From Patescibacteria group bacterium (lineage in GTDB: Bacteria; Patescibacteriota; Minisyncoccia; Minisyncoccales; CAZWNE01): a stretch of DNA of 42,512 bases. Numbering within the stretch: the first letter of the stretch is position 1; every line of letters begins with the position of its first letter. A model generated the notes under the pieces. That model did no database searches. It was not told where the DNA came from and saw only the letters and a list, made by a program, of their open reading frames with translations. The position numbers were made by a program, and so were the translations under genes. The DNA lies in NCBI GenBank assembly GCA_038078735.1, contig JBBTTI010000040.1:1-42512 (forward strand). The letters are read 5' to 3'. This document shows, piece after piece, positions 1 to 42,512 of the stretch.

Positions 1-1
1 A

Positions 2-232
2 AGCTTAGGAGATGAAGTTGAAGTTGCTACCTTGGAAGGCTCCAAGATTTTATTAAAAATTCCCGAGGGCATGGAATCGGGAAGGATCCTTCGGATTTCC
101 GACAAAGGTATTCCTCATTTTTCAGGTTATGGAAGGGGAAATATGTATGTTGAATTAGTTATCAAGACGCCAAAAAAATTAACCAAAAAACAGAAAGAAT
201 TACTGGAGCGGTTGAAAGAAGAGGGGATATAA
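2..232 (+). CDS. dnaJ: Chaperone DnaJ, C-terminal fragment (5' end outside window)
   Basis: Frame is open from base 2: SLGDEVEVATLEG...KIPEG..SG..LRI..KGIP...GRGNMYV......P.KL...QKELL, a typical DnaJ C-terminal domain. Confidence 0.85.
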   Translation, partial: SLGDEVEVATLEGSKILLKIPEGMESGRILRISDKGIPHFSGYGRGNMYVELVIKTPKKLTKKQKELLERLKEEGI

Positions 233-237
233 AATTT

Positions 238-313
238 GCCCCCATAGCTTTACTCGCCATAGGCGGGTCAATGGCGAGGCAATTCTCCGCCAAAGGCGGA
301 TAAACCTTTTAAG
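238..313 (+). pseudogene. Degenerate 5' half of a tRNA-Lys-like gene carrying two hairpin insertions
   Basis: GCCCCCATAGCT[TTACTCGCCATAGGCGGGT]CAATGGCGAGGCAATTC[TCCGCCAAAGGCGGATAAA]CCTTTTAAG aligns to the 5' half of the tRNA at 456-528 once the bracketed hairpins are removed. Confidence 0.55.
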
Positions 314-317
314 TTTA

Positions 318-443
318 TATCGCGGTCCATTCGATTTAATGTATTACGAAAAAGTAGAAAATAGCAGGATAGCTCGAGAACGAGAAAAATATTTAAAAAG
401 TGGAATAGGCAGAGAATTTTTGAAGAACTTTATACAAAATTAA
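318..443 (+). pseudogene. C-terminal remnant of a small GIY-YIG nuclease-family protein
   Basis: Translates YRGPFDLMYYEKVENSRIAREREKYLKSGIGREFLKNFIQN*, matching the P(F/W)xLxYxE...A..RE..LKSG.GR tail of short GIY-YIG proteins. The N-terminal GIY-YIG motif is absent. Confidence 0.65.
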
Positions 444-455
444 AAATATCAACAT

Positions 456-528
456 GGGCCCGTAGCTCAACTGGTAGAGCAATTCCCTTTTAAGGAAGAG
501 GTTCCGGGTTCGATTCCCGGCAGGCCCA
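456..528 (+). tRNA. tRNA-Lys (anticodon TTT), CCA not encoded
   Basis: Cloverleaf GGGCCCG TA GCTC AACTGGTA GAGC A ATTCC CTTTTAA GGAAG AGGTT CCGGG TTCGATT CCCGG CAGGCCC A. One C:A acceptor-stem mismatch and one A:G at the top of the anticodon stem. Confidence 0.92.
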
Positions 529-538
529 CTATAAGTTT

Positions 539-563
539 ATGTTAGACGCTAAGCGTCTAACAT
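539..563. repeat. 25-bp palindrome ATGTTAGACGCT-A-AGCGTCTAACAT
   Basis: Perfect 12-bp arms. A related copy lies at 9927-9951. Confidence 0.8.
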
Positions 564-565
564 CC

Positions 566-653
566 CAATTCTCCGCCAAAGGCGGATAAACCTTTTAAGG
601 AAGAGGTTCCGGGTTCCCTGCCTGCCGGCAGGCAGGGATTCCCGGCAGGCCCA
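566..653 (+). pseudogene. Duplicated 3' two-thirds of tRNA-Lys interrupted by two palindromic inserts
   Basis: Identical to tRNA 480-528 except for inserts TCCGCCAAAGGCGGATAAA (572-590) and the perfect palindrome CCTGCCTGCCGGCAGGCAGG (617-636, in the T-loop). Confidence 0.85.
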
Positions 654-668
654 CAGTGGAAAACTTTC

Positions 669-698
669 TTGACAGAGTGTTGAGTAAACAATTATAAT
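669..698 (+). promoter_or_regulatory. Sigma70-like promoter
   Basis: TTGACA-18 nt-TATAAT, ending 8 nt before ATG 707 (possibly leaderless or near-leaderless). Confidence 0.65.
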
Positions 699-706
699 AA
701 ACTAAC

Positions 707-961
707 ATGAACAAAAAAACACTCGTCATAATAATCGCAATCGTCTCAATAATAACCTTAAGCGTCGGAGGTTATTTTTATTGGCATAAAAAAAATATTT
801 CAAAGAAGACCGAAACCGCATCGCCGGCGGAAAAAATAATTGATAACGCTGTAAAGGGTGTTTTGCCTTCTTTGGGAACAAGTCCGCTTGAAAATAAGCC
901 TGATATTAATCCGGCCGATAAAGCCAACCCGTATAAAAATATTAAAACTAATCCTTTTTAG
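707..961 (+). CDS. Small membrane-anchored hypothetical protein
   Basis: 84 aa with an N-terminal hydrophobic helix and a consensus promoter upstream. Confidence 0.75.
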   Translation: MNKKTLVIIIAIVSIITLSVGGYFYWHKKNISKKTETASPAEKIIDNAVKGVLPSLGTSPLENKPDINPADKANPYKNIKTNPF

Positions 962-962
962 T

Positions 963-2459
963 ATGAAGATGAAATATTTTATCAGTTTCGTTATTTCGAT
1001 TATTGCCGTAGCCGGTTTTATTAATTTAGTGAAAGCCAATGATATTCAATATCCGGTAAACGAATTGGGTGGCTGTAAGAGCCAGGCGGATTGTAAATCT
1101 TATTGCGACAAGCCGAAAAATACGAAAGCTTGTTTAAATTTTGCTGAAAAAAATAATTTGATGTCGGAAGAAGATATCCAGTTGGCCAAAAATTTTATAG
1201 CAGCGGGGAGTAAGGGTCCGGGTGGCTGTGCTGGTAAAGATAGTTGCGAACAATATTGCAACGACATAAGCCACATAGACGAATGTATTTCGTTTGCCGA
1301 GAAAAATGATTTAATGCCACCTAAGGAATTAGAAGAAGCGAAAAAAGTTCAAGCAGCTATAACTAGAGGAGTTAAACCGCCGCCTTGCGGCAATAAAAAA
1401 GCCTGTGACGTTTATTGTGGAGAAACAGATCATATGGAGGAATGCATCAATTTCGGTAAAGAGGCTGGTTTTATCCAAGGCAAAGAATTGGAAGATGTCG
1501 AGAAAATGCTACAAGCGGTTAAGAGGGGAGTCAAGCCGCCACCTTGTAACGGGAAAGAAGCGTGCGACGAGTATTGCAATAACTCCGACAATATGGAAGT
1601 TTGTATTAATTTTGCCATGGAAGCGGGATTTATGAACGATCAAGAAAAAGCTGATTCTCAAAAAATGTTGGCGGCAGTCAAAAAGGGCGTGAAGCCGCCG
1701 AACTGCAGAGGCAAAGAAGATTGCGATGTTTATTGCGGACAAGACGATCATTTTGAAGAGTGCACTAATTTTGCCATAGCCGCTGGCTTCGTATCAGAGG
1801 AAGACGCTGAAATGATCCGCAAAACAGGCGGCAAGGGGCCGGGCGGTTGTAAGGGTAAAGATGAGTGTGAAGCGTTTTGCAATAATCCTGATAATCAAGA
1901 AACTTGTTTTAATTTCGGCAGAGATAACGGACTGATACCGGAAGAAGATCTGAAAAAAATGGAAGAAGGTAAACAACAAATGATGGATGCTTTGAACCAG
2001 GCGCCGCCGGAAGTGATCGACTGTATTGGTTCTCGGGTGGGACTAGATTTGGTTGAGAAACTGCGAAATGGCACGGGCATGCCATCGCGAGAAATCGGTG
2101 ACACTATGCAGGCCTGTTTTCAGGAAATGAATAATGGTCCGGGAATGGGCCCAAGCAGTGACACTATTCCAGAACCTTGGCAAGAAGGACAGCCCAAAGG
2201 AGACGAAATAATGCCGCCCAAACAAACTGGTCCCGGCGGTTGCCAGTCTGAAGAGGAATGCCAATCTTATTGTGCAGCTAATCCTCAAGAGTGCGGCGCG
2301 CCAGCCGAAGGGCAATTTCAACAAGCGCCGCCAGAAGGACAAATGCCTCCGACCGAACAGTTTAATCCTCCACCAACAACCGAACAATCTCCGCCCCAAT
2401 CGTTCTTGGATAAAGCCAAAGATTGGTTGGCTGGCGCTGGTTTTTTGATCAAAAAATAA
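963..2459 (+). CDS. Exported cysteine-rich repeat protein
   Basis: Likely start ATG 963 (MKMKYFISF, signal-peptide-like). Six ~50-aa repeats with C-x5-C-x3-C-x8-C, a partial seventh, and a P/Q-rich tail. Confidence 0.85.
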   Translation: MKMKYFISFVISIIAVAGFINLVKANDIQYPVNELGGCKSQADCKSYCDKPKNTKACLNFAEKNNLMSEEDIQLAKNFIAAGSKGPGGCAGKDSCEQYCNDISHIDECISFAEKNDLMPPKELEEAKKVQAAITRGVKPPPCGNKKACDVYCGETDHMEECINFGKEAGFIQGKELEDVEKMLQAVKRGVKPPPCNGKEACDEYCNNSDNMEVCINFAMEAGFMNDQEKADSQKMLAAVKKGVKPPNCRGKEDCDVYCGQDDHFEECTNFAIAAGFVSEEDAEMIRKTGGKGPGGCKGKDECEAFCNNPDNQETCFNFGRDNGLIPEEDLKKMEEGKQQMMDALNQAPPEVIDCIGSRVGLDLVEKLRNGTGMPSREIGDTMQACFQEMNNGPGMGPSSDTIPEPWQEGQPKGDEIMPPKQTGPGGCQSEEECQSYCAANPQECGAPAEGQFQQAPPEGQMPPTEQFNPPPTTEQSPPQSFLDKAKDWLAGAGFLIKK

Positions 2460-2483
2460 TTTAAGATAAGCTGTCTTTAAAAT

Positions 2484-2515
2484 CCGTCCCTTGCTCAGGG
2501 GCGGTTTTGTTTTTT
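2484..2515 (+). terminator. Rho-independent terminator
   Basis: Stem CCGTCCCT/AGGGGCGG followed by TTTTGTTTTTT. Confidence 0.6.
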
Positions 2516-2551
2516 AATAAATCTGCTAAAATAAATATAGAGAGATAAATA

Positions 2552-2568
2552 CGGAGAACCGTTCTCCG
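2552..2568. repeat. REP-like palindrome CGGAGAAC-C-GTTCTCCG, copy 1 (upstream of RAYT)
   Basis: Identical 17-mer at 2552-2568, 2776-2792 and 3297-3313. Confidence 0.85.
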
Positions 2569-2584
2569 TTAATTTTTATCAATT

Positions 2585-3286
2585 ATGCCAATTAAGCGAC
2601 CACAATTAGTTAATAACGAAATTTACCATATTGTAATCAGGGGAGCAGGAGATTCATTAATTTTTAAAAATGAAGACGATCGTTATCGTGCGATTTTTTC
2701 TCTTTATGAATTTAATACTAAGGGTTCAATAGAAATTAGAGAGCAGAGAAAAAAGCGTAAAATAATTAAAGCCTCCGGAGAACCGTTCTCCGATAATCGC
2801 AAACTATTAGTGGAAATTTGGGCTTTTTGGTTTATGTCAAATCACATCCATTTACTTTTAAAGCAGAAAAAAGATGGGGGGATCTCAGAATTTGTAAAAA
2901 AATTTGGCGCAGGTTATGTTGGTTATTTTAATAAAAAACACAATAGAAAAGGTCCTCTTTTTGCAAAATTTAGAGCAGTTCACATTAAAGATGATAAGCA
3001 GTTAATAACAGTCTTTGTTTATATTCATACTAATGGCATATCTTTAATAGAATCTAAATGGAAAGAGAGGGGGATTAGCAACCCCAAAAAAGTAATTGAA
3101 TTTTTAGAAAATTATAAATGGTCAAGCTTCCAAGATTATATAGGAAAAAAGAATTTTCCTTCGGTAACCAGTAGGGAGTTTTTATTGAACATAATGGGCG
3201 GCGAAAAGGGTTGTAAGGAAATTATTGATGATTTTGTAAGATATAAAAAAACTTTTAAGGGTTTCGATGAGGTTATTTTAGAATAA
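2585..3286 (+). mobile_element. REP-associated tyrosine transposase (RAYT, IS200/Y1 HUH family)
   Basis: Motifs YHIVIRG, MSNHIHLL (HUH), YFNKKH.RKG.LF, YIHTN and YKWSS. Flanked on both sides by the same palindrome. Confidence 0.85.
2776..2792. repeat. REP-like palindrome copy 2 (in-frame inside RAYT, SGEPFSD)
   Basis: Exact 17-mer match. Confidence 0.85.
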
Positions 3287-3296
3287 CCGAGAACAT

Positions 3297-3313
3297 CGGA
3301 GAACCGTTCTCCG
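3297..3313. repeat. REP-like palindrome copy 3 (downstream of RAYT)
   Basis: Exact 17-mer match. Confidence 0.85.
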
Positions 3314-3383
3314 TATTTTGTTGACAAAATAAGTTTATTTGTTAATCTCAAATTAGCTCTTCAAAAGAGCGTAAGGAGGAAAT

Positions 3384-3662
3384 ATGTTAGCTTGGCAGGG
3401 TTATAGTGATGGCTCGGGAGACTATTACATTAAAACAACGACGGAAAAGTGCAATGCCTGTGGTGAGTGTGTCAAGGTATGTCCGGCGAAGGTTTTTGAA
3501 GTTATCGAGAATGATTATGGTGATAGTGTCGCCCTAGTCAAGGATGACAAAAAGAAAAATATCAAATATCTTTGCAGCGGACAGTGCAAGCCAAACGCTA
3601 ATAGACCGCCATTACCGTGTGTAGTGGTCTGTAAGCCGGGGGCCATAGAACATACTTGGTGA
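3384..3662 (+). CDS. 4Fe-4S dicluster-type ferredoxin
   Basis: CNACGECVKVCP and C-x3-C...PCVVVCKPGAI motifs, with an AAGGAGG RBS. Confidence 0.8.
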   Translation: MLAWQGYSDGSGDYYIKTTTEKCNACGECVKVCPAKVFEVIENDYGDSVALVKDDKKKNIKYLCSGQCKPNANRPPLPCVVVCKPGAIEHTW

Positions 3663-3678
3663 ACTGGCAATTATGTCT

Positions 3679-3709
3679 CGGGCCGATCTTGTGTCGGCCC
3701 GCTTTTTTT
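3679..3709 (+). terminator. Rho-independent terminator
   Basis: CGGGCCGA/TCGGCCCG stem followed by T7. Confidence 0.75.
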
Positions 3710-3723
3710 GGTATAAATACTAT

Positions 3724-4941
3724 ATGTTTAAATCTGCGAGAAAAAGTATTTTTTTATTTTCCAGTTTAGTTTTAATTGCCGTTATATTCGCGGGAGGTTA
3801 TTTTTTCGGCCAATCCAGCGTTAAGCCGGAGATTATTTTTGGCGTTCAAAATCCGGAATTAGGCCAGCCGGCAGGCGCTGATTTTTCAATTTTTTGGGAC
3901 GCTTGGTCAAAATTACAGGCAAAATTCGTTAATAACGATAAGATGGATTTTCAAAAAATGATTTATGGCGCTGTCTCGGGTATGGTAAAGTCTTTAGACG
4001 ATCCTTATACGGTATTTTTTCCGCCGACAGAAAATAAAAAATTTCAAGATGAAATTAAAGGCTCTTTTGAAGGAGTGGGTATGGAGGTAGGAATTAAAAA
4101 AAATCAACTGCAGGTTGTTTCACCGATAGAGGGAAGCCCGGCTCAAAAAGCCGGATTAAGAGCCGGAGATAAAATTTTATTAATAAACAGCACTTCTACA
4201 TCCGACATGTCTTTGGAAGAAGCGGTTAATTTAATAAGAGGACCGAAGGGAACACGGGTAGCTTTGACGGTTATACGGCAGGGCTGGGATAAATCTAAAG
4301 AAATTAAAATTACCAGAGATGTTATCCAAGTCCCTTCTTTGAAATTGGAGTTTAAAGATGACGGCAAAATTGCTTATATCAAGCTTTCTCAATTTTCCGC
4401 TAAAGCGGGTAATGAGTTTGCCCAAGCGGCGGTGCAAATTTTAAACAGCCAAGCGGAAAAAATTATTTTAGATTTAAGAAATAACCCCGGGGGATATTTG
4501 GAAATTTCCCAAGATATCGCCGGCTGGTTTCTGTCTCCGGGTCAGATTGTAACAATTGAAGATTTCGCCGGCAAACAGGAGCAAAAAATTTACAAAGCTC
4601 AAGGCAATTATTGGCTGGAAAAATATCCTTTAGTAATTTTAATCAATCAAGGATCAGCTTCAGCATCCGAAATTTTAGCCGGCGCCCTAAGAGATGATAG
4701 GGGAATAAAATTAATTGGAGAAAAATCTTTTGGCAAAGGCTCGGTGCAGGAATTGGAAGAGTTAAAGGGCAGTTCTTCTTTAAAAATTACTGTAGCCCAT
4801 TGGTTGACCCCGAAAGGCCAGCTTATTTCCGAAATCGGATTGGAGCCGGATATTAAAATAGAAATAACGGAAAAAGATTATGAAAACGAAAAAGATCCCC
4901 AATTAGATAAAGCCCTTGAAATAATTAAAGAAATAAAATAG
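3724..4941 (+). CDS. Carboxyl-terminal processing protease, S41 family (CtpA-like)
   Basis: N-terminal TM, PDZ domain (GVG..V..PI.GSPA.KAG), [15 protein letters not shown] and [11 protein letters not shown] 3724 is preferred because 3673 overlaps the terminator. Confidence 0.92.
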
Positions 4942-4951
4942 AATAAGCAGT

Positions 4952-5401
4952 ATGAAAGTTATCTTGCTTAAGGATGTGGAAAAAATTGGAAAGAAGCATG
5001 AGATTAAAGAAGTGGCTCAAGGATTCGCCAGGAATTTTTTAATTCCCAATAGCCTTGCTAAAATTGCCACCAAAGAAGCTTTAATTTGGTTAGAAACTCA
5101 AAAAGAAATTGAAGCGAAAAAAGCAGAGGGTGAATTAAAAATATTCCAAGATAAAGCTACGGCTTTGGACGGCCAAGAAATAACCATGATTGCCAAGGCG
5201 GGAGACGAGGGTCAAATGTTTGAGTCAATCAATGCCGTAAAAATTGCCGAAAAATTAAAGGAGGCTGGTTTTGAAATTAAAAAAAGCCAGATTGTTTTAG
5301 AGGAGCCAATTAAAATATTTGGCGAGTTTCCGGTAAAAATTAAACTTGAACATAATTTAGAAGCGGAGATAAAAGTCATAATTACCGAAGATAAGCTATA
5401 G
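4952..5401 (+). CDS. rplI: 50S ribosomal protein L9
   Basis: [12 protein letters not shown]...[11 protein letters not shown], 149 aa. Confidence 0.96.
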
Positions 5402-5402
5402 C

Positions 5403-7049
5403 ATGGCTAGATATATTTTTGTGGCTGGCGGGGTGATGTCCGGGATTGGTAAAGGGGTGACAACAGCTTCAATCGGAAAAATTCTGCAAAGCAAAGGGTT
5501 CAAAGTAACCGCCGTTAAAATCGATCCTTATGTTAATATGGACGCCGGGACGATGAATCCGATAGAACACGGCGAGGTTTTTGTGACTGACGACGGGACC
5601 GAATGCGACCAAGATGTAGGGAATTACGAAAGATTTTTGGGAGAAAATTTAACTACAGATAACTATATTACCACCGGACGAATTTACGATACGGTTATTC
5701 GCAAAGAAAGAAATTTGGAATACGGCGGGAAATGCGTTGAAGTTGTGCCGGATATTCCGAACGAGGTAATTTTTCGCATTAAAAAAGCGGCTAAAATTTC
5801 AAGGGCCGATTTTGTTTTAATTGAAATCGGCGGAACGGTGGGGGAGTATCAGAATCTTTTATTTTTGGAAGCGGCCAGAATGATGCGCCTGCAAGAACCT
5901 CAAAATATTCTTTTTGTTTTAATCAGTTATTTGCCGGTGCCGGAAATGATCGGGGAAATGAAAACTAAACCTACTCAGACGGCCGTGCGGCTTTTAAACG
6001 AAGCGGGCATCCAACCGGATATAATAGTGGCCAGATCAAGGATTCCGGCAGATAATATTCGAAAAAGAAAAATTTCTACTTTTTGCAATGTTCACGAAGA
6101 AGATGTTATTTCTGCGCCGGACGTTGAGTCAATATACGATATTCCGATTAATTTTGAAAAAGATAATTTAGGAAAAATAATTTTAAAAAAATTTAATTTG
6201 CGGCCGAGAAAGAAAAATCTTAATGATTGGCGAAGATTAGCAGAGATAATAAAAAATACAAAAAAGAAAGTTAAAATCGGCATCGTCGGTAAATATTTTG
6301 AAACAGGCAGTTTTACTTTAGCTGATTCTTATATTTCAGTTATTGAAGCGGTAAAACACGCTGCCTTTTTCCATAAAGTAAGGCCGGAATTAACCTGGTT
6401 ATCTTCGGAAATTTATGAAAAAACTCCGGCAAAATTAAAGGAACTTAAAAGTTTTGACGGTATTATCGTCCCCGGAGGGTTCGGAAGCAGGGGAGTGGAG
6501 GGAAAAATAAAAACCATTGAATATTGCCGGAAAAATAAAATTCCTTATCTGGGTTTATGCTATGGTATGCAACTGGCGGTAGTGGAATTTGCCAGGAATA
6601 TTTGTCAGATGAAGGATGCTAATACTACAGAAATTATTAAACATTCTAAGTATCCGGTGATTGATGTTATGCCGGAGCAAAAAATTCTTTTACAGGAAAA
6701 AAGATACGGGGCAACTATGCGATTAGGCGCTTATCCTTGTTCGCTTCGAAAAGGCACAAAAGCTTATCTGGCTTATTCCAAAGCTAATTGGGGCAAGAAA
6801 AATAAAAAGGAAGAGATTTTAATCACTGAACGTCATCGCCACCGTTATGAGCTTAATAATGAGTTTAGAAAAGACTTAGAAGCTAAAGGATTAGTAATGT
6901 CCGGGATAAATCCGGAAAGGGATTTAGTGGAGATAATTGAGCTTAAAAACCATCCTTTTTTCATTGCTTCTCAATTTCACCCCGAACTAAAATCCAGGCC
7001 ATTAGACCCGCACCCTTTATTTAGAGAATTTATTAAAGCGTGTCTTTAG
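5403..7049 (+). CDS. pyrG: CTP synthase
   Basis: [49 protein letters not shown] and QFHPE. Confidence 0.97.
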
Positions 7050-7317
7050 TCACTTCGACAATTTTTGAAATTCGCTGAGACCCGTCATACTTTTTTATTT
7101 TTTTTGTAGTAAAGCGGACAGTGCCTGCTTCCAAAGCAAAAAGAGTGTCGTCGCCTCCTCGACCGACATTTTTTCCCGCTCTGAACTTAGTTCCCCGTTG
7201 GCGAATCAAAATTTGGCCAGCTTTAGTTTTCTGACCGTGAGAAAGTTTTATTCCTAAATATTTTGGCTGAGAGTCCCTGCCTAAGCTAGATGACGCAGCC
7301 GATTTACTTTTTGCCAT
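7033..7317 (-). CDS. rpmA: 50S ribosomal protein L27
   Basis: [36 protein letters not shown]. Confidence 0.95.
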
Positions 7318-7355
7318 GGGTTTATGTTAGCAAAAATAAAAAATATAGTCAATTT

Positions 7356-8279
7356 ATGCCTGTAGCAATTATTGGGGCCGGAATAGCCGGGTTATATCTG
7401 GCTTGGAAATTATCTGAAAAGGGAGAGGTTGTGACGGTTTTTGAGAAAAGAGAAAAAATCGGCAAAGAGGTTTGTTCAGGCCTTTTTTCTGATAGAATTT
7501 TAAAATTTATTCCCCAGAGTAAAAGTTTAATCCAAAATCAAATTGACTATACCTTAATCCATTTTCCTAAAAAAACACTAAAAATAAAATTTTCCCGGCC
7601 ATTTTTTGTTATGAATCACGCGGAGCTGGATAATTTAACGGCGGAACTAGCAAAAGCGGCCGGCGCCAAAATTGTTTTAAACCGAAATGCGTTGATGTCA
7701 GACATGTCTGACATCATTATCGGTTGCGACGGAGCTATATCTGAAACAAGAAAGAGCTTAGGATTAAAAGATCCCGAATTTTATTTAGGCATTCAAGGGA
7801 CAGAAAAAAAACAAAATTTATCAAACTATGTAGAAACATGGCCAACTAAAAATGGTTTTATTTGGAAAATTCCACGAGGAAGCGTTACGGAATGGGGGAT
7901 AATGGAAAAACCGGAAATAGCGAAAAATATCTTCAATAATTTTTTGAATAAAAATAATCTTAAGATAGAAGACATAAAATCGGCTTTAATTCCGCAGGGT
8001 TTAATTATCCCTAAAAATCCAACAATTACTCTTTGTGGTGATGCGGCCGGATTAACTAAACCTTGGTCAGGCGGAGGCGTAATCTGGGGCTTGACCGCCG
8101 CCAGCTTGCTCTTGAAAAAATTCCCAAATTTTATAAGATATCAAAAGGAGGTAAAATCCTTATTTTTACCTAAAATTATCCTTTCAAAATTGGCTAAAAA
8201 GCTGATTTATTTTTTAGGATTTAATCTCCCTTGGTTATTACCCGAAAATTATAAAATTGAAAGCGATTTTTTATTTTAA
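7356..8279 (+). CDS. FAD-dependent oxidoreductase, geranylgeranyl reductase-like
   Basis: IIGAGIAG, K.VCSG, IIGCDG, F.WKIP and GDAAG.TKPWSGGG. Start ATG 7356 avoids overlap with rpmA. Confidence 0.75.
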   Translation: MPVAIIGAGIAGLYLAWKLSEKGEVVTVFEKREKIGKEVCSGLFSDRILKFIPQSKSLIQNQIDYTLIHFPKKTLKIKFSRPFFVMNHAELDNLTAELAKAAGAKIVLNRNALMSDMSDIIIGCDGAISETRKSLGLKDPEFYLGIQGTEKKQNLSNYVETWPTKNGFIWKIPRGSVTEWGIMEKPEIAKNIFNNFLNKNNLKIEDIKSALIPQGLIIPKNPTITLCGDAAGLTKPWSGGGVIWGLTAASLLLKKFPNFIRYQKEVKSLFLPKIILSKLAKKLIYFLGFNLPWLLPENYKIESDFLF

Positions 8280-8282
8280 ATT

Positions 8283-9146
8283 ATGTTTGATTACCATAAA
8301 AATATTGACAAAGAGCTAAAGAAATTTTTTGACAGAAAAATCAAGGAAACAAAAGATAAGTTAGCTAGAGAAACTTTAAAATTATTAAAAGAATTTTCTT
8401 TAAGACCGGGCAAACGAGGCCGAACGATTCTGGTTAATTGCGGTTATTTTTTAGCCGGGGGCAAAGATAAAAAAGAGATTTTGCAAACATCAATTTTTAT
8501 TGAATTAATCCATAACTATTTGCTTATCCATGATGATATTATTGATCGAGACAAATTAAGGCGGGGGAAGCCCACTGTGCATCAATATTATGGCGGAAAC
8601 CACTTTGGAGAATCAATGGCCATCTGTGTTGGCGATTTAGTTAATGCGTTGGGTTATGAGATATTAACTAATTCTAAATTTCCGAATAATTGTAAAATTT
8701 CAGCCTTGGAAACACTTAATAGGACAATTATCAGAACCAGCCATGGTCAGATGCTGGATCTATGGTTAAGGAGCAGAGAAATAACCGAGAAAGATGTTTT
8801 TAATATTTATCAAAACAAAACCGCTTTTTACACTTTGGTGGCTCCCTTGCAAATTGGCGCAATATTAGCCGGAGCAAAACAAGCTTTTTTAAATAAAATA
8901 GAAAAGTTTGCCTTGCCTTTAGGTGTGGCTTTCCAGATTCAAGACGATTTGTCAGATATTAAAAAAGACACTAAAGAAAACCAGCCGACTCTTTTTAGGT
9001 TGAAGGGCTCTCTTGAATATTGTCAAAAAATAATGGAAAAATTAATTAAAAAAGCAAAGAGATGTTTGAATTCCGAAAAAGAATTCCCGCAAAAAGAAAA
9101 ACAGTTTATTTTAGATTTAATTGACTCTGTTTTTAAGAAAATATGA
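8283..9146 (+). CDS. Trans-polyprenyl diphosphate synthase (IspA/GGPPS family)
   Basis: GKR.R, LIHDDIID...RRGKPT, GQ.LD, KT and FQIQDD. Confidence 0.9.
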   Translation: MFDYHKNIDKELKKFFDRKIKETKDKLARETLKLLKEFSLRPGKRGRTILVNCGYFLAGGKDKKEILQTSIFIELIHNYLLIHDDIIDRDKLRRGKPTVHQYYGGNHFGESMAICVGDLVNALGYEILTNSKFPNNCKISALETLNRTIIRTSHGQMLDLWLRSREITEKDVFNIYQNKTAFYTLVAPLQIGAILAGAKQAFLNKIEKFALPLGVAFQIQDDLSDIKKDTKENQPTLFRLKGSLEYCQKIMEKLIKKAKRCLNSEKEFPQKEKQFILDLIDSVFKKI

Positions 9147-9823
9147 AAAATATTCCTCAACATTTAGGTATAATTTTAGACGGCAATAGACGGTGGGCCA
9201 AGGAAAAAGGCCTGCCGACTTTAGTAGGCCATAGAAGAGGCCAGAAAGTTGTTGAGGACATAATAAAATTATGTGCCGAAAGAGGCATTAAAATTTTAAC
9301 TCTTTTTGTCTTTTCTACGGAAAATTGGAAGCGATCTCAGAAAGAAGTGAAATATCTTATGAAATTATTAAGTTCTGCTTTAGATAAAAAAAATATCCAG
9401 AAATTTCATAAAGACGACTTAAAAATTAAAGTGATCGGAGAAACAGAAATGTTTTCAAGTGATTTAAAGAAAAAAATAGCCGAAGCGGAAGAATTAACTG
9501 AAAATAATAAATCAATGACAGTTAATATGGCTTTGAGCTATGGCGGCAGAGCAGAGCTGACCCATGCGATCAAAAATATTATTGAAAAGAAAATTCCGGC
9601 GGAAAAAATTACCGAAGAAGTGATTTCTGAAAACCTTTGGACTTCCGATGTTGACTTTATTATTCGCACCGGAAAAGCGCAAAGAATTTCTAATTTTTTA
9701 ATTTGGCAGGCGGCTTATTCAGAACTTTATTTTTCCAATAAATATTGGCCTGATTTCACCGAACAAGATTTAGATGCGGCATTAGCCGACTATGCCTCGC
9801 GCCAACGTCGCTTCGGAAAATAA
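9143..9823 (+). CDS. uppS: Undecaprenyl diphosphate synthase (cis-prenyltransferase)
   Basis: PQHLGIILDGNRRWA, FSTENW.R, YGGR.E, RISNFLIWQ.AYSE and RRFG. Confidence 0.96.
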   Translation: MKNIPQHLGIILDGNRRWAKEKGLPTLVGHRRGQKVVEDIIKLCAERGIKILTLFVFSTENWKRSQKEVKYLMKLLSSALDKKNIQKFHKDDLKIKVIGETEMFSSDLKKKIAEAEELTENNKSMTVNMALSYGGRAELTHAIKNIIEKKIPAEKITEEVISENLWTSDVDFIIRTGKAQRISNFLIWQAAYSELYFSNKYWPDFTEQDLDAALADYASRQRRFGK

Positions 9824-9838
9824 AAAAAAGAGGTTGTA

Positions 9839-10102
9839 ATATTAGACATTGAATGCTTGATAAAAACTACGAGGTTGATTATGGAAATGTCATAGGTGTC
9901 ACCTATGACATTTTTAGGTTTGTAGGATGTTAGGTACTCAGTGTCTAACATTCGCGCTCGTACATTTTTTAAGTTTTAAAAACAAAACCCTTATTAATAA
10001 AGGGTTTATGAGAGAGTGGTATATTCAGTGAAGTTTTTTTAGAGGAGTATTTTCTCCCTCTTTTGGAAAACTAATAATATAGTTGGACAATCATGTCCAA
10101 CT
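9839..10102. repeat. Intergenic cluster of unrelated short palindromes
   Basis: AAATGTCATAGGTG-T-CACCTATGACATTT (9885-9913, also at 25664), ATGTTAGGTACTCAGTGTCTAACAT (9927-9951), AGTTGGACA-ATCA-TGTCCAACT (10081-10102), and 9839-9862 which resembles 21181-21204. Confidence 0.75.
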
Positions 10103-10182
10103 TATAGTCTTCCCTTTTCCCTTCTTAAAAATCTTGTCAAGGGGTATGGGTAATGTGTACAAGACATATGGCGAGTTTTAAA

Positions 10183-11109
10183 TTAGTCGCAGCAGACGCG
10201 CTGGCCGAAGTCGTATTTATCAATTACGAGGCCGTTTTTATCTTTTAGATAAAGAGTGTCAAATTCATTATTCCAAGGAAAAATTTCTTTATCCCGGCGA
10301 TCAAGATAAATGTGCCATTCGCGGGAATAAAAATTTTGGTCTTTTTGATAGTTTAAAAAACAGCCGTTGTAATTTAAATTAGTATTCAAATAAGACATAC
10401 AATTGTCATCTTTAAAAAGTTCATATTTAGCCAAGCCATCATAAGTCGGCGCCTTACAACTGCCTAAAGTATTTATATATTCTTTGCACCAATAATTAAG
10501 ATAAGCGGGGAGTTTATCGCTTTGTGGCCGGGGGCAAGTTTGGGGCAGGGGAATGGTGAATTTGCGGGAGCTGGATAAATAACCCATACATTCATTTGGT
10601 CTAAAATTTTTATCTTTTTCCAAAAAAGGGCTTGGATCGCTGGAAATATAAATTCTGTCGCCTTGTTTAATAATAATATCCTCTTTTTCAAGTCCTTTGG
10701 ATATCAAAAAACTGCCATTTTTGGTTTTTATTTCCCAGCCAGTTATATTTATTTTTTCATCTTTTTGGAGATTGTTTGTATATAAAGTGATGAGCGAGGG
10801 GGAAGATAAAGTTTGGATTCTTATACTGGAGATTTTCACTTCTGGTTTTGCAACCGAAACTGCAGGTTTTTTTTGCCCGCCTGCATCGCTATGCGAAGCA
10901 TTGCGGGCAGGAACATTTTGCTTTGTTTTGGTTATTGGCTTTTTAGCGGTGGTTTTGGAAGATTGCGCTAGAGATGGTTTTACTTGGACTTTTTGTCTGA
11001 TTTGGGCAATAGATGCCTCAAAAAAGTTTGCGCTGTCCGGCTGAGCTTGGCCGACAAGATAAAAAGCGCCAAAACTGATTAAAATAATAATAATTAAAAT
11101 TTGTTGCAT
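10183..11109 (-). CDS. Exported hypothetical protein (lamin-tail/Ig-like domain with Cys-rich insert)
   Basis: N-terminal TM, INITGW.I and W.N..DTLYL.D..G..ID.Y motifs typical of LTD-like domains. Contains the palindrome-encoded PARNASHSDAGG. Confidence 0.7.
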   Translation of the reverse strand: MQQILIIIILISFGAFYLVGQAQPDSANFFEASIAQIRQKVQVKPSLAQSSKTTAKKPITKTKQNVPARNASHSDAGGQKKPAVSVAKPEVKISSIRIQTLSSPSLITLYTNNLQKDEKINITGWEIKTKNGSFLISKGLEKEDIIIKQGDRIYISSDPSPFLEKDKNFRPNECMGYLSSSRKFTIPLPQTCPRPQSDKLPAYLNYWCKEYINTLGSCKAPTYDGLAKYELFKDDNCMSYLNTNLNYNGCFLNYQKDQNFYSREWHIYLDRRDKEIFPWNNEFDTLYLKDKNGLVIDKYDFGQRVCCD

Positions 11110-11193
11110 GCCTTAATTAAAGCATAAAGCAATCAAATTGTCAAGCTTGATTTTCTAATTTTAAAATGTTAAATATCAATAAGGAGGGCGAAT

Positions 11194-11397
11194 ATGAAAA
11201 TAGAAAACGATCGCGAGAAGGATGGCGGTAATCTTAGAATTACCGATATAGAGGGCGATATGGGCGAATCAACTCGCTTAAATCTTCTTTTACAACCAGA
11301 TGGGGATGTAATTGTATCAATCTATAAAATTAAAGATGGATTGAATATGCCCCCGGTGAGTATTTATTTTTTACCGAGAGAGTGGTATTGCCTATGA
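11194..11397 (+). CDS. Small hypothetical protein, possibly truncated
   Basis: AAGGAGG RBS, 67 aa. The last 34 bp overlap the xer 3' end. Confidence 0.45.
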   Translation: MKIENDREKDGGNLRITDIEGDMGESTRLNLLLQPDGDVIVSIYKIKDGLNMPPVSIYFLPREWYCL

Positions 11398-12317
11398 ATA
11401 TCTCTTAATCTTTTAGAAGTGACGTGGGTATAAATTTGAGTTGTAGCAATATTCCTGTGACCCAAAAATTCCTGGACATTCCTTATATCTACCCCCTGAT
11501 TAAGTAGGTCCGTGGCAAAGCTATGGCGTAAAACATGGGGCGTTGTAGTGGCTGGAGAGCCCGAAATTAGGGCGTAGCGCTTCACAAGGGTCTCAATCGA
11601 CCTTGGACTCAACCTTTGGCCAACTTGCTTCTTAGGGCCCTTATAGCTGATAAAAAGGGCTTTTTCCTTATCTTGCCTGGTTCCCAGGTACTTTTTAAGG
11701 GATTCTATAACCCTATCTGAGAAATAAACCGTTCTTATGTGGCTTCCTTTGCCAACTATACTTATTTCAAGGTCTTTGGTGGCGGGGGTTATCTTTATTT
11801 GGTCGCGATTAAGGCTGACAAGCTCGGCTATTCTCATACCGGTTGAAAAAAAAGATTCAAGTATGGCCCGGTCTCTAAGGCCGGCTACGGTTGAAGTTTT
11901 TGGAGCCAAAATAAGTTTTTCTATTTGTTCTAAGGTAAGAAATTTTATAGCCTTATCGCTTTTCTCGCGGATTAATTTAATTTTTTCGGCGGGTAAGGAA
12001 ACGATATTTCTGTCGGCAAAATAATTTAAGAGGTTTCTAAGGGCTATAAGGTAGTAGTTTTGGGTGGATCTTTTTAATGGTTCTTTGGTGTTTTTATTAA
12101 AAGTTTGGGATAAAAAAACCCTATATTTCCAAATATGGTCTTCGGTGAGCTCGTGGGGGAGTAGGACATCAAAATGGTTATTTTCCAGCCATTTAGTAAA
12201 TCTTTTTAGAAATCTTCCGTAAGTTTCCTGGCTTTTATTACTCAATCCTTTCTCAATATCTAAATATTCTAAAAAATCATTAATATGTTTTATTATTGTT
12301 TTTGTGTCGTTTTTCAT
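11364..12317 (-). CDS. Tyrosine recombinase, XerC/XerD family
   Basis: N-terminal SAM-like domain, RDRAILE, TGMRIAEL, GKG, HVLRHSFAT and LGH...TTQIYTH. Confidence 0.93.
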   Translation of the reverse strand: MKNDTKTIIKHINDFLEYLDIEKGLSNKSQETYGRFLKRFTKWLENNHFDVLLPHELTEDHIWKYRVFLSQTFNKNTKEPLKRSTQNYYLIALRNLLNYFADRNIVSLPAEKIKLIREKSDKAIKFLTLEQIEKLILAPKTSTVAGLRDRAILESFFSTGMRIAELVSLNRDQIKITPATKDLEISIVGKGSHIRTVYFSDRVIESLKKYLGTRQDKEKALFISYKGPKKQVGQRLSPRSIETLVKRYALISGSPATTTPHVLRHSFATDLLNQGVDIRNVQEFLGHRNIATTQIYTHVTSKRLRDIHRQYHSLGKK

Positions 12318-12327
12318 ATGAGTAAAT

Positions 12328-12355
12328 ACTTCGGTTAAGCTACATTATGCGAAGT
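12328..12355. promoter_or_regulatory. dif-like Xer recombination site
   Basis: ACTTCGGTTAA-GCTACA-TTATGCGAAGT: 11-6-11 geometry, inverted arms and a TAA/TTATG inner core as in known dif sites. Lies 10 bp upstream of the xer start. Confidence 0.75.
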
Positions 12356-12410
12356 ATCCTATTTGTATAATAACAAGGCAAGAAGCCCTGTCAACCCCAT
12401 TCCCCTATAT

Positions 12411-12647
12411 TTAAATCGCTTCTCTTATTTTATCTTTGATAAATTCAACTAATTTATCTATCCAAGGAGTAACTAATCCTTTGTAATAATTAAAATCATC
12501 ATGGAACAGGGCGGTGAAAGCCAATTTAAATCCATCCCAAGAAGGATGTTGAAAAAAGCCGGAGAATTGGCTTACTTGCACCTTTCCCATAAAAACCGGA
12601 ACCAAGAGAAGTATTAAAAATAAAATAATAAGTCCTTTAATATTCAT
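12411..12647 (-). CDS. Small membrane hypothetical protein
   Basis: 78 aa with an N-terminal hydrophobic helix. Confidence 0.65.
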   Translation of the reverse strand: MNIKGLIILFLILLLVPVFMGKVQVSQFSGFFQHPSWDGFKLAFTALFHDDFNYYKGLVTPWIDKLVEFIKDKIREAI

Positions 12648-12673
12648 CGCCCTTTTATTTTAACAGATAATTA

Positions 12674-14128
12674 TTAGTCAAGCAACTCAATCGCTTTTTT
12701 AATCCGTTCCAAGGTCTTTTCTCTGCCTAAAATGGCGGCTACGTCAAAGGGCCCGGCCGAAGCCTTTTGCCCCGTCAAAGCCGTCCTTAATGGCCAAAGC
12801 AGCTGTCCCCTATCTTTCCCTTTCTCGGCTTCCGGCATTAAAATGTCTTCCAGATTTTCTTTATTCCAATTATTATTTTCTATTTTCTCCAATATTTTTT
12901 TTGAATTTTCCAAGCTTTGTTCTATCTCTTTATCCGACATATCTTTCCATTTTAACAATCCCCTATCATATTCTATGTCGTTAAAAAAGAAACCGGCAAA
13001 TTCTTTAATTTCTGAAAGTTTTTTCAATCGTTCCTGGTAAACCGAAACTATTTTTTGTAGATGTTTAACATCTACGCCTTCTTTTAGATAGGGCAAACAA
13101 AGTTCGGCTAATTTTTCAATAGGCAGTTGACGAATATAAAATCCGTTTAAATAATCCAATTTTTGAATATTAAAAATTGCTCCGCCCTTTTGCACTCTTT
13201 CCAAAGAAAAACTTTTAATTAAATCATCTAGAGAATAGATCTCTTTTTCACCTCCCGGGTTCCAACCCAGAAAAGCGATAAAATTAATTAGAGCCTCTGG
13301 TAGGTATCCTTTTTCTTGAAAATCTTTAATACCGACAGCTCCATCTCGCTTAGATAATTTTCCTCCATTTGGAGAGAGTATGACGGGTAGATGAATAAAA
13401 TTAGGAAGAGCCCAGTCGAAAGATTTATAAAGAAGAATGTGTTTAGGTAAAGAAGAAATCCATTCTTCGCCCCTGATAACGTGGCTAATCTCCATCAAAT
13501 GATCATCCACCACACTAGCCAAGTGATATGTCGGATATCCATCAGATTTTATAATTACAAAATCATCTAGAAAATTACTAAATTCGATTTCTCCTTTAAG
13601 GAGATCGTTGATTTTTATTTTTTCAGTTTTAGGAGCTTTGAACCTTATAATATGTTTTTTTCCTGCTTTTTTTAACTCAGAAACTTGTTCCAGCGTGAGA
13701 TATCTGCATCTCCCGTCATAATTTGAATTACCTCTACCTTGCGCTATTTGGGTCTTCTTTAGCATATCTAATCTAGCTAAAGAACAGAAACAATAATAAG
13801 CTTTCCCCGATTCAACTAATTTTTCTGCATATTTATTATAGAGAGATAATCTTTCAGATTGAAAATAAGGGCCAAAATTACCACCAACATTGGGCCCCTC
13901 TTCCCAATTAATAGATAACCATTTCAGATTTTTAACGATATCGTCAGTAGAACCCTCAATAAATCTTTTCCTATCCGTATCTTCGATTCTTAAAATCAAC
14001 TTACCCCCCATAGACTTGGCAAATAAATAATTAATTAGAGCTGTTCTTGCGCCTCCAATATGTAAAAATCCTGTTGGTGATGGGGCAAATCTGACTCTTA
14101 TTTTTTTGTTTTTTACTATCTTCTCCAT
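12674..14128 (-). CDS. gltX: Glutamate--tRNA ligase, full length
   Basis: RFAPSPTG.LHIGG, LRIEDTD, YYCFC, DGYPTYHLA.VVDD, IRGEEW, KLSKR and a C-terminal anticodon-binding domain (PLR.ALTG). Confidence 0.95.
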   Translation of the reverse strand: MEKIVKNKKIRVRFAPSPTGFLHIGGARTALINYLFAKSMGGKLILRIEDTDRKRFIEGSTDDIVKNLKWLSINWEEGPNVGGNFGPYFQSERLSLYNKYAEKLVESGKAYYCFCSLARLDMLKKTQIAQGRGNSNYDGRCRYLTLEQVSELKKAGKKHIIRFKAPKTEKIKINDLLKGEIEFSNFLDDFVIIKSDGYPTYHLASVVDDHLMEISHVIRGEEWISSLPKHILLYKSFDWALPNFIHLPVILSPNGGKLSKRDGAVGIKDFQEKGYLPEALINFIAFLGWNPGGEKEIYSLDDLIKSFSLERVQKGGAIFNIQKLDYLNGFYIRQLPIEKLAELCLPYLKEGVDVKHLQKIVSVYQERLKKLSEIKEFAGFFFNDIEYDRGLLKWKDMSDKEIEQSLENSKKILEKIENNNWNKENLEDILMPEAEKGKDRGQLLWPLRTALTGQKASAGPFDVAAILGREKTLERIKKAIELLD

Positions 14129-14159
14129 TATTTTATTAATATTTTAATTGTTATAAATA

Positions 14160-15230
14160 TTAACGCAAGGATGCTTGTGTGGTGTCATTTACAGATGTTG
14201 TCCATAGGGGGCAAATTGGAATTAAATCCCTACTACACTTATCCGTTGGAACACCGTACTTAAAATGATTATAAGCTGCACACCCGCCATTACAAATAAA
14301 CGCCCGAGAACAACGCTCACATTTTAGTGATACTTTATTGATTAAATTCAATTCATTGTTTTTGCCTTTATTAATAAAAAATCCTTTATCATTAATCAAG
14401 CCAAAATTTATGTCTTTATCTAAAAAAGCAGAACAAATGTAACATTTTCCATCGGGAAAAATTGCCAATCTCTCTAAATTTCTAGCAGTACACCCTTTGT
14501 AGCCTGATTTTTTCAATAAAGACAATTCATCTTTTTTAACAAAAGCTGGCGGATAGTATATCTTCAATTTGTTATTTATTTTTGAATTTAAAACATAATT
14601 CTTTAGATTACGTACAAACTTTAGCCACTCTTTATTGGAAAGTTGAAAATTGGAGTAATATCTACCATTGCCAGTAGGAGTAAAATAATGGAAAGACAGT
14701 AAATCTATTTGAAGATCGCTAGCTAGATTTATAATATTGGGAACATCTGCTACATTTTTTTTATTGATTGTGCAAATAATCCTTGTTTTAAAATTTCGCC
14801 CCCGAGCATCTTTTATGCTTTCAATTAAAGGGGAAAACGTATTTTTTCCTCTTAAAAATTCGTGTATTTCTCTAGATGATCCATCCAAACTGAATGATAA
14901 TGAGTCTATATGTCCGGGTAAAATTTTATTCCAAGCGCTTTCAGATACTAAACCATTGGAGGTTAGCACAACTAAATAATTTTCCCTTTTGCATATCTTT
15001 AAAATTTTATCTAACTCTGGATGAAGGGTGGGTTCTCCGCCCAAAAGATAAACTTTATAATGACCATAAAGAACCCTCATTAATTTCAAAATTCTTTCAA
15101 CATTTTCAGCAGGCATAATCTGTCCATTATGCAAACGTTTTCCCATATAACAATGCTTGCAACTTAATTGGCACTGGTTAGTTATATATAAAAATAAAAA
15201 CGGTTCGTATGTTTTATTGATCTTATTCAT
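14160..15230 (-). CDS. Radical SAM/SPASM-domain protein (paralog B)
   Basis: CQLSCKHC, GGEP, SLDG, and a C-terminal Cys set GC...PDG..Y.C...C..C.....C.GGC.A...C......C. Confidence 0.9.
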   Translation of the reverse strand: MNKINKTYEPFLFLYITNQCQLSCKHCYMGKRLHNGQIMPAENVERILKLMRVLYGHYKVYLLGGEPTLHPELDKILKICKRENYLVVLTSNGLVSESAWNKILPGHIDSLSFSLDGSSREIHEFLRGKNTFSPLIESIKDARGRNFKTRIICTINKKNVADVPNIINLASDLQIDLLSFHYFTPTGNGRYYSNFQLSNKEWLKFVRNLKNYVLNSKINNKLKIYYPPAFVKKDELSLLKKSGYKGCTARNLERLAIFPDGKCYICSAFLDKDINFGLINDKGFFINKGKNNELNLINKVSLKCERCSRAFICNGGCAAYNHFKYGVPTDKCSRDLIPICPLWTTSVNDTTQASLR

Positions 15231-15249
15231 AATATAAATTTAGTTTGAA

Positions 15250-16329
15250 TTATCTAAAATCATGTATTAAAGTCTGGGGTTTTTTATCCCAAGAGTATGT
15301 AGTCCATAAAATACAAAGCGGAATAATATTCTTATCACAAGAATAAAAATTTTTATAAGCATTAATATACGAAAAAGCTGCACACTCTCCAGAGCATAAG
15401 TTATTTAAACCACATCCAGTAATACAATAATTCTTTGGATTATAATACAAATTTAATTCCGAATATTCTTTATTAAAAGAAAAATACCCATTTTTTATTT
15501 TGGCTCCATATATATCATAGTCCATAAATAAGGGACAAAAATATATTTTACCGTCGGGCAAAACGTGGGGTCTATCTAAAGTTCTTCCTGGGCATCCTGG
15601 ATAGCCCCTTTCTATGTATTTTTCGATGTCATCTTTTTTGATAAAAGTTGGGGGATAATAAACAGCCATTCTACTTGTTGGAGGTGATTTTTCAATTGAA
15701 TTGTAGAAATCTATCCACTCAAGCGGCGATAACGGTTTTAAAAAATTAACAGCATTTCCTGTTATTCCTAAGTTATGAAATGAGAGCGTGTGGACTCCTA
15801 AATTTTCCAAAAAATTAATCATTCCCAATGCATTTTTTGAATTTATATTGGAAACCGTACACATTACCCGAACTTGTAGCCCATTATTAATGCCCGTTTT
15901 GATATTATCTATAATTTTATTAAAAGATTTCTTAGGGACAGATCTGATTTTTTGAAATTCTTCTGGGATCCATGAATCTAGGCTTATATTCAAAGATGCG
16001 ATTTTTTCCGCAGTTAAAATTTTAAAGATTTTTTTATCAAATAAACCATTGGTGCTTATTGTTATTGAATATTTTTTTTCAATTCCCGCATTTATTATTT
16101 CGTTTAATTGTGGATGCATAGTAGGCTCTCCTCCAATTAAATATAACTTATCGTGTCCGCCGGTCGTTTTGAAATAATCCAAGATAAACCTAGCGCTTGG
16201 AACAGACATTCTTTTTGCTCGATTCAATCTTTTGTTTCCCAAATAACAGTGCCTACATCTTAAATTGCAAGCTTCTGTAATATATAGAAATAAAAATCGC
16301 TCTTTGATATTTTTATATATTGGTTTCAT
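15250..16329 (-). CDS. Radical SAM/SPASM-domain protein (paralog A)
   Basis: CNLRCRHC, GGEP, STNG and SPASM-like Cys. Shares FLFLYIT, YYPP and P.C.LWTT with the neighbour. Confidence 0.9.
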   Translation of the reverse strand: MKPIYKNIKERFLFLYITEACNLRCRHCYLGNKRLNRAKRMSVPSARFILDYFKTTGGHDKLYLIGGEPTMHPQLNEIINAGIEKKYSITISTNGLFDKKIFKILTAEKIASLNISLDSWIPEEFQKIRSVPKKSFNKIIDNIKTGINNGLQVRVMCTVSNINSKNALGMINFLENLGVHTLSFHNLGITGNAVNFLKPLSPLEWIDFYNSIEKSPPTSRMAVYYPPTFIKKDDIEKYIERGYPGCPGRTLDRPHVLPDGKIYFCPLFMDYDIYGAKIKNGYFSFNKEYSELNLYYNPKNYCITGCGLNNLCSGECAAFSYINAYKNFYSCDKNIIPLCILWTTYSWDKKPQTLIHDFR

Positions 16330-17065
16330 TTTTGTTAATCTCTAAAAAACAATTAATATATGTTCCAAGGCATTGTTTATTTATCGCCTGTCTTTTTCTT
16401 GAATTACTCGGCAAATAAGCCTTTGGGCACAATCTACGAGACAAGGAATTACCAAACCATCTATTTAATCCTATCCCGACAGGAGTATCAAAGAATTTTT
16501 TTGTTTCACGATATATTCTTTGCATCCTTTCACTTCCTTTTATGTCTGACTCGCGAGGAAAAACTAATCGATTTTTTTCTTTTTGAATGCGTTCTGTATT
16601 GTTTTTCTTAAAATATTTTTTTGATCTTTGTATATATTTATTAAGTAATTTTTTATCTCCAGAAACTAATATTTTAGAATCCAAAAAAAATTTCATGGCA
16701 ACATCTCCCTTTCGCCATATGGATAGAATACAATCGGTATGATAGCAAGCGGTTTCTAAAATTTCTGGGAATTCATTTAAAATATATTCCGTTTCTTGAA
16801 ATAAATTATCTAGCGTGAGTTTGTCAAAAATTTCGCCTATATGTCCCGGCTCGAGTCCGTATTTTTTATGAAATTTTTCAAAGTATTTAGCATAAGTTAT
16901 TTCCTTATCGTAATCTTGATTTTTTAAAAGTACAAATATATCAATATCGCTATTGCTTTTTTGAGTATTTTTTGCATAAGATCCCCCGATGAAGGTAAAT
17001 AAAATATTATCACCGAAATGATTTTGTGTTGTTCGCGAAAGATCTTTTAAAATATTGCTCTTCAT
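16313..17065 (-). CDS. Pol-beta superfamily nucleotidyltransferase domain protein
   Basis: GGSYA......SDIDIFV (GS...DxD) motif. Confidence 0.75.
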   Translation of the reverse strand: MKSNILKDLSRTTQNHFGDNILFTFIGGSYAKNTQKSNSDIDIFVLLKNQDYDKEITYAKYFEKFHKKYGLEPGHIGEIFDKLTLDNLFQETEYILNEFPEILETACYHTDCILSIWRKGDVAMKFFLDSKILVSGDKKLLNKYIQRSKKYFKKNNTERIQKEKNRLVFPRESDIKGSERMQRIYRETKKFFDTPVGIGLNRWFGNSLSRRLCPKAYLPSNSRKRQAINKQCLGTYINCFLEINKNETNI

Positions 17066-17093
17066 GTTGATTAAAAAATTCTATTGGTTTCTT

Positions 17094-18545
17094 TTATTTT
17101 AAGCATCCGTTAGCCGCAGCTATACCGGAAACCATTGCCTGCAAAACTCCTTGTGCCAACCCCGTAGCATCGCCAGCTACATATATGTTTTTAACTGATG
17201 TTTCCATACTCGGTTTCAAATAAAGCTTATCCCATGAATTTTCAAGTTCAAGCCCCATTACTAGCATATTGTCTAAAATTTTTTTTCTAGTGTAAACATT
17301 CTTAGGAAGCGATGATAAGGAATATAATCTTTGAAAGATATATTCAAATGTTTTGCACAAAAAATCATGTTCTTCTTTATTAAAAAACACTGATAGATCA
17401 GAATTTTTTATATAATTTATTGATGGTAAAAATCCCAAAGATGCTTTAATTTTGTCAATAGAGAGCATTGTTTTAGATTTATTTTTAAAATCTTTATATA
17501 ATTGAAAAACTGGCCTCCCCCGATTTGGTAAATTTTTGTATGAAAATATAATTCTATTTATCCTATTTTTTATTTTATAATCTTCTTTGTTTAGTGATTC
17601 ATTTTTTATAATTAATGCAAAATTTCCGGGGCAGCGGTTATTATTTTTTTCTACCACTACGTGACCATCAAGCAAGGTATATGCCCCATAGTTGATTGTT
17701 TTTATACGCCCCCCGCCAATTCCGCCGCAGAAACAGAAAGTCTTTATCTTATATTTACCATTTTTATGAAAAGATAATTTTAAATCTGGATGAATTTTTC
17801 CAGCTTCTTTAAATAATTCTTTTGGCCCTTCAAACCTAAGACCTAAAAAAGGATTACTTTGTGAATGATTTATTCCTAAATCATGTACTGTTTTTCCACA
17901 CCACCTTAATCCATAGCGCCCTCCCGCAAAAATTATTTTATTTGCCAAGAGATTAATATTCATTTTATTATTAAGACAAAATATTTTAAAATTACTGCCT
18001 TCCTCTAATGGTTTGATAGAGACGACATTAGTATTTAAAAACAAATCTAAATTCTCTGTTTTTTTTAATTTTATATATGTTTTTTTTAAAAATAATTTTA
18101 CGTCATCAGCATTTAACGTAGCTACGGGATAACATTTTATATCTTTGAAAGGTAAAAAATTTTTCTCAGGAAAAACAAATTTTTTAGTCGCCTCTTTTTT
18201 AATAAATTTATTCAAAGCAATATTCATGTATTCGTTCGCCATTTTTTTCCCAAGCAAATCAACTAAATGTTTACCTGCTGGAAATTTTGATAATTTAACA
18301 GAATCACCATAGTGCAACGATCCACCGTAGCCCGAAATAACATTACATGGATTGCAATTCATGCATTCTTTTCTGTGATCAATAAAGCAATGGCGTTTTT
18401 TATAATCATGCCCAGCATCAATCAAAGCGATTTTTAATTTTTTATTCTTTTCGCCGATAATTGTTGCGGTAGAGATTCCAGCAGGGCCGCACCCAATAAT
18501 TAAAATATCATATACGGGTTTCTTCATTTTTTGGAATATGAACAA
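17094..18545 (-). CDS. Uncharacterised FAD-dependent oxidoreductase (COG2509-like) with Cys cluster
   Basis: IIGCGPAG, C...C..C.PC.VISGYGG, TFCFC.G.GG and ETS...IY.AGDATG. Start may be 18527. Confidence 0.8.
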   Translation of the reverse strand: MFIFQKMKKPVYDILIIGCGPAGISTATIIGEKNKKLKIALIDAGHDYKKRHCFIDHRKECMNCNPCNVISGYGGSLHYGDSVKLSKFPAGKHLVDLLGKKMANEYMNIALNKFIKKEATKKFVFPEKNFLPFKDIKCYPVATLNADDVKLFLKKTYIKLKKTENLDLFLNTNVVSIKPLEEGSNFKIFCLNNKMNINLLANKIIFAGGRYGLRWCGKTVHDLGINHSQSNPFLGLRFEGPKELFKEAGKIHPDLKLSFHKNGKYKIKTFCFCGGIGGGRIKTINYGAYTLLDGHVVVEKNNNRCPGNFALIIKNESLNKEDYKIKNRINRIIFSYKNLPNRGRPVFQLYKDFKNKSKTMLSIDKIKASLGFLPSINYIKNSDLSVFFNKEEHDFLCKTFEYIFQRLYSLSSLPKNVYTRKKILDNMLVMGLELENSWDKLYLKPSMETSVKNIYVAGDATGLAQGVLQAMVSGIAAANGCLK

Positions 18546-18551
18546 TTCTAT

Positions 18552-19472
18552 CTATTTCTGACGGCTTAGATTAAAAGAATTATTTATTTGGTTTATCTTT
18601 TTTTGAAAGTTATCATCAAGTATTGTTATAATTTTCGTTCTCGGACTGTTTTCCATAATAAGCATAGGCGGACAAGTAATGTCAACGATAAAAAGAGGAT
18701 CTTTGTAACCGTAAATTTTATATTTTCCTCCAGCGGCCACAAAAATAGCGTCGACTTTATTTAAAAAAATATTTATTTGTTGAATATCTATTATTTCAAT
18801 GTTTTTAATTTCCAGTATCCTCGCAAGCTCTTTTGATTTTTTCTTTTCAATATCAGCAATTACGATTGAATTTATTTTATCTTTAAGAGAATTGCAAGCT
18901 TTTGCGAATTCTTTTGATATCATACCCGCCCCAATAATCATAAAACTCTTCAAATTTTTATCGAAAGAATCGTTTATAATTTTCAATGCGATAGTGGCAT
19001 AATTATCATTATTGTAAAAATTATTTGATTTGCGAAACAAGTCGGAATTTTTTAAAGCTAAGTAAAAAATATTTTTAAGATTTGATTTTTCTTCAAGGTG
19101 AGATTCAAAAGTATTTATAACTTGCTCCCTTATTTGAAGCTCTCCTGTTATTTCTGATAATTCTCCCGAACAAAGATGCGTTAAACGATCTATAATATCT
19201 TTTTCCTGAAGTAAAATTTTTAATTTATTTTTTAAGAAAACGTCATAGATTTTTCTTAATTTGTCGTCAGTGTTAACAAAGATATAAATTTCAAACCGCA
19301 GACAGGTAAAAATAACGACGATCTCGTCTGAATAAAAATCAACATCTTTTATGATTTTTTCAAAAAAACCGTTTTCAATATTTTCCCCAATATCCTTCTT
19401 GGAAAACATTACGTGATCAAAAATTCCGGCAATAAAACTCGATCTACTTTTATAAGAAGAGTTGTCGGTCAT
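18552..19472 (-). CDS. Glutamyl-tRNA reductase (HemA)-like protein lacking the C-terminal dimerisation domain
   Basis: FTCLRFEIY (cf. STCNRxEIY, catalytic Cys), SG..SEITGE.QI..QV (cf. SGLDS...GE.QI.GQV), IIGAGMI Rossmann motif and VDITCP (cf. IDIAVP). Only 306 aa. Confidence 0.72.
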   Translation of the reverse strand: MTDNSSYKSRSSFIAGIFDHVMFSKKDIGENIENGFFEKIIKDVDFYSDEIVVIFTCLRFEIYIFVNTDDKLRKIYDVFLKNKLKILLQEKDIIDRLTHLCSGELSEITGELQIREQVINTFESHLEEKSNLKNIFYLALKNSDLFRKSNNFYNNDNYATIALKIINDSFDKNLKSFMIIGAGMISKEFAKACNSLKDKINSIVIADIEKKKSKELARILEIKNIEIIDIQQINIFLNKVDAIFVAAGGKYKIYGYKDPLFIVDITCPPMLIMENSPRTKIITILDDNFQKKINQINNSFNLSRQK

Positions 19473-19512
19473 TATTTTATAATAACACTGTTAGACAAAA
19501 AATCAACTCTTA

Positions 19513-20554
19513 TTATAGTTCTTTAATTTCCGAAAGTTTTTTTAGCCTTTCTTGGTATATGACCACGATTTTCTCAAGCGATCTTCTTCTCTGATGATAA
19601 TTGGCGGATATAAAATCCGTTTAAATAATCCAATTTTTGAATATTAAAAATCGCTCCGCTTTTTTGTACTCTTTTCAAAGAAAAACTTTTGATCAGCTCA
19701 TCTAAAGAATAAATTTCTTTTTCTCCGCCCGGATTCCAACCAAGAAAAGCGATAAAATTAATTAGAGCCTCTGGTAAGTAACCTTCTTTTTTAAAATCAG
19801 AAACAGCCGTTGCTCCGTCTCTTTTGGACATCTTGCTTCTATCCGGGGCTAAAATCATTGGAAAATGGCCGTATTCCGGCTGGGGAAATCCCAAAGCTCG
19901 CTGAAGCAGTATTTGTTTTGGAGTATTGGTAAAATGATCGTTTCCTCGGATAACATGGGAAATATTCATTTCAAAATCGTCTATCACGCCGGCTAAAGCG
20001 AACAGCGGCTGCCTTAAATTTTTAGCAATTACTATGTCCCCCACCAGCCCCATGTCAAATTCCGCTTCGCCTTTTATTGTGTCTTTAAATTTTATTTTTT
20101 CCGGTTCTATTTTAAATCTGATAACAGGCGATTTTTTTTCTTTTAATTTTTTTTCTACTTCCTCTTTTGACAAATTCCGGCAAGCGCCGACATATTTTGG
20201 CGCCTCTCCCCTGCTCTGTTGATCTTGCCTTTGGGCTTCCAGTTCCTCTTCTGAACAAAAACAATAATAGGCTTTATTCTCTTCTAAAAGTTTTTTAGTA
20301 TACTTTTCATAAATTTCCAGCCGTTCGCTTTGGCGAAATGGACCTTCGTCCCAATTAATTCCCAGCCATTTTAAACTTTCTATAATATCTTTCTCGTATT
20401 CCGGTCGCGACCTTTCTTTATCCGTATCTTCTATTCTTAAGATAAATTTTCCGTTTTTATTTCTGGCGAAAAGAAAAGCAAAAAGCGCGGTCCGGGCAGA
20501 TCCGATGTGCAAATTTCCCGTCGGCGACGGCGCAAACCTTGTGCGTATTTCCAT
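19513..20554 (-). pseudogene. gltX: Truncated/frameshifted gltX (catalytic-domain ORF 19574-20554 plus out-of-frame tail)
   Basis: RFAPSPTG.LHIGS and KMSKR present. ORF stops after 326 aa; another frame at 19513-19578 reads LEKIVVIYQERLKKLSEIKEL*, matching LQKIVSVYQERLKKLSEIKEF of the full copy. Confidence 0.8.
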
Positions 20555-20584
20555 ATTTTCATTCTATAACATATCATTTAAATA

Positions 20585-20935
20585 TCAAATTACTTTCCCG
20601 AGATCGGGTCTCGGGAAAGTAGTATTTTTTAGAAAATAAATAAGGCCTAGAGCTGCTTTTAGACAAACTCTAGGCCTTTTTTTATGGGCCAGTGAATGGT
20701 CCGGTATGTTCGTGCAACGGTCCAGGTAATATGTGCTTAAGGCTTCCATGAACTGCAAATGTTCTATAGTGGCGCTAAGCAGCTCGACTTCGCCTTCTTT
20801 TGGTTCCCGGCCGAGGATTTTTTTGATTTCTTCCCCAGAGGGTGCGAAAATTTTCTTCACCGCATCTTCCGGCCTCAGACCAAGCTGGACAAGGGCTTGC
20901 CTCATGGTTTCTATTCTTTCCTCGCTACTCTGCAA
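20585..20935 (-). CDS. Hypothetical protein
   Basis: Strong AAGGAGGT RBS before TTG. The C-terminus runs through a palindrome (FPRPDLGK). Confidence 0.6.
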   Translation of the reverse strand: MQSSEERIETMRQALVQLGLRPEDAVKKIFAPSGEEIKKILGREPKEGEVELLSATIEHLQFMEALSTYYLDRCTNIPDHSLAHKKRPRVCLKAALGLIYFLKNTTFPRPDLGKVI

Positions 20936-21057
20936 CTTACCTCCTTTCCCCAGTATACTTTACTAAAAATCCGCGATAACCGACAAGCGTCGGTTTTAAC
21001 CACGGAAAACTAATTCAATCATACACTTTATTTAAAAATTGTCAATGGCGCATTGGT

Positions 21058-21204
21058 AATAGTAATAACTACGCTATAGCAATGATATTACTACTAGAAT
21101 AACTTTGTTGTCCCGAGATCGGGTCTCGGGACGATCAATAACTTAGAAACTAAGTTTCTCAACTTGGAAACTCAGTTTCAATGTTAAACATTGAATGTTT
21201 GATA
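21058..21204. repeat. Intergenic cluster of palindromes/dispersed repeats
   Basis: 35-bp unit 21058-21092 recurs at 25760-25794 with 1 mismatch. Also GTCCCGAGA-TCGGG-TCTCGGGAC (21110-21132) and AACTTGGAAACTCAGTTTC (again near 21559). Confidence 0.75.
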
Positions 21205-21206
21205 AA

Positions 21207-21518
21207 TTAAAATATTTCTAATTGAGCGATTTCTTCTAATTGTTTGCTGGTTAAAATTTGGCGCTCCTGCAAAGCTTTAATTATAATTGCCCACATTTTC
21301 TTTTCTCTTTTTTCTTGGTGATCCCTAACGGTTTTTTCAGTGAGAAGAATGTCTAGCTTTTTTAACATATTATCCTGGCTAGTTAAAGTTTTGTTTTTAA
21401 AATCTTCAAGCTCTGTTTTTGTAGCAAAAGTCTCTTGCATCCAAGGAAATAAAACCTCTCGGTTGTATGAAACAAGAACTTCTAGGGTTAATGGCTTTTG
21501 GCTTTTATTGTTTTTCAT
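21207..21518 (-). CDS. Hypothetical coiled-coil protein
   Basis: Likely start MKNNKSQ at 21518; charged helical sequence. Confidence 0.6.
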   Translation of the reverse strand: MKNNKSQKPLTLEVLVSYNREVLFPWMQETFATKTELEDFKNKTLTSQDNMLKKLDILLTEKTVRDHQEKREKKMWAIIIKALQERQILTSKQLEEIAQLEIF

Positions 21519-21576
21519 ATTTTCGTCCTTATTATATCTTATTACAAAACTCTCTGTCAACTTGGAAACTCAGTTT

Positions 21577-22689
21577 CTATTTGAAAAGATATTCGGCAAT
21601 GGTTTTGGCGGCTAATGGACGAGAAAATTCCTTCGCCGCTTTGGACATTTTTTCCAGTTCTTCGGGATGGGAAAAAAGAAATTTCAGTTTTTCCATAAAA
21701 AAATTCGGGGTAAAATTAGATTCTTCCAAAACAACAGCCGCTCCATTTTGACCATAGGAATAAGCGTTTTCCACTTGGTGATTTTGAGCGGCTTCGGGCA
21801 AAGGAATTAAAATTGAGGGCTTGCCTAAGGCGGCAATTTCAAAGATTGAGCCGGAGCCGGCCCGGGAAACGATTAAGTCGCAAACCGCGTAAGCCTGCTT
21901 TAATACTTCTTCTTTCAAAAAAGGAACAGGATGAAATGATTTCTCCAAATCAGCGCCGACTACCACCTTAACTTCAGCCTTAACTTGATCGGAGTTTTTT
22001 TCTCCGATCTGATGGATTATTTCAAATTTTTCTAAGAGCTGGGGCAAAATTTCCAAAATCTTATCATTAATTCTTTGGGCTCCCTGACTGCCCCCCAAAA
22101 CAAAAATAATTGGTTTTTGAGTTCCTATTCCAAACAGTTGCCTTGCCTCTTCTTTCGTCCCCTCCAGAAGCTCTCTTCTAACAGGGTTTCCGGTTAGAAT
22201 CATTTTCTTAGGAGAGAAAAATTGAGTTCGGGGGAAAGAAACAAAAACTTTTTTGGCAAAAATGGAAAGAAATTTATTAGCTAAACCGGGCTTTACATCC
22301 CCTTCATGCAAGAATATGGGAACCCATAAAAACCAACCGGCCAAAACCACGGGCAAAGATCCGTAGCCGCCTTTGGAGAGTATTAAATCCGGACCTAAAA
22401 ATAAAACTTTCCAAAATGCCATAAAAATTCCCGCGGGAACCTTAACAAATAAATCCAACAGATTTTCCATAAAACTTTTAAAATTAAGATACCTTCGGAT
22501 CTTTCCGGCTAAAATTGTTTTTATTTTTATTCCTTCTTGGGACAGTAAAATGGCGCCAAAATCATCTTTAGGCCCCATATAAAAAATCCCCAAATTTTTT
22601 TCAGGACGGATTCTCCTTATTTCCCTAGATAAAGCGACAAGAGGTAGAACGTGTCCGCCCGTGCCCCCGCCGGTAAATAATATTTTCAA
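21577..22689 (-). CDS. murG: Undecaprenyl-PP-MurNAc-pentapeptide GlcNAc transferase
   Basis: GGGTGGH, KGGY, GNPVR, GGSQGA, SRAG.G and HQ..NA. Confidence 0.96.
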   Translation of the reverse strand: MKILFTGGGTGGHVLPLVALSREIRRIRPEKNLGIFYMGPKDDFGAILLSQEGIKIKTILAGKIRRYLNFKSFMENLLDLFVKVPAGIFMAFWKVLFLGPDLILSKGGYGSLPVVLAGWFLWVPIFLHEGDVKPGLANKFLSIFAKKVFVSFPRTQFFSPKKMILTGNPVRRELLEGTKEEARQLFGIGTQKPIIFVLGGSQGAQRINDKILEILPQLLEKFEIIHQIGEKNSDQVKAEVKVVVGADLEKSFHPVPFLKEEVLKQAYAVCDLIVSRAGSGSIFEIAALGKPSILIPLPEAAQNHQVENAYSYGQNGAAVVLEESNFTPNFFMEKLKFLFSHPEELEKMSKAAKEFSRPLAAKTIAEYLFK

Positions 22690-23759
22690 GTGCGTTGCTT
22701 AGATATATTTAATAATATGCCGATGCTTGCCAATTCTATTGTCAAGGCTGAACCGCCATAGCTGATAAACGGCAGAGGTATGCCGGTTAATGGCAGAAGG
22801 CCGATCATTGCTCCGATGTTAATAAAAGCCTGCAAGACAATCCATGATGTAATTCCTATGGCCAATAATTGATAAAATGGATCTTTCGTTTTTTTGGCAA
22901 TTTTAATTCCCTTCCATAAAAATATTAAAAAGAAAGAAATTAAAAATATGGCTCCGGCAAAACCCGCTTCTTTGGCAAAAATTACAAAGATTGAATCGGA
23001 AATCGGCTGGGGTAAAAGACCGAATTTTTCTTGGGCCAATCCTAATCCTCGCCCTAAAAGTCCGCCGGAACCCACGGCAATAACTGATTGGGTAATTTGA
23101 TAGCCGGTTCCTTGCGGATCTGCCGTCGGATGTAAAAAAGTTGTCAACCGGCTAAAACGATAAACGGAAAATTTCATAAGAGCCGCTAATCCTCCAATGC
23201 CCGCTAAGACAACCAGAACGCTGTGCCAAATTGGCGTTCGAGCGGAAAAATATATCAAAATGGCCGTTAGAACAATTATTCCTAAAGTTCCGACATCCGG
23301 CTGAAATATTAAAAGCAAGCTAACCAATCCTACGATTATTAAAAAAGCCGGAAAAGATCGGCGGCTGCTAGTTAAAAAACTGGACAAATAAATAATAAAA
23401 GTTAATTTCAAAAATTCCGACGGTTGAAAGGAAATCGGCCCAATACCCAGCCAGCTATGAGACCCTCCGGCTGTTCTGCCGATTATCGGCAAGAAAACCA
23501 TTGCCAGAAGAGCTAAATTCATTAAAAGAAGAAGCGGCGCTATTTTTTTTATTTTTTCTAGATTTATTTTAAAAAAGAAAAGAGCTAAAATTCCTCCGGG
23601 TATTAAGCCAAACAGCGCTTGATGAATCAAATAATAATAAGGATGACCGAATCTATCTTGGGAAAAGGAAGCGGAACTGCTGGCTAAAATTAAAACTCCC
23701 ATAAGAACCAGAATAGCAAATATCGCCAATAAAAAATAATCTAATGATCTCTTTGCCAT
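22686..23759 (-). CDS. ftsW: Cell division protein FtsW (SEDS family)
   Basis: QPSEF.K, QPD.GT, GYQ..QS..A.GSGG..G.G, P.TGIPLPFISYGGS. Adjacent to murG. Confidence 0.92.
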   Translation of the reverse strand: MAKRSLDYFLLAIFAILVLMGVLILASSSASFSQDRFGHPYYYLIHQALFGLIPGGILALFFFKINLEKIKKIAPLLLLMNLALLAMVFLPIIGRTAGGSHSWLGIGPISFQPSEFLKLTFIIYLSSFLTSSRRSFPAFLIIVGLVSLLLIFQPDVGTLGIIVLTAILIYFSARTPIWHSVLVVLAGIGGLAALMKFSVYRFSRLTTFLHPTADPQGTGYQITQSVIAVGSGGLLGRGLGLAQEKFGLLPQPISDSIFVIFAKEAGFAGAIFLISFFLIFLWKGIKIAKKTKDPFYQLLAIGITSWIVLQAFINIGAMIGLLPLTGIPLPFISYGGSALTIELASIGILLNISKQRT

Positions 23760-24973
23760 TTGGTTTTAGCAAATTGTCTTACGTATTTTTTAAATAAATC
23801 GCCCTTCTCTATATAATCGCGGAAGATGCTGTAACTGGCAGAGGCGCAGGATAATAAGCAAATTTTCCCCTTTTCAGTATTGCGGTAAGCTAAGCTTACC
23901 GCATCGGGCATATTGTTAACGAAAAATGGTTCGACGCGGCTCACCACAAGATGTTTTTGTCGAAGGATTTCCTGCCAAATTTTTTCCCCAGTAGTCGGAA
24001 ATAAGATTATATTTTTAATTTTACTCTTTAGAACCGCTTTTGCCAAATTTTTAAAATCAATTCCCCTATCATATCCGCCAAGCATGATCGTTTGGACATT
24101 ATCGCCTAGTTGATTTATGGCCGCTATAGTCGCTTCCGGTATGGTGGCTATAGCATCGTCATAAAAAGTAATTCCTTTAAAAGTTCCGACTAATTCTAAG
24201 CGGTGCGGCAAGGGTTTAAAATTCTTGATCGCTTTTTCTATTTTTTCATTTGAGATTTTAAACAACTCCCCCACTGCTCTCGCGGCATTTCTGTCTAACT
24301 CATAATATTCCCCTTTTATAGGAATGATTTTTGCTCTTGATTTACTGGCAATTTGGCTAACTAATTTATTAGTAGAATTATAAACTAGAAAATCCCCCCT
24401 TTTTTGGTGAAGCGCTATATTGGCCTTGGCATTTATATATTCTTTGAAATTTCGGTAATAATCCATGTGTTCAGGATAAATATTTAATAGTACGGCAATG
24501 TGCGGGGATTTTTTAAGATTAGTCAGCTGAAAACTGGATAATTCATAGACATAGACGTCTTTTGGCGTAGCGGAAAACAGCAGGTTTAAAACCGGCTTGC
24601 CTATATTCCCAACCAGATGGGCTTTTAACCCCCCAATTTTTAAAATATCATAAATTAAAGAGGTGGTGGTGCTTTTGCCCTTAGTCCCCGTAATTCCGAC
24701 AATTTGTCCCAGACAATTATCAAAAAAAATCTCCGTCTGCGTCGTAATTTTCCCGACATCGGGTCTCGGGATTTTTTTAAACGGGATGCCGGGCGATTTA
24801 ATGATTACGTCGTAATCCCCTATCTTATCAAGATAATCTTTGCCAAATTTCTGGTCGGCAATGCCAATCTTTTTTTTGGGAAATAATTTTTTCAAAAACA
24901 AAAGAGTGTCTCTCCCCTCTTTGCCAAATCCCAATATCAATATTTTTTTATCTTTTAATTCGTTTAATTTCAT
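23741..24973 (-). CDS. murD: UDP-MurNAc-L-Ala--glutamate ligase (probably L-Glu-specific MurD2 type)
   Basis: ILG.G.EG, KSPGI, GITGTKGKSTT, GNIG.P, ELSSFQL, EHMDY and HRLE. Likely start ATG 24973; murL nearby. Confidence 0.9.
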   Translation of the reverse strand: MKLNELKDKKILILGFGKEGRDTLLFLKKLFPKKKIGIADQKFGKDYLDKIGDYDVIIKSPGIPFKKIPRPDVGKITTQTEIFFDNCLGQIVGITGTKGKSTTTSLIYDILKIGGLKAHLVGNIGKPVLNLLFSATPKDVYVYELSSFQLTNLKKSPHIAVLLNIYPEHMDYYRNFKEYINAKANIALHQKRGDFLVYNSTNKLVSQIASKSRAKIIPIKGEYYELDRNAARAVGELFKISNEKIEKAIKNFKPLPHRLELVGTFKGITFYDDAIATIPEATIAAINQLGDNVQTIMLGGYDRGIDFKNLAKAVLKSKIKNIILFPTTGEKIWQEILRQKHLVVSRVEPFFVNNMPDAVSLAYRNTEKGKICLLSCASASYSIFRDYIEKGDLFKKYVRQFAKTKWQRDH

Positions 24974-25088
24974 TATATTTAAAAATACCACAAATTTAAT
25001 CTTTTTTAAATAAAAAATCGGGCGGAGAGACATAATCTCTTCGCCCTTCTATGGTATTGAACTATTTTTTCCTCGCCCTCCCTTTAAT

Positions 25089-25487
25089 TTAAGGGAGACA
25101 AAATGTTGAAAATTTAATATCGGGAAATCTTTCTTGAAGTTCTTTCGTCCTCTGATTTAATGTCGGGAGCATAATACCATTTCTCACTTTCTGGGTTGCG
25201 TATCCCGCATCAAATTTAAGATCTTGCGTATGTTCCTCCTCGTAATAAATTTCTCTTCCCCATGGCGTTTCAGCGCTGAAATAGATAATGAAGGGAAATT
25301 TGCTGGTAGTATAAGGAAGAAACCGGTGGTTCGGAAGAAAATGTATGTATATAAGTGTTTTAACTTCAATTAAGGGACATCTTTTTTTTCTAACAACCTG
25401 GATAAATTTTTCGATAGACCGTAGTTTTTTGTCCGGACCGAACTGAGAAAAATATTCCCTCAACAACCAAAGAACTAATTTTTTCAT
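25089..25487 (-). CDS. Hypothetical protein
   Basis: 132 aa with a purine-rich RBS and TTGACA upstream (within the murL relic). Confidence 0.6.
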   Translation of the reverse strand: MKKLVLWLLREYFSQFGPDKKLRSIEKFIQVVRKKRCPLIEVKTLIYIHFLPNHRFLPYTTSKFPFIIYFSAETPWGREIYYEEEHTQDLKFDAGYATQKVRNGIMLPTLNQRTKELQERFPDIKFSTFCLP

Positions 25488-25523
25488 TTTGAGCCCCCCT
25501 TCTTTTATATAATTTATATATCT

Positions 25524-25658
25524 TTACTTCAGTCTTGTCAAGAGGTAGGGGGTTTCGCCTGATTTTTGGGATTTTTCCTTGCACAATTTAAAGGCTCGTT
25601 GGCTTTCTGCGAAGGTGCCGACACATTCAAAGGGTTTGTTTTTTGTTTTTCCCAGCAA
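25524..25658 (-). pseudogene. Relic duplicate of the murL 3' end
   Basis: Translates LLGKTKNKPFECVGTFAESQRAFKLCKEKSQKSGETPYLLTRLK*, versus murL LLGQGIAKPFECVGTFAESREAFKLCKKKSQKSGKIPYLLTKLK*. Confidence 0.85.
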
Positions 25659-25662
25659 TCAA

Positions 25663-25794
25663 GAAATGTCATAGGTGTCACCTATGACATTTCGACCTAT
25701 GACATTTCGATAAATTTTACTTTTCTAATAATTAACCTCTCAAGTTGATTATCGTATTGAATAGTAATAACTATGCTATAGCAATGATATTACT
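25663..25794. repeat. Palindrome/dispersed repeat cluster
   Basis: GAAATGTCATAGGTG-T-CACCTATGACATTTC (25663-25693) with a partial tandem copy, and the 35-bp repeat 25760-25794. Confidence 0.75.
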
Positions 25795-25813
25795 GCTGTA
25801 ATAATCATAGATC

Positions 25814-25848
25814 AAAAAAATAGGCAGAGAGTTGGTGGCTCTCTGCCT
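25814..25848 (-). terminator. Rho-independent terminator
   Basis: AGGCAGAGAG/CTCTCTGCCT stem with A7 on the + strand (U-tract on minus). Confidence 0.7.
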
Positions 25849-25947
25849 TAGTTGTTTTGGGTTGTCTCCGCAGGAGATTGGCTTTCACCTATTTCTCCTT
25901 TAGGCGGTGGCTTACGTGCCGTGGCTTACGTGCCGTAAGAGTTGCTT

Positions 25948-26355
25948 CTATATTAACCGCTGTTTTGCAGTCGCTAGCTGGTCCCGAAGATTCTCAATTT
26001 GCCGGTTCCTTCTGGATATTTTCTCCAAAGCTGCTTCATACTTTTCAGTGAGCCATTTTGGACTACATATCCAAAGGCCGTCTTCTATTTCCACCTCGAA
26101 GTCATCGGGAGAATTTTCCATACTCTCTTTATATGGAACCACGAGACTCTTCTTTATTTTCCCCCATTCTCCTCTTGCTCCATTGATACATACCACCGAT
26201 CTATCATCAAGGCGGAAACTGTCAATACCGGGACCATGAGTGGGAAATCCACAGATATCATCCTTGCCTTGGGGCAGAACGGGAAGAGGATAAACGATCT
26301 CAGGAATCCCTCTTCCGGAATCGTTCCAGTAATACCTTGCCATGTAAATATTCAC
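25948..26355 (-). CDS. Hypothetical protein
   Basis: 135-aa ORF downstream of a TTGACA-17-TATTCT promoter embedded in the murL 3' end, with its own terminator. Confidence 0.55.
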   Translation of the reverse strand: MNIYMARYYWNDSGRGIPEIVYPLPVLPQGKDDICGFPTHGPGIDSFRLDDRSVVCINGARGEWGKIKKSLVVPYKESMENSPDDFEVEIEDGLWICSPKWLTEKYEAALEKISRRNRQIENLRDQLATAKQRLI

Positions 26356-26411
26356 TTTTTTGTCCTTTTGCCACCAAACAGAGAAAACCCAACTATTTTA
26401 AGAATAGCATG

Positions 26412-27632
26412 TTATTTTAGTTTTGTCAATAAATATGGAATTTTGCCGGATTTTTGGGATTTCTTTTTGCATAATTTAAAAGCTTCTCGGCTTTCTGCGA
26501 AAGTGCCGACACATTCAAAGGGTTTAGCTATCCCCTGCCCCAGCAAACCTCTCAAGGTGGGCAAAAGTTTTTTATTCTCAAAAATATCTTGGCCAAAAAT
26601 TTTCAAAAGCCGATCTTCTTTTAAATAAGGATATAGGGTCATATAAACAAATAAGCATTTTGGACAATTGCAACACCAGCGCGTCTTATTGAAAGCTCCG
26701 ACCCTCATTCCCGCATTGCAACTGGAAAAAACTGGAAAATATTTAGGATATTTTGTCAGGATTTTTGAAATTTCCAGCTCGCTATATTTTCTGGTAAAAC
26801 TAAAATATCTTAGGTCTTTAACTAAATATTTTTTGCAATAATTTTGAAAAAGTTTTTCAAATTCAGAGCTTTTCGCCCACTGGTGATTGATAATTTTACC
26901 CAGATATTTTACATTGCCCTCATCAGCGCTTTTTTCATTTGAAAAAGCGATGTTTTTATAATTAAAAATTACTGCGCAAAGCACTGATATAAAAGACAAT
27001 AAGCCGGTAAATGGCGTATGGCCGTTTAGATACCCCTCTTTATTCAATTCCAGCAATTTTTTATCAATTATCCTTCTGACGATGATTTGTTTTTTAATAC
27101 CCGAGGCTTTTACTACCTTTTGAATTTTTTCTATCGGATTTACGGTAAATAAAATAATGTCTTTTTTCAGTTTTTTAAGCCCTTCCAGGGTAATGATAGA
27201 GTCTCTGCCTCCGGCAAAGGGCACAAGATAACGGTCTGACAGCTTGAGGTCGGACCTCCGCCAAATCGGACGGAGGTCCGACCTCCTAAAATTCACGATC
27301 GTCAGAAAATCCTTTTTCCGCCAGTCGATTTTGTTCTCATAAAAAAATTGGCTCATGCCGTTTATTATTAAATTTTTCCACCAGTTAATTTGCTCTTTAT
27401 TCAGATAGCCTGCTTGGATTTCAATTATCGGCGAGCAAGTCGCTTTCCAATAACTAATCATTTCAATCAGGCCAATATGAAAAATTAAATTTTCGATTTT
27501 TTTGAAATCCGATTTCCGCAAATCAATCGTAATTTTTGGTTTAAAATAAATGTCTGGCTCAATCCTAAAAGAGAAGAAAATCTCTAAATTTCCCTTCTTA
27601 ACTTCGTAAGAATATTTTTCGTAAATAAACAT
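26412..27632 (-). CDS. murL: UDP-MurNAc-L-Ala-L-Glu epimerase
   Basis: LVP..GG.DS, NGHTPF, SNE.SA.EGN, NHQ..KS, FSSCN, WC..CPKC.F and KPFECVG, in a mur cluster. Confidence 0.82.
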   Translation of the reverse strand: MFIYEKYSYEVKKGNLEIFFSFRIEPDIYFKPKITIDLRKSDFKKIENLIFHIGLIEMISYWKATCSPIIEIQAGYLNKEQINWWKNLIINGMSQFFYENKIDWRKKDFLTIVNFRRSDLRPIWRRSDLKLSDRYLVPFAGGRDSIITLEGLKKLKKDIILFTVNPIEKIQKVVKASGIKKQIIVRRIIDKKLLELNKEGYLNGHTPFTGLLSFISVLCAVIFNYKNIAFSNEKSADEGNVKYLGKIINHQWAKSSEFEKLFQNYCKKYLVKDLRYFSFTRKYSELEISKILTKYPKYFPVFSSCNAGMRVGAFNKTRWCCNCPKCLFVYMTLYPYLKEDRLLKIFGQDIFENKKLLPTLRGLLGQGIAKPFECVGTFAESREAFKLCKKKSQKSGKIPYLLTKLK

Positions 27633-27638
27633 AATTTA

Positions 27639-28718
27639 TTAGCCGAGCAACTTAATCGCGACACCTAATACGGCTAAGACTACGCCGATGATCCAAAAAC
27701 GCATCGTTATTTGTTCGGGACGCCAACCTTTAGCTTCAAAATGATGATGAATTGGCGTTGATAGCCAGATTTTTTTATGCCGGAATTTTTTAGATAATAA
27801 TTGGATAATTACTGAACCTGTTTCCAGTATCAGCACTCCTCCGATAATCGGCAGAACTGCCACGGAATCGGTTAAAAAAGCGACAACAGCCATGGTTGAT
27901 GTCAGCCCTAAAATGCCGGTTTCCGTCATATAAAATTTAGCCGGCGGGATGTTAAACCACAAAAAAGAAAATAAAGCGCCTAAAATTGCGGCGCAAAAAA
28001 TAGCTAAATCAATTTTACCTTGAGAAAAAGCAATAATTGAAAAAGCGGCAAAAATTGAAGCAAAGACCCCGCCGGAAAGCCCATCTAAGCCATCAACTAC
28101 GCCCGATGACCAAGATGCCACCATTATCAGAACAAAAAGAGGAATCATTAAAATACCGATTGATAAATCAATGCCTTCGGGGAAATTAAATAACAAGGGA
28201 ATATGCACGCTATCCCAGCCAAGTTGAAAATAAAACCAAAAACCGCCGATAAGGCCGATTGAAATAACAATCATCAGCCGGCGTAAAAAGCCGATGCCGC
28301 CGCCGATATATTTTCCCTTTCCATAGACAGTGAAAATATCGTCGATTAATCCGACGATAGATGCCACTACTAAAGTGAATAAAGGCAGCCACGTTTCGGG
28401 GCGAGTAAGAAAATTCAAATTACTAAACCACCAAGGTTGAGCCAGTTTTGACAAAATTAAAAATATAAAAATAACGGATAATACCGATAACCAAATCACT
28501 AATCCCCCGCCGCGAGGCACCGAAACCTCTCTTTCTTTGTGCAGAGAATAAAAAACAGTGGCTTCTTCGCCGGTGATCGTTTTTCCCCTGGCAATTTTTT
28601 TCCAAAATTTAATTTTATATAAAAATTTAACTAAAAATCTGCCTAAAAAGAAAGCAACGCCGGCCGTCAAGGCCGAAATCAGCAATAAACGAATAATATT
28701 AAAAGTAAAGATTGACAT
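27639..28718 (-). CDS. mraY: Phospho-N-acetylmuramoyl-pentapeptide transferase
   Basis: P.GGG, G.IDD, DGLDGL, FLWFN..PA..YM and TPIHHHFE..GW. Confidence 0.94.
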   Translation of the reverse strand: MSIFTFNIIRLLLISALTAGVAFFLGRFLVKFLYKIKFWKKIARGKTITGEEATVFYSLHKEREVSVPRGGGLVIWLSVLSVIFIFLILSKLAQPWWFSNLNFLTRPETWLPLFTLVVASIVGLIDDIFTVYGKGKYIGGGIGFLRRLMIVISIGLIGGFWFYFQLGWDSVHIPLLFNFPEGIDLSIGILMIPLFVLIMVASWSSGVVDGLDGLSGGVFASIFAAFSIIAFSQGKIDLAIFCAAILGALFSFLWFNIPPAKFYMTETGILGLTSTMAVVAFLTDSVAVLPIIGGVLILETGSVIIQLLSKKFRHKKIWLSTPIHHHFEAKGWRPEQITMRFWIIGVVLAVLGVAIKLLG

Positions 28719-29601
28719 AATTTATCAACTTTTGAGCCTCTTGGATTCTGGCTTCCGCCGAAGGGGCGCCTAAAATTATATTTATAATTATATTTCCTTT
28801 TTCGTCAGAAAAAAGAAATATCAGACAGCCGCCGGCTTCATCAGTATAACCGGTCTTCCCGCCCAACATAGCTTGACTATCGGCTAAGATCAGGTCAGAA
28901 ACTCCATTTTTTATGAGATACATTTTTTTTCTTGAAGTGATCTCAAAAATCAATGGATGATTTTTGAGAATATATTTAGTTAAAACAGCTAAATTTTCAG
29001 CTGTGGAATAATTAAAATTATTTTGGGCGTCTTCAAGGCCGGTAGAATTAAGAAAGTTAGTTTGAGTTAGCCCCAATTCATGGGCTTTTAAATTCATTTT
29101 ATCTACAAAATTATTAACGCCCGTCAATTCAGACAAAGAATAAGCGGCATCGTTACTGGAATAAGAAAGCATTAATTCCAATAGTTTTTCAACCGTCAAC
29201 CTCTCCCCTGCTTTCAAATTACCATAATCAGGAACATTTTCCTGCTCCGCCGCCGATTTAGAGGTGATAATCAGCCGTTTCAAATCATAATTTACATCTT
29301 CTAAAACAATTATAGCTGTCATTAATTTTGTCAAAGAAGCCAAGGGCATAATCTCTGAAGTATTTTTCCTGAATAAAATTTTTTCTCTGCCATTCGGATT
29401 AATTTTAATCGAAATTGCGGAATTTACTTCAAGCCTTAGCGGCGGTTTCTGTGGAATTTTTATTTCTACAATTTGTCCGAAGGGCTCGGAAATTTGAGCA
29501 TAAAAAAAATTCTCCAGAGTATTTTGGGAAAAATTCACGCCTTGCCAAAAGGCCAAACTTAAAATAAATGTTATCAGAAAAAACTTAATATTTTTGGTCA
29601 T
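28699..29601 (-). CDS. D-alanyl-D-alanine carboxypeptidase (S11, DacA-like)
   Basis: ASLTKLMT (SxxK), SSND (SxN), F.N.TGL and GKTGYT..AG.C. Confidence 0.9.
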   Translation of the reverse strand: MTKNIKFFLITFILSLAFWQGVNFSQNTLENFFYAQISEPFGQIVEIKIPQKPPLRLEVNSAISIKINPNGREKILFRKNTSEIMPLASLTKLMTAIIVLEDVNYDLKRLIITSKSAAEQENVPDYGNLKAGERLTVEKLLELMLSYSSNDAAYSLSELTGVNNFVDKMNLKAHELGLTQTNFLNSTGLEDAQNNFNYSTAENLAVLTKYILKNHPLIFEITSRKKMYLIKNGVSDLILADSQAMLGGKTGYTDEAGGCLIFLFSDEKGNIIINIILGAPSAEARIQEAQKLINYVNLYF

Positions 29602-30917
29602 CTCTTTATTTTCTTTTTCGGCTGCAAAAGCGACAATCTTTGATCAACTCTTTCCATATCTCTTGGGAATAAGCTGGCTTCCCGTACATTTTCCAATCCA
29701 AGAATTTGTTTTACAATTCTTTCTGCTCCAAAAGCAAACCCACCCTCCGGCGGCATTCCATATTTAAACGTTTGCAAATAAAATTCAAAATCTTCCGGCT
29801 TGTTCCCCCATTTTTTAATATTGGATACCAATTTTCCGTAATCATTAATTCTCTGACCTCCTGTTGTTATTTCTAGTCCGCGGCACAAAAGGTCAAAACT
29901 CAAAGTGTAATCTTCGTCTGCTGGATCGGTAAAGGTGTAAAAAGGCCGTTTTTTAGTCGGATAATGAGTTATAAAAATCAACTCAGAACCGTATTTTTCT
30001 TTAGCAAAATTACATATCTCTTTTTCATCTTCCGGCTCTAGATCTATCTCTTTTCTGTTGTCGCGTTTCGTTCTTTCAAAAATAATTTGTTGAGCTTCTC
30101 TCATTTTTATCCTTGGTATTTTATCGCTAATTTGCGGAATGCTGGTTTTAAATTTTATTTGCAGGTCGGAAAAAATATTTTTAATAATTATTTCGCAAGT
30201 ATCCATTAAATCTTCCCATGAATTGATAAAACCCATTTCTGCGTCTAAACTGATGTATTCAGAAAGATGACGAGTGGTCATACTGGGTTCAGCCCTAAAA
30301 ATATTCGTAACAGTGAATACCTTTTCAAAAGCGCCGACTAAAATTTGTTTATATAGTTGCGGGCTTTGAGCCAAGTAAGCGTTATAATCATAATAATTGA
30401 TATGAAAGACCTCCGCTCCCCCTTCGGCGTTGGTTGGCGTAATAATGGGTGATTGAAATTCGTAAAATCCTAAATCTTCCAGCGTTTTTCTAAAACTTCT
30501 TATTATCTGTTCTTTAATTTTAAAAATATCGTTGATTTTTTCATTCCTCAAGGTTAAAGGCCGATAATCTAAAAGCGTCGGCAATGTTACCTTTAAATCT
30601 CTTAAGTCAAAGGGCAATGTTTCAGCTTTGGCTAAAATTTTTATATTCTCGGCGCTTAATTCCACTTTGCCGGTTTCAATTTCCGGATTTATCATTTTAG
30701 CCGGCCTTTCTTGGACAACCCCCTCAATTTCCAATACCCACTCTTCATTTATCTCTTTAACCAAATCCGGAACGCAAACAATTTGCAAAATTCCCGTTCT
30801 GTCCCGCAAATCCAAAAAAACTATTTTGCCGTGATCCCTTCGGGAATTCACCCAACCCGAAACCTTAACTTTTTGGCCGATATATTTAATTGTCTCACTA
30901 ATTAAAATCCTCTCCAT
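29598..30917 (-). CDS. aspS: Aspartate--tRNA ligase, short archaeal-type (likely non-discriminating)
   Basis: OB fold GWV..RRDHG..F.DLRD, AQSPQLYKQ, FRAE, EITTGGQR and YGMPP.GG...G.ER. 439 aa, without the bacterial GAD insertion. Confidence 0.88.
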   Translation of the reverse strand: MERILISETIKYIGQKVKVSGWVNSRRDHGKIVFLDLRDRTGILQIVCVPDLVKEINEEWVLEIEGVVQERPAKMINPEIETGKVELSAENIKILAKAETLPFDLRDLKVTLPTLLDYRPLTLRNEKINDIFKIKEQIIRSFRKTLEDLGFYEFQSPIITPTNAEGGAEVFHINYYDYNAYLAQSPQLYKQILVGAFEKVFTVTNIFRAEPSMTTRHLSEYISLDAEMGFINSWEDLMDTCEIIIKNIFSDLQIKFKTSIPQISDKIPRIKMREAQQIIFERTKRDNRKEIDLEPEDEKEICNFAKEKYGSELIFITHYPTKKRPFYTFTDPADEDYTLSFDLLCRGLEITTGGQRINDYGKLVSNIKKWGNKPEDFEFYLQTFKYGMPPEGGFAFGAERIVKQILGLENVREASLFPRDMERVDQRLSLLQPKKKIKR

Positions 30918-30926
30918 ATATATCTT

Positions 30927-32537
30927 TTACCTTACTGGCAATTTAATATAAAATACACTCCCCTTCCCCCTACCTTTGCTTTCTGCCCAGATTTTACCAT
31001 TATGCATTTCAATAAATTTTTTAGCAATATAAAGACCTAAACCTGCGCCTTCGGCTGAAAGTTTACGGCCAGCCGACCCCCGGGTGAAGCTTCTAAATAC
31101 TTTAGATATTTCTTCTCTTGTCATCCCTTCGCCGGTATCAGACACGGCAATTTCTAATTTCAAATTTTCCCTGCCTGCCGGCAAGGCAGGAATTTCCAAT
31201 TTTATAGTTATTCCGCCATTACTGGTGTATTTTATAGCATTATCAATTAAATTCAATATCACTTGTCTCATCTTGTCTCCATCAATTAAAATTTTAGGCA
31301 AGGCGGTTTTTGGTTTTTCAAATTTCAAATAAAGGCCCTTTTCTTTAACAATATTTTTCAGTTCATCAACCACGCTGGCAATTATATCTTCAACCGAAAT
31401 ATTTTCCATTTTAATTTCCATCCTTCCCGCTTCAATCCGGGAAATGCTCAATAAATCATTTACCAGTTTTATTAATCTTTCATTGGAAAGACCCATATTT
31501 GTAACTGCTTTGATAATACTTTCAGGAATTTCTCCGTAGGTCTTATCTAAAATCATTGAAATGTAGCCCTTAATCGCCGTTAACGGCGCTCTTAACTGGT
31601 GCGAAGCAATAGAAATAAACTCCGACTTGGCATTATCTAATTTTTTTAATTCAGCGTAAGCCCCTTTTAGTTCATCAGTTAGTTCCTCCATTTCCTGCCG
31701 CCTTCTTATCTCATTTATCACACTTTTAATCAGCAGGTAGCCGAAAATAATAAAAGCGAATAAAAGCGACCCTTTCCAAATATATTCAAACGACGATTGA
31801 GAGGTAAAAATATTAATAAAGAGCAGAATTATTATAATTCCAACGAGCAATTCCGTAAGAACAATTTTTATGTTAAATAATTTTTTTCTAACGATAGCAT
31901 AGGCAATCATTCCTATATATATCGCCACAGACCAATTACCGGCTGGTGGGACAGGAATGTTATACCACAAAAAATAATTTGTTGAACCGCCCAGAAAAGC
32001 AATAAAAGTTCCCCAAAAGACATAGAGAATCTGGTCTTTGAGTATGCCGGTTGCTTTTTTGGAAGCAGAAAGAAGCAAATACCAACTATAAAACGTATAT
32101 AAGAAAAATATTAAAAGGAATATATGAAAAACAATACCCGGTTCCGGCCAAAAAGGAAAAAAAAGTTTTGGAGAAGTACTCTTGATAAAATACGGTGTAA
32201 AAAAATTAAAAAAAAGGAAAATAAACGCAGAAATATAACCGAACCAAAGAAACGATTTTATCTTTTTAGTTAAATCTAATAATGAAGCTATAAAATGGAA
32301 ATAAAAAATTGGCACAAAAACTGCTCCGGCCATAAGCATCCGGAGCCAAAAAAGAGCAGCATTTTGTTCAGGTGCTAAATGCCAAAAAAAATATCCGGTA
32401 CTCCAAAAAGCAACGCTGAACGCGAATAACCCAAAGTATTTGTTGGTATTAGATCTGCGATTCTGAAAATATACAAAAGTTCCAAGAATAATACTTGTTA
32501 CGGTATTGACAATAGAAGAAATTAAATAAAATAACAT
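30927..32537 (-). CDS. Sensor histidine kinase with multi-TM (HisKA_7TM-like) N-terminus
   Basis: Hydrophobic N-terminal half, ASHQLRAPL (H-box), NLIDNAIKY, DTG.G and G.GLGL. Confidence 0.93.
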   Translation of the reverse strand: MLFYLISSIVNTVTSIILGTFVYFQNRRSNTNKYFGLFAFSVAFWSTGYFFWHLAPEQNAALFWLRMLMAGAVFVPIFYFHFIASLLDLTKKIKSFLWFGYISAFIFLFFNFFTPYFIKSTSPKLFFPFWPEPGIVFHIFLLIFFLYTFYSWYLLLSASKKATGILKDQILYVFWGTFIAFLGGSTNYFLWYNIPVPPAGNWSVAIYIGMIAYAIVRKKLFNIKIVLTELLVGIIIILLFINIFTSQSSFEYIWKGSLLFAFIIFGYLLIKSVINEIRRRQEMEELTDELKGAYAELKKLDNAKSEFISIASHQLRAPLTAIKGYISMILDKTYGEIPESIIKAVTNMGLSNERLIKLVNDLLSISRIEAGRMEIKMENISVEDIIASVVDELKNIVKEKGLYLKFEKPKTALPKILIDGDKMRQVILNLIDNAIKYTSNGGITIKLEIPALPAGRENLKLEIAVSDTGEGMTREEISKVFRSFTRGSAGRKLSAEGAGLGLYIAKKFIEMHNGKIWAESKGRGKGSVFYIKLPVR

Positions 32538-32573
32538 AAAAATAAATAAAAAGCCTCAACAAAGATTAGTATA

Positions 32574-33536
32574 TTATACCATCTCGGTTGAGGCCTTACA
32601 ACTTGTGGCTAAAGCTATGTGAAAGATAGAATGAGGTTCTGAAATTATCCGACAGTCTTCAAACCCCCCAGCACGAACGAGACCTTCTAAGTGTTTAGGT
32701 CTTCTGTGCTTCATTCTCCAATCAATTACGTGGTATAGAAACCAACGCTCAGGGTTGTTGCCGATACTGTTAGTTAAAAAAATCCCTCCTGGCCGAAGGA
32801 CAGAATACACGGATTCTATAAGTCTTACGGCCGTTCTGTCGGAAACATATTCCAGAAATCCAACCATTTCCACGGCATCAAAAGGCAAGTGGCCGTTAAG
32901 GGTTTTTTTGAGACGGAATAAATCTCTTATATTTCCCTGAATAGTGGTGACCTGTTCCTCTACTCCGTACTTTTGCGCTAATTCTTTGCTGTGAATTAAT
33001 GCTTCCTGATTATTATCAACAAGTACTGCCCGGACTTTTATACCCCTTTCTTTAAGAAAGGCAAGGGTTTCTATTATGCCTTGAGCTGATCCGCTTGCTA
33101 ATGAAAGAATGCTACCTCCCTGCCCACAAGTATTAAATTTTTGCGCTAAAAGGTACTTGATAAGAAGCAATCTGTTTCGGACAGCTTGGGCATTCATCAT
33201 ACCTATCCAGAAATCGCTAACCCACCCTTCAATGCCTTGAATACTTCCAAAATGATGATTATAAACAACATCAAGTCCCTTCCAGTTAGTTGCCTCATCT
33301 TTAATTTTCCGGCACGATCGGCTGGCGCCGTCAAATAAATATGTATTAGTCTTCAACTTTCGGCCAAATAATCCCAGCAACATTTTTTTTGCTACTACCC
33401 AAATAATAAGTAGCCACATTACTGGAAGGCTAAGGAGATACGGCCATTTTATTTTTTCATATGTAGGCTCGGGAATTTCTAAAACCAAAGGAGGATTTAT
33501 TTCTCCAGTGGTCTCTCGTCTTAATGTGTCAACCAT
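32574..33536 (-). CDS. Class I SAM-dependent methyltransferase
   Basis: ILSLASGSA, LVD, FD.V..VG..EY and VLRPGG. AGGAGG RBS. Confidence 0.85.
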   Translation of the reverse strand: MVDTLRRETTGEINPPLVLEIPEPTYEKIKWPYLLSLPVMWLLIIWVVAKKMLLGLFGRKLKTNTYLFDGASRSCRKIKDEATNWKGLDVVYNHHFGSIQGIEGWVSDFWIGMMNAQAVRNRLLLIKYLLAQKFNTCGQGGSILSLASGSAQGIIETLAFLKERGIKVRAVLVDNNQEALIHSKELAQKYGVEEQVTTIQGNIRDLFRLKKTLNGHLPFDAVEMVGFLEYVSDRTAVRLIESVYSVLRPGGIFLTNSIGNNPERWFLYHVIDWRMKHRRPKHLEGLVRAGGFEDCRIISEPHSIFHIALATSCKASTEMV

Positions 33537-33643
33537 TGTATAATCCTCCTTTCTATTCAGTATTTTTGGGGTATTCAGTTTAAGCCGGAAAAATTCCGGT
33601 GACTAATTTAAGTATTCCAAAAAATAAACAATCTGTCAAATAA

Positions 33644-33684
33644 TAGTGTGCGACACTGTAGTGTGCGACACTGAGTGTCGCACA
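33644..33684. repeat. Tandem 15-mer plus palindrome
   Basis: TAGTGTGCGACACTG twice, and TGTGCGACACT-G-AGTGTCGCACA (33662-33684). Confidence 0.75.
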
Positions 33685-33839
33685 TCTCACATATGCCCTC
33701 AGATTACCTAGAAAAGTGCAATATGTCTGTATACATTACCTCGAGTACTTGACAAGGGGCTTTAGTGGTGGCAGAGTTAAAACAGATTAGAATCACAATT
33801 AAATATAGGAATAGAAAAAATTCTAAAAAGGAGGACTAA

Positions 33840-34805
33840 ATGGACAATAGAATACATCCACTAGTGACCGTCTATGGTATGGAAAATAACAATGGGGTGG
33901 AGTTCCTGTTTCCTGGGCGCACCGTCACGATTGAAGGCGGGAAAGAAACGCTTCTTTTCCTTCTCCGACAGTGCACCGGGTATCGCACCGCAGAAGAGAT
34001 TGCGTCTGCGGTCTGTGAACAGACCGGACACAACAAGGAAGAAGTATGGGAAGTAATGGAAGAGTTACTGGCGCGCCATATTTTGGTGGACGCCAATCGC
34101 TACTATCTCCTTTTTCATATGGCTTCAGAAAACCCTATGCCTTTCTTGAGGGAGCTTTCCGAGGAAGACACAACAAGGATGTTGAGGGAAGGAGAAAGTC
34201 CTTTGGTTCCGTTTCCCTCTTCACGCTACACTGCCCTAGAACAACTACTTGAAAAACGCGAATCGGTTCGGCAGTTCAGTGGCGAGCCACTTTCGTTCGA
34301 CGAACTTAGCCGTCTTGCATGGGCCGTGTATGGAAGGATAAAAAGAAGCGAAAAATTCCCAGAGAGTTCCATAGGACTTGGTACTGTTCCTTCCGGTGGA
34401 GCAATGTATCCGCTCCGACTTTTCGTCTTAGATAGGAAAGGTCCCTCAGGCTGGATGGTTTATATTGGATATCCTAAGGGACTTCAAGTAAGGAGCCTTG
34501 TTTCAAAACAACAAGCTATTCATGCCCTTGGGGAAGATTCTATTCTGGAAGGTGCGGCGGCGGTGTACATACTTACCTGCGATTTCCAGCGGATAATCCA
34601 GAAATATGGGAATCGAGGGTACCGTTTCGCTCTGCTCGAAGCAGGGCACGCCGCCCAAAACGCATATCTTTGGTGTGCAGAACAAAATCTTGGAGTGGTG
34701 GAAGTAGGGGGTTTTTTAGACGAGGAACTCGCCAACCTTCTTTTGCTTTCCTACCCAAGGCAGGCTCCGCTTACTGCACTTATAATCGGAAGGAGGAAAT
34801 CGTAG
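33840..34805 (+). CDS. SagB/ThcOx-family FMN-dependent azoline dehydrogenase with N-terminal RRE-like domain
   Basis: RESVRQF, PSGGAMYP, KYG.RGYRFALLEAGH.AQN and GGF.D. N-terminal LL..CTG.RT.EEI...L......L winged-helix pattern. Confidence 0.9.
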   Translation: MDNRIHPLVTVYGMENNNGVEFLFPGRTVTIEGGKETLLFLLRQCTGYRTAEEIASAVCEQTGHNKEEVWEVMEELLARHILVDANRYYLLFHMASENPMPFLRELSEEDTTRMLREGESPLVPFPSSRYTALEQLLEKRESVRQFSGEPLSFDELSRLAWAVYGRIKRSEKFPESSIGLGTVPSGGAMYPLRLFVLDRKGPSGWMVYIGYPKGLQVRSLVSKQQAIHALGEDSILEGAAAVYILTCDFQRIIQKYGNRGYRFALLEAGHAAQNAYLWCAEQNLGVVEVGGFLDEELANLLLLSYPRQAPLTALIIGRRKS

Positions 34806-36322
34806 TGAGAATACAACTCAACGAAAACTGGAGGGTGAGGCCGACACAAGACGGTCTTGAATTAATGGCTCCAGAACATAATATTACACTAGAGTTGTCT
34901 GATCTTGTATTTCGGGATGAGATAGAGGCTGTTCTTGTTGGAAATGCAGAAATTCCCGTGGATAACAAGGTTATAGAAGAAACTCTACAGCTATTGAAGA
35001 ACATAGGAGCGATCTCTGCACAAGAGGGGTTTACTCGCCAAAACCCATCATCAACCAAAAGAGAAGAAGCGGCATGGAGAATTCGAAGGGATTTTGTGGG
35101 ACCACGCGGCCCAATTATGAGCGTGTACTGGCTTAATCCTAGCCAGTCCAAACTATCTCTCTCTCGGACTCACTTATTCACGGCAAAATACCGTGAGAGG
35201 ACAGGACATGGCGAAGAGATGCGGGAAGCATGGGCTTCAGGCAGTGACGCTGATTGGGGACAAGCCGAGTTTAAGGCAATTATGGAGGCATTGGAGCGCC
35301 ACGCATGCGGAATTATCCCACAAGAACAACTCGTAAGGAGCACTGCTCGTAAGCTTAAAAATCAAGCTCTCGATCCTCGGAGGATAGTAGTTTATACAAA
35401 AGCACAGTATAAGAATAATCTACCTTTCGTCCCGTTTTCCAAAGATCGGGAATACTGGTGGAAATCAGTAAAGGTATCACCAGAAGGCTATGAAAAGTAT
35501 GTGCCCATAGAATGTCTTTACTACCCTGCAGGGCACGAACTCTCACATAACCTTTATACTGCAGCGAACTCATCTGGGGTGGCGGCAGGACTGACTTTTG
35601 AAGATGCACTTCTGAGGGGAATCTATGAAGCAATTGAACGGGACGCATTCATGATTACATGGTTAATTCGCGCAAGCATGCCACTTATCGACCAACGGAC
35701 AATTTCAGAAGAATGTCGGGAGCGGGTGTATTCCCTAGAGTCACTCGGATACCGTATGTACTTTGTGGATATTACTCTTGAACTCGCCCCCGTAGTGCTC
35801 GCAGTCGGAGTGAGCGAGAAAGTGAGGCCATCCTTGGTCATCGGTGCCGCTTCGAATCCTGATATAGAAAAGGCTGTTGAAAAATCCCTGAGCGAAGTCG
35901 AGCACCAACTCTACTGGGAATGGAGGGACCCAGAAAACATACATAGCATTTCCGACCCAACAGAGGTAAACAAGATCCCTGATCACACAGCCCTCTATGC
36001 CTCTTCCGAGCACCTCTCAAAAGCTGTGTTCCTCTGGGGTGGAGAGACACGGCCCATGAACAAGTCAAACTTCGGCATCCAAGATACGTCGGCGGTCATG
36101 GAGAAACTCAAACAACACGGGTTCCAAACCGCGGTACTCGACCTTACCCCGGAATACCTGAAAAAGACAGGGGTGTATGTAGTACGAGTCATTCCTCTCG
36201 GGCTTATTCCCATTTCGTTTGGATATGGGATGGAACCGCTAGGGATGGCACGGTATACGCAAATGGCTAAACGGGGCAATCCTTGGCCAGGACCAGTACC
36301 TTTTCCACATCCATTCTCATAG
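34805..36322 (+). CDS. YcaO-family cyclodehydratase (azoline-forming type)
   Basis: EALER, NSSGVAAG, EAIERDA and a Pro-rich C-terminus PWPGPVPFPHPFS. GTG 34805 overlaps the upstream TAG and follows AGGAGG. Confidence 0.92.
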   Translation: MRIQLNENWRVRPTQDGLELMAPEHNITLELSDLVFRDEIEAVLVGNAEIPVDNKVIEETLQLLKNIGAISAQEGFTRQNPSSTKREEAAWRIRRDFVGPRGPIMSVYWLNPSQSKLSLSRTHLFTAKYRERTGHGEEMREAWASGSDADWGQAEFKAIMEALERHACGIIPQEQLVRSTARKLKNQALDPRRIVVYTKAQYKNNLPFVPFSKDREYWWKSVKVSPEGYEKYVPIECLYYPAGHELSHNLYTAANSSGVAAGLTFEDALLRGIYEAIERDAFMITWLIRASMPLIDQRTISEECRERVYSLESLGYRMYFVDITLELAPVVLAVGVSEKVRPSLVIGAASNPDIEKAVEKSLSEVEHQLYWEWRDPENIHSISDPTEVNKIPDHTALYASSEHLSKAVFLWGGETRPMNKSNFGIQDTSAVMEKLKQHGFQTAVLDLTPEYLKKTGVYVVRVIPLGLIPISFGYGMEPLGMARYTQMAKRGNPWPGPVPFPHPFS

Positions 36323-36346
36323 TACTTCGTTAGGGCCACCTTTTTC

Positions 36347-36375
36347 TTGACAATTTCACCTGAATTTACTACGAT
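36347..36375 (+). promoter_or_regulatory. Sigma70-like promoter of candidate precursor
   Basis: TTGACA-17 nt-TACGAT. Confidence 0.7.
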
Positions 36376-36406
36376 AAAAATATCTTGAAAGAAAGGAGGT
36401 GATAAT

Positions 36407-36508
36407 ATGTCTGGATTGAAGATCGTTATTACGGAGCGTAGGCTAACGGACGAGCTGACCAAAGGCGATCACCGTGACTGCGCAGGTGGCAGTCATTGCA
36501 ACAGATAA
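36407..36508 (+). CDS. Candidate RiPP precursor peptide MSGLKIVITERRLTDELTKGDHRDCAGGSHCNR (33 aa)
   Basis: AAGGAGGTGA RBS 4 nt before ATG, promoter upstream and terminator downstream. Cys/Ser-containing C-terminus; directly follows ycaO. Confidence 0.8.
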   Translation: MSGLKIVITERRLTDELTKGDHRDCAGGSHCNR

Positions 36509-36540
36509 CAAAAAAGAGTTGCAAATATGACGTCGCCAAA

Positions 36541-36577
36541 GGGACTGAGTGGCACAAAGCTATTCAGTCCCCTTTTT
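36541..36577 (+). terminator. Rho-independent terminator after precursor
   Basis: GGGACTGAGTGGC/GCTATTCAGTCCC stem (two G-U pairs) followed by CTTTTT. Confidence 0.7.
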
Positions 36578-36680
36578 ATATCTTCGCAAGATTTAACAAA
36601 GACTATATCAGTAGATATGCTATTCTTGATTATGTAGACCCAGCTCTTTAGTAAATAAATAATCTCCGAGGAGGGTAGTA

Positions 36681-37493
36681 GTGAAAACCATAAGAGGAAA
36701 GTTTAACACGGTTCAATTCATTGATGCACAATCCGTCCAAAAAGTTGCTATTGATCAAAAAGTTGCTCTCCCATCGCGTCTGAAGATAGAAGCTTGGGCA
36801 CTTTCTTTTGCCAAGAAGAACAGAATTAATGTTCCTCGCGTGCTGAAGTATTATCTTAATTCGCTGGGCCAAGAAGTATTGGTCACAGAAAGAATCAATG
36901 GAGAAACTCTGTCACCCAAAGAATGTCAAAAACATCCTCAATATTTGGAAGATATAGGAAACCAGATGGCTCTTCTGGGGCAAGTTTCGTCGGGCTATGG
37001 ATGGATTGATCCTGTAACTGGCTTTGGATGTCATAAAACTTGGCCATCATTTTTAGAGTGTCTCGTTTGGGAATATGGGAGTGAACTTGTCCACCTACAT
37101 TTGATTGAGGATAAACTCTTAGTTCGCATACAAGATGCGATCAAAAAGACGAATTTATTTTGTCAGCCACCGTTCCTTCTCCACCGTGATCTTAGACCCG
37201 CCAACTTTTTAAGGGATCGCGAAGGAAAGATTTGGATTATTGATTGGGAACGCGCTATCCTAGGAGATCCACTCTACGACATCGCAATGGTAGGGGTTCG
37301 GCATGGTCATGGTATCTTCTGGGAGGGTCTACGAAAGGGGTACAATCTCAGCATTTCTCCTTGGGTGTACACTCTTTATGAAGTTATAGTTCTTCTAGGA
37401 ACTGCTGACTTTTACCGTCAAGTTAGTCCCAAGTATCAAAATGAACTCAAAATCACGCTCAAAGAGTTACACCAATTAGTACAAAACATATAG
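36681..37493 (+). CDS. Aminoglycoside phosphotransferase/choline kinase-family protein
   Basis: VPRV, LLHRDLRPANF, IIDWE and GDPLYD. GAGG-type RBS before GTG. Confidence 0.88.
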   Translation: MKTIRGKFNTVQFIDAQSVQKVAIDQKVALPSRLKIEAWALSFAKKNRINVPRVLKYYLNSLGQEVLVTERINGETLSPKECQKHPQYLEDIGNQMALLGQVSSGYGWIDPVTGFGCHKTWPSFLECLVWEYGSELVHLHLIEDKLLVRIQDAIKKTNLFCQPPFLLHRDLRPANFLRDREGKIWIIDWERAILGDPLYDIAMVGVRHGHGIFWEGLRKGYNLSISPWVYTLYEVIVLLGTADFYRQVSPKYQNELKITLKELHQLVQNI

Positions 37494-37498
37494 CAAGG

Positions 37499-38809
37499 CT
37501 AAGTAAAACCCTTAGCCTTTTTTCTTAGATCTTTATAAAAAAGATATGTGCCATTTAAAATAACTCCTTTAATAGAACGAATATTAGAAATATTTTTAAG
37601 CGGGTTCTTTCTTAAAAGCACAAGATTTGCAATTTTTCCTTCTTCAATTGTCCCAAAATCTAAAAGAGCATCAAGAGATAGCGCTGCATTGTATGTCGCT
37701 GCCTCCAATGCTTGATATGACTTTAATCCGGAATCAACAAGAAGCTCTAATTCCTCTAAAAGCGACACACCCGGAATCACAAATGGATTAGGGGTGTCAG
37801 ATCCCGCAAGAATATTACTATGCTTTTGTAGAAAAGGAAGAATATGCCGAGTCCTTTCACAATAAAGGCAAAAATTTTCCCACCAGAGAGGAGGACGACC
37901 TTTAATATTGGCTGAACTCTTGGGGTGATTTGGATTCCACTTGATTTCTCTGTAATATTTAGGAAGAAGTCGAGCTTCTTTGCTCTGTTTAAGTTTAGAA
38001 TAATCTGCCAGTTGGGACATTTTTTTATCTACAACAAGAGTAGGACATAAGAATACATTATTTCGTTCCAAGAGCGAACCCAGCTTCTCCAATTTTCTTT
38101 TATCTATTTTTACATCAACGAATTTCCTCCATCCCGGGTAATTTTTTAGGTTAGCGTTTACAGAAACGATCTTACTGATATAATTGCGCATACTACTCAT
38201 ATGCTCAAATCCGCCCTGACCCATTTTTATAGCTTTCATAATACTGATTGATTTTGGGAGATGTCCGGTTACTTTCAAGCCACGCTTACAAGCTTCCTTA
38301 AGAATCGCCTCATACACTTCTGGTTTGAGGGTTTGATATACCTTAATAAAATCTACTCCTTGCCGCTTCAGTTCGCTTACGGCAATCCTGCCTTCTTTTT
38401 TATTTCGCACTATCCGGAATCCTTTCCAAAATGGAGGATCTCCTTCCAATATCGGCCCGCATATATACATTCGAGGGCCAAGTACCTTCCCAGAATTTAC
38501 TTTATCCCTCAAGGAAAATATTTCTTTCTTGTAACTTCCTGTTTCTCTAATAGCTGTAATACCATATCGAAGAAAAAGAGAGAGCCATGTTTGTGAATGC
38601 AAGTGCACATGCATATCAAAAAGTCCGGGAATAAGAAATTTCCCCTTTCCATTAATGATGCGTCCTGCGAATTTATCGGTTTCCTGTTTTCGAGAAGGAA
38701 AAATCCGTTTGATTCGCGCCCCTTCAATAACCATATTGTAGCCATGCAATACGCGAGAACCTGGCATGGGAATAATATTAACGTTTTTAATAAGGACAGA
38801 TGATACCAT
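37499..38809 (-). CDS. Metal-dependent amidohydrolase
   Basis: PGL.DMHVH, KVY, GH, EH, AGSD, GTIE.GK.A.LV.L..NPL. Confidence 0.9.
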   Translation of the reverse strand: MVSSVLIKNVNIIPMPGSRVLHGYNMVIEGARIKRIFPSRKQETDKFAGRIINGKGKFLIPGLFDMHVHLHSQTWLSLFLRYGITAIRETGSYKKEIFSLRDKVNSGKVLGPRMYICGPILEGDPPFWKGFRIVRNKKEGRIAVSELKRQGVDFIKVYQTLKPEVYEAILKEACKRGLKVTGHLPKSISIMKAIKMGQGGFEHMSSMRNYISKIVSVNANLKNYPGWRKFVDVKIDKRKLEKLGSLLERNNVFLCPTLVVDKKMSQLADYSKLKQSKEARLLPKYYREIKWNPNHPKSSANIKGRPPLWWENFCLYCERTRHILPFLQKHSNILAGSDTPNPFVIPGVSLLEELELLVDSGLKSYQALEAATYNAALSLDALLDFGTIEEGKIANLVLLRKNPLKNISNIRSIKGVILNGTYLFYKDLRKKAKGFT

Positions 38810-39057
38810 ACAGCTTATTTTAACTCCTATTCCAATTTTAATCCATCACCTAAATTGTGCGAAGCTAAAATTGTGCGAAGCTAAGCTTACCATAAATTTT
38901 ACGACAAAAATTAATATTTTATTTTCTAAATTAATCTTAATAAATATCTTTGTTTTTTAAAGAAAAGGCGATGAAACTCTGTTTCATCTTCACCCTTCGC
39001 TTATCAAGCGCCAGCGAAGATTAAGAAGAGATTTATCTCTTCGCTTCGCTCGGGTAC

Positions 39058-39086
39058 TTGACAAGATGCTTTGCTGGCAGTATATT
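39058..39086 (+). promoter_or_regulatory. Sigma70-like promoter
   Basis: TTGACA-17 nt-TATATT. Confidence 0.65.
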
Positions 39087-39151
39087 TAAGGTGGAACATT
39101 TCTAGTTTAATACAGAATGTTACGAATAAAAATTTCTGAAAAGGAGGAAAA

Positions 39152-39826
39152 ATGACTACGAAAACAACAGAAAAGAAAGTAGCGGAAGTTGTAAAAAACC
39201 AAACAGTGATCCAAACCGAAGTGCCTGAAGTTTTTGAGCAAGGGATGAAGAAAAAAACAAAAGGATGGATGCTCATCGGCATCGGTATCGGCATACTGGT
39301 TATGGCCCTCGTTGGTCTTGGCTTTTGGATGGGTCAGAAAAATAACAGCCCGACAATTTCCAAGCAAGAACAAGCCATTGTCGCTAATGTCCAATCGGAC
39401 ACGCCACTCACCTCTAATCAGCAAGCCTATCTCCAAAAATCGCTAGAGGAAGGGCAAAAATCGCTGAACCAACAGAATGGTTCGTCTGTGCCAGTAAATG
39501 CACCTGTAGTTGTACCGCCCTCTGTGCGGTCCGACTTCAAGCCCGAGTATAAAGAAACTCCTGAAGCAAAAGGAAAAATCCTATTTAAATTTACGACTGA
39601 CGCAAAGGCGATCAACTACACGGTAAAAAACACAAGCGATAAGTCACTTTTTGTTTGGGACAGAGGAGAACAAAAAGACGCCTCGGGCAAGATTCTTGAT
39701 CGTCGGGGTGGCGAAGAACCCTCTTGGTTTTTGCTCAAACCGGGAGAAAGTATTAACGATTCTAGGTGGCAGATAGATCCAGAAGCTAAAAAATTAGCTA
39801 TGTGGGTAGAAGTGAAAGCCCAATAA
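39152..39826 (+). CDS. Single-pass membrane hypothetical protein
   Basis: AAGGAGG RBS, TM helix WMLIGIGIGILVMALVGLGFW, own promoter and terminator. Confidence 0.8.
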   Translation: MTTKTTEKKVAEVVKNQTVIQTEVPEVFEQGMKKKTKGWMLIGIGIGILVMALVGLGFWMGQKNNSPTISKQEQAIVANVQSDTPLTSNQQAYLQKSLEEGQKSLNQQNGSSVPVNAPVVVPPSVRSDFKPEYKETPEAKGKILFKFTTDAKAINYTVKNTSDKSLFVWDRGEQKDASGKILDRRGGEEPSWFLLKPGESINDSRWQIDPEAKKLAMWVEVKAQ

Positions 39827-39840
39827 TGGCAAACAAAAAA

Positions 39841-39871
39841 CGACCTCACTTTTCTTGTAAAAGTGAGGTCG
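39841..39871. terminator. Bidirectional terminator
   Basis: CGACCTCACTTTT/AAAAGTGAGGTCG stem between convergent genes, with A- and T-tracts either side. Confidence 0.75.
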
Positions 39872-39874
39872 GTT

Positions 39875-41218
39875 TTATTTTTGCGCTGGAATAACTTTTA
39901 AAGAAGAAATACCTTCTTTGCCAACAGGATGATCAACCCCTAAATTAAACTGGTCCGCTGATATAACTTCGCAGTTATGTTGGAAATTTTTATTTTGGAA
40001 AATAAGGGCCAAGTAATTGCCATCAATTTTAAGAGATAAAACCTTATCTTCAATAAATTGCCCGTCACCGTAACGATTGTCGCCCGAGCCTAAGTCTGGA
40101 TAGCTACCCACGGGGAAAGGTTTAAAAATTTTTTTAGCGTCGGCGACATTTTCATTTACCATTTGCATTTCCGTATAATTCTCCAATTTGTATAAAATTA
40201 CACCGCCTTTGGCCGGGTCAGGAGGTTCGTTCGGCTGGACAAAGACGGTAATAGACGAAACACCGCCGTCTTTTATTTTGGGCAGAACCACATCTCTATC
40301 CGCCGTAAAAACATCACAAGATAAAGTGTAATTCGTTCCTTCATGCAAGATGGCGCCGAATTTCATACTTGAATAACCGCAAGTTTTATCAAACATCTGA
40401 CCGCTTTTTTTGTCGCATTCCTCTTCGGAAATATCTTCGTAAGCATAAGCGTTTTTAAATTTGATAGAAGTAATTTTATCTTCATAATCTCTTATAATAT
40501 TTGAAGGAAATTCGGAAAAAGACCGGCTGGTGAAAAAGCAGGAACCGTCGGCTTTGCACAGATAAACCCCGGGAAATTGATATTCTATTTTGATTGACTT
40601 GGGCGATGGAGACAGCTCGCAAGCCTTTTCAAAACAATCTTTGCCAACTAATTTTACATTAGAATCCACCCAGGCTTTGACAAAATTGGGGTCAGTGCTG
40701 AACTGGTAAAATTTGGCGCTGGGGAAATCACTTAAGCTTTGGCTAATAGTGATAGTTTTTTGGTTCTCGGCAATATTGAATTTAGAGTCAGTTGGCAACA
40801 TTGTATAAAGAATAATCCCCTGATTCCCTCCTTTAATTTCCGGATTAATCAGCGCCAACTGGGGATTAATCGTGGTTAAAAACAAATAAGAGCCCAAAAG
40901 GATAATCAGGCCGATAAAAGCGTCGGTTATTTTTGTTTTTGCCTCGGACATAGCCGAAGGGTTTTGGGCTTCGGTTACCAATCTGAAGCCGGAATAAAAA
41001 ATCACGCTAAAAACAACCATACTGGAAATGGCAATGGCAAAGTTAAAACCATACTTTATATAGTCCGGCAAAAGCGTTTGGGTAGTTTTTGGCGGAGCTA
41101 AACTGCCAATTTGGGGATAGGTTATTTCCAATTCCCGAGCAACGACAAAATTATCTGTTAATACAAATAGAACAAAAAAGAGAAAAAAGATTAAAAAAAG
41201 TTTTTTAAGAATAGACAT
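39875..41218 (-). CDS. Pilin-like (TrbC/VirB2-type) membrane protein with C-terminal beta/gamma-crystallin-like repeats
   Basis: Y..GF......NP.....AK..I..A.IG..ILLGSY..L.TINPQL module, then repeated xLy...NY/F...C...ISS(I/L)KV Greek-key-like motifs. Confidence 0.65.
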   Translation of the reverse strand: MSILKKLFLIFFLFFVLFVLTDNFVVARELEITYPQIGSLAPPKTTQTLLPDYIKYGFNFAIAISSMVVFSVIFYSGFRLVTEAQNPSAMSEAKTKITDAFIGLIILLGSYLFLTTINPQLALINPEIKGGNQGIILYTMLPTDSKFNIAENQKTITISQSLSDFPSAKFYQFSTDPNFVKAWVDSNVKLVGKDCFEKACELSPSPKSIKIEYQFPGVYLCKADGSCFFTSRSFSEFPSNIIRDYEDKITSIKFKNAYAYEDISEEECDKKSGQMFDKTCGYSSMKFGAILHEGTNYTLSCDVFTADRDVVLPKIKDGGVSSITVFVQPNEPPDPAKGGVILYKLENYTEMQMVNENVADAKKIFKPFPVGSYPDLGSGDNRYGDGQFIEDKVLSLKIDGNYLALIFQNKNFQHNCEVISADQFNLGVDHPVGKEGISSLKVIPAQK

Positions 41219-41224
41219 TTTTAT

Positions 41225-41563
41225 TTAAACGCCCGAACAAAAAAGATTGACAAAGAAACTAAGCTTAATCCAAGAAAAAACAAAGAGGCCGGCAATCAAA
41301 AGAGAAAGCATCACTCTCGCGATAGCTAAATTTCTAAGAGTTTTATTTATTTCGATATCTTTCCTTTTCCAAATGAAAAGACCGCTACTGGCGGGAAGAG
41401 AAATCAAAATAGAAATAAATAAAAGCAAGAAATAAAAAGGAATATTAAAGAAACAACTTAACGAGATAATAAATTTGTTAACAACGAATAAAAGGAGGCC
41501 AGCCAAAATTGCGGCTAGTGAAAATATAATACCAAATATAACTCGCCTTCTAAGGGATTCCAT
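41225..41563 (-). CDS. Small multi-pass membrane protein
   Basis: 112 aa with three hydrophobic segments. Confidence 0.6.
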   Translation of the reverse strand: MESLRRRVIFGIIFSLAAILAGLLLFVVNKFIISLSCFFNIPFYFLLLFISILISLPASSGLFIWKRKDIEINKTLRNLAIARVMLSLLIAGLFVFSWIKLSFFVNLFCSGV

Positions 41564-41638
41564 TATTTCATTTTAACTTATAGAATATCGCTGTCAACCT
41601 GTGAATAAGTCCCCTTACTCTTTAAGCTGCCGAATAAC

Positions 41639-41671
41639 AAAAAATACACAGGTTGAACCTGTGTATTTTTT
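41639..41671 (-). terminator. Rho-independent terminator
   Basis: AAAAAATACACAGGTT-G-AACCTGTGTATTTTTT hairpin. Confidence 0.7.
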
Positions 41672-41685
41672 CTGCGGAGTTAAAA

Positions 41686-41844
41686 CTACATTGCGGGTGT
41701 TGATGGAGGGGTTTGGGTCGGTGGCTGCTGAACTGGCGGTGGTGAAGGAGGGTTCATTATTGGCCCGCCTTTTTTCTTTTTCATTTTTAAAAAAAGAAAA
41801 ACACCTACTGCGGCGACGATGATTATTATATAAAGCAGAGTCAT
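41686..41844 (-). CDS. 52-aa single-TM, Pro-rich small protein (not in ORF track)
   Basis: MTLLYIIIIVAAVGVFLFLKMKKKKGGPIMNPPSPPPVQQPPTQTPPSTPAM*. Starts 10 nt after the murC stop and ends just before a terminator. Confidence 0.7.
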   Translation of the reverse strand: MTLLYIIIIVAAVGVFLFLKMKKKKGGPIMNPPSPPPVQQPPTQTPPSTPAM

Positions 41845-41854
41845 AAGATAATTT

Positions 41855-42512
41855 TTAATTTTTAATTTTAAAATCGGCCTTTGTCAAGTTATAGATATCT
41901 CCCGCTCCCATTATAATCAAAACTTGGCCTTTTTCCAAATTATTTTTAAGATAATCTAAGATACCGTCTTTAGGAATATAAATAACATTTTCCTTTTTAA
42001 TTGCTTTGACTAATTTTTCCGAACTTATTTTATTTTTAATTTCTTTTTCCTCTCGGCCGGCGACATCATAAATGTCAGTGATTATAAGTTTATCAACTAT
42101 TGGGCGTTTACCCTGAGCCTGCCGAAGGGCCTTTCGGAAAACCCTAACAAAGTCCTTAAATAAATAATACGTTCTTTGATATTGGTGGGGTTGATAAACG
42201 CACCAGATTTTCTTATTCGGATATTTTTCCCGAGCCGCTTTCATACCGGCCATAGCCTTGGTCGGGTTATGACCGTAGTCGGAAATAAGAATAAAGGGCT
42301 TGGTTTGGACTATTTCAAAGCGCCGCCAAGCGCCTTTGTATTCTGATAAAGCCTTAAAAGAAATTTTATCGGGAATCTTCAGGGCTCTAGCGCAAGTTAA
42401 AGCCGCTAAGGCATTATAGATATTGTGCTCCCCGGGAACCTTCAAGATCTTCATTAATTTTTTCGCTTCGGGTTGTTTTAGCGAATATGTTGAGGTCGAA
42501 CCTCCGCCAAAT
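41855..42512 (-). CDS. murC: UDP-N-acetylmuramate--L-alanine ligase, C-terminal part (5' end outside window)
   Basis: PGEHN..NA, G..RRFE, DYGH.P, QPHQY.RT and MGAGDI. Frame is open to the window end. Confidence 0.92.
   Translation of the reverse strand, partial: FGGGSTSTYSLKQPEAKKLMKILKVPGEHNIYNALAALTCARALKIPDKISFKALSEYKGAWRRFEIVQTKPFILISDYGHNPTKAMAGMKAAREKYPNKKIWCVYQPHQYQRTYYLFKDFVRVFRKALRQAQGKRPIVDKLIITDIYDVAGREEKEIKNKISSEKLVKAIKKENVIYIPKDGILDYLKNNLEKGQVLIIMGAGDIYNLTKADFKIKN

What the first reader, a model, noticed from the sequence alone, without database searches (positions are those of the whole stretch)
12674..19472. Glu-tRNA-centred biosynthetic operon: HemA-like + FAD enzyme + nucleotidyltransferase + two radical SAMs + GluRS
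Seen: six tightly packed co-oriented genes (gaps about 30 bp or less, one overlap), visibly more AT-rich than the backbone, running from a glutamyl-tRNA-reductase-like gene to a glutamyl-tRNA synthetase. Known: GluRS makes Glu-tRNA and HemA reduces it to glutamate-1-semialdehyde, normally for tetrapyrroles via HemL/B/C/D, none of which is in this window. Inference: a pathway that diverts Glu-tRNA or its semialdehyde into an unknown metabolite or RNA modification, with nucleotidylation and two radical steps. I do not recognise this gene combination from any described system.
Basis: partly seen in the sequence, partly recalled or inferred. Interest (0 to 1): 0.85.

Follow-up and report, generated by a model that had tools for sequence, protein, structure and literature searches.

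The report
Mobile Glu-tRNA pathway cassette inside gltX
A tiny-genome groundwater bacterium with no heme pathway carries a six-gene module (a short glutamyl-tRNA-reductase-like enzyme, its own glutamyl-tRNA synthetase part, a flavoenzyme, a nucleotidyltransferase and two radical SAM enzymes) that recombined into its only gltX gene; the module recurs in actinomycetes and matches nothing described.

Summary
The six co-oriented, AT-rich genes are real.

New here: a truncated host-type gltX lies just upstream (20554..19574). The full-length gltX is a chimera. Its catalytic part is 68% identical to cassette-linked GluRSs. Its anticodon-binding part is 78% identical to a same-genus genome that has one uninterrupted gltX at this site.

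The genome is 99% complete. It has no hemB, hemC or hemL and no other GluRS.

The same gene set recurs in 2 metagenome contigs and 17 genome loci. Of the 17, 16 are actinomycete (several on plasmids) and 1 is Bacteroidota. GluRS is adjacent in 16 of the 17. Three actinomycete genomes checked also keep a separate housekeeping gltX.

The HemA-like protein keeps GluTR's catalytic Cys motif and Rossmann fold but lacks the dimerisation domain. A complex model supports GluRS binding it: ipSAE 0.81, best control 0.04.

Best reading: a mobile, non-tetrapyrrole pathway fed by channelled Glu-tRNA. The product is unknown. My literature searches found no description.

The parts
19574..20554 (-). Truncated host-type gltX: a 326-aa intact ORF holding the catalytic domain only. 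It is the displaced 5' part of the original gene.
   Evidence: TIGR00464 487 bits over profile positions 1-323 of 470, with no Anticodon_2 domain. GC 0.387. N part 73% identical to the same-genus G002 GluRS. DNA matches the 5' part of G002's single gltX.
19473..19573 (-). Decayed tail of the truncated gltX. It is host-type sequence with a 44-nt deletion, and it ends where the cassette begins.
   Evidence: DNA alignment, repeat D4 19519-19572 against 13001-13054 at 76%, sliding-window identities.
19601..19780 (.). Upstream copy of the ~180-nt direct repeat (gltX 'core') that flanks the insert.
   Evidence: ~92% identical to 13125-13304 in the alignment, against ~57% over the first 820 nt. Repeat D1. 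Logan contigs break here and depth rises in the other copy.
18552..19472 (-). Short GluTR-like (HemA-like) thiol reductase, 306 aa, without the dimerisation domain.
   Evidence: Pfam and NCBIfam hits. Catalytic Cys aligned to the GluTRs 4n7r and 1gpj. Invariant across 15 sequences of three phyla: T56 C57 R59 E61, S106 E111 Q117, G181 G183. Structure TM 0.75-0.80 to GluTRs.
17094..18545 (-). FAD-dependent dehydrogenase of the COG2509/VP0956 kind, with invariant Cys motifs (C47, C55, C58, C61; C265, C267).
   Evidence: Pfam. 225 homologues. Alignment A3. Model pLDDT 86, best fold match 3nlc at E 9e-18. A natural FAD-NTase fusion exists, P0141.
16313..17065 (-). Pol-beta-type nucleotidyltransferase with a helical C-terminal part and four invariant Cys (C107, C112, C213, C232).
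   Evidence: Pfam. Alignment A4 shows GGS...DxD. VIA-align: ANT(3'')(9) Z 8.0, AAD(9) 7.8, MntA 7.8, ANT(4') 7.3. 45 library clusters match at E<=1e-30.
15250..16329 (-). Radical SAM enzyme 1 with a SPASM-like C-terminal Cys set.
   Evidence: Pfam Radical_SAM. C21/C25/C28 plus 9 further Cys, all invariant in 9 of 9 sequences. Nearest solved structures: MoaA 3.6e-8, BlsE 1.6e-7.
14160..15230 (-). Radical SAM enzyme 2, a paralogue (35% identical to enzyme 1), with the CX2CX5CX3C SPASM motif.
   Evidence: Nearest solved structures: CteB 2e-9, GDGT-MAS, SuiB, viperin.
13300..14128 (-). Cassette-derived 5' part (about nt 1-828) of the chimeric gltX. It encodes the catalytic domain and holds the predicted contact surface for the HemA-like protein (residues 114-157).
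   Evidence: 68% aa identity to the L008/L009 cassette GluRSs against 47-51% to host type. Nucleotide windows switch partner at about nt 829. Interface residues.
12674..13299 (-). Host-derived 3' part of the chimeric gltX: the core repeat copy 13125-13304 plus the anticodon-binding domain.
   Evidence: C part 78% identical to G002 and 27-28% to L008/L009. DNA matches the 3' part of G002's gltX. This is the only full GluRS in the genome.

Best explanation
This is a compact, horizontally mobile six-gene module for a pathway that starts from Glu-tRNA(Glu) but has nothing to do with tetrapyrroles.

Proposed steps:
1. The module's own type of GluRS catalytic domain charges tRNA(Glu).
2. It hands the charged tRNA to a short GluTR-like enzyme bound to it.
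3. That enzyme takes the glutamyl group onto its conserved cysteine as a thioester (step inferred).
4. It releases the group reductively with NAD(P)H as glutamate-1-semialdehyde or a derivative (step inferred).
5. A FAD/Cys-rich dehydrogenase, an ANT/MNT-like nucleotidyltransferase (fused to the FAD enzyme in one relative) and two SPASM-type radical SAM enzymes turn this into an unknown small molecule, most likely a nucleotide-linked or heavily rearranged glutamate derivative (step inferred).

In this Patescibacteria-like genome the module entered by recombination within a ~180-300-nt conserved stretch of the host's only gltX, in the manner of a Campbell-type single crossover. No integrase of its own is present. 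The result is a displaced host 5' gltX fragment and a chimeric essential gltX: cassette catalytic domain plus host anticodon-binding domain, transcribed at the end of the operon.

Shown: the anatomy, the chimera, the empty site, cross-phylum synteny, absence of heme genes, conserved catalytic residues.
Supported by a model only: GluRS-reductase binding.
Inferred: all the chemistry.
For: Anatomy and composition.

Empty site: the same-genus genome G002 has one uninterrupted gltX between murG and the Xer-like gene. Its 5' part matches window 20540..19607 and its 3' part matches 13309..12331.

Chimera: N part 68% identical to the L008/L009 GluRSs against 47-51% to host type. C part 78% to G002 against 27-28% to L008/L009. 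The switch is at about nt 829.

No tetrapyrrole pathway: hemB, hemL and hemC score 0 of 1 in the 99%-complete genome, while the controls ring in 11-14 of 14 genomes. There is only one full GluRS.

Recurrence:
- L009 has the same six genes in the same order, and L008 has a reduced form: HemA-like, NTase-like, one rSAM, GluRS.
- 17 of 49 FAD-family loci carry FAD-NTase-rSAM-rSAM at 34-52% identity to the window's proteins. GluRS is adjacent in 16 of 17, on the opposite strand. The HemA-like gene is present in 13 of 17.
- Three of 3 actinomycete genomes checked have a separate housekeeping gltX.
- Actinomycete cluster GluRSs form a tight clade, 74-87% identical to each other and 40-43% to their own housekeeping copies.

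GluTR signature: the TC.R.E.Y motif, the S..E.....Q motif and G.G are invariant in 15 of 15 sequences, and the motif aligns to the catalytic Cys of 4n7r. Structure TM is 0.75-0.80 to GluTRs.

Complex model: it supports binding but does not show it. ipSAE was 0.81, 0.80 and 0.81, and the best of 3 controls was 0.04. That mark was reached by 58 of 80 solved complexes and 2 of 110 mismatched pairs. Partner pLDDT was 85, and the runs agree in >=98% of contacts. My own alignments were used, so these counts hold only roughly. The contact lies in GluRS residues 114-157, inside the cassette-derived part. In the same region the actinomycete cluster GluRSs carry clade-specific deletions. The PDB sequence search listed only entries named GluTR, and I recall no solved GluRS-GluTR complex.

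FAD-NTase fusion: P0141.

Mobility: plasmid records L028, L030, L057 and a TrwC relaxase beside L031.
Against: - No product, substrate or activity is shown.
- The HemA-like gene was not detected in 4 of the 17 genome loci. In L034 the contig ends there. In L027, L031 and L032 upstream sequence exists, yet no hit and no motif was found, although GluRS is kept. The GluRS may therefore have a role beyond feeding the reductase, or those clusters are decaying (L027 has an aberrant 675-aa NTase ORF).
- L029 (Bacteroidota) has the five genes but no GluRS within the 10-kb flanks.
- Cluster GluRSs of the two phyla are not one clade. Co-transfer of GluRS with the module across phyla is not shown.
- No conserved transporter or regulator was seen in the flanks (crude gene calls). 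That is unusual for a secreted metabolite.
- SPASM enzymes mostly act on peptides, and no precursor gene was found.
- The NTase fold matches are middling (Z <= 8).
- The insertion mechanism is inferred from one empty site. The two repeat copies differ by 8-17%, so an older event followed by gene conversion is equally possible.
Confidence: 0.6

Rival explanations
1. Antibiotic with self-immunity. The module builds a mimic of glutamyl-adenylate (reduced glutamate joined to a nucleotide by the NTase, then tailored by the rSAMs and the FAD enzyme) that inhibits GluRS. The cluster GluRS catalytic domain is the producer's resistant copy. In the small-genome host the sensitive catalytic domain was simply replaced.
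For: - There is a second, highly divergent GluRS inside the cluster in actinomycetes. In the CPR genome the host's catalytic domain, not its tRNA-binding domain, was replaced.
- The module combines a reductase with an ANT-like adenylyltransferase.
- GNAT and NUDIX genes lie beside some clusters: Kitasatospora L019, L021, L028 and the CPR loci L008, L009.
- Passages of the review PMC7916415 say that producers of natural aaRS inhibitors carry self-immunity aaRS genes, and that the acetyltransferase MccE detoxifies the microcin C core.
Against: - There is no evidence for the compound.
- The complex model places the GluRS as a partner of the reductase, which explains its presence without any immunity role. 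The two roles do not exclude each other.
- GNAT/NUDIX neighbours are sporadic and not conserved.
- No exporter is conserved.
- The positions that set the cluster GluRSs apart from housekeeping ones are not shared by the two phyla.
Confidence: 0.13
2. Landing pad only. The gltX link merely reflects how the element integrates: it targets gltX and carries a replacement 5' end. On this reading the cassette's function is unrelated to Glu-tRNA.
For: In this window the cassette does sit inside gltX, with direct repeats and a displaced 5' fragment. The three CPR loci all have the cassette directly upstream of a co-oriented gltX.
Against: - In 16 of 17 genome loci the GluRS is an adjacent gene on the opposite strand. 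In the 3 genomes checked it is additional to the housekeeping gltX.
- The first cassette gene keeps the GluTR active-site signature for a glutamyl ester.
- The complex model supports binding.
Confidence: 0.05
3. Anti-phage defence or another conflict system that acts on tRNA(Glu) or makes a modified nucleotide, in the manner of viperin.
For: - The module is compact, mobile and cross-phylum, sits on plasmids and beside a relaxase, and has no conserved flanks.
- A type II R-M methylase lies near L029.
- The rSAMs give weak pVip hits and the NTase gives weak CD-NTase/PDC-S09 hits.
Against: - The PADLOC hits cover only the generic rSAM core and the NTase N-terminus. HemA-like and FAD give 0 hits.
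- NCBIfam viperin scores 66 and 63 bits against a cut-off of 180.
- No sensor or effector domain was recognised.
Confidence: 0.1
4. RiPP or protein maturation. The two SPASM rSAMs modify a peptide, and Glu-tRNA is used to add or alter a residue, as in LanB or PEARL chemistry.
For: - The SPASM Cys motif is present.
- The best NCBIfam hits include the peptide maturases ScmF, PapB and WgkB.
- The nearest solved structures include CteB, SuiB and SkfB.
Against: - All these hits are far below their cut-offs.
- The gaps between cassette genes are at most 31 nt in the window, which leaves no room for a precursor gene. L009 has only an HTH gene upstream.
- No LanB or PEARL domain is present.
Confidence: 0.07
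5. A remnant or variant of tetrapyrrole metabolism: an alternative heme or heme d1 route with AhbC/AhbD/NirJ-like rSAMs.
For: The module has a GluTR-like first enzyme. The rSAMs give weak hits to AhbC, AhbD and NirJ.
Against: - hemB, hemC and hemL were not found in the 99%-complete genome.
- The Ahb/NirJ scores are 47-75 bits against cut-offs of 500-650.
- The HemA-like protein was not found in 40 relatives or 400 other genomes of the phylum.
Confidence: 0.03

Closest known systems
C5 pathway entry: GluRS -> GluTR (HemA) -> GSAM (HemL)
   Same: A GluRS is paired with a GluTR-fold enzyme. That enzyme keeps the nucleophilic Cys motif, the glutamate-recognition motif and the NAD(P)H Rossmann domain. 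Competition for Glu-tRNA, and organisms with two GluRSs, are documented for A. ferrooxidans (passages of PMC4284751).
   Different: - There is no dimerisation domain (306 aa against about 420). TIGR01035 scores 58 bits against a cut-off of 209.55.
- hemL, hemB and hemC are absent from the genome.
- The downstream partners are a FAD/Cys-rich enzyme, an NTase and two SPASM rSAMs.
- The GluRS is encoded in the module and is predicted to bind the reductase directly.
Biosynthetic clusters that carry their own aminoacyl-tRNA synthetase for supply (for example the valanimycin seryl-tRNA synthetase VlmL with VlmA; recalled, no call)
   Same: A dedicated extra aaRS is encoded beside an enzyme that consumes the aminoacyl-tRNA.
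   Different: The consumer here is a thiol reductase of the GluTR fold, not a transferase. The remaining enzymes are different. In the CPR genome the dedicated enzyme has merged with the housekeeping one.
Self-immunity aaRS genes in producers of aaRS inhibitors, and microcin C immunity by MccE/MccF
   Same: There is a second, divergent aaRS in the cluster, and GNAT neighbours occur occasionally. The principle is stated in passages of PMC7916415.
   Different: No inhibitor is known. In the passages I saw, that review named no natural GluRS inhibitor. The GluRS here is predicted to dock on a pathway enzyme.
Glu-tRNA-dependent peptide chemistry (LanB dehydratases, PEARLs; recalled, no call)
   Same: Glu-tRNA or another aa-tRNA is used outside translation, and the clusters are often rich in rSAMs.
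   Different: No LanB or PEARL domain and no precursor peptide was found.
Genomic islands that insert into a gene and carry a replacement end (tRNA/tmRNA islands; recalled)
   Same: The insert is flanked by direct repeats of the target gene, and an intact target gene is regenerated.
   Different: - The target is an essential protein-coding gene.
- The element supplies the 5' two-thirds, a whole catalytic domain of a different lineage.
- The repeats are ~180-300 nt and only 83-91% identical.
- The insert holds no integrase. The neighbouring Xer-like gene is syntenic in the empty-site genome.

Membership tests
Glutamyl-tRNA reductase HemA (TIGR01035 equivalog) | Nucleophilic Cys in the T-C-x-R-x-E-x-Y motif of the N-terminal domain | tested here: met
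   C57 aligns with the Cys of Arabidopsis GluTR 4n7r and with the C48S position of 1gpj. It is invariant in 16 of 16 and 15 of 15 cross-phylum sequences.
Glutamyl-tRNA reductase HemA (TIGR01035 equivalog) | NAD(P)H-binding Rossmann domain | tested here: met
   PF01488 E 7.7e-9. G181 and G183 are invariant.
Glutamyl-tRNA reductase HemA (TIGR01035 equivalog) | C-terminal dimerisation domain (GlutR_dimer) | tested here: not met
   The protein is 306 aa and has no PF00745 hit. The Atlas structural alignments cover residues 3-306 of the query against 400-450-aa GluTRs.
Glutamyl-tRNA reductase HemA (TIGR01035 equivalog) | Score over the curated cut-off, and a tetrapyrrole pathway context (hemL, hemB, hemC) | tested here: not met
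   58.4 bits against 209.55. hemB, hemL and hemC score 0 of 1 in the 99%-complete genome.
Bacterial glutamate--tRNA ligase (TIGR00464) | Score over the cut-off, with both catalytic and anticodon-binding domains | tested here: met
   529.9 bits against 289.95, with PF00749 + PF19269. This holds for 14128..12674. The upstream copy lacks PF19269.
Radical SAM / SPASM | CxxxCxxC cluster motif plus the C-terminal CX2CX5CX3C-type auxiliary-cluster Cys set | tested here: met
   C21/25/28 and C20/24/27. rSAM2 has C304-x2-C307-x5-C313-x3-C317. rSAM1 has a CX3CX5CX3C variant. All are invariant in 9-10 sequences. No Pfam SPASM model was reported at E<=0.01, so this rests on the motif, whose pattern I recalled.
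AhbC / AhbD / NirJ (heme and heme d1 rSAMs) | Score over the NCBIfam cut-off | tested here: not met
   47-75 bits against cut-offs of 500-650.
Prokaryotic viperin (NF038283 / PADLOC pVip) | Score over the NCBIfam cut-off and a match along the full length | tested here: not met
   66.3 and 62.7 bits against 180. The PADLOC matches cover only the rSAM core.
ANT/MNT-type minimal nucleotidyltransferases | G-S...D-x-D catalytic motif on a Pol-beta fold with a helical second domain | tested here: inconclusive
   The motif G27 G28 S29 ... D40 x D42 is invariant, and Pfam Polbeta/NTP_transf_2 score over their cut-offs. The fold matches are only middling: Z 7.3-8.0 over residues 1-164, Foldseek E >= 0.009.
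Integrase-borne genomic island | A site-specific recombinase gene inside the inserted DNA | tested here: not met
   The insert (about 13300-19600) holds only the five enzymes and the gltX 5' part. The Xer-like gene 12317..11364 lies outside it and is syntenic in the empty-site genome G002.
aaRS-inhibitor cluster with an immunity aaRS | The product inhibits the cognate aaRS and the cluster copy is resistant | not testable with these tools
   Only the presence of a second divergent GluRS could be checked. That was met in 3 of 3 actinomycete genomes.

The most novel reading that the evidence does not exclude
The module is a self-contained 'poison and antidote' unit. It turns Glu-tRNA into a glutamyl-adenylate-like inhibitor of GluRS, and its own GluRS catalytic domain is immune. 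A cell that takes it up, here by swapping the catalytic domain of its only GluRS, becomes dependent on it and can harm neighbours or its host cell. If true, this would be the first natural GluRS inhibitor pathway, the first biosynthetic use of GluTR chemistry outside tetrapyrroles, and a weapon in an episymbiotic small-genome bacterium.
Probability: 0.12. Interest if true: 0.9.

Novelty: new variant of a known kind. Interest (0 to 1): 0.78.

Why it matters
Outside tetrapyrrole synthesis, GluTR chemistry (taking an amino acid off its tRNA as an enzyme thioester and reducing it) has no described use that my searches could find.

Here that chemistry sits in a conserved, mobile module together with a dedicated GluRS. 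The organisms that carry it range from actinomycete plasmids to a 0.7-Mb groundwater bacterium that has no heme pathway at all.

This gives a directly testable entry to a new aa-tRNA-dependent pathway. The six genes are small, and culturable Streptomyces and Kitasatospora strains carry them.

It may also provide a new GluRS-reductase channelling complex.

Finally, it is a clear natural example of domain-level replacement of an essential aminoacyl-tRNA synthetase by recombination with a mobile element.

Tried and rejected
Tetrapyrrole reading: rejected. There are no hemB, hemC or hemL genes, and the Ahb/NirJ scores are far below their cut-offs.

Integrase-driven island: rejected. The Xer-like gene next to gltX is syntenic in the empty-site genome.

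tRNA gene in the module: none in 9 loci scanned. L008 has four unrelated tRNAs upstream. The window has only tRNA-Lys at 456.

Precursor peptide: there is no room between the cassette genes.

GNAT/NUDIX as module members: only sporadic.

Conserved flanking genes among the 17 loci: none seen. My gene calls for the high-GC loci were crude.

HemA-like profile in genome contigs: 600 pattern matches, none a relative.

Genome searches:
- 40 relatives and 400 other phylum genomes: no HemA-like match except G000 itself.
- The 401-genome GluRS search included the unpublished genome G192. It is one row of the tally '307 of 401', and no other claim rests on it.
- G001, the closest relative, has no gltX assembled. 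It gave no empty-site or age information.

Fold searches: the FAD model matched only a structural-genomics protein of unknown function. Foldseek on the NTase model gave nothing at E<=0.001.

Promoter and terminator scan: 59 promoter-like sites against 43.5 +/- 6.2 expected. It was not informative beyond a 10-of-12 site just upstream of the truncated gltX.

First GluRS tree: flawed. For three actinomycete housekeeping rows I had taken the longest ORF, which was a wrong frame. I rebuilt the tree with tblastn-guided ORFs and FastTree. Only the second tree is used.

Expression: no RNA holder listed.

A contig 'joint' 14862->18431 with a 21-letter side appeared in two runs. I take it as a relative or repeat artefact and did not follow it up.

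Literature: seven searches found no description of the module or of a non-tetrapyrrole GluTR-like enzyme. The library lacks most subscription journals. Supplementary files were not consulted.

Full report
OBSERVATION

The six minus-strand genes are at the stated coordinates. The gaps are 6, 28, 19 and 31 nt, plus a 17-nt overlap.

Pfam and NCBIfam give these families:
- A short GluTR-like protein: GlutR_N + Shikimate_DH. TIGR01035 scores 58 bits against a cut-off of 209.55.
- A Pyr_redox/FAD protein.
- A Pol-beta nucleotidyltransferase.
- Two radical SAM proteins.
- A bona fide bacterial GluRS: TIGR00464 scores 530 bits against a cut-off of 290.

The five cassette genes have GC 0.28-0.32, against 0.385 for the 706-kb genome.

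Directly upstream (20554..19574) lies a 326-aa ORF that is a GluRS catalytic domain without the anticodon-binding domain. Its GC is host-like at 0.387.

Against the full-length GluRS it is about 50% identical over the first ~260 residues. Over the last ~65 residues it is nearly identical.

At DNA level the two copies compare as follows:
- about 57% identical for the first 820 nt;
- about 92% identical for ~180 nt (13125-13304 against 19601-19780);
- after that the upstream copy decays, with a 44-nt deletion, and ends where the cassette begins.

EMPTY SITE AND CHIMERA

A same-genus genome, G002, has a single uninterrupted gltX between murG and the Xer-like recombinase gene. Its 5' part matches the window's truncated copy (20540..19607). 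Its 3' part matches the 3' part of the window's full-length gene (13309..12331). The Xer-like gene and the next ORF follow in the same order.

Protein identities show that the full-length GluRS is a chimera:
- Residues 1-272 are 68% identical to the GluRSs that follow the cassette in two metagenome contigs. They are only 47-51% identical to host-type GluRSs.
- Residues 337-484 are 78% identical to G002 and 27-28% to the cassette type.

Nucleotide windows place the switch at about nt 829 of the gene, which is about window 13300. They also show that host-type sequence from about nt 829 to 1130 is present in both copies, 83-91% identical in the first 180 nt.

A circular or otherwise homologous donor that carried [cassette-type gltX 5' part + a gltX homology stretch + five genes] and recombined once within that stretch would give exactly this picture. 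An older insertion with later gene conversion would too.

The insert has no recombinase. The neighbouring Xer-like gene belongs to the host.

The flanks are core genes: murG, ftsW, a Mur ligase, uppS, a polyprenyl synthase, pyrG and L9.

Logan contigs from four runs of two studies reproduce the stretch with no differences. Some of these runs may be the window's source. In two runs a single 6365-nt contig covers 13273-19637. Breaks occur only at the repeated core, where depth rises. Cassette depth (16.8) is close to flank depth (18-19) in run X1. I see no sign of misassembly.

GENOME CONTEXT

The genome is 99% complete. It has no match to hemB, hemL or hemC, while the same searches ring in 11-14 of 14 control genomes. 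It has no class-I Glu/Gln synthetase domain other than the two copies at this locus. The chimeric gene is therefore the cell's only complete GluRS.

The HemA-like protein was found in none of 40 relatives and none of 400 other genomes of the phylum.

THE MODULE ELSEWHERE

The HemA-like protein has 16 relatives in the 5.8-billion-protein collection. They are 46-61% identical and about 300-320 aa long. One is from a 'Candidatus Pacebacteria' MAG.

Two metagenome contigs could be fetched:
- L009 has HTH, HemA-like, FAD, NTase, rSAM, rSAM, GluRS in the same order.
- L008 has a reduced form: HemA-like, a 247-aa protein that keeps the GS...DxD motif (BLASTP E 0.13 only), one rSAM, GluRS.

The FAD protein led further. 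It has 225 homologues, including ~35-38% identical full-length proteins of Kitasatospora, Streptomyces, Nocardia and Saccharopolyspora that carry only generic names.

Forty-nine genome loci were fetched with its profile. Among them:
- In 17, the FAD gene is followed by orthologues of the NTase (34-42% identical), rSAM1 (~51% in 16 loci; the aberrant L027 gives only ~29%) and rSAM2 (~47%).
- In 16 of those 17, a GluRS follows on the opposite strand. One of these is a fragment at a contig end.
- The exception is a Cyclobacteriaceae MAG, L029.

A HemA-like gene with the catalytic motif precedes the FAD gene in 13 of the 17. In L034 the contig ends there. In L027, L031 and L032 no such gene was found, although upstream sequence exists.

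The other 32 loci hold more distant FAD homologues (24-38% identical) without the partner genes.

Several module loci are on plasmids (L028, L030, L057), and L031 lies beside a TrwC relaxase.

Three of three actinomycete genomes checked have a separate housekeeping gltX in addition to the cluster copy.

The actinomycete cluster GluRSs form a tight clade, 74-87% identical to each other and 40-43% to their own housekeeping enzymes. The CPR cassette GluRSs form their own clade among CPR GluRSs. The two groups are not one clade (the earlier tree had three wrong rows and is discarded).

In the 401-genome phylum sample, the best non-self identity to the cassette-type catalytic part was 57-58%.

The NTase profile finds only 45 clusters at E<=1e-30 among 1.84 billion representatives. 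One of them, P0141 (739 aa), is a fusion of the FAD enzyme and the NTase.

THE PROTEINS

HemA-like protein. T56-C57-x-R59-x-E61, S106, E111, Q117, R147, Y158, G181 and G183 are invariant in 15 sequences of three phyla. The motif aligns with the catalytic Cys region of the solved GluTRs, and 'S..(G/A)E.Q...Q' aligns with GluTR's second motif. The Atlas model superposes on GluTRs at TM 0.75-0.80 over the first two domains. Several other clusters of short GluTR-like proteins exist. This protein works like a GluTR. It fails HemA membership on the dimerisation domain, the score and the pathway context.

rSAMs. Both have CxxxCxxC plus eight or more invariant C-terminal cysteines in a SPASM-type pattern. 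They are 35% identical to each other. The nearest solved enzymes are MoaA, BlsE, CteB, SuiB, GDGT-MAS and viperin, at E 1e-9 to 1e-6.

FAD enzyme. It models well (pLDDT 86). Its best match is the uncharacterised VP0956, 3nlc. It has an invariant C-x7-C-x2-C-x2-C motif.

NTase. It has the invariant GGS...DxD motif and four invariant cysteines. Its first ~160 residues match the aminoglycoside adenylyltransferases and MntA at Z 7.3-8.0, which is a middling score.

PADLOC gives nothing for the HemA-like and FAD proteins. For the others it gives only generic partial hits.

DOES THE GLURS BELONG TO THE PATHWAY?

There are three lines of evidence.

(i) Cross-phylum adjacency, including loci where the GluRS is an extra copy on the opposite strand. 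This rules out a pure landing-site effect.

(ii) In the window, the catalytic domain is the part that came with the cassette.

(iii) A complex prediction of GluRS (14-row alignment) with the HemA-like protein (15-row alignment) passed:
- ipSAE was 0.81, 0.80 and 0.81, and the best of 3 controls was 0.04.
- That mark was reached by 58 of 80 solved complexes and 2 of 110 mismatched pairs.
- Partner pLDDT was 85, and the runs agree in at least 98% of contacts.
- The counts hold only roughly, because my own alignments were used.
- The model supports binding. It does not show it.

The contact uses GluRS residues 114-133, 140, 152 and 157. These lie in the cassette-derived part. In the same segment the actinomycete cluster GluRSs have clade-specific deletions relative to housekeeping enzymes.

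The PDB sequence search with the HemA-like profile listed only entries named GluTR, and I recall no solved GluRS-GluTR complex. A pass from memory therefore seems unlikely.

MECHANISM (COMMITTED, MOSTLY INFERRED)

The module's GluRS charges tRNA(Glu). The bound short GluTR-like enzyme captures the glutamyl group on Cys57 and reduces it with NAD(P)H. The aldehyde, or the enzyme-bound thioester, is then processed by the FAD/Cys-rich dehydrogenase together with the NTase and by the two SPASM rSAMs, giving an unknown small molecule.

My confidence is 0.6 that this is a Glu-tRNA-fed, non-tetrapyrrole pathway module. I do not claim the product.

The rivals, with my confidences:
- a GluRS-inhibitor pathway with an immunity GluRS, 0.13. 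This is compatible with much of the above.
- a defence or conflict system, 0.10;
- peptide maturation, 0.07;
- landing pad only, 0.05;
- tetrapyrrole-related, 0.03.

COMPARISON AND NOVELTY

The nearest known system is the GluRS-GluTR-GSAM entry to the C5 pathway. Competition for Glu-tRNA and duplicated GluRSs are documented there (passages of PMC4284751).

The nearest organisational parallels are clusters with a dedicated aaRS (valanimycin, recalled) and immunity aaRS genes of inhibitor producers (passages of PMC7916415).

Seven full-text searches found no paper on a GluTR-like enzyme outside tetrapyrroles or on this gene combination. For these I saw listings and abstracts only. The library omits most subscription journals, and I saw no supplements.

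I rate the finding a new variant of a known kind, namely aa-tRNA-dependent pathways with a dedicated synthetase. The enzyme set is undescribed, and the way the module is carried is unusual: domain replacement in an essential synthetase.

Noticed in passing
L070 (G442:C4:623400-625400) against cluster GluRSs: The housekeeping GluRS of one Streptomyces genome is a mosaic. Its N part is 82% identical to another Streptomycetaceae housekeeping GluRS. Its C-terminal domain is only 35% identical to that enzyme but 58-66% identical to the cluster-type GluRSs. Domain exchange between cluster and housekeeping gltX may therefore also occur in actinomycetes, or the cluster's C-domain may derive from such a lineage.
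   Followed up: partly
window 20555-21576: About 1 kb between murG and the truncated gltX is absent from G002, where the two genes are 49 nt apart. It holds two ~116-aa ORFs without any family. It also holds two copies of a 21-nt palindrome, at 20596-20616 and 21111-21131, that recurs on contig C11. Short repeats at about 21110-21180 are multi-copy in G001, and Logan contigs break there with raised depth. It looks like a small repeat-flanked insertion.
   Followed up: partly
window 9884-9913 and many other contigs of G000: A ~30-nt palindromic intergenic repeat (window about 9884-9913, also 25663-25692) occurs on at least six other contigs of the genome, in both orientations. It looks like a REP-like element or a shared terminator.
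   Followed up: no
window 11364-12317 (-): A Xer-like tyrosine recombinase lies directly downstream of gltX. It scores 218 bits, below the XerC/XerD cut-offs of 330-335. It is conserved at the same place in G002, so it is a host gene and not the cassette's integrase. Whether it plays any part in recombination at gltX is unknown.
   Followed up: partly
P0141 (library protein, 739 aa): This is a natural fusion of the cassette-type FAD enzyme (residues 4-462, 36% identical to the window's) with the cassette-type NTase (479-735).
   Followed up: yes
L029 17617-19176 and L031 1577-5731: The module sits near an Eco57I-like R-M methylase in the Cyclobacteriaceae MAG. In a Nocardia genome it sits beside a TrwC relaxase/helicase. 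Both are mobile or defence-island-like surroundings.
   Followed up: no
L008 4267-4716 and 6140-6661; L009 8856-9317 and 9735-10241; L066 (Kitasatospora plasmid): GNAT acetyltransferase and NUDIX hydrolase genes lie near the module in the two CPR contigs, at different positions relative to it, and in three Kitasatospora loci. They do not occur in the other loci.
   Followed up: partly
ESM Atlas clusters: Several further clusters of short (257-342 aa) GluTR_N + Rossmann proteins exist in Actinomycetota, Chloroflexota, Bacteroidota, Bacillota, Pseudomonadota and Nitrososphaerota. Short GluTR-like enzymes may be a wider, unstudied group.
   Followed up: no

What the first reader, a model, noticed from the sequence alone, without database searches (positions are those of the whole stretch)
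33840..38809. Compact YcaO/SagB azole-RiPP cluster with candidate precursor in a CPR-like genome
Seen: translationally coupled SagB-type dehydrogenase and YcaO (TAG/GTG overlap at 34805, C-terminus ending PFPHPFS), then a 33-aa peptide gene, an APH-like kinase and a convergent amidohydrolase; a methyltransferase is divergent upstream. The block looks GC-richer than the backbone and its core genes run opposite to the surrounding minus-strand genes. Known: azoline-forming YcaOs with a Pro-rich C-terminus plus SagB-type FMN dehydrogenases convert Cys/Ser/Thr into thiazoles/oxazoles. Inference: an acquired, possibly undescribed LAP-like RiPP in a lineage thought to have little secondary metabolism. 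No E1/ThiF partner, protease or transporter is visible.
Basis: partly seen in the sequence, partly recalled or inferred. Interest (0 to 1): 0.87.

Follow-up and report, generated by a model that had tools for sequence, protein, structure and literature searches.

The report
Azole peptide cluster in CPR bacterium
A small, apparently acquired gene cluster in an ultra-small (CPR) bacterium very probably makes a short thiazole-containing peptide; such clusters were already reported in these bacteria, but this one has an unusually short peptide, a kinase and a peptidase-like hydrolase.

Summary
At 33840-38809 lie a SagB-type dehydrogenase, a SagD-type YcaO whose GTG (34805) overlaps the SagB stop, a 33-aa ORF, an APH-fold kinase and a convergent amidohydrolase. 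The 33-aa ORF is a real precursor. A profile of its leader (KVTERRL...) finds a like peptide with a Cys/Gly/Ser-rich core beside the YcaO in 24 of 29 related loci. The gene has its own SD, promoter-like site and terminator. The cluster lies on about 8.0 kb (33640-41639) that a same-genus genome lacks, and its GC is 0.48 against 0.36. No E1/ThiF partner was found in the 99%-complete genome. Both enzymes carry about 80-aa N-terminal winged-helix-like domains, which are RRE candidates but not proven. The window holds a rare sub-type. It has a short His/Cys core (three variants seen), with a kinase and an amidohydrolase where most relatives have a DUF2268 peptidase. DNA homology to a 95%-identical sister locus stops 8 nt before the precursor ATG. 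The amidohydrolase's only near-full-length solved relative is PurAH, the bottromycin follower peptidase. LAP clusters in CPR (YcaO, nitroreductase, peptidase, precursor) were published in 2020, so the kind is known. The methyltransferase is not part of the island. No product, expression or activity is shown.

The parts
33640..41639 (.). About 8.0-kb island (indel) holding the RiPP cluster and a second module
   Evidence: blastn against same-genus G001 contig L164: window 26422-33639 matches at 87% and window 41640-41943 at 98%, and the two stretches abut in L164 (junctions read). G002 and G009 also pass from the histidine kinase to the MurC-like gene without it.
33644..33684 (.). Tandem 15-mer (two copies) plus an inverted copy, forming a 9-nt-arm palindrome at the left junction; operator-like or REP-like site
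   Evidence: D19. The heptamer TGTGCGA occurs 5 times in the window: 3 here and 2 upstream of the amidohydrolase.
33740..33839 (+). Upstream region of sagB with a TTGACA-containing 12-mer and a strong SD
   Evidence: (D1, D7). Conserved in L084. The exact 12-mer occurs only twice in the genome.
33840..34805 (+). SagB-type FMN dehydrogenase with an N-terminal winged-helix (RRE-like) domain, aa 7-84
34805..36322 (+). SagD-type YcaO cyclodehydratase (505 aa): N-terminal extra domain aa 1-84, YcaO fold aa 85-505, Pro-rich C-terminus
36345..36399 (+). Conserved precursor upstream element (promoter-like TTGACA-17-TACGAT at 36347-36375, then SD)
   Evidence: The same 55 nt precede the precursor of L085 in a different gene order, and homology with L084 ends at 36399.
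36407..36508 (+). Precursor peptide gene (33 aa): conserved leader, short His/Cys core
36541..36571 (+). Intrinsic-terminator-like hairpin (13-bp stem) 33 nt after the precursor stop
36681..37493 (+). APH-fold kinase, found only in the short-core sub-type
37495..37519 (.). Bidirectional terminator-like hairpin between kinase and amidohydrolase
37499..38809 (-). Amidohydrolase-superfamily metallohydrolase, candidate precursor peptidase
38852..38883 (.). Tandem 16-mer (two copies) 43-74 nt upstream of the amidohydrolase ATG; shares the heptamer with the sagB-side repeat
   Evidence: (D14)
38950..41639 (.). Second module of the island: 224-aa single-pass membrane protein (39152-39826, +), 447-aa pilin-like protein (39875-41218, -), 112-aa membrane protein (41225-41563, -). 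Probably not part of the RiPP pathway.
   Evidence: A paralogous pair with a 98%-identical 121-nt upstream element lies on contig C23 of the same genome.

Best explanation
This is a working, horizontally acquired linear azol(in)e-peptide (LAP-type RiPP) cluster of a small family that carries only CPR labels where a name is given. The 33-aa gene is transcribed from its own promoter and ends at its own terminator (signals seen, function inferred). The conserved leader (KVTERRL...DE) is inferred to be bound by the about 80-aa winged-helix domains fused to the N-termini of the YcaO and/or the SagB protein. These would stand in for the missing E1/Ocin-ThiF partner. The YcaO would use ATP to cyclodehydrate Cys25 and Cys31, and possibly Ser29, of the short core (DHRDCxxGSHCNR) to azolines. 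The FMN dehydrogenase would oxidise them to azoles. This chemistry is inferred from family membership. In this sub-type the usual DUF2268 peptidase is replaced by a cassette of short precursor, APH-fold kinase and amidohydrolase. I infer that the amidohydrolase trims the modified peptide, removing either the leader or a C-terminal tail after a thiazol(in)e, as PurAH does in bottromycin. I infer that the kinase phosphorylates a Ser/Thr of the peptide, either as tailoring or as self-protection. Export and target are unknown. Shown here: gene content, conservation of the precursor, cassette swap, indel, and absence of a partner gene. Inferred: all chemistry, the binding role of the N-domains, and the roles of the kinase and the hydrolase.
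Against: No product, transcript or activity is shown, and no RNA run holds the stretch. The core has only two Cys and one Ser, far fewer than its relatives, so heavy azole formation is impossible and the real modification may differ. In L009, the only other full locus of this sub-type, the YcaO is interrupted by an N-gap and an 11-nt deletion. That could mean decay, or that the cassette works without the YcaO. The RRE assignment is weak. PqqD scores below its cut-off (16.4 against 23.4). Profile searches of the PDB with either N-domain give only E>0.1. hhalign between the two N-domains gives probability 7.8%. The TIGR03693 search had a control that rang nowhere, so it says little. Similarity to PurAH is that of a shared superfamily branch; a 'possible prolidase' scores as well over a short stretch. 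The kinase's nearest solved relatives are small-molecule kinases (hygromycin B kinase, 3.4e-8). TIGR03605 passes by only 0.4 bits. No transporter or immunity gene is identified.
Confidence: 0.7

Rival explanations
1. The RiPP unit is only SagB, YcaO and precursor. The kinase and amidohydrolase are passengers (small-molecule metabolism or resistance) that merely travel with it, and the leader is removed by a generic protease.
For: The kinase's best solved relatives are hygromycin B and choline kinases. The hydrolase family includes prolidases, arginine carboxypeptidases and xenobiotic hydrolases. The hydrolase is convergent and has its own terminator. GC falls from 0.48 (SagB-YcaO) to 0.42 and 0.38.
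Against: Both genes are nearly unfound in 400 sampled phylum genomes yet recur beside this YcaO family. The hydrolase excludes DUF2268. The swap point lies exactly at the precursor start, so precursor type and accessory genes move together. A heptamer repeat is shared upstream of sagB and the hydrolase.
Confidence: 0.2
2. The window's cluster is a decaying or silent remnant. The short core is a truncated precursor that is no longer a substrate.
For: The core has only 2 Cys, against 4-8 in most relatives. The L009 YcaO is interrupted. No RNA holder is listed, which is no evidence either way.
Against: All five ORFs are intact with strong SDs. The window keeps every invariant residue of the 31 YcaOs and 19 SagBs. 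Three independent variants keep the same 33-aa length and core, with an excess of synonymous change. The L009 break sits beside a scaffold gap in a co-assembled MAG, so it may be an assembly error.
Confidence: 0.07
3. The YcaO does other chemistry on this peptide, such as thioamide or amidine formation or ATP-dependent peptide-bond cleavage as in MusD, rather than azoline formation.
Against: A SagB-type dehydrogenase is fused in operon with the YcaO in 28 of 29 loci, and as one polypeptide in some relatives (P0048, P0049, P0054). That only makes sense if azolines are made. TIGR03604 scores above its cut-off, whereas the thioamidation model TIGR03266 scores 76 against 365. No TfuA gene was seen among the island's ORFs. 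The Pro-rich C-terminus is kept.
Confidence: 0.05
4. The small ORF is not the substrate, and the enzymes modify another peptide or a protein encoded elsewhere.
For: Leader binding was not shown.
Against: Conservation of leader, position and strand in 24 of 29 loci. Hypervariable Cys-rich cores behind a constant leader. The window has only one leader-HMM hit in six frames.
Confidence: 0.02

Closest known systems
LAP clusters of CPR bacteria reported by Sharrar et al. 2020 (mBio, PMC7298704; passages read, figure and supplements not seen)
   Same: A YcaO next to a nitroreductase-type dehydrogenase, an adjacent precursor and a peptidase-like gene, in ultra-small CPR genomes. The paper predicts Ser/Cys azole formation and leader removal.
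   Different: That work names no leader family, no partner problem, no kinase and no amidohydrolase. The window has an APH kinase plus an amidohydrolase instead of the peptidase common in relatives (DUF2268 here), and a 33-aa precursor against the published 84-aa one. I could not check whether this very family is among their 110 clusters, because supplements are closed.
Cyanobactin heterocyclases LynD/TruD/PatD, MusD, and the oxidase ThcOx
   Different: Those enzymes are about 775-785 aa, with an RRE plus an E1-like domain before the YcaO. Here about 84 aa precede the YcaO fold and no E1-like domain exists. The products are linear, and no PatA/PatG proteases are present.
Microcin B17 synthetase McbBCD
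   Same: The family's usual cores are Gly/Ser/Cys-rich like pro-MccB17 (that likeness is recalled). McbD and McbC are structural matches.
   Different: McbBCD needs the E1-like McbB for leader binding, and none is found here. The window's core is short and rich in His/Asp/Arg.
Bottromycin pathway (stand-alone YcaOs; amidohydrolase PurAH/BotAH)
   Same: YcaOs that act without an E1-like partner (recalled). An amidohydrolase-superfamily enzyme serves as the precursor peptidase (review PMC10885120). PurAH is the only near-full-length solved match of the window's hydrolase.
   Different: Bottromycin has a follower and no leader, a macroamidine, and no SagB dehydrogenase. Similarity to PurAH is distant (E 7.6e-17), so orthology is not shown.
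APH-fold kinases of RiPP and peptide-antibiotic pathways (class V lanthipeptide LxmK; capreomycin/viomycin phosphotransferases)
   Same: The same fold family (PF01636). Weak hits to NF038156 (LxmK) and NF041268 (Cph).
   Different: Scores are far below their cut-offs (20 against 315; 16.7 against 390). No HopA1-type lyase is present. The substrate is unknown.

Membership tests
LAP / TOMM-type azol(in)e RiPP cluster | YcaO cyclodehydratase of the SagD type | tested here: met
   TIGR03604 scores 226.9 bits against a cut-off of 219.25; PF02624 1.8e-55. The fold matches LynD/TruD/McbD.
LAP / TOMM-type azol(in)e RiPP cluster | SagB-type FMN-dependent azoline dehydrogenase | tested here: met
   TIGR03605 scores 78.8 against 78.4, a marginal pass. 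The profile hits McbC 8.3e-18, BmdC and ThcOx. K255-Y256 are invariant in 19 sequences; the significance of a Lys-Tyr motif is recalled.
LAP / TOMM-type azol(in)e RiPP cluster | E1-like (SagC/McbB) or Ocin-ThiF-like partner protein, separate or fused | tested here: not met
   No PF00899 and no TIGR03603 hit in the 99%-complete genome. TIGR03693 also gave none, but its control rang nowhere. The YcaO has only about 84 aa before the YcaO fold. Divergent partners could escape these models.
LAP / TOMM-type azol(in)e RiPP cluster | Adjacent precursor with a conserved leader and a Cys/Ser/Thr-bearing core | tested here: met
   The window's core has 2 Cys and 1 Ser.
LAP / TOMM-type azol(in)e RiPP cluster | Pro-rich C-terminus of azoline-forming YcaOs (motif definition recalled) | tested here: met
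   The C-terminus is PFPHPFS. H503 and P504 are invariant, and P500, F501 and F505 nearly so, in 31 sequences.
LAP / TOMM-type azol(in)e RiPP cluster | Azol(in)e rings in the mature product | not testable with these tools
   Needs mass spectrometry.
CPR LAP clusters (Sharrar et al. 2020) | YcaO with an adjacent nitroreductase and precursor in a CPR genome | tested here: met
   (706-kb genome).
CPR LAP clusters (Sharrar et al. 2020) | Cluster peptidase | tested here: inconclusive
   DUF2268, the peptidase-like neighbour in 10 of 29 family loci, is not found in this genome. An amidohydrolase takes its place.
RiPP recognition element (PqqD-like wHTH) | SagB N-terminal domain matches PqqD/RRE | tested here: inconclusive
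   PF05402 scores 16.4 bits against 23.4 in the window; sub-threshold hits in 6 of 18 members. The topology is four strands, three helices and a strand. Not folded alone.
RiPP recognition element (PqqD-like wHTH) | YcaO N-terminal domain matches an RRE | tested here: inconclusive
   Foldseek rank 46 is 8t19_A, the PbtF RRE (E 0.045, TMt 0.57, 83 columns). No Pfam or PDB sequence signal.
PurAH/BotAH-type RiPP amidohydrolase | Amidohydrolase-superfamily fold and sequence relation to PurAH | tested here: inconclusive
   PF01979 scores 76.3 bits. 6i5s aligns at E 7.6e-17 over residues 58-429. An HxH stretch is visible near residue 66. Orthology was not tested by a tree.
PurAH/BotAH-type RiPP amidohydrolase | Azoline-dependent cleavage of the precursor | not testable with these tools
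   Needs an enzyme assay.
Class V lanthipeptide kinase LxmK | Match to NF038156 above its cut-off | tested here: not met
   20 bits against 315. Only the general APH family PF01636 is met (67.9 against 23.2).

The most novel reading that the evidence does not exclude
This would be a minimal, partner-free azole synthetase. An about 80-aa winged-helix domain fused directly to the YcaO, and a second one on the dehydrogenase, would replace the roughly 400-aa E1-like scaffold. The synthetase would be plugged into exchangeable 'precursor plus finishing enzymes' cassettes. The window's cassette (13-residue His/Cys core, protein-kinase-like APH, PurAH-like hydrolase) would then yield a new class of very small, possibly phosphorylated or C-terminally trimmed bis-thiazole peptide. 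Such a peptide could be a metal binder or a signal rather than a classical antibiotic, made by an obligate episymbiont.
Probability: 0.2. Interest if true: 0.75.

Novelty: new variant of a known kind. Interest (0 to 1): 0.55.

Why it matters
CPR bacteria have about 0.7-Mb genomes with almost no secondary metabolism, so each acquired biosynthetic island hints at how they deal with hosts or competitors. The kind (CPR LAP cluster) is in print, but nobody has made a product. This analysis gives a concrete family to work on: a defined leader, 17 or more natural cores, enzymes of 321 and 505 aa, and no need for an E1-like scaffold. If the partner-free reading is right, this is one of the smallest azole-installing systems known and a handy tool for peptide engineering. 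The clean cassette swap between 95%-identical enzyme pairs is a natural experiment on how RiPP pathways diversify. It also offers a testable assignment for an amidohydrolase and a kinase as finishing enzymes.

Tried and rejected
Complex prediction of the YcaO N-domain, the SagB N-domain and the precursor gave no verdict (score 0.07, mark 0.32). It counts neither for nor against binding.

RNA evidence: no RNA holder is listed for 33700-38850, so nothing can be said on expression.

Contigs of four DNA runs: X1 (a possible source) has one 13,223-bp contig over 32553-38987 with no differences, which bridges the left junction and the swap point. X7 (not marked as a source) covers 36365-38987. The right junction (41639/41640) is not bridged by 31 letters in any listed piece. 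X8 carries a diverged SagB-YcaO and showed no cover over 36472-37133, and I draw nothing from that hole.

Protein Atlas: nothing usable for the 224-aa protein or the YcaO N-domain.

PDB profile searches with the two N-domains gave only E>0.1; winged-helix repressors MecI/BlaI top the SagB list at E 0.5. hhalign between the two N-domains gave probability 7.8%. The VIA second looks were filled by the catalytic domains and did not test the N-domains.

Histidine kinase as sensor of the peptide: rejected. It neighbours the family in 9 of 30 loci, but 40 of 41 relatives have it while only 3 of 41 have any YcaO.

Methyltransferase as tailoring enzyme: rejected for the window, because it is present in island-free G001. 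One relative (L093) has a homologue after its precursor.

The 36-aa and 51-aa ORFs at 36496-36651 as precursors: rejected. They give no leader hit, lack a clear SD, and the terminator hairpin lies inside them.

The 224-aa protein as co-regulated immunity or export factor: weakened. Its upstream region resembles that of sagB, but it belongs to a paralogous module with a 98%-identical upstream element elsewhere in the genome.

NCBIfam precursor models: none matched 6 family peptides. The best was TIGR03601 at 15.7 bits against 35.

Literature: searches 'YcaO' + 'candidate phyla radiation', 'YcaO' + 'Patescibacteria', 'DUF2268' + 'YcaO' (0 papers), 'linear azole' + CPR, and RRE terms found no paper describing this leader family, a kinase/amidohydrolase variant or a product. 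Supplements are closed, so the published cluster lists could not be checked.

Full report
WHAT IS THERE.
- SagB at 33840-34805 (+).
- YcaO from GTG 34805, overlapping the SagB stop TAG by one base and preceded by AGGAGG, to 36322, ending in a Pro-rich tail.
- A 33-aa ORF at 36407-36508, with AGGAGGTGA five bases before its ATG.
- An APH-fold kinase at 36681-37493.
- A convergent amidohydrolase at 37499-38809.
- A divergent methyltransferase at 32574-33536.

Pfam and NCBIfam place the two core enzymes in the thiazole/oxazole families. TIGR03604 scores 226.9 against 219.25, and TIGR03605 scores 78.8 against 78.4, a marginal pass. The SagB-YcaO block has GC 0.482. The window outside the island averages 0.359 (sd 0.03), and the highest of 125 equal-sized windows is 0.426. 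The genome has 706 kb in 43 contigs and is 99% complete, a size typical of CPR/Patescibacteria.

THE ENZYME FAMILY. A search of 5.8 billion proteins found 71 relatives of the YcaO. Forty-seven of them are 39-100% identical, and most cover its whole length at about 505 aa (a few are cut short). Where a name exists it is a CPR name (Yanofskybacteria, WWE3). The family is rare:
- Among 40 relatives of the same order, 2 have any YcaO hit, and both are distant.
- Among 400 sampled genomes of the phylum, 18 have some YcaO, but none matches the profile before position 83. None therefore has the family's N-terminal domain.

I collected 29 loci of the family from genome and metagenome collections: L004-L009 and L084-L106, which include seven near-duplicates. 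SagB lies directly upstream of the YcaO in 28 of the 29. The exception is cut by its contig end. In more distant relatives the two are one polypeptide (P0048, P0049, P0054).

THE PRECURSOR. Small ORFs with a Shine-Dalgarno site just downstream of the YcaO showed a common N-terminus in many loci. A profile of that leader, built by coordinates, was searched in six frames over every locus held. It hit 24 of the 29 family loci at E<=4.4e-4, giving 17 distinct peptides. One further locus hit weakly (L104, E 0.58).
- The four loci without a hit: three are cut off within or 93 nt after the YcaO (L100, L102, L106), and one (L103) has downstream DNA but no hit.
- The window has exactly one hit, the 33-aa ORF.

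The alignment (A5) shows a constant leader (K-L-x-I-K-V-T-E-R-R-L-x-D-E) and a hypervariable Cys/Gly/Ser-rich core, the classic shape of an azole-peptide precursor. A profile search of 1.84 billion representative proteins returned only 21 hits. Nineteen of them are 33-63 aa peptides of this same kind. No NCBIfam precursor model matches; the best is TIGR03601 at 15.7 bits against 35. The gene has a promoter-like site (TTGACA-17-TACGAT, 36347-36375) and a 13-bp-stem terminator starting 33 nt after its stop. The terminator lies inside the 36- and 51-aa ORFs that follow, which I therefore discard.

A SHORT-CORE SUB-TYPE AND A CASSETTE SWAP. The window's core is short, about 13 residues with two Cys, one Ser and two His. 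Two other peptides share it: L009, and P0121 from the representatives search. The three differ only at the two residues after the first Cys. Between the window and L009, 11 sense codons differ synonymously and 9 non-synonymously. In the core the counts are 4 and 2, and both replacements are conservative. This looks like a maintained peptide rather than a wreck.

The kinase occurs only in the window and L009 among the loci. A third kinase (P0074, 81% identical) and a YcaO (P0005, 77%) both come from a JGI contig of 6,011 bp. They probably lie on the same contig, but I could not confirm it because the look-up tool was off.

L084 is 94.9% identical in DNA to the window from 33745 to 36399, and its YcaO protein is 97% identical. 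The homology stops there, 8 nt before the precursor ATG. Beyond that point L084 has a long Cys-rich precursor and a DUF2268 gene. L009 is only 76.8% identical but is collinear through YcaO, precursor, kinase and hydrolase. The 55 nt before the precursor (36345-36399) also precede the precursor of L085, where the gene order differs. So the precursor travels as a cassette with its upstream element and its finishing genes.

THE ACCESSORY GENES. DUF2268 (a predicted Zn peptidase, PF10026, 2.9e-30) follows the precursor in 10 of the 29 family loci. It lies beside more distant YcaOs in 31 of the 169 loci held at that time. It is probably the 'peptidase' of the published CPR clusters. It is not found in this genome.

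The amidohydrolase stands in its place in the window, L004, L005 and L009, and never together with DUF2268. L086 has an alpha/beta-hydrolase peptidase there. The hydrolase and the kinase are almost unfound elsewhere in the phylum sample: 1 and 2 weak hits in 400 genomes. Their repeated presence beside this YcaO family is therefore unlikely to be chance.

Against solved structures the hydrolase matches prolidase-like and carboxypeptidase-like amidohydrolases. The only near-full-length alignment (residues 58-429, E 7.6e-17) is to the bottromycin amidohydrolase 6i5s. According to a review I read in passages (PMC10885120), that dinuclear-zinc enzyme (PurAH) removes the follower peptide. The cited primary paper calls it thiazoline-specific; I saw only its title.

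The kinase is nearest to hygromycin B kinase (3.4e-8) and has weak sub-threshold hits to protein-kinase-type families. Its substrate is open.

A tandem 15-mer upstream of sagB (33644-33673, plus an inverted copy) and a tandem 16-mer upstream of the hydrolase (38852-38883) share a heptamer. All 5 window copies of that heptamer lie in these two sites, where 1.9 are expected overall. By my rough estimate the chance that two such repeats share a 7-mer is about 0.01. This hints at common regulation and no more.

NO PARTNER, BUT N-TERMINAL DOMAINS. Azoline-forming YcaOs normally need an E1-like or Ocin-ThiF-like protein that binds the leader (established knowledge). None is in the island. The whole genome gives no hit to PF00899 or TIGR03603. 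TIGR03693 also gave none, but its control rang nowhere. Only L091/L092 of the family have a ThiF gene nearby.

The AF2 models (pLDDT 86.8 and 78.7) show the following:
- SagB has four strands, three helices and a strand before its nitroreductase fold.

Evidence that these are RiPP recognition elements is suggestive only:
- PqqD is sub-threshold in 6 of 18 SagB N-termini.
- The YcaO model gives one Foldseek hit to the PbtF RRE (E 0.045).
- PDB profile searches give nothing significant.

RREs fused to dehydrogenases of cyanobactin, LAP and thiopeptide clusters are in print and were judged possibly vestigial (RRE-Finder paper, PMC7470986, passage read). By sequence the YcaO domain is closest to the E1-fused cyanobactin enzymes TruD, MusD and LynD. 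This family therefore looks like such an enzyme with the E1-like part removed.

THE ISLAND. The contig of a same-genus genome (G001) aligns with window 26422-33639 at 87%, and immediately afterwards with 41640-41943 at 98%. Window 33640-41639 is missing there (junctions). Two further relatives (G002, G009) also pass from the histidine kinase to the MurC-like gene without it. The island sits in a cell-wall gene region: MurG, FtsW, a Mur ligase, MraY-type transferase, D-Ala-D-Ala carboxypeptidase, a class II aaRS, the kinase, the methyltransferase, then the island, then MurC-like. The methyltransferase belongs to the backbone.

The island has two parts. One is the RiPP cluster. The other is a module of a 224-aa membrane protein, a 447-aa pilin-like protein and a 112-aa membrane protein. 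That module has a paralogue elsewhere in the genome with a 98%-identical 121-nt upstream element. I treat it as a separate passenger.

WHAT IS KNOWN. Sharrar et al. 2020 (PMC7298704, passages read) described a CPR LAP cluster with YcaO, nitroreductase, peptidase and an 84-aa precursor. They found 110 more in 93 CPR genomes, 89 of them with a nitroreductase next to the YcaO. The kind is therefore known at the genomic level. No product has been reported in the papers my searches reached. I cannot tell whether this family is among their clusters, because supplements are closed.

What this analysis adds:
- The defined leader family.
- The absence of a partner, with N-terminal domains in its place.
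- The cassette swap.
- The short-core variant with kinase and PurAH-like hydrolase.
- The island borders.

VERDICT. The locus is a real LAP-type cluster and a new variant of a known kind. Confidence is about 0.8 that it encodes an azol(in)e-modified product of the 33-aa peptide. It is about 0.4 that the hydrolase is the precursor peptidase, and about 0.3 that the kinase acts on the peptide. Interest is moderate at 0.55.

Noticed in passing
window 38950-41639; G000 contig C23 (L181 1-1621): The 224-aa membrane protein and the 447-aa pilin-like protein (weak PF18895) form a module with a paralogous copy on another contig. That copy is preceded by a 98%-identical 121-nt upstream element, and shorter copies of the element lie on five more contigs. 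It looks like a family of surface-protein cassettes with a shared promoter region.
   Followed up: partly
window 33662-33684; G000 C9:55688-55712 (L179 1500-1560): The 9-nt-arm palindrome at the left island junction has a 92% copy on contig C9. That copy lies just downstream of a 228-aa gene whose sequence looks like an HUH (IS200/RAYT-like) transposase, next to another perfect hairpin. The family assignment is by eye and was not run through Pfam. The junction repeat may be a REP-like element.
   Followed up: partly
window 21577-33536 and 41855-42511: The island is inserted in a cell-wall/division gene region: MurG, FtsW, a Mur ligase, MraY-type transferase, D-Ala-D-Ala carboxypeptidase, a class II aaRS, a 7TM histidine kinase, a methyltransferase, then a MurC-like gene.
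   Followed up: yes
L005, L006, L085, L089-L091, L093, L094 and window 30927-32537: A 7TM-receptor histidine kinase lies within a few kb of this YcaO family in 9 of 30 loci, although it is a backbone gene present in 40 of 41 relatives. The same neighbourhood may be a repeated landing site for the cluster, or may be inherited synteny.
   Followed up: partly
L009 1-1276: The YcaO of the only other complete short-core locus is interrupted by a run of N and an 11-nt deletion that shifts the frame. Its precursor, kinase and hydrolase are intact. This may be an assembly error or decay.
   Followed up: partly
L091 8984-11340, L092: In one sub-clade the precursor is followed by a ThiF-family adenylyltransferase (PF00899, 3.2e-27) and a PaaK-like ligase. 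This may be another finishing cassette.
   Followed up: no
L095 (5266-5448 and 1981-2181, minus strand), L109 (642-821, 881-1024): Two loci carry two precursor genes of the family with different cores.
   Followed up: no
P0048, P0049, P0054; G013:C30 (L002): More distant CPR relatives have nitroreductase and YcaO fused in one protein of 710-740 aa.
   Followed up: no
L008 (contig labelled Gammaproteobacteria, 207 kb): One full member of the family, with a precursor and an adjacent IleRS-like gene, sits on a contig labelled as gammaproteobacterial. The label or binning may be wrong, or the family reaches beyond CPR.
   Followed up: no
L089-L093, about 150 nt upstream of SagB: A conserved 197-198-aa protein with no Pfam or NCBIfam match precedes SagB in one sub-clade (five loci).
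   Followed up: no

Follow-up and report, generated by a model that had tools for sequence, protein, structure and literature searches.

A 33-codon gene as the probable precursor of a linear azole-containing peptide on a rare island of a genome-reduced Patescibacteria group bacterium

A 33-codon open reading frame in a small bacterial genome is very probably the precursor gene of a linear azole-containing peptide (LAP) pathway, carried on what appears to be a horizontally acquired island of ~5 kb in a genome of ~0.7 Mb. The reading frame lies in a stretch of 42,512 nucleotides from a Patescibacteria group bacterium (this whole stretch is called the window below), on the same strand as, and directly downstream of, genes for a SagB-type dehydrogenase and a YcaO cyclodehydratase, the latter ending 85 nt upstream of its ATG. 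The initial annotation had read a small azole product from this unit, a reading that we uphold in the form of a linear azole peptide precursor on the grounds of the SagB and YcaO context and of a conserved leader. Among the features that mark LAP precursors, we find a SagD-type YcaO, a SagB/McbC-type dehydrogenase and a peptide with a conserved leader and a variable core; the E1-like partner (TIGR03882) was not found in the bacterium's own genome, and an RRE is seen at the level of fold only, in a low-confidence model of the YcaO N-terminal domain. To our knowledge, the candidate phyla radiation holds very few biosynthetic genes, and no peptide natural product from it has been characterised. 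The locus described here would amount to a complete and compact pathway: a substrate of 33 residues, two enzymes and a hydrolase. The family of its precursor is defined by 12 members with an invariant leader motif.

The first of the two enzyme genes (positions 33840-34805, + strand) encodes a SagB-type FMN dehydrogenase of 321 amino acids, which matches PF00881 over residues 138-317 (E 3.6e-21) and barely passes the cut-off of TIGR03605, with 78.8 bits against 78.4; it begins with an extension of ~137 residues of winged-helix type. The second (positions 34805-36322, + strand) encodes a YcaO cyclodehydratase of the SagD type, 505 amino acids long, with a match to PF02624 (E 1.8e-55) and a score of 226.9 bits against TIGR03604, the cut-off of which is 219.25. 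The start of this gene at 34805 is backed by an AAGGAGG at 34790 and by the starts of its homologues, and ycaO is translationally coupled to sagB.

Scanning genome and metagenome collections with this YcaO sequence, we fetched 145 loci, three of which are close, with protein identities of 97% (L067), 72% (L002) and 55% (L003), while the remaining ones stand at 37% or less, mostly at 24-31%. Each of the three close loci encodes a small peptide: one of 52 amino acids in L067 and one of 55 in L003, both directly 3' of ycaO, and one of 47 in L002, placed after an amidohydrolase gene. All three peptides begin with the same leader as that of the window, MxxLxIxVTExxLxDE. Conservation at the amino acid level near homologous ycaO genes, on which the initial annotation had made its interpretation depend, is thus found at every one of the three loci.

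The gene itself occupies positions 36407-36508 of the + strand, including the TAA, and is supported by the family alignment, by codon analysis and by comparison with the core of a second short peptide, P0025, discussed below. Its product, MSGLKIVITERRLTDELTKGDHRDCAGGSHCNR, has 33 residues and would consist of a leader of about residues 1-17/20 (MSGLKIVITERRLTDEL-TKG) and a core, DHRDCAGGSHCNR. The exact product is present in the protein collection searched as P0002, marked there as the window's own. No paralogue besides the reading frame itself was found in the genome, the window peptide matched 0 families in Pfam and NCBIfam, and a word-based search with an alignment of three peptides matched nothing but the L002 peptide and that of the window itself. 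A profile built from the four peptides (window, L067, L002 and L003) and run against 1,835,955,588 representative proteins returned 10 matches at E <= 0.001, of which nine are peptides of 33-60 amino acids, all beginning with the leader, with residue 1 or 2 as the first one matched; the tenth, a protein of 1726 amino acids, was rejected as spurious. This search added eight peptides and so brought the family to 12 members. Pfam and NCBIfam, in which the curated families of RiPP precursors include NHLP, Nif11 and heterocycloanthracin, gave single stray matches only for the 12 members, the best at E 0.01 (NCBIfam) and 0.28 (Pfam).

In the alignment of the 12 peptides (A6), M1, L4, I6, T9, E10, L13, D15 and E16 are invariant; V8 and R12 come close to this, and the remainder is variable. 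The segment LKIVITE, which had been proposed from the window alone as a leader strand, falls within this conserved block, seven of whose residues from L4 to E16 are the same throughout the family. After DEL or DEP the sequence continues as (P/T)KG in five of the 12. Conservation that in these five reaches to about K19-G20 fits a candidate cleavage after KG better than one after AGG. Genomic context was available for four of the 12 members, and since the window and L067 are near-identical, adjacency to the biosynthetic enzymes rests on three independent lineages.

The codons of the leader point the same way as its amino acids. Over codons 2-17, synonymous differences between members are saturated or nearly so (pS 0.58-0.97), with pN at 0.14-0.35; in the three of six pairs where it could be computed, dN/dS is 0.06-0.14, a value that comes from 16 codons only. 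The two leader Arg codons, for example, read CGT AGG, AGG CGA and AGA CGG in different members. Such a pattern is the apparent signature of a translated and selected peptide.

The expression signals around the gene agree with this. A sigma-70-type promoter at 36347-36375 (+ strand) matches the consensus at 10 of 12 positions in the promoter scan, and direct reading places TTGACA at 36347, a spacer of 17 nt and the end of TACGAT at 36375; in the scan it is the joint best of the interval 33400-37600. The Shine-Dalgarno sequence AAGGAGGTGA follows at 36393-36402 (+ strand), with 7 nt from AAGGAGG to the ATG at 36407. Downstream, an intrinsic terminator at 36541-36577 (+ strand), recognised by the scan and by conservation of its pairs, consists of a hairpin at 36541-36571 with 13 pairs, seven of them G-C, followed by CTTTTTATAT. 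Promoter, Shine-Dalgarno sequence, start codon and terminator had all been listed in the initial annotation, and each was recovered at its position. As counts, neither promoter-like sites (8 in 33400-37600, against 6.6 +/- 2.7 in shuffled sequence) nor terminator-like sites (5 against 3.6 +/- 1.9 in the same interval) exceed chance. AAGGAGG is enriched in the window, with 14 occurrences against 6.25 +/- 2.54 and none of 100 shuffles reaching 14, and it stands also 5' of sagB (33828) and of ycaO (34790). Because the promoter and terminator counts are at the level of shuffles, the case for the unit cannot rest on these signals alone; what raises it above chance is that promoter, Shine-Dalgarno sequence, leader and terminator hairpin are conserved in other loci. 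Between the window and L067 the promoter differs at one base, in the spacer, and a TTGACA promoter is present 5' of the L002 peptide gene too, where both promoter and Shine-Dalgarno sequence are recognisable. AAAGGAGG occurs 5' of the peptide reading frame in L067, L002 and L003 alike, and a hairpin with a T-run lies 3' of it in all three. Homologous terminator hairpins occur in the window, L067 and L002, with a stem that is kept although four of 15 pairs have changed, on both sides, in a compensatory manner. We infer that a strong promoter of its own directs transcription of the precursor gene, and a consensus Shine-Dalgarno sequence its translation.

The position of the unit invites another explanation, namely that reading frame and hairpin form an attenuator for the kinase gene that follows, or that the frame is a chance one or the site of a small RNA. 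The kinase gene does follow the frame and its terminator on the same strand at ~170 nt, and the counts of signals are at shuffle level. Yet the same leader recurs in L067, L002 and L003, all of which are without the kinase; amino acids are conserved in spite of saturated synonymous sites; the kinase gene has a Shine-Dalgarno sequence of its own, GAGGAGGG, before its GTG start; and Rfam gave no match at E <= 1 on positions 36250-36750. We therefore regard an attenuator, a chance frame or a small RNA as extremely unlikely, and return to the reading of the gene as a LAP precursor.

Where the window peptide departs from most of its family is in the core. All 12 members have Cys in a core that is otherwise variable, and 10 of the 12 have cores rich in Cys, Ser and Gly in peptides of 47-60 amino acids. 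The window core is an atypical substrate, much shorter than these ten and with only two Cys and one Ser after KG; the earlier count of these residues agrees with the translation, and the remark that the core is unlike the Cys/Ser-dense cores of classic LAPs was right and informative: ten members have such dense cores, and the window peptide and P0025 do not. The short core of His, Asp, Arg and Cys is limited to these two of the 12 members. P0025, likewise of 33 amino acids and with the same C-terminus, is identical to the window peptide at 25 of 33 positions and shares with it the core KGDHRDCxxGSHCNR; six of the differences are in residues 1-17 and only two, at positions 26 and 27, in residues 18-33.

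These comparisons bear on the possibility that decay or truncation of a once longer Cys/Ser/Gly-rich precursor gave rise to this allele, expressed or expressible and yet no longer a productive substrate. Its product does belong to the shortest type in the family (33 residues against 47-60 in 10 of 12), with two Cys where others have more, the near-identical strain L067 has a Cys-rich precursor of 52 amino acids at the same place, and the window has lost the 5' arm of a hairpin that is found after ycaO in L067. Against this, P0025, a peptide from a diverged lineage, has the same core, the same length and the same C-terminus, which points to purifying selection on the short core. Promoter, Shine-Dalgarno sequence and terminator are moreover intact, and RDCxG.S is common to the window core and the L002 peptide. 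Decay of a longer allele is for these reasons highly improbable, and we take the short core to be a conserved part of a probable LAP precursor.

The relationship between the window and L067 shows how such precursors may change hands. The two share 95% DNA identity over 2670 nt, and the similarity stops at 36399, the last base of AAGGAGG, beyond which L067 has a different precursor, with a related leader and a Cys-rich core, and then, in the place of the kinase gene, an open reading frame with the motif HEFSH and no Pfam match, incomplete at the end of the contig. Upstream of the junction the differences are unevenly distributed: in SagB they fall in codons 2-202 (22 non-synonymous codons and 27 with synonymous changes only), with one synonymous change past codon 202, and in YcaO they are confined to codons 25-67 (15 non-synonymous and 14 synonymous only), with none further until codon 502. 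This pattern is a recombination mosaic. A public contig, possibly the one from which the window derives, spans 33700-38900 without a difference; two more agree without a difference over 36287-38900 and 36365-38900, and for one of these two the sample carries no flag as a possible source. Since contigs of three runs thus cover at least 36365-38900 without a difference, an artefact of assembly does not account for the arrangement. In a fourth run from the same study, the junction at 36399 is of the L067 type and is accompanied by the diverged tract, at 34936-35005. In L067, ycaO is separated from the peptide promoter by a perfect hairpin of eight pairs with a T-run; the window lacks the 5' arm of this hairpin, with which 13 extra bases in contig X8 agree, so that read-through from the enzyme operon into the peptide gene would be possible. 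The tracts that were exchanged fall on the precursor and on N-terminal portions of the two enzymes, which, in this single pair of alleles, suggests co-adaptation of leader and binding domain.

Models of these N-terminal parts bear on how the leader may be recognised. The first 150 residues of YcaO, modelled from an alignment of four sequences, have a mean pLDDT of 48.5, with blocks at 57-71 in residues 1-70. When the model of residues 1-75 was compared with 48,161 chains of solved structures, the top three were RRE domains solved with leader peptides (6jx3, Z 8.3; 5v1u, 7.7; 8t19, 7.5; rmsd 2.2-2.7 over 69-71 residues), and RiPP enzymes, LynD and ThcOx among them, took 13 of the first 22 rows. 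With Foldseek the first 21 rows were RRE-bearing RiPP enzymes, the best at E 0.025 and none at 0.001. Residues ~1-75 of YcaO, as modelled, thus resemble leader-binding RRE domains. The model of the SagB N-terminal domain (mean pLDDT 55.6) has a beta3-alpha3 topology, three strands followed by three helices, and gave generic winged-helix matches only, RRE entries standing at ranks 22 and 27 in Foldseek and at ranks 9 and 45 in VIA (Z 5.3 and 4.4). Compared by sequence with solved structures, the two domains gave nothing meaningful (best E 0.22 and 1.1), and a complex prediction for YcaO residues 1-80 with the peptide, made without controls, returned a score of 0.07 and a mark of 0.32, which speaks neither for nor against binding. 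The idea that the SagB N-terminal domain is especially variable was dropped, the difference in mean entropy among 17 homologues being modest (0.79 against 0.62 bits), with 27 of 137 positions invariant in this domain and 72 of 184 in the rest; for this alignment the window's own entry with a later start (P0005) and the short P0018 and P0019 were left out of 17 hits, and the proteins of L002 and L003 were taken in.

The proteins with which azole-forming YcaOs usually work offer a further line of comparison. The E1-like model TIGR03882 had 0 matches in the 99%-complete genome of the bacterium, in a search whose control matched in six of 14 genomes, none over the cut-off; TIGR03693 (Ocin-ThiF-like) had 0 matches there as well, in a search whose control matched nowhere either; and no E1-like or Ocin-ThiF-like domain was found among the neighbouring genes with Pfam and NCBIfam profiles. 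One could accordingly imagine that the peptide is a YcaO substrate whose modification is a thioamide, an amidine or azolines left unoxidised. The YcaOs of bottromycin, as an excerpt of PMC10885120 describes them, work without an E1-like partner, and the amidohydrolase of our cluster resembles the bottromycin one. Against a chemistry of this kind, the window YcaO passes the SagD cut-off and falls far below that of the McrA-thioamidation model TIGR03266 (76 bits against 365), and the SagB dehydrogenase is translationally coupled to it. TfuA (PF07812) had 0 matches in the genome, in a search whose control matched in Methanosarcina. Azoline-forming YcaOs typically have a proline-rich C-terminus, a description that the C-terminal tail of the window protein, PVPFPHPFS, fits. 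A product other than an azole is on this evidence very unlikely, and azole formation stays the preferred reading.

Two further genes follow the precursor. The first (positions 36681-37493, + strand) encodes a kinase of the APH family with 270 amino acids (PF01636, E 1.5e-18), in which the motifs HRDLRPAN and IIDWE are intact and whose nearest solved relative is a hygromycin-B 4-O-kinase (E 3.4e-8). It is present only in the window allele, being absent from L067, L002 and L003, and 39 of 40 relatives of the bacterium gave no match to it, the remaining one giving a weak partial match; a role in tailoring the peptide or in protecting the producer is speculative. The second (positions 37499-38809, - strand) encodes a metallohydrolase of the amidohydrolase superfamily with 436 amino acids and an HVH motif (PF01979, E 3.4e-21). 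It is 56% identical to the copy in L002, L003 has one too, and none was found in the 40 relatives. Its similarity to the bottromycin amidohydrolase 6i5s (E 7.6e-17) extends over residues 58-429, nearly its whole length, which makes it, by analogy, the best candidate for a step that trims the peptide.

Taken together, these features would give the following pathway. The leader, MxxLxIxVTExxLxDE, would be bound by the RRE-like N-terminal domain of YcaO, a role that we assign to this domain because of its fold resemblance and because no E1-like partner was found, and perhaps also by the winged-helix domain of SagB. By analogy with its family, the YcaO domain would cyclodehydrate Cys25, Cys31 and possibly Ser29 to azolines, which the SagB dehydrogenase would oxidise to azoles, and trimming by the amidohydrolase would follow, in the simplest case as removal of the leader near K19-G20. 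The predicted product is a cationic peptide that is ~13 residues long and contains two thiazoles as well as two histidines.

The conserved core of His, Asp and Cys hints, at the level of sequence, at a function other than that of the usual azole peptides, which target gyrase or the ribosome; the initial annotation had put forward metal binding or signalling as possible roles. One extension of this, which we think rather unlikely, is that KGDHRDCxxGSHCNR represents a separate chemotype: a mini-peptide of ~13 residues whose two His, together with two thiazoles (or two free Cys), make up a metal site, or in which Ser29 or Thr18 is phosphorylated by the APH-type kinase. Matched sets, each consisting of a precursor, a gene for a kinase or an HExxH protein and a leader-facing RRE-like tract, would then recombine among otherwise identical groundwater strains and let a genome-reduced episymbiont switch its molecule.

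The distribution of the cluster is that of a rare acquisition. The genome of the window has 706 kb and is 99% complete, and the GC content is 0.47-0.48 at 34-36 kb against ~0.36 nearby. With protein queries, none of YcaO, kinase and amidohydrolase was found in two genomes of the same genus, and in 38 genomes of the same order YcaO had one distant match (31% identity), the kinase one weak partial match and the amidohydrolase none; 400 other genomes sampled from the phylum gave no close YcaO (E <= 1e-60). Being scarce in the genus, the order and the phylum, the cluster looks like a rare, horizontally acquired island.

Relative to the known literature, the leader family is a candidate novelty, and some of its members may already be included in the 110 clusters of PMC7298704. 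The very short His/Asp/Cys core, which recurs in a second lineage, appears from the sequences to be new, as does the allelic swapping of the precursor, the accessory gene and tracts of the N-domains. New too, to the extent that the domain model holds, is the combination of an RRE-YcaO lacking an E1-like partner with an amidohydrolase of the bottromycin type. A cyclodehydratase with its own leader-binding domain and no E1-like partner would, if confirmed, be a minimal architecture useful in peptide engineering. The pair of alleles, which share 95% of their DNA sequence and differ in precursor, in the following gene and in the putative leader-binding tracts, amounts to a natural experiment on leader recognition.

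Several known systems share parts of this arrangement. The bottromycin pathway encodes an enzyme of the amidohydrolase superfamily (PurAH/BotAH, PDB 6i5s) together with stand-alone YcaOs, as the window has an amidohydrolase and a YcaO; PurAH removes a follower peptide, according to the part of PMC10885120 drawn on here. Unlike the window's, the bottromycin precursors carry a follower in place of a leader, and the pathway is without a SagB oxidation to azoles; the similarity of the window amidohydrolase to 6i5s is at a level too low to claim a shared specificity. Microcin B17 has a core rich in Gly, Ser and Cys, in the style of 10 of the 12 family members and not of the window's. The synthetase of this pathway, McbBCD (PDB 6gos), resembles the window in combining a YcaO with an FMN dehydrogenase and in binding the leader through an RRE fold, but it needs the E1-like scaffold McbB, whereas none was found for the window, where an RRE-like domain is fused directly to YcaO.

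A fusion of the latter kind is known from the cyanobactin heterocyclases LynD and TruD (PDB 4v1t, 4bs9), in which an N-terminal RRE is joined to the YcaO enzyme, and both structures are among the fold matches of the window's YcaO N-domain (Z 6.1 for 4v1t). LynD and TruD, which have an E1-like middle domain, reach ~750 residues, whereas the window YcaO has 505, with only ~145 before the YcaO domain; the cyanobactin protease/macrocyclase has no counterpart in the window cluster. In ThcOx (PDB 5lq4, another of the fold matches, Z 6.7), RRE-like domains are fused to an FMN oxidase, with which the extension of the window SagB may be compared. Fusions of RREs to LAP dehydrogenases are described in PMC7470986, in the section used here, as possibly vestigial.

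Finally, LAP clusters composed of a YcaO, a nitroreductase and a peptidase have been reported in the candidate phyla radiation itself. Sharrar et al. (2020, mBio, PMC7298704), in the portion of their paper considered here, count 110 clusters across 93 additional genomes and find a nitroreductase adjoining ycaO in 89 of these clusters, so that a cluster of this kind is already known; beyond that paper, no other description of YcaO in the candidate phyla radiation or Saccharibacteria was among the literature matches listed, and those for RiPP precursors in Patescibacteria were surveys. In the clusters described in that portion, as in the window, a reduced genome encodes a YcaO with a nitroreductase-type dehydrogenase beside it, a hydrolase and, next to ycaO, a small precursor; the one given there has 84 residues, as against 33 in the window.

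The two alleles of the LAP locus differ in the gap between ycaO and the gene of the precursor peptide. At L067, the locus of a near-identical strain in which the precursor is a Cys-rich peptide of 52 aa, the gap (L067 2573-2612) contains a perfect 8-pair hairpin with a T-run that separates ycaO from the peptide promoter, whereas the equivalent stretch of the window, 36323-36346, lacks the 5' arm of this hairpin and has 13 bases fewer than L067. Because the arm is absent from the window allele, the enzyme operon may read through into the precursor gene. The gene 3' of the precursor differs as well, and at L067 (2928-3266) its product carries the motif HEFSH, of the form HExxH. This product may be a metalloprotease standing in place of the APH-family kinase of the window allele; a Pfam search with it returned zero matches, and its open reading frame is incomplete, ending at the contig edge.

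Two minus-strand genes are found at 30927-33536 of the window, just left of the high-GC island. One encodes a histidine kinase whose N-terminal part is a 7TM domain (PF16927); the other encodes a class I methyltransferase, which has a predicted membrane segment and no counterpart at the equivalent position in L002, a locus with a close YcaO homologue and a same-leader peptide. The methyltransferase gene and sagB are divergently oriented, and the intergenic region that separates them contains an operator-like array (33644-33684). In this array TAGTGTGCGACACTG occurs twice in tandem and is then repeated once in inverted form as AGTGTCGCACA, which gives 11-nt arms of 100% complementarity. The array is possibly the binding site of a regulator that controls the cluster. 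Nearby, the 42 bases at 33700-33741 are the sole match of further long public contigs in three runs (8467, 2935 and 3922 nt), beyond which the sequences are unrelated. At the left edge of the island, these bases could represent either a short repeat or a shared element, and would therefore mark a possible island boundary.

Among 40 relatives the only other YcaO found is a distant one, with 31% identity, encoded at L148 (G013:C30:7090-8187, minus strand). It lies within an open frame of 739 aa and may be a cyclodehydratase fusion protein belonging to a different type of LAP.
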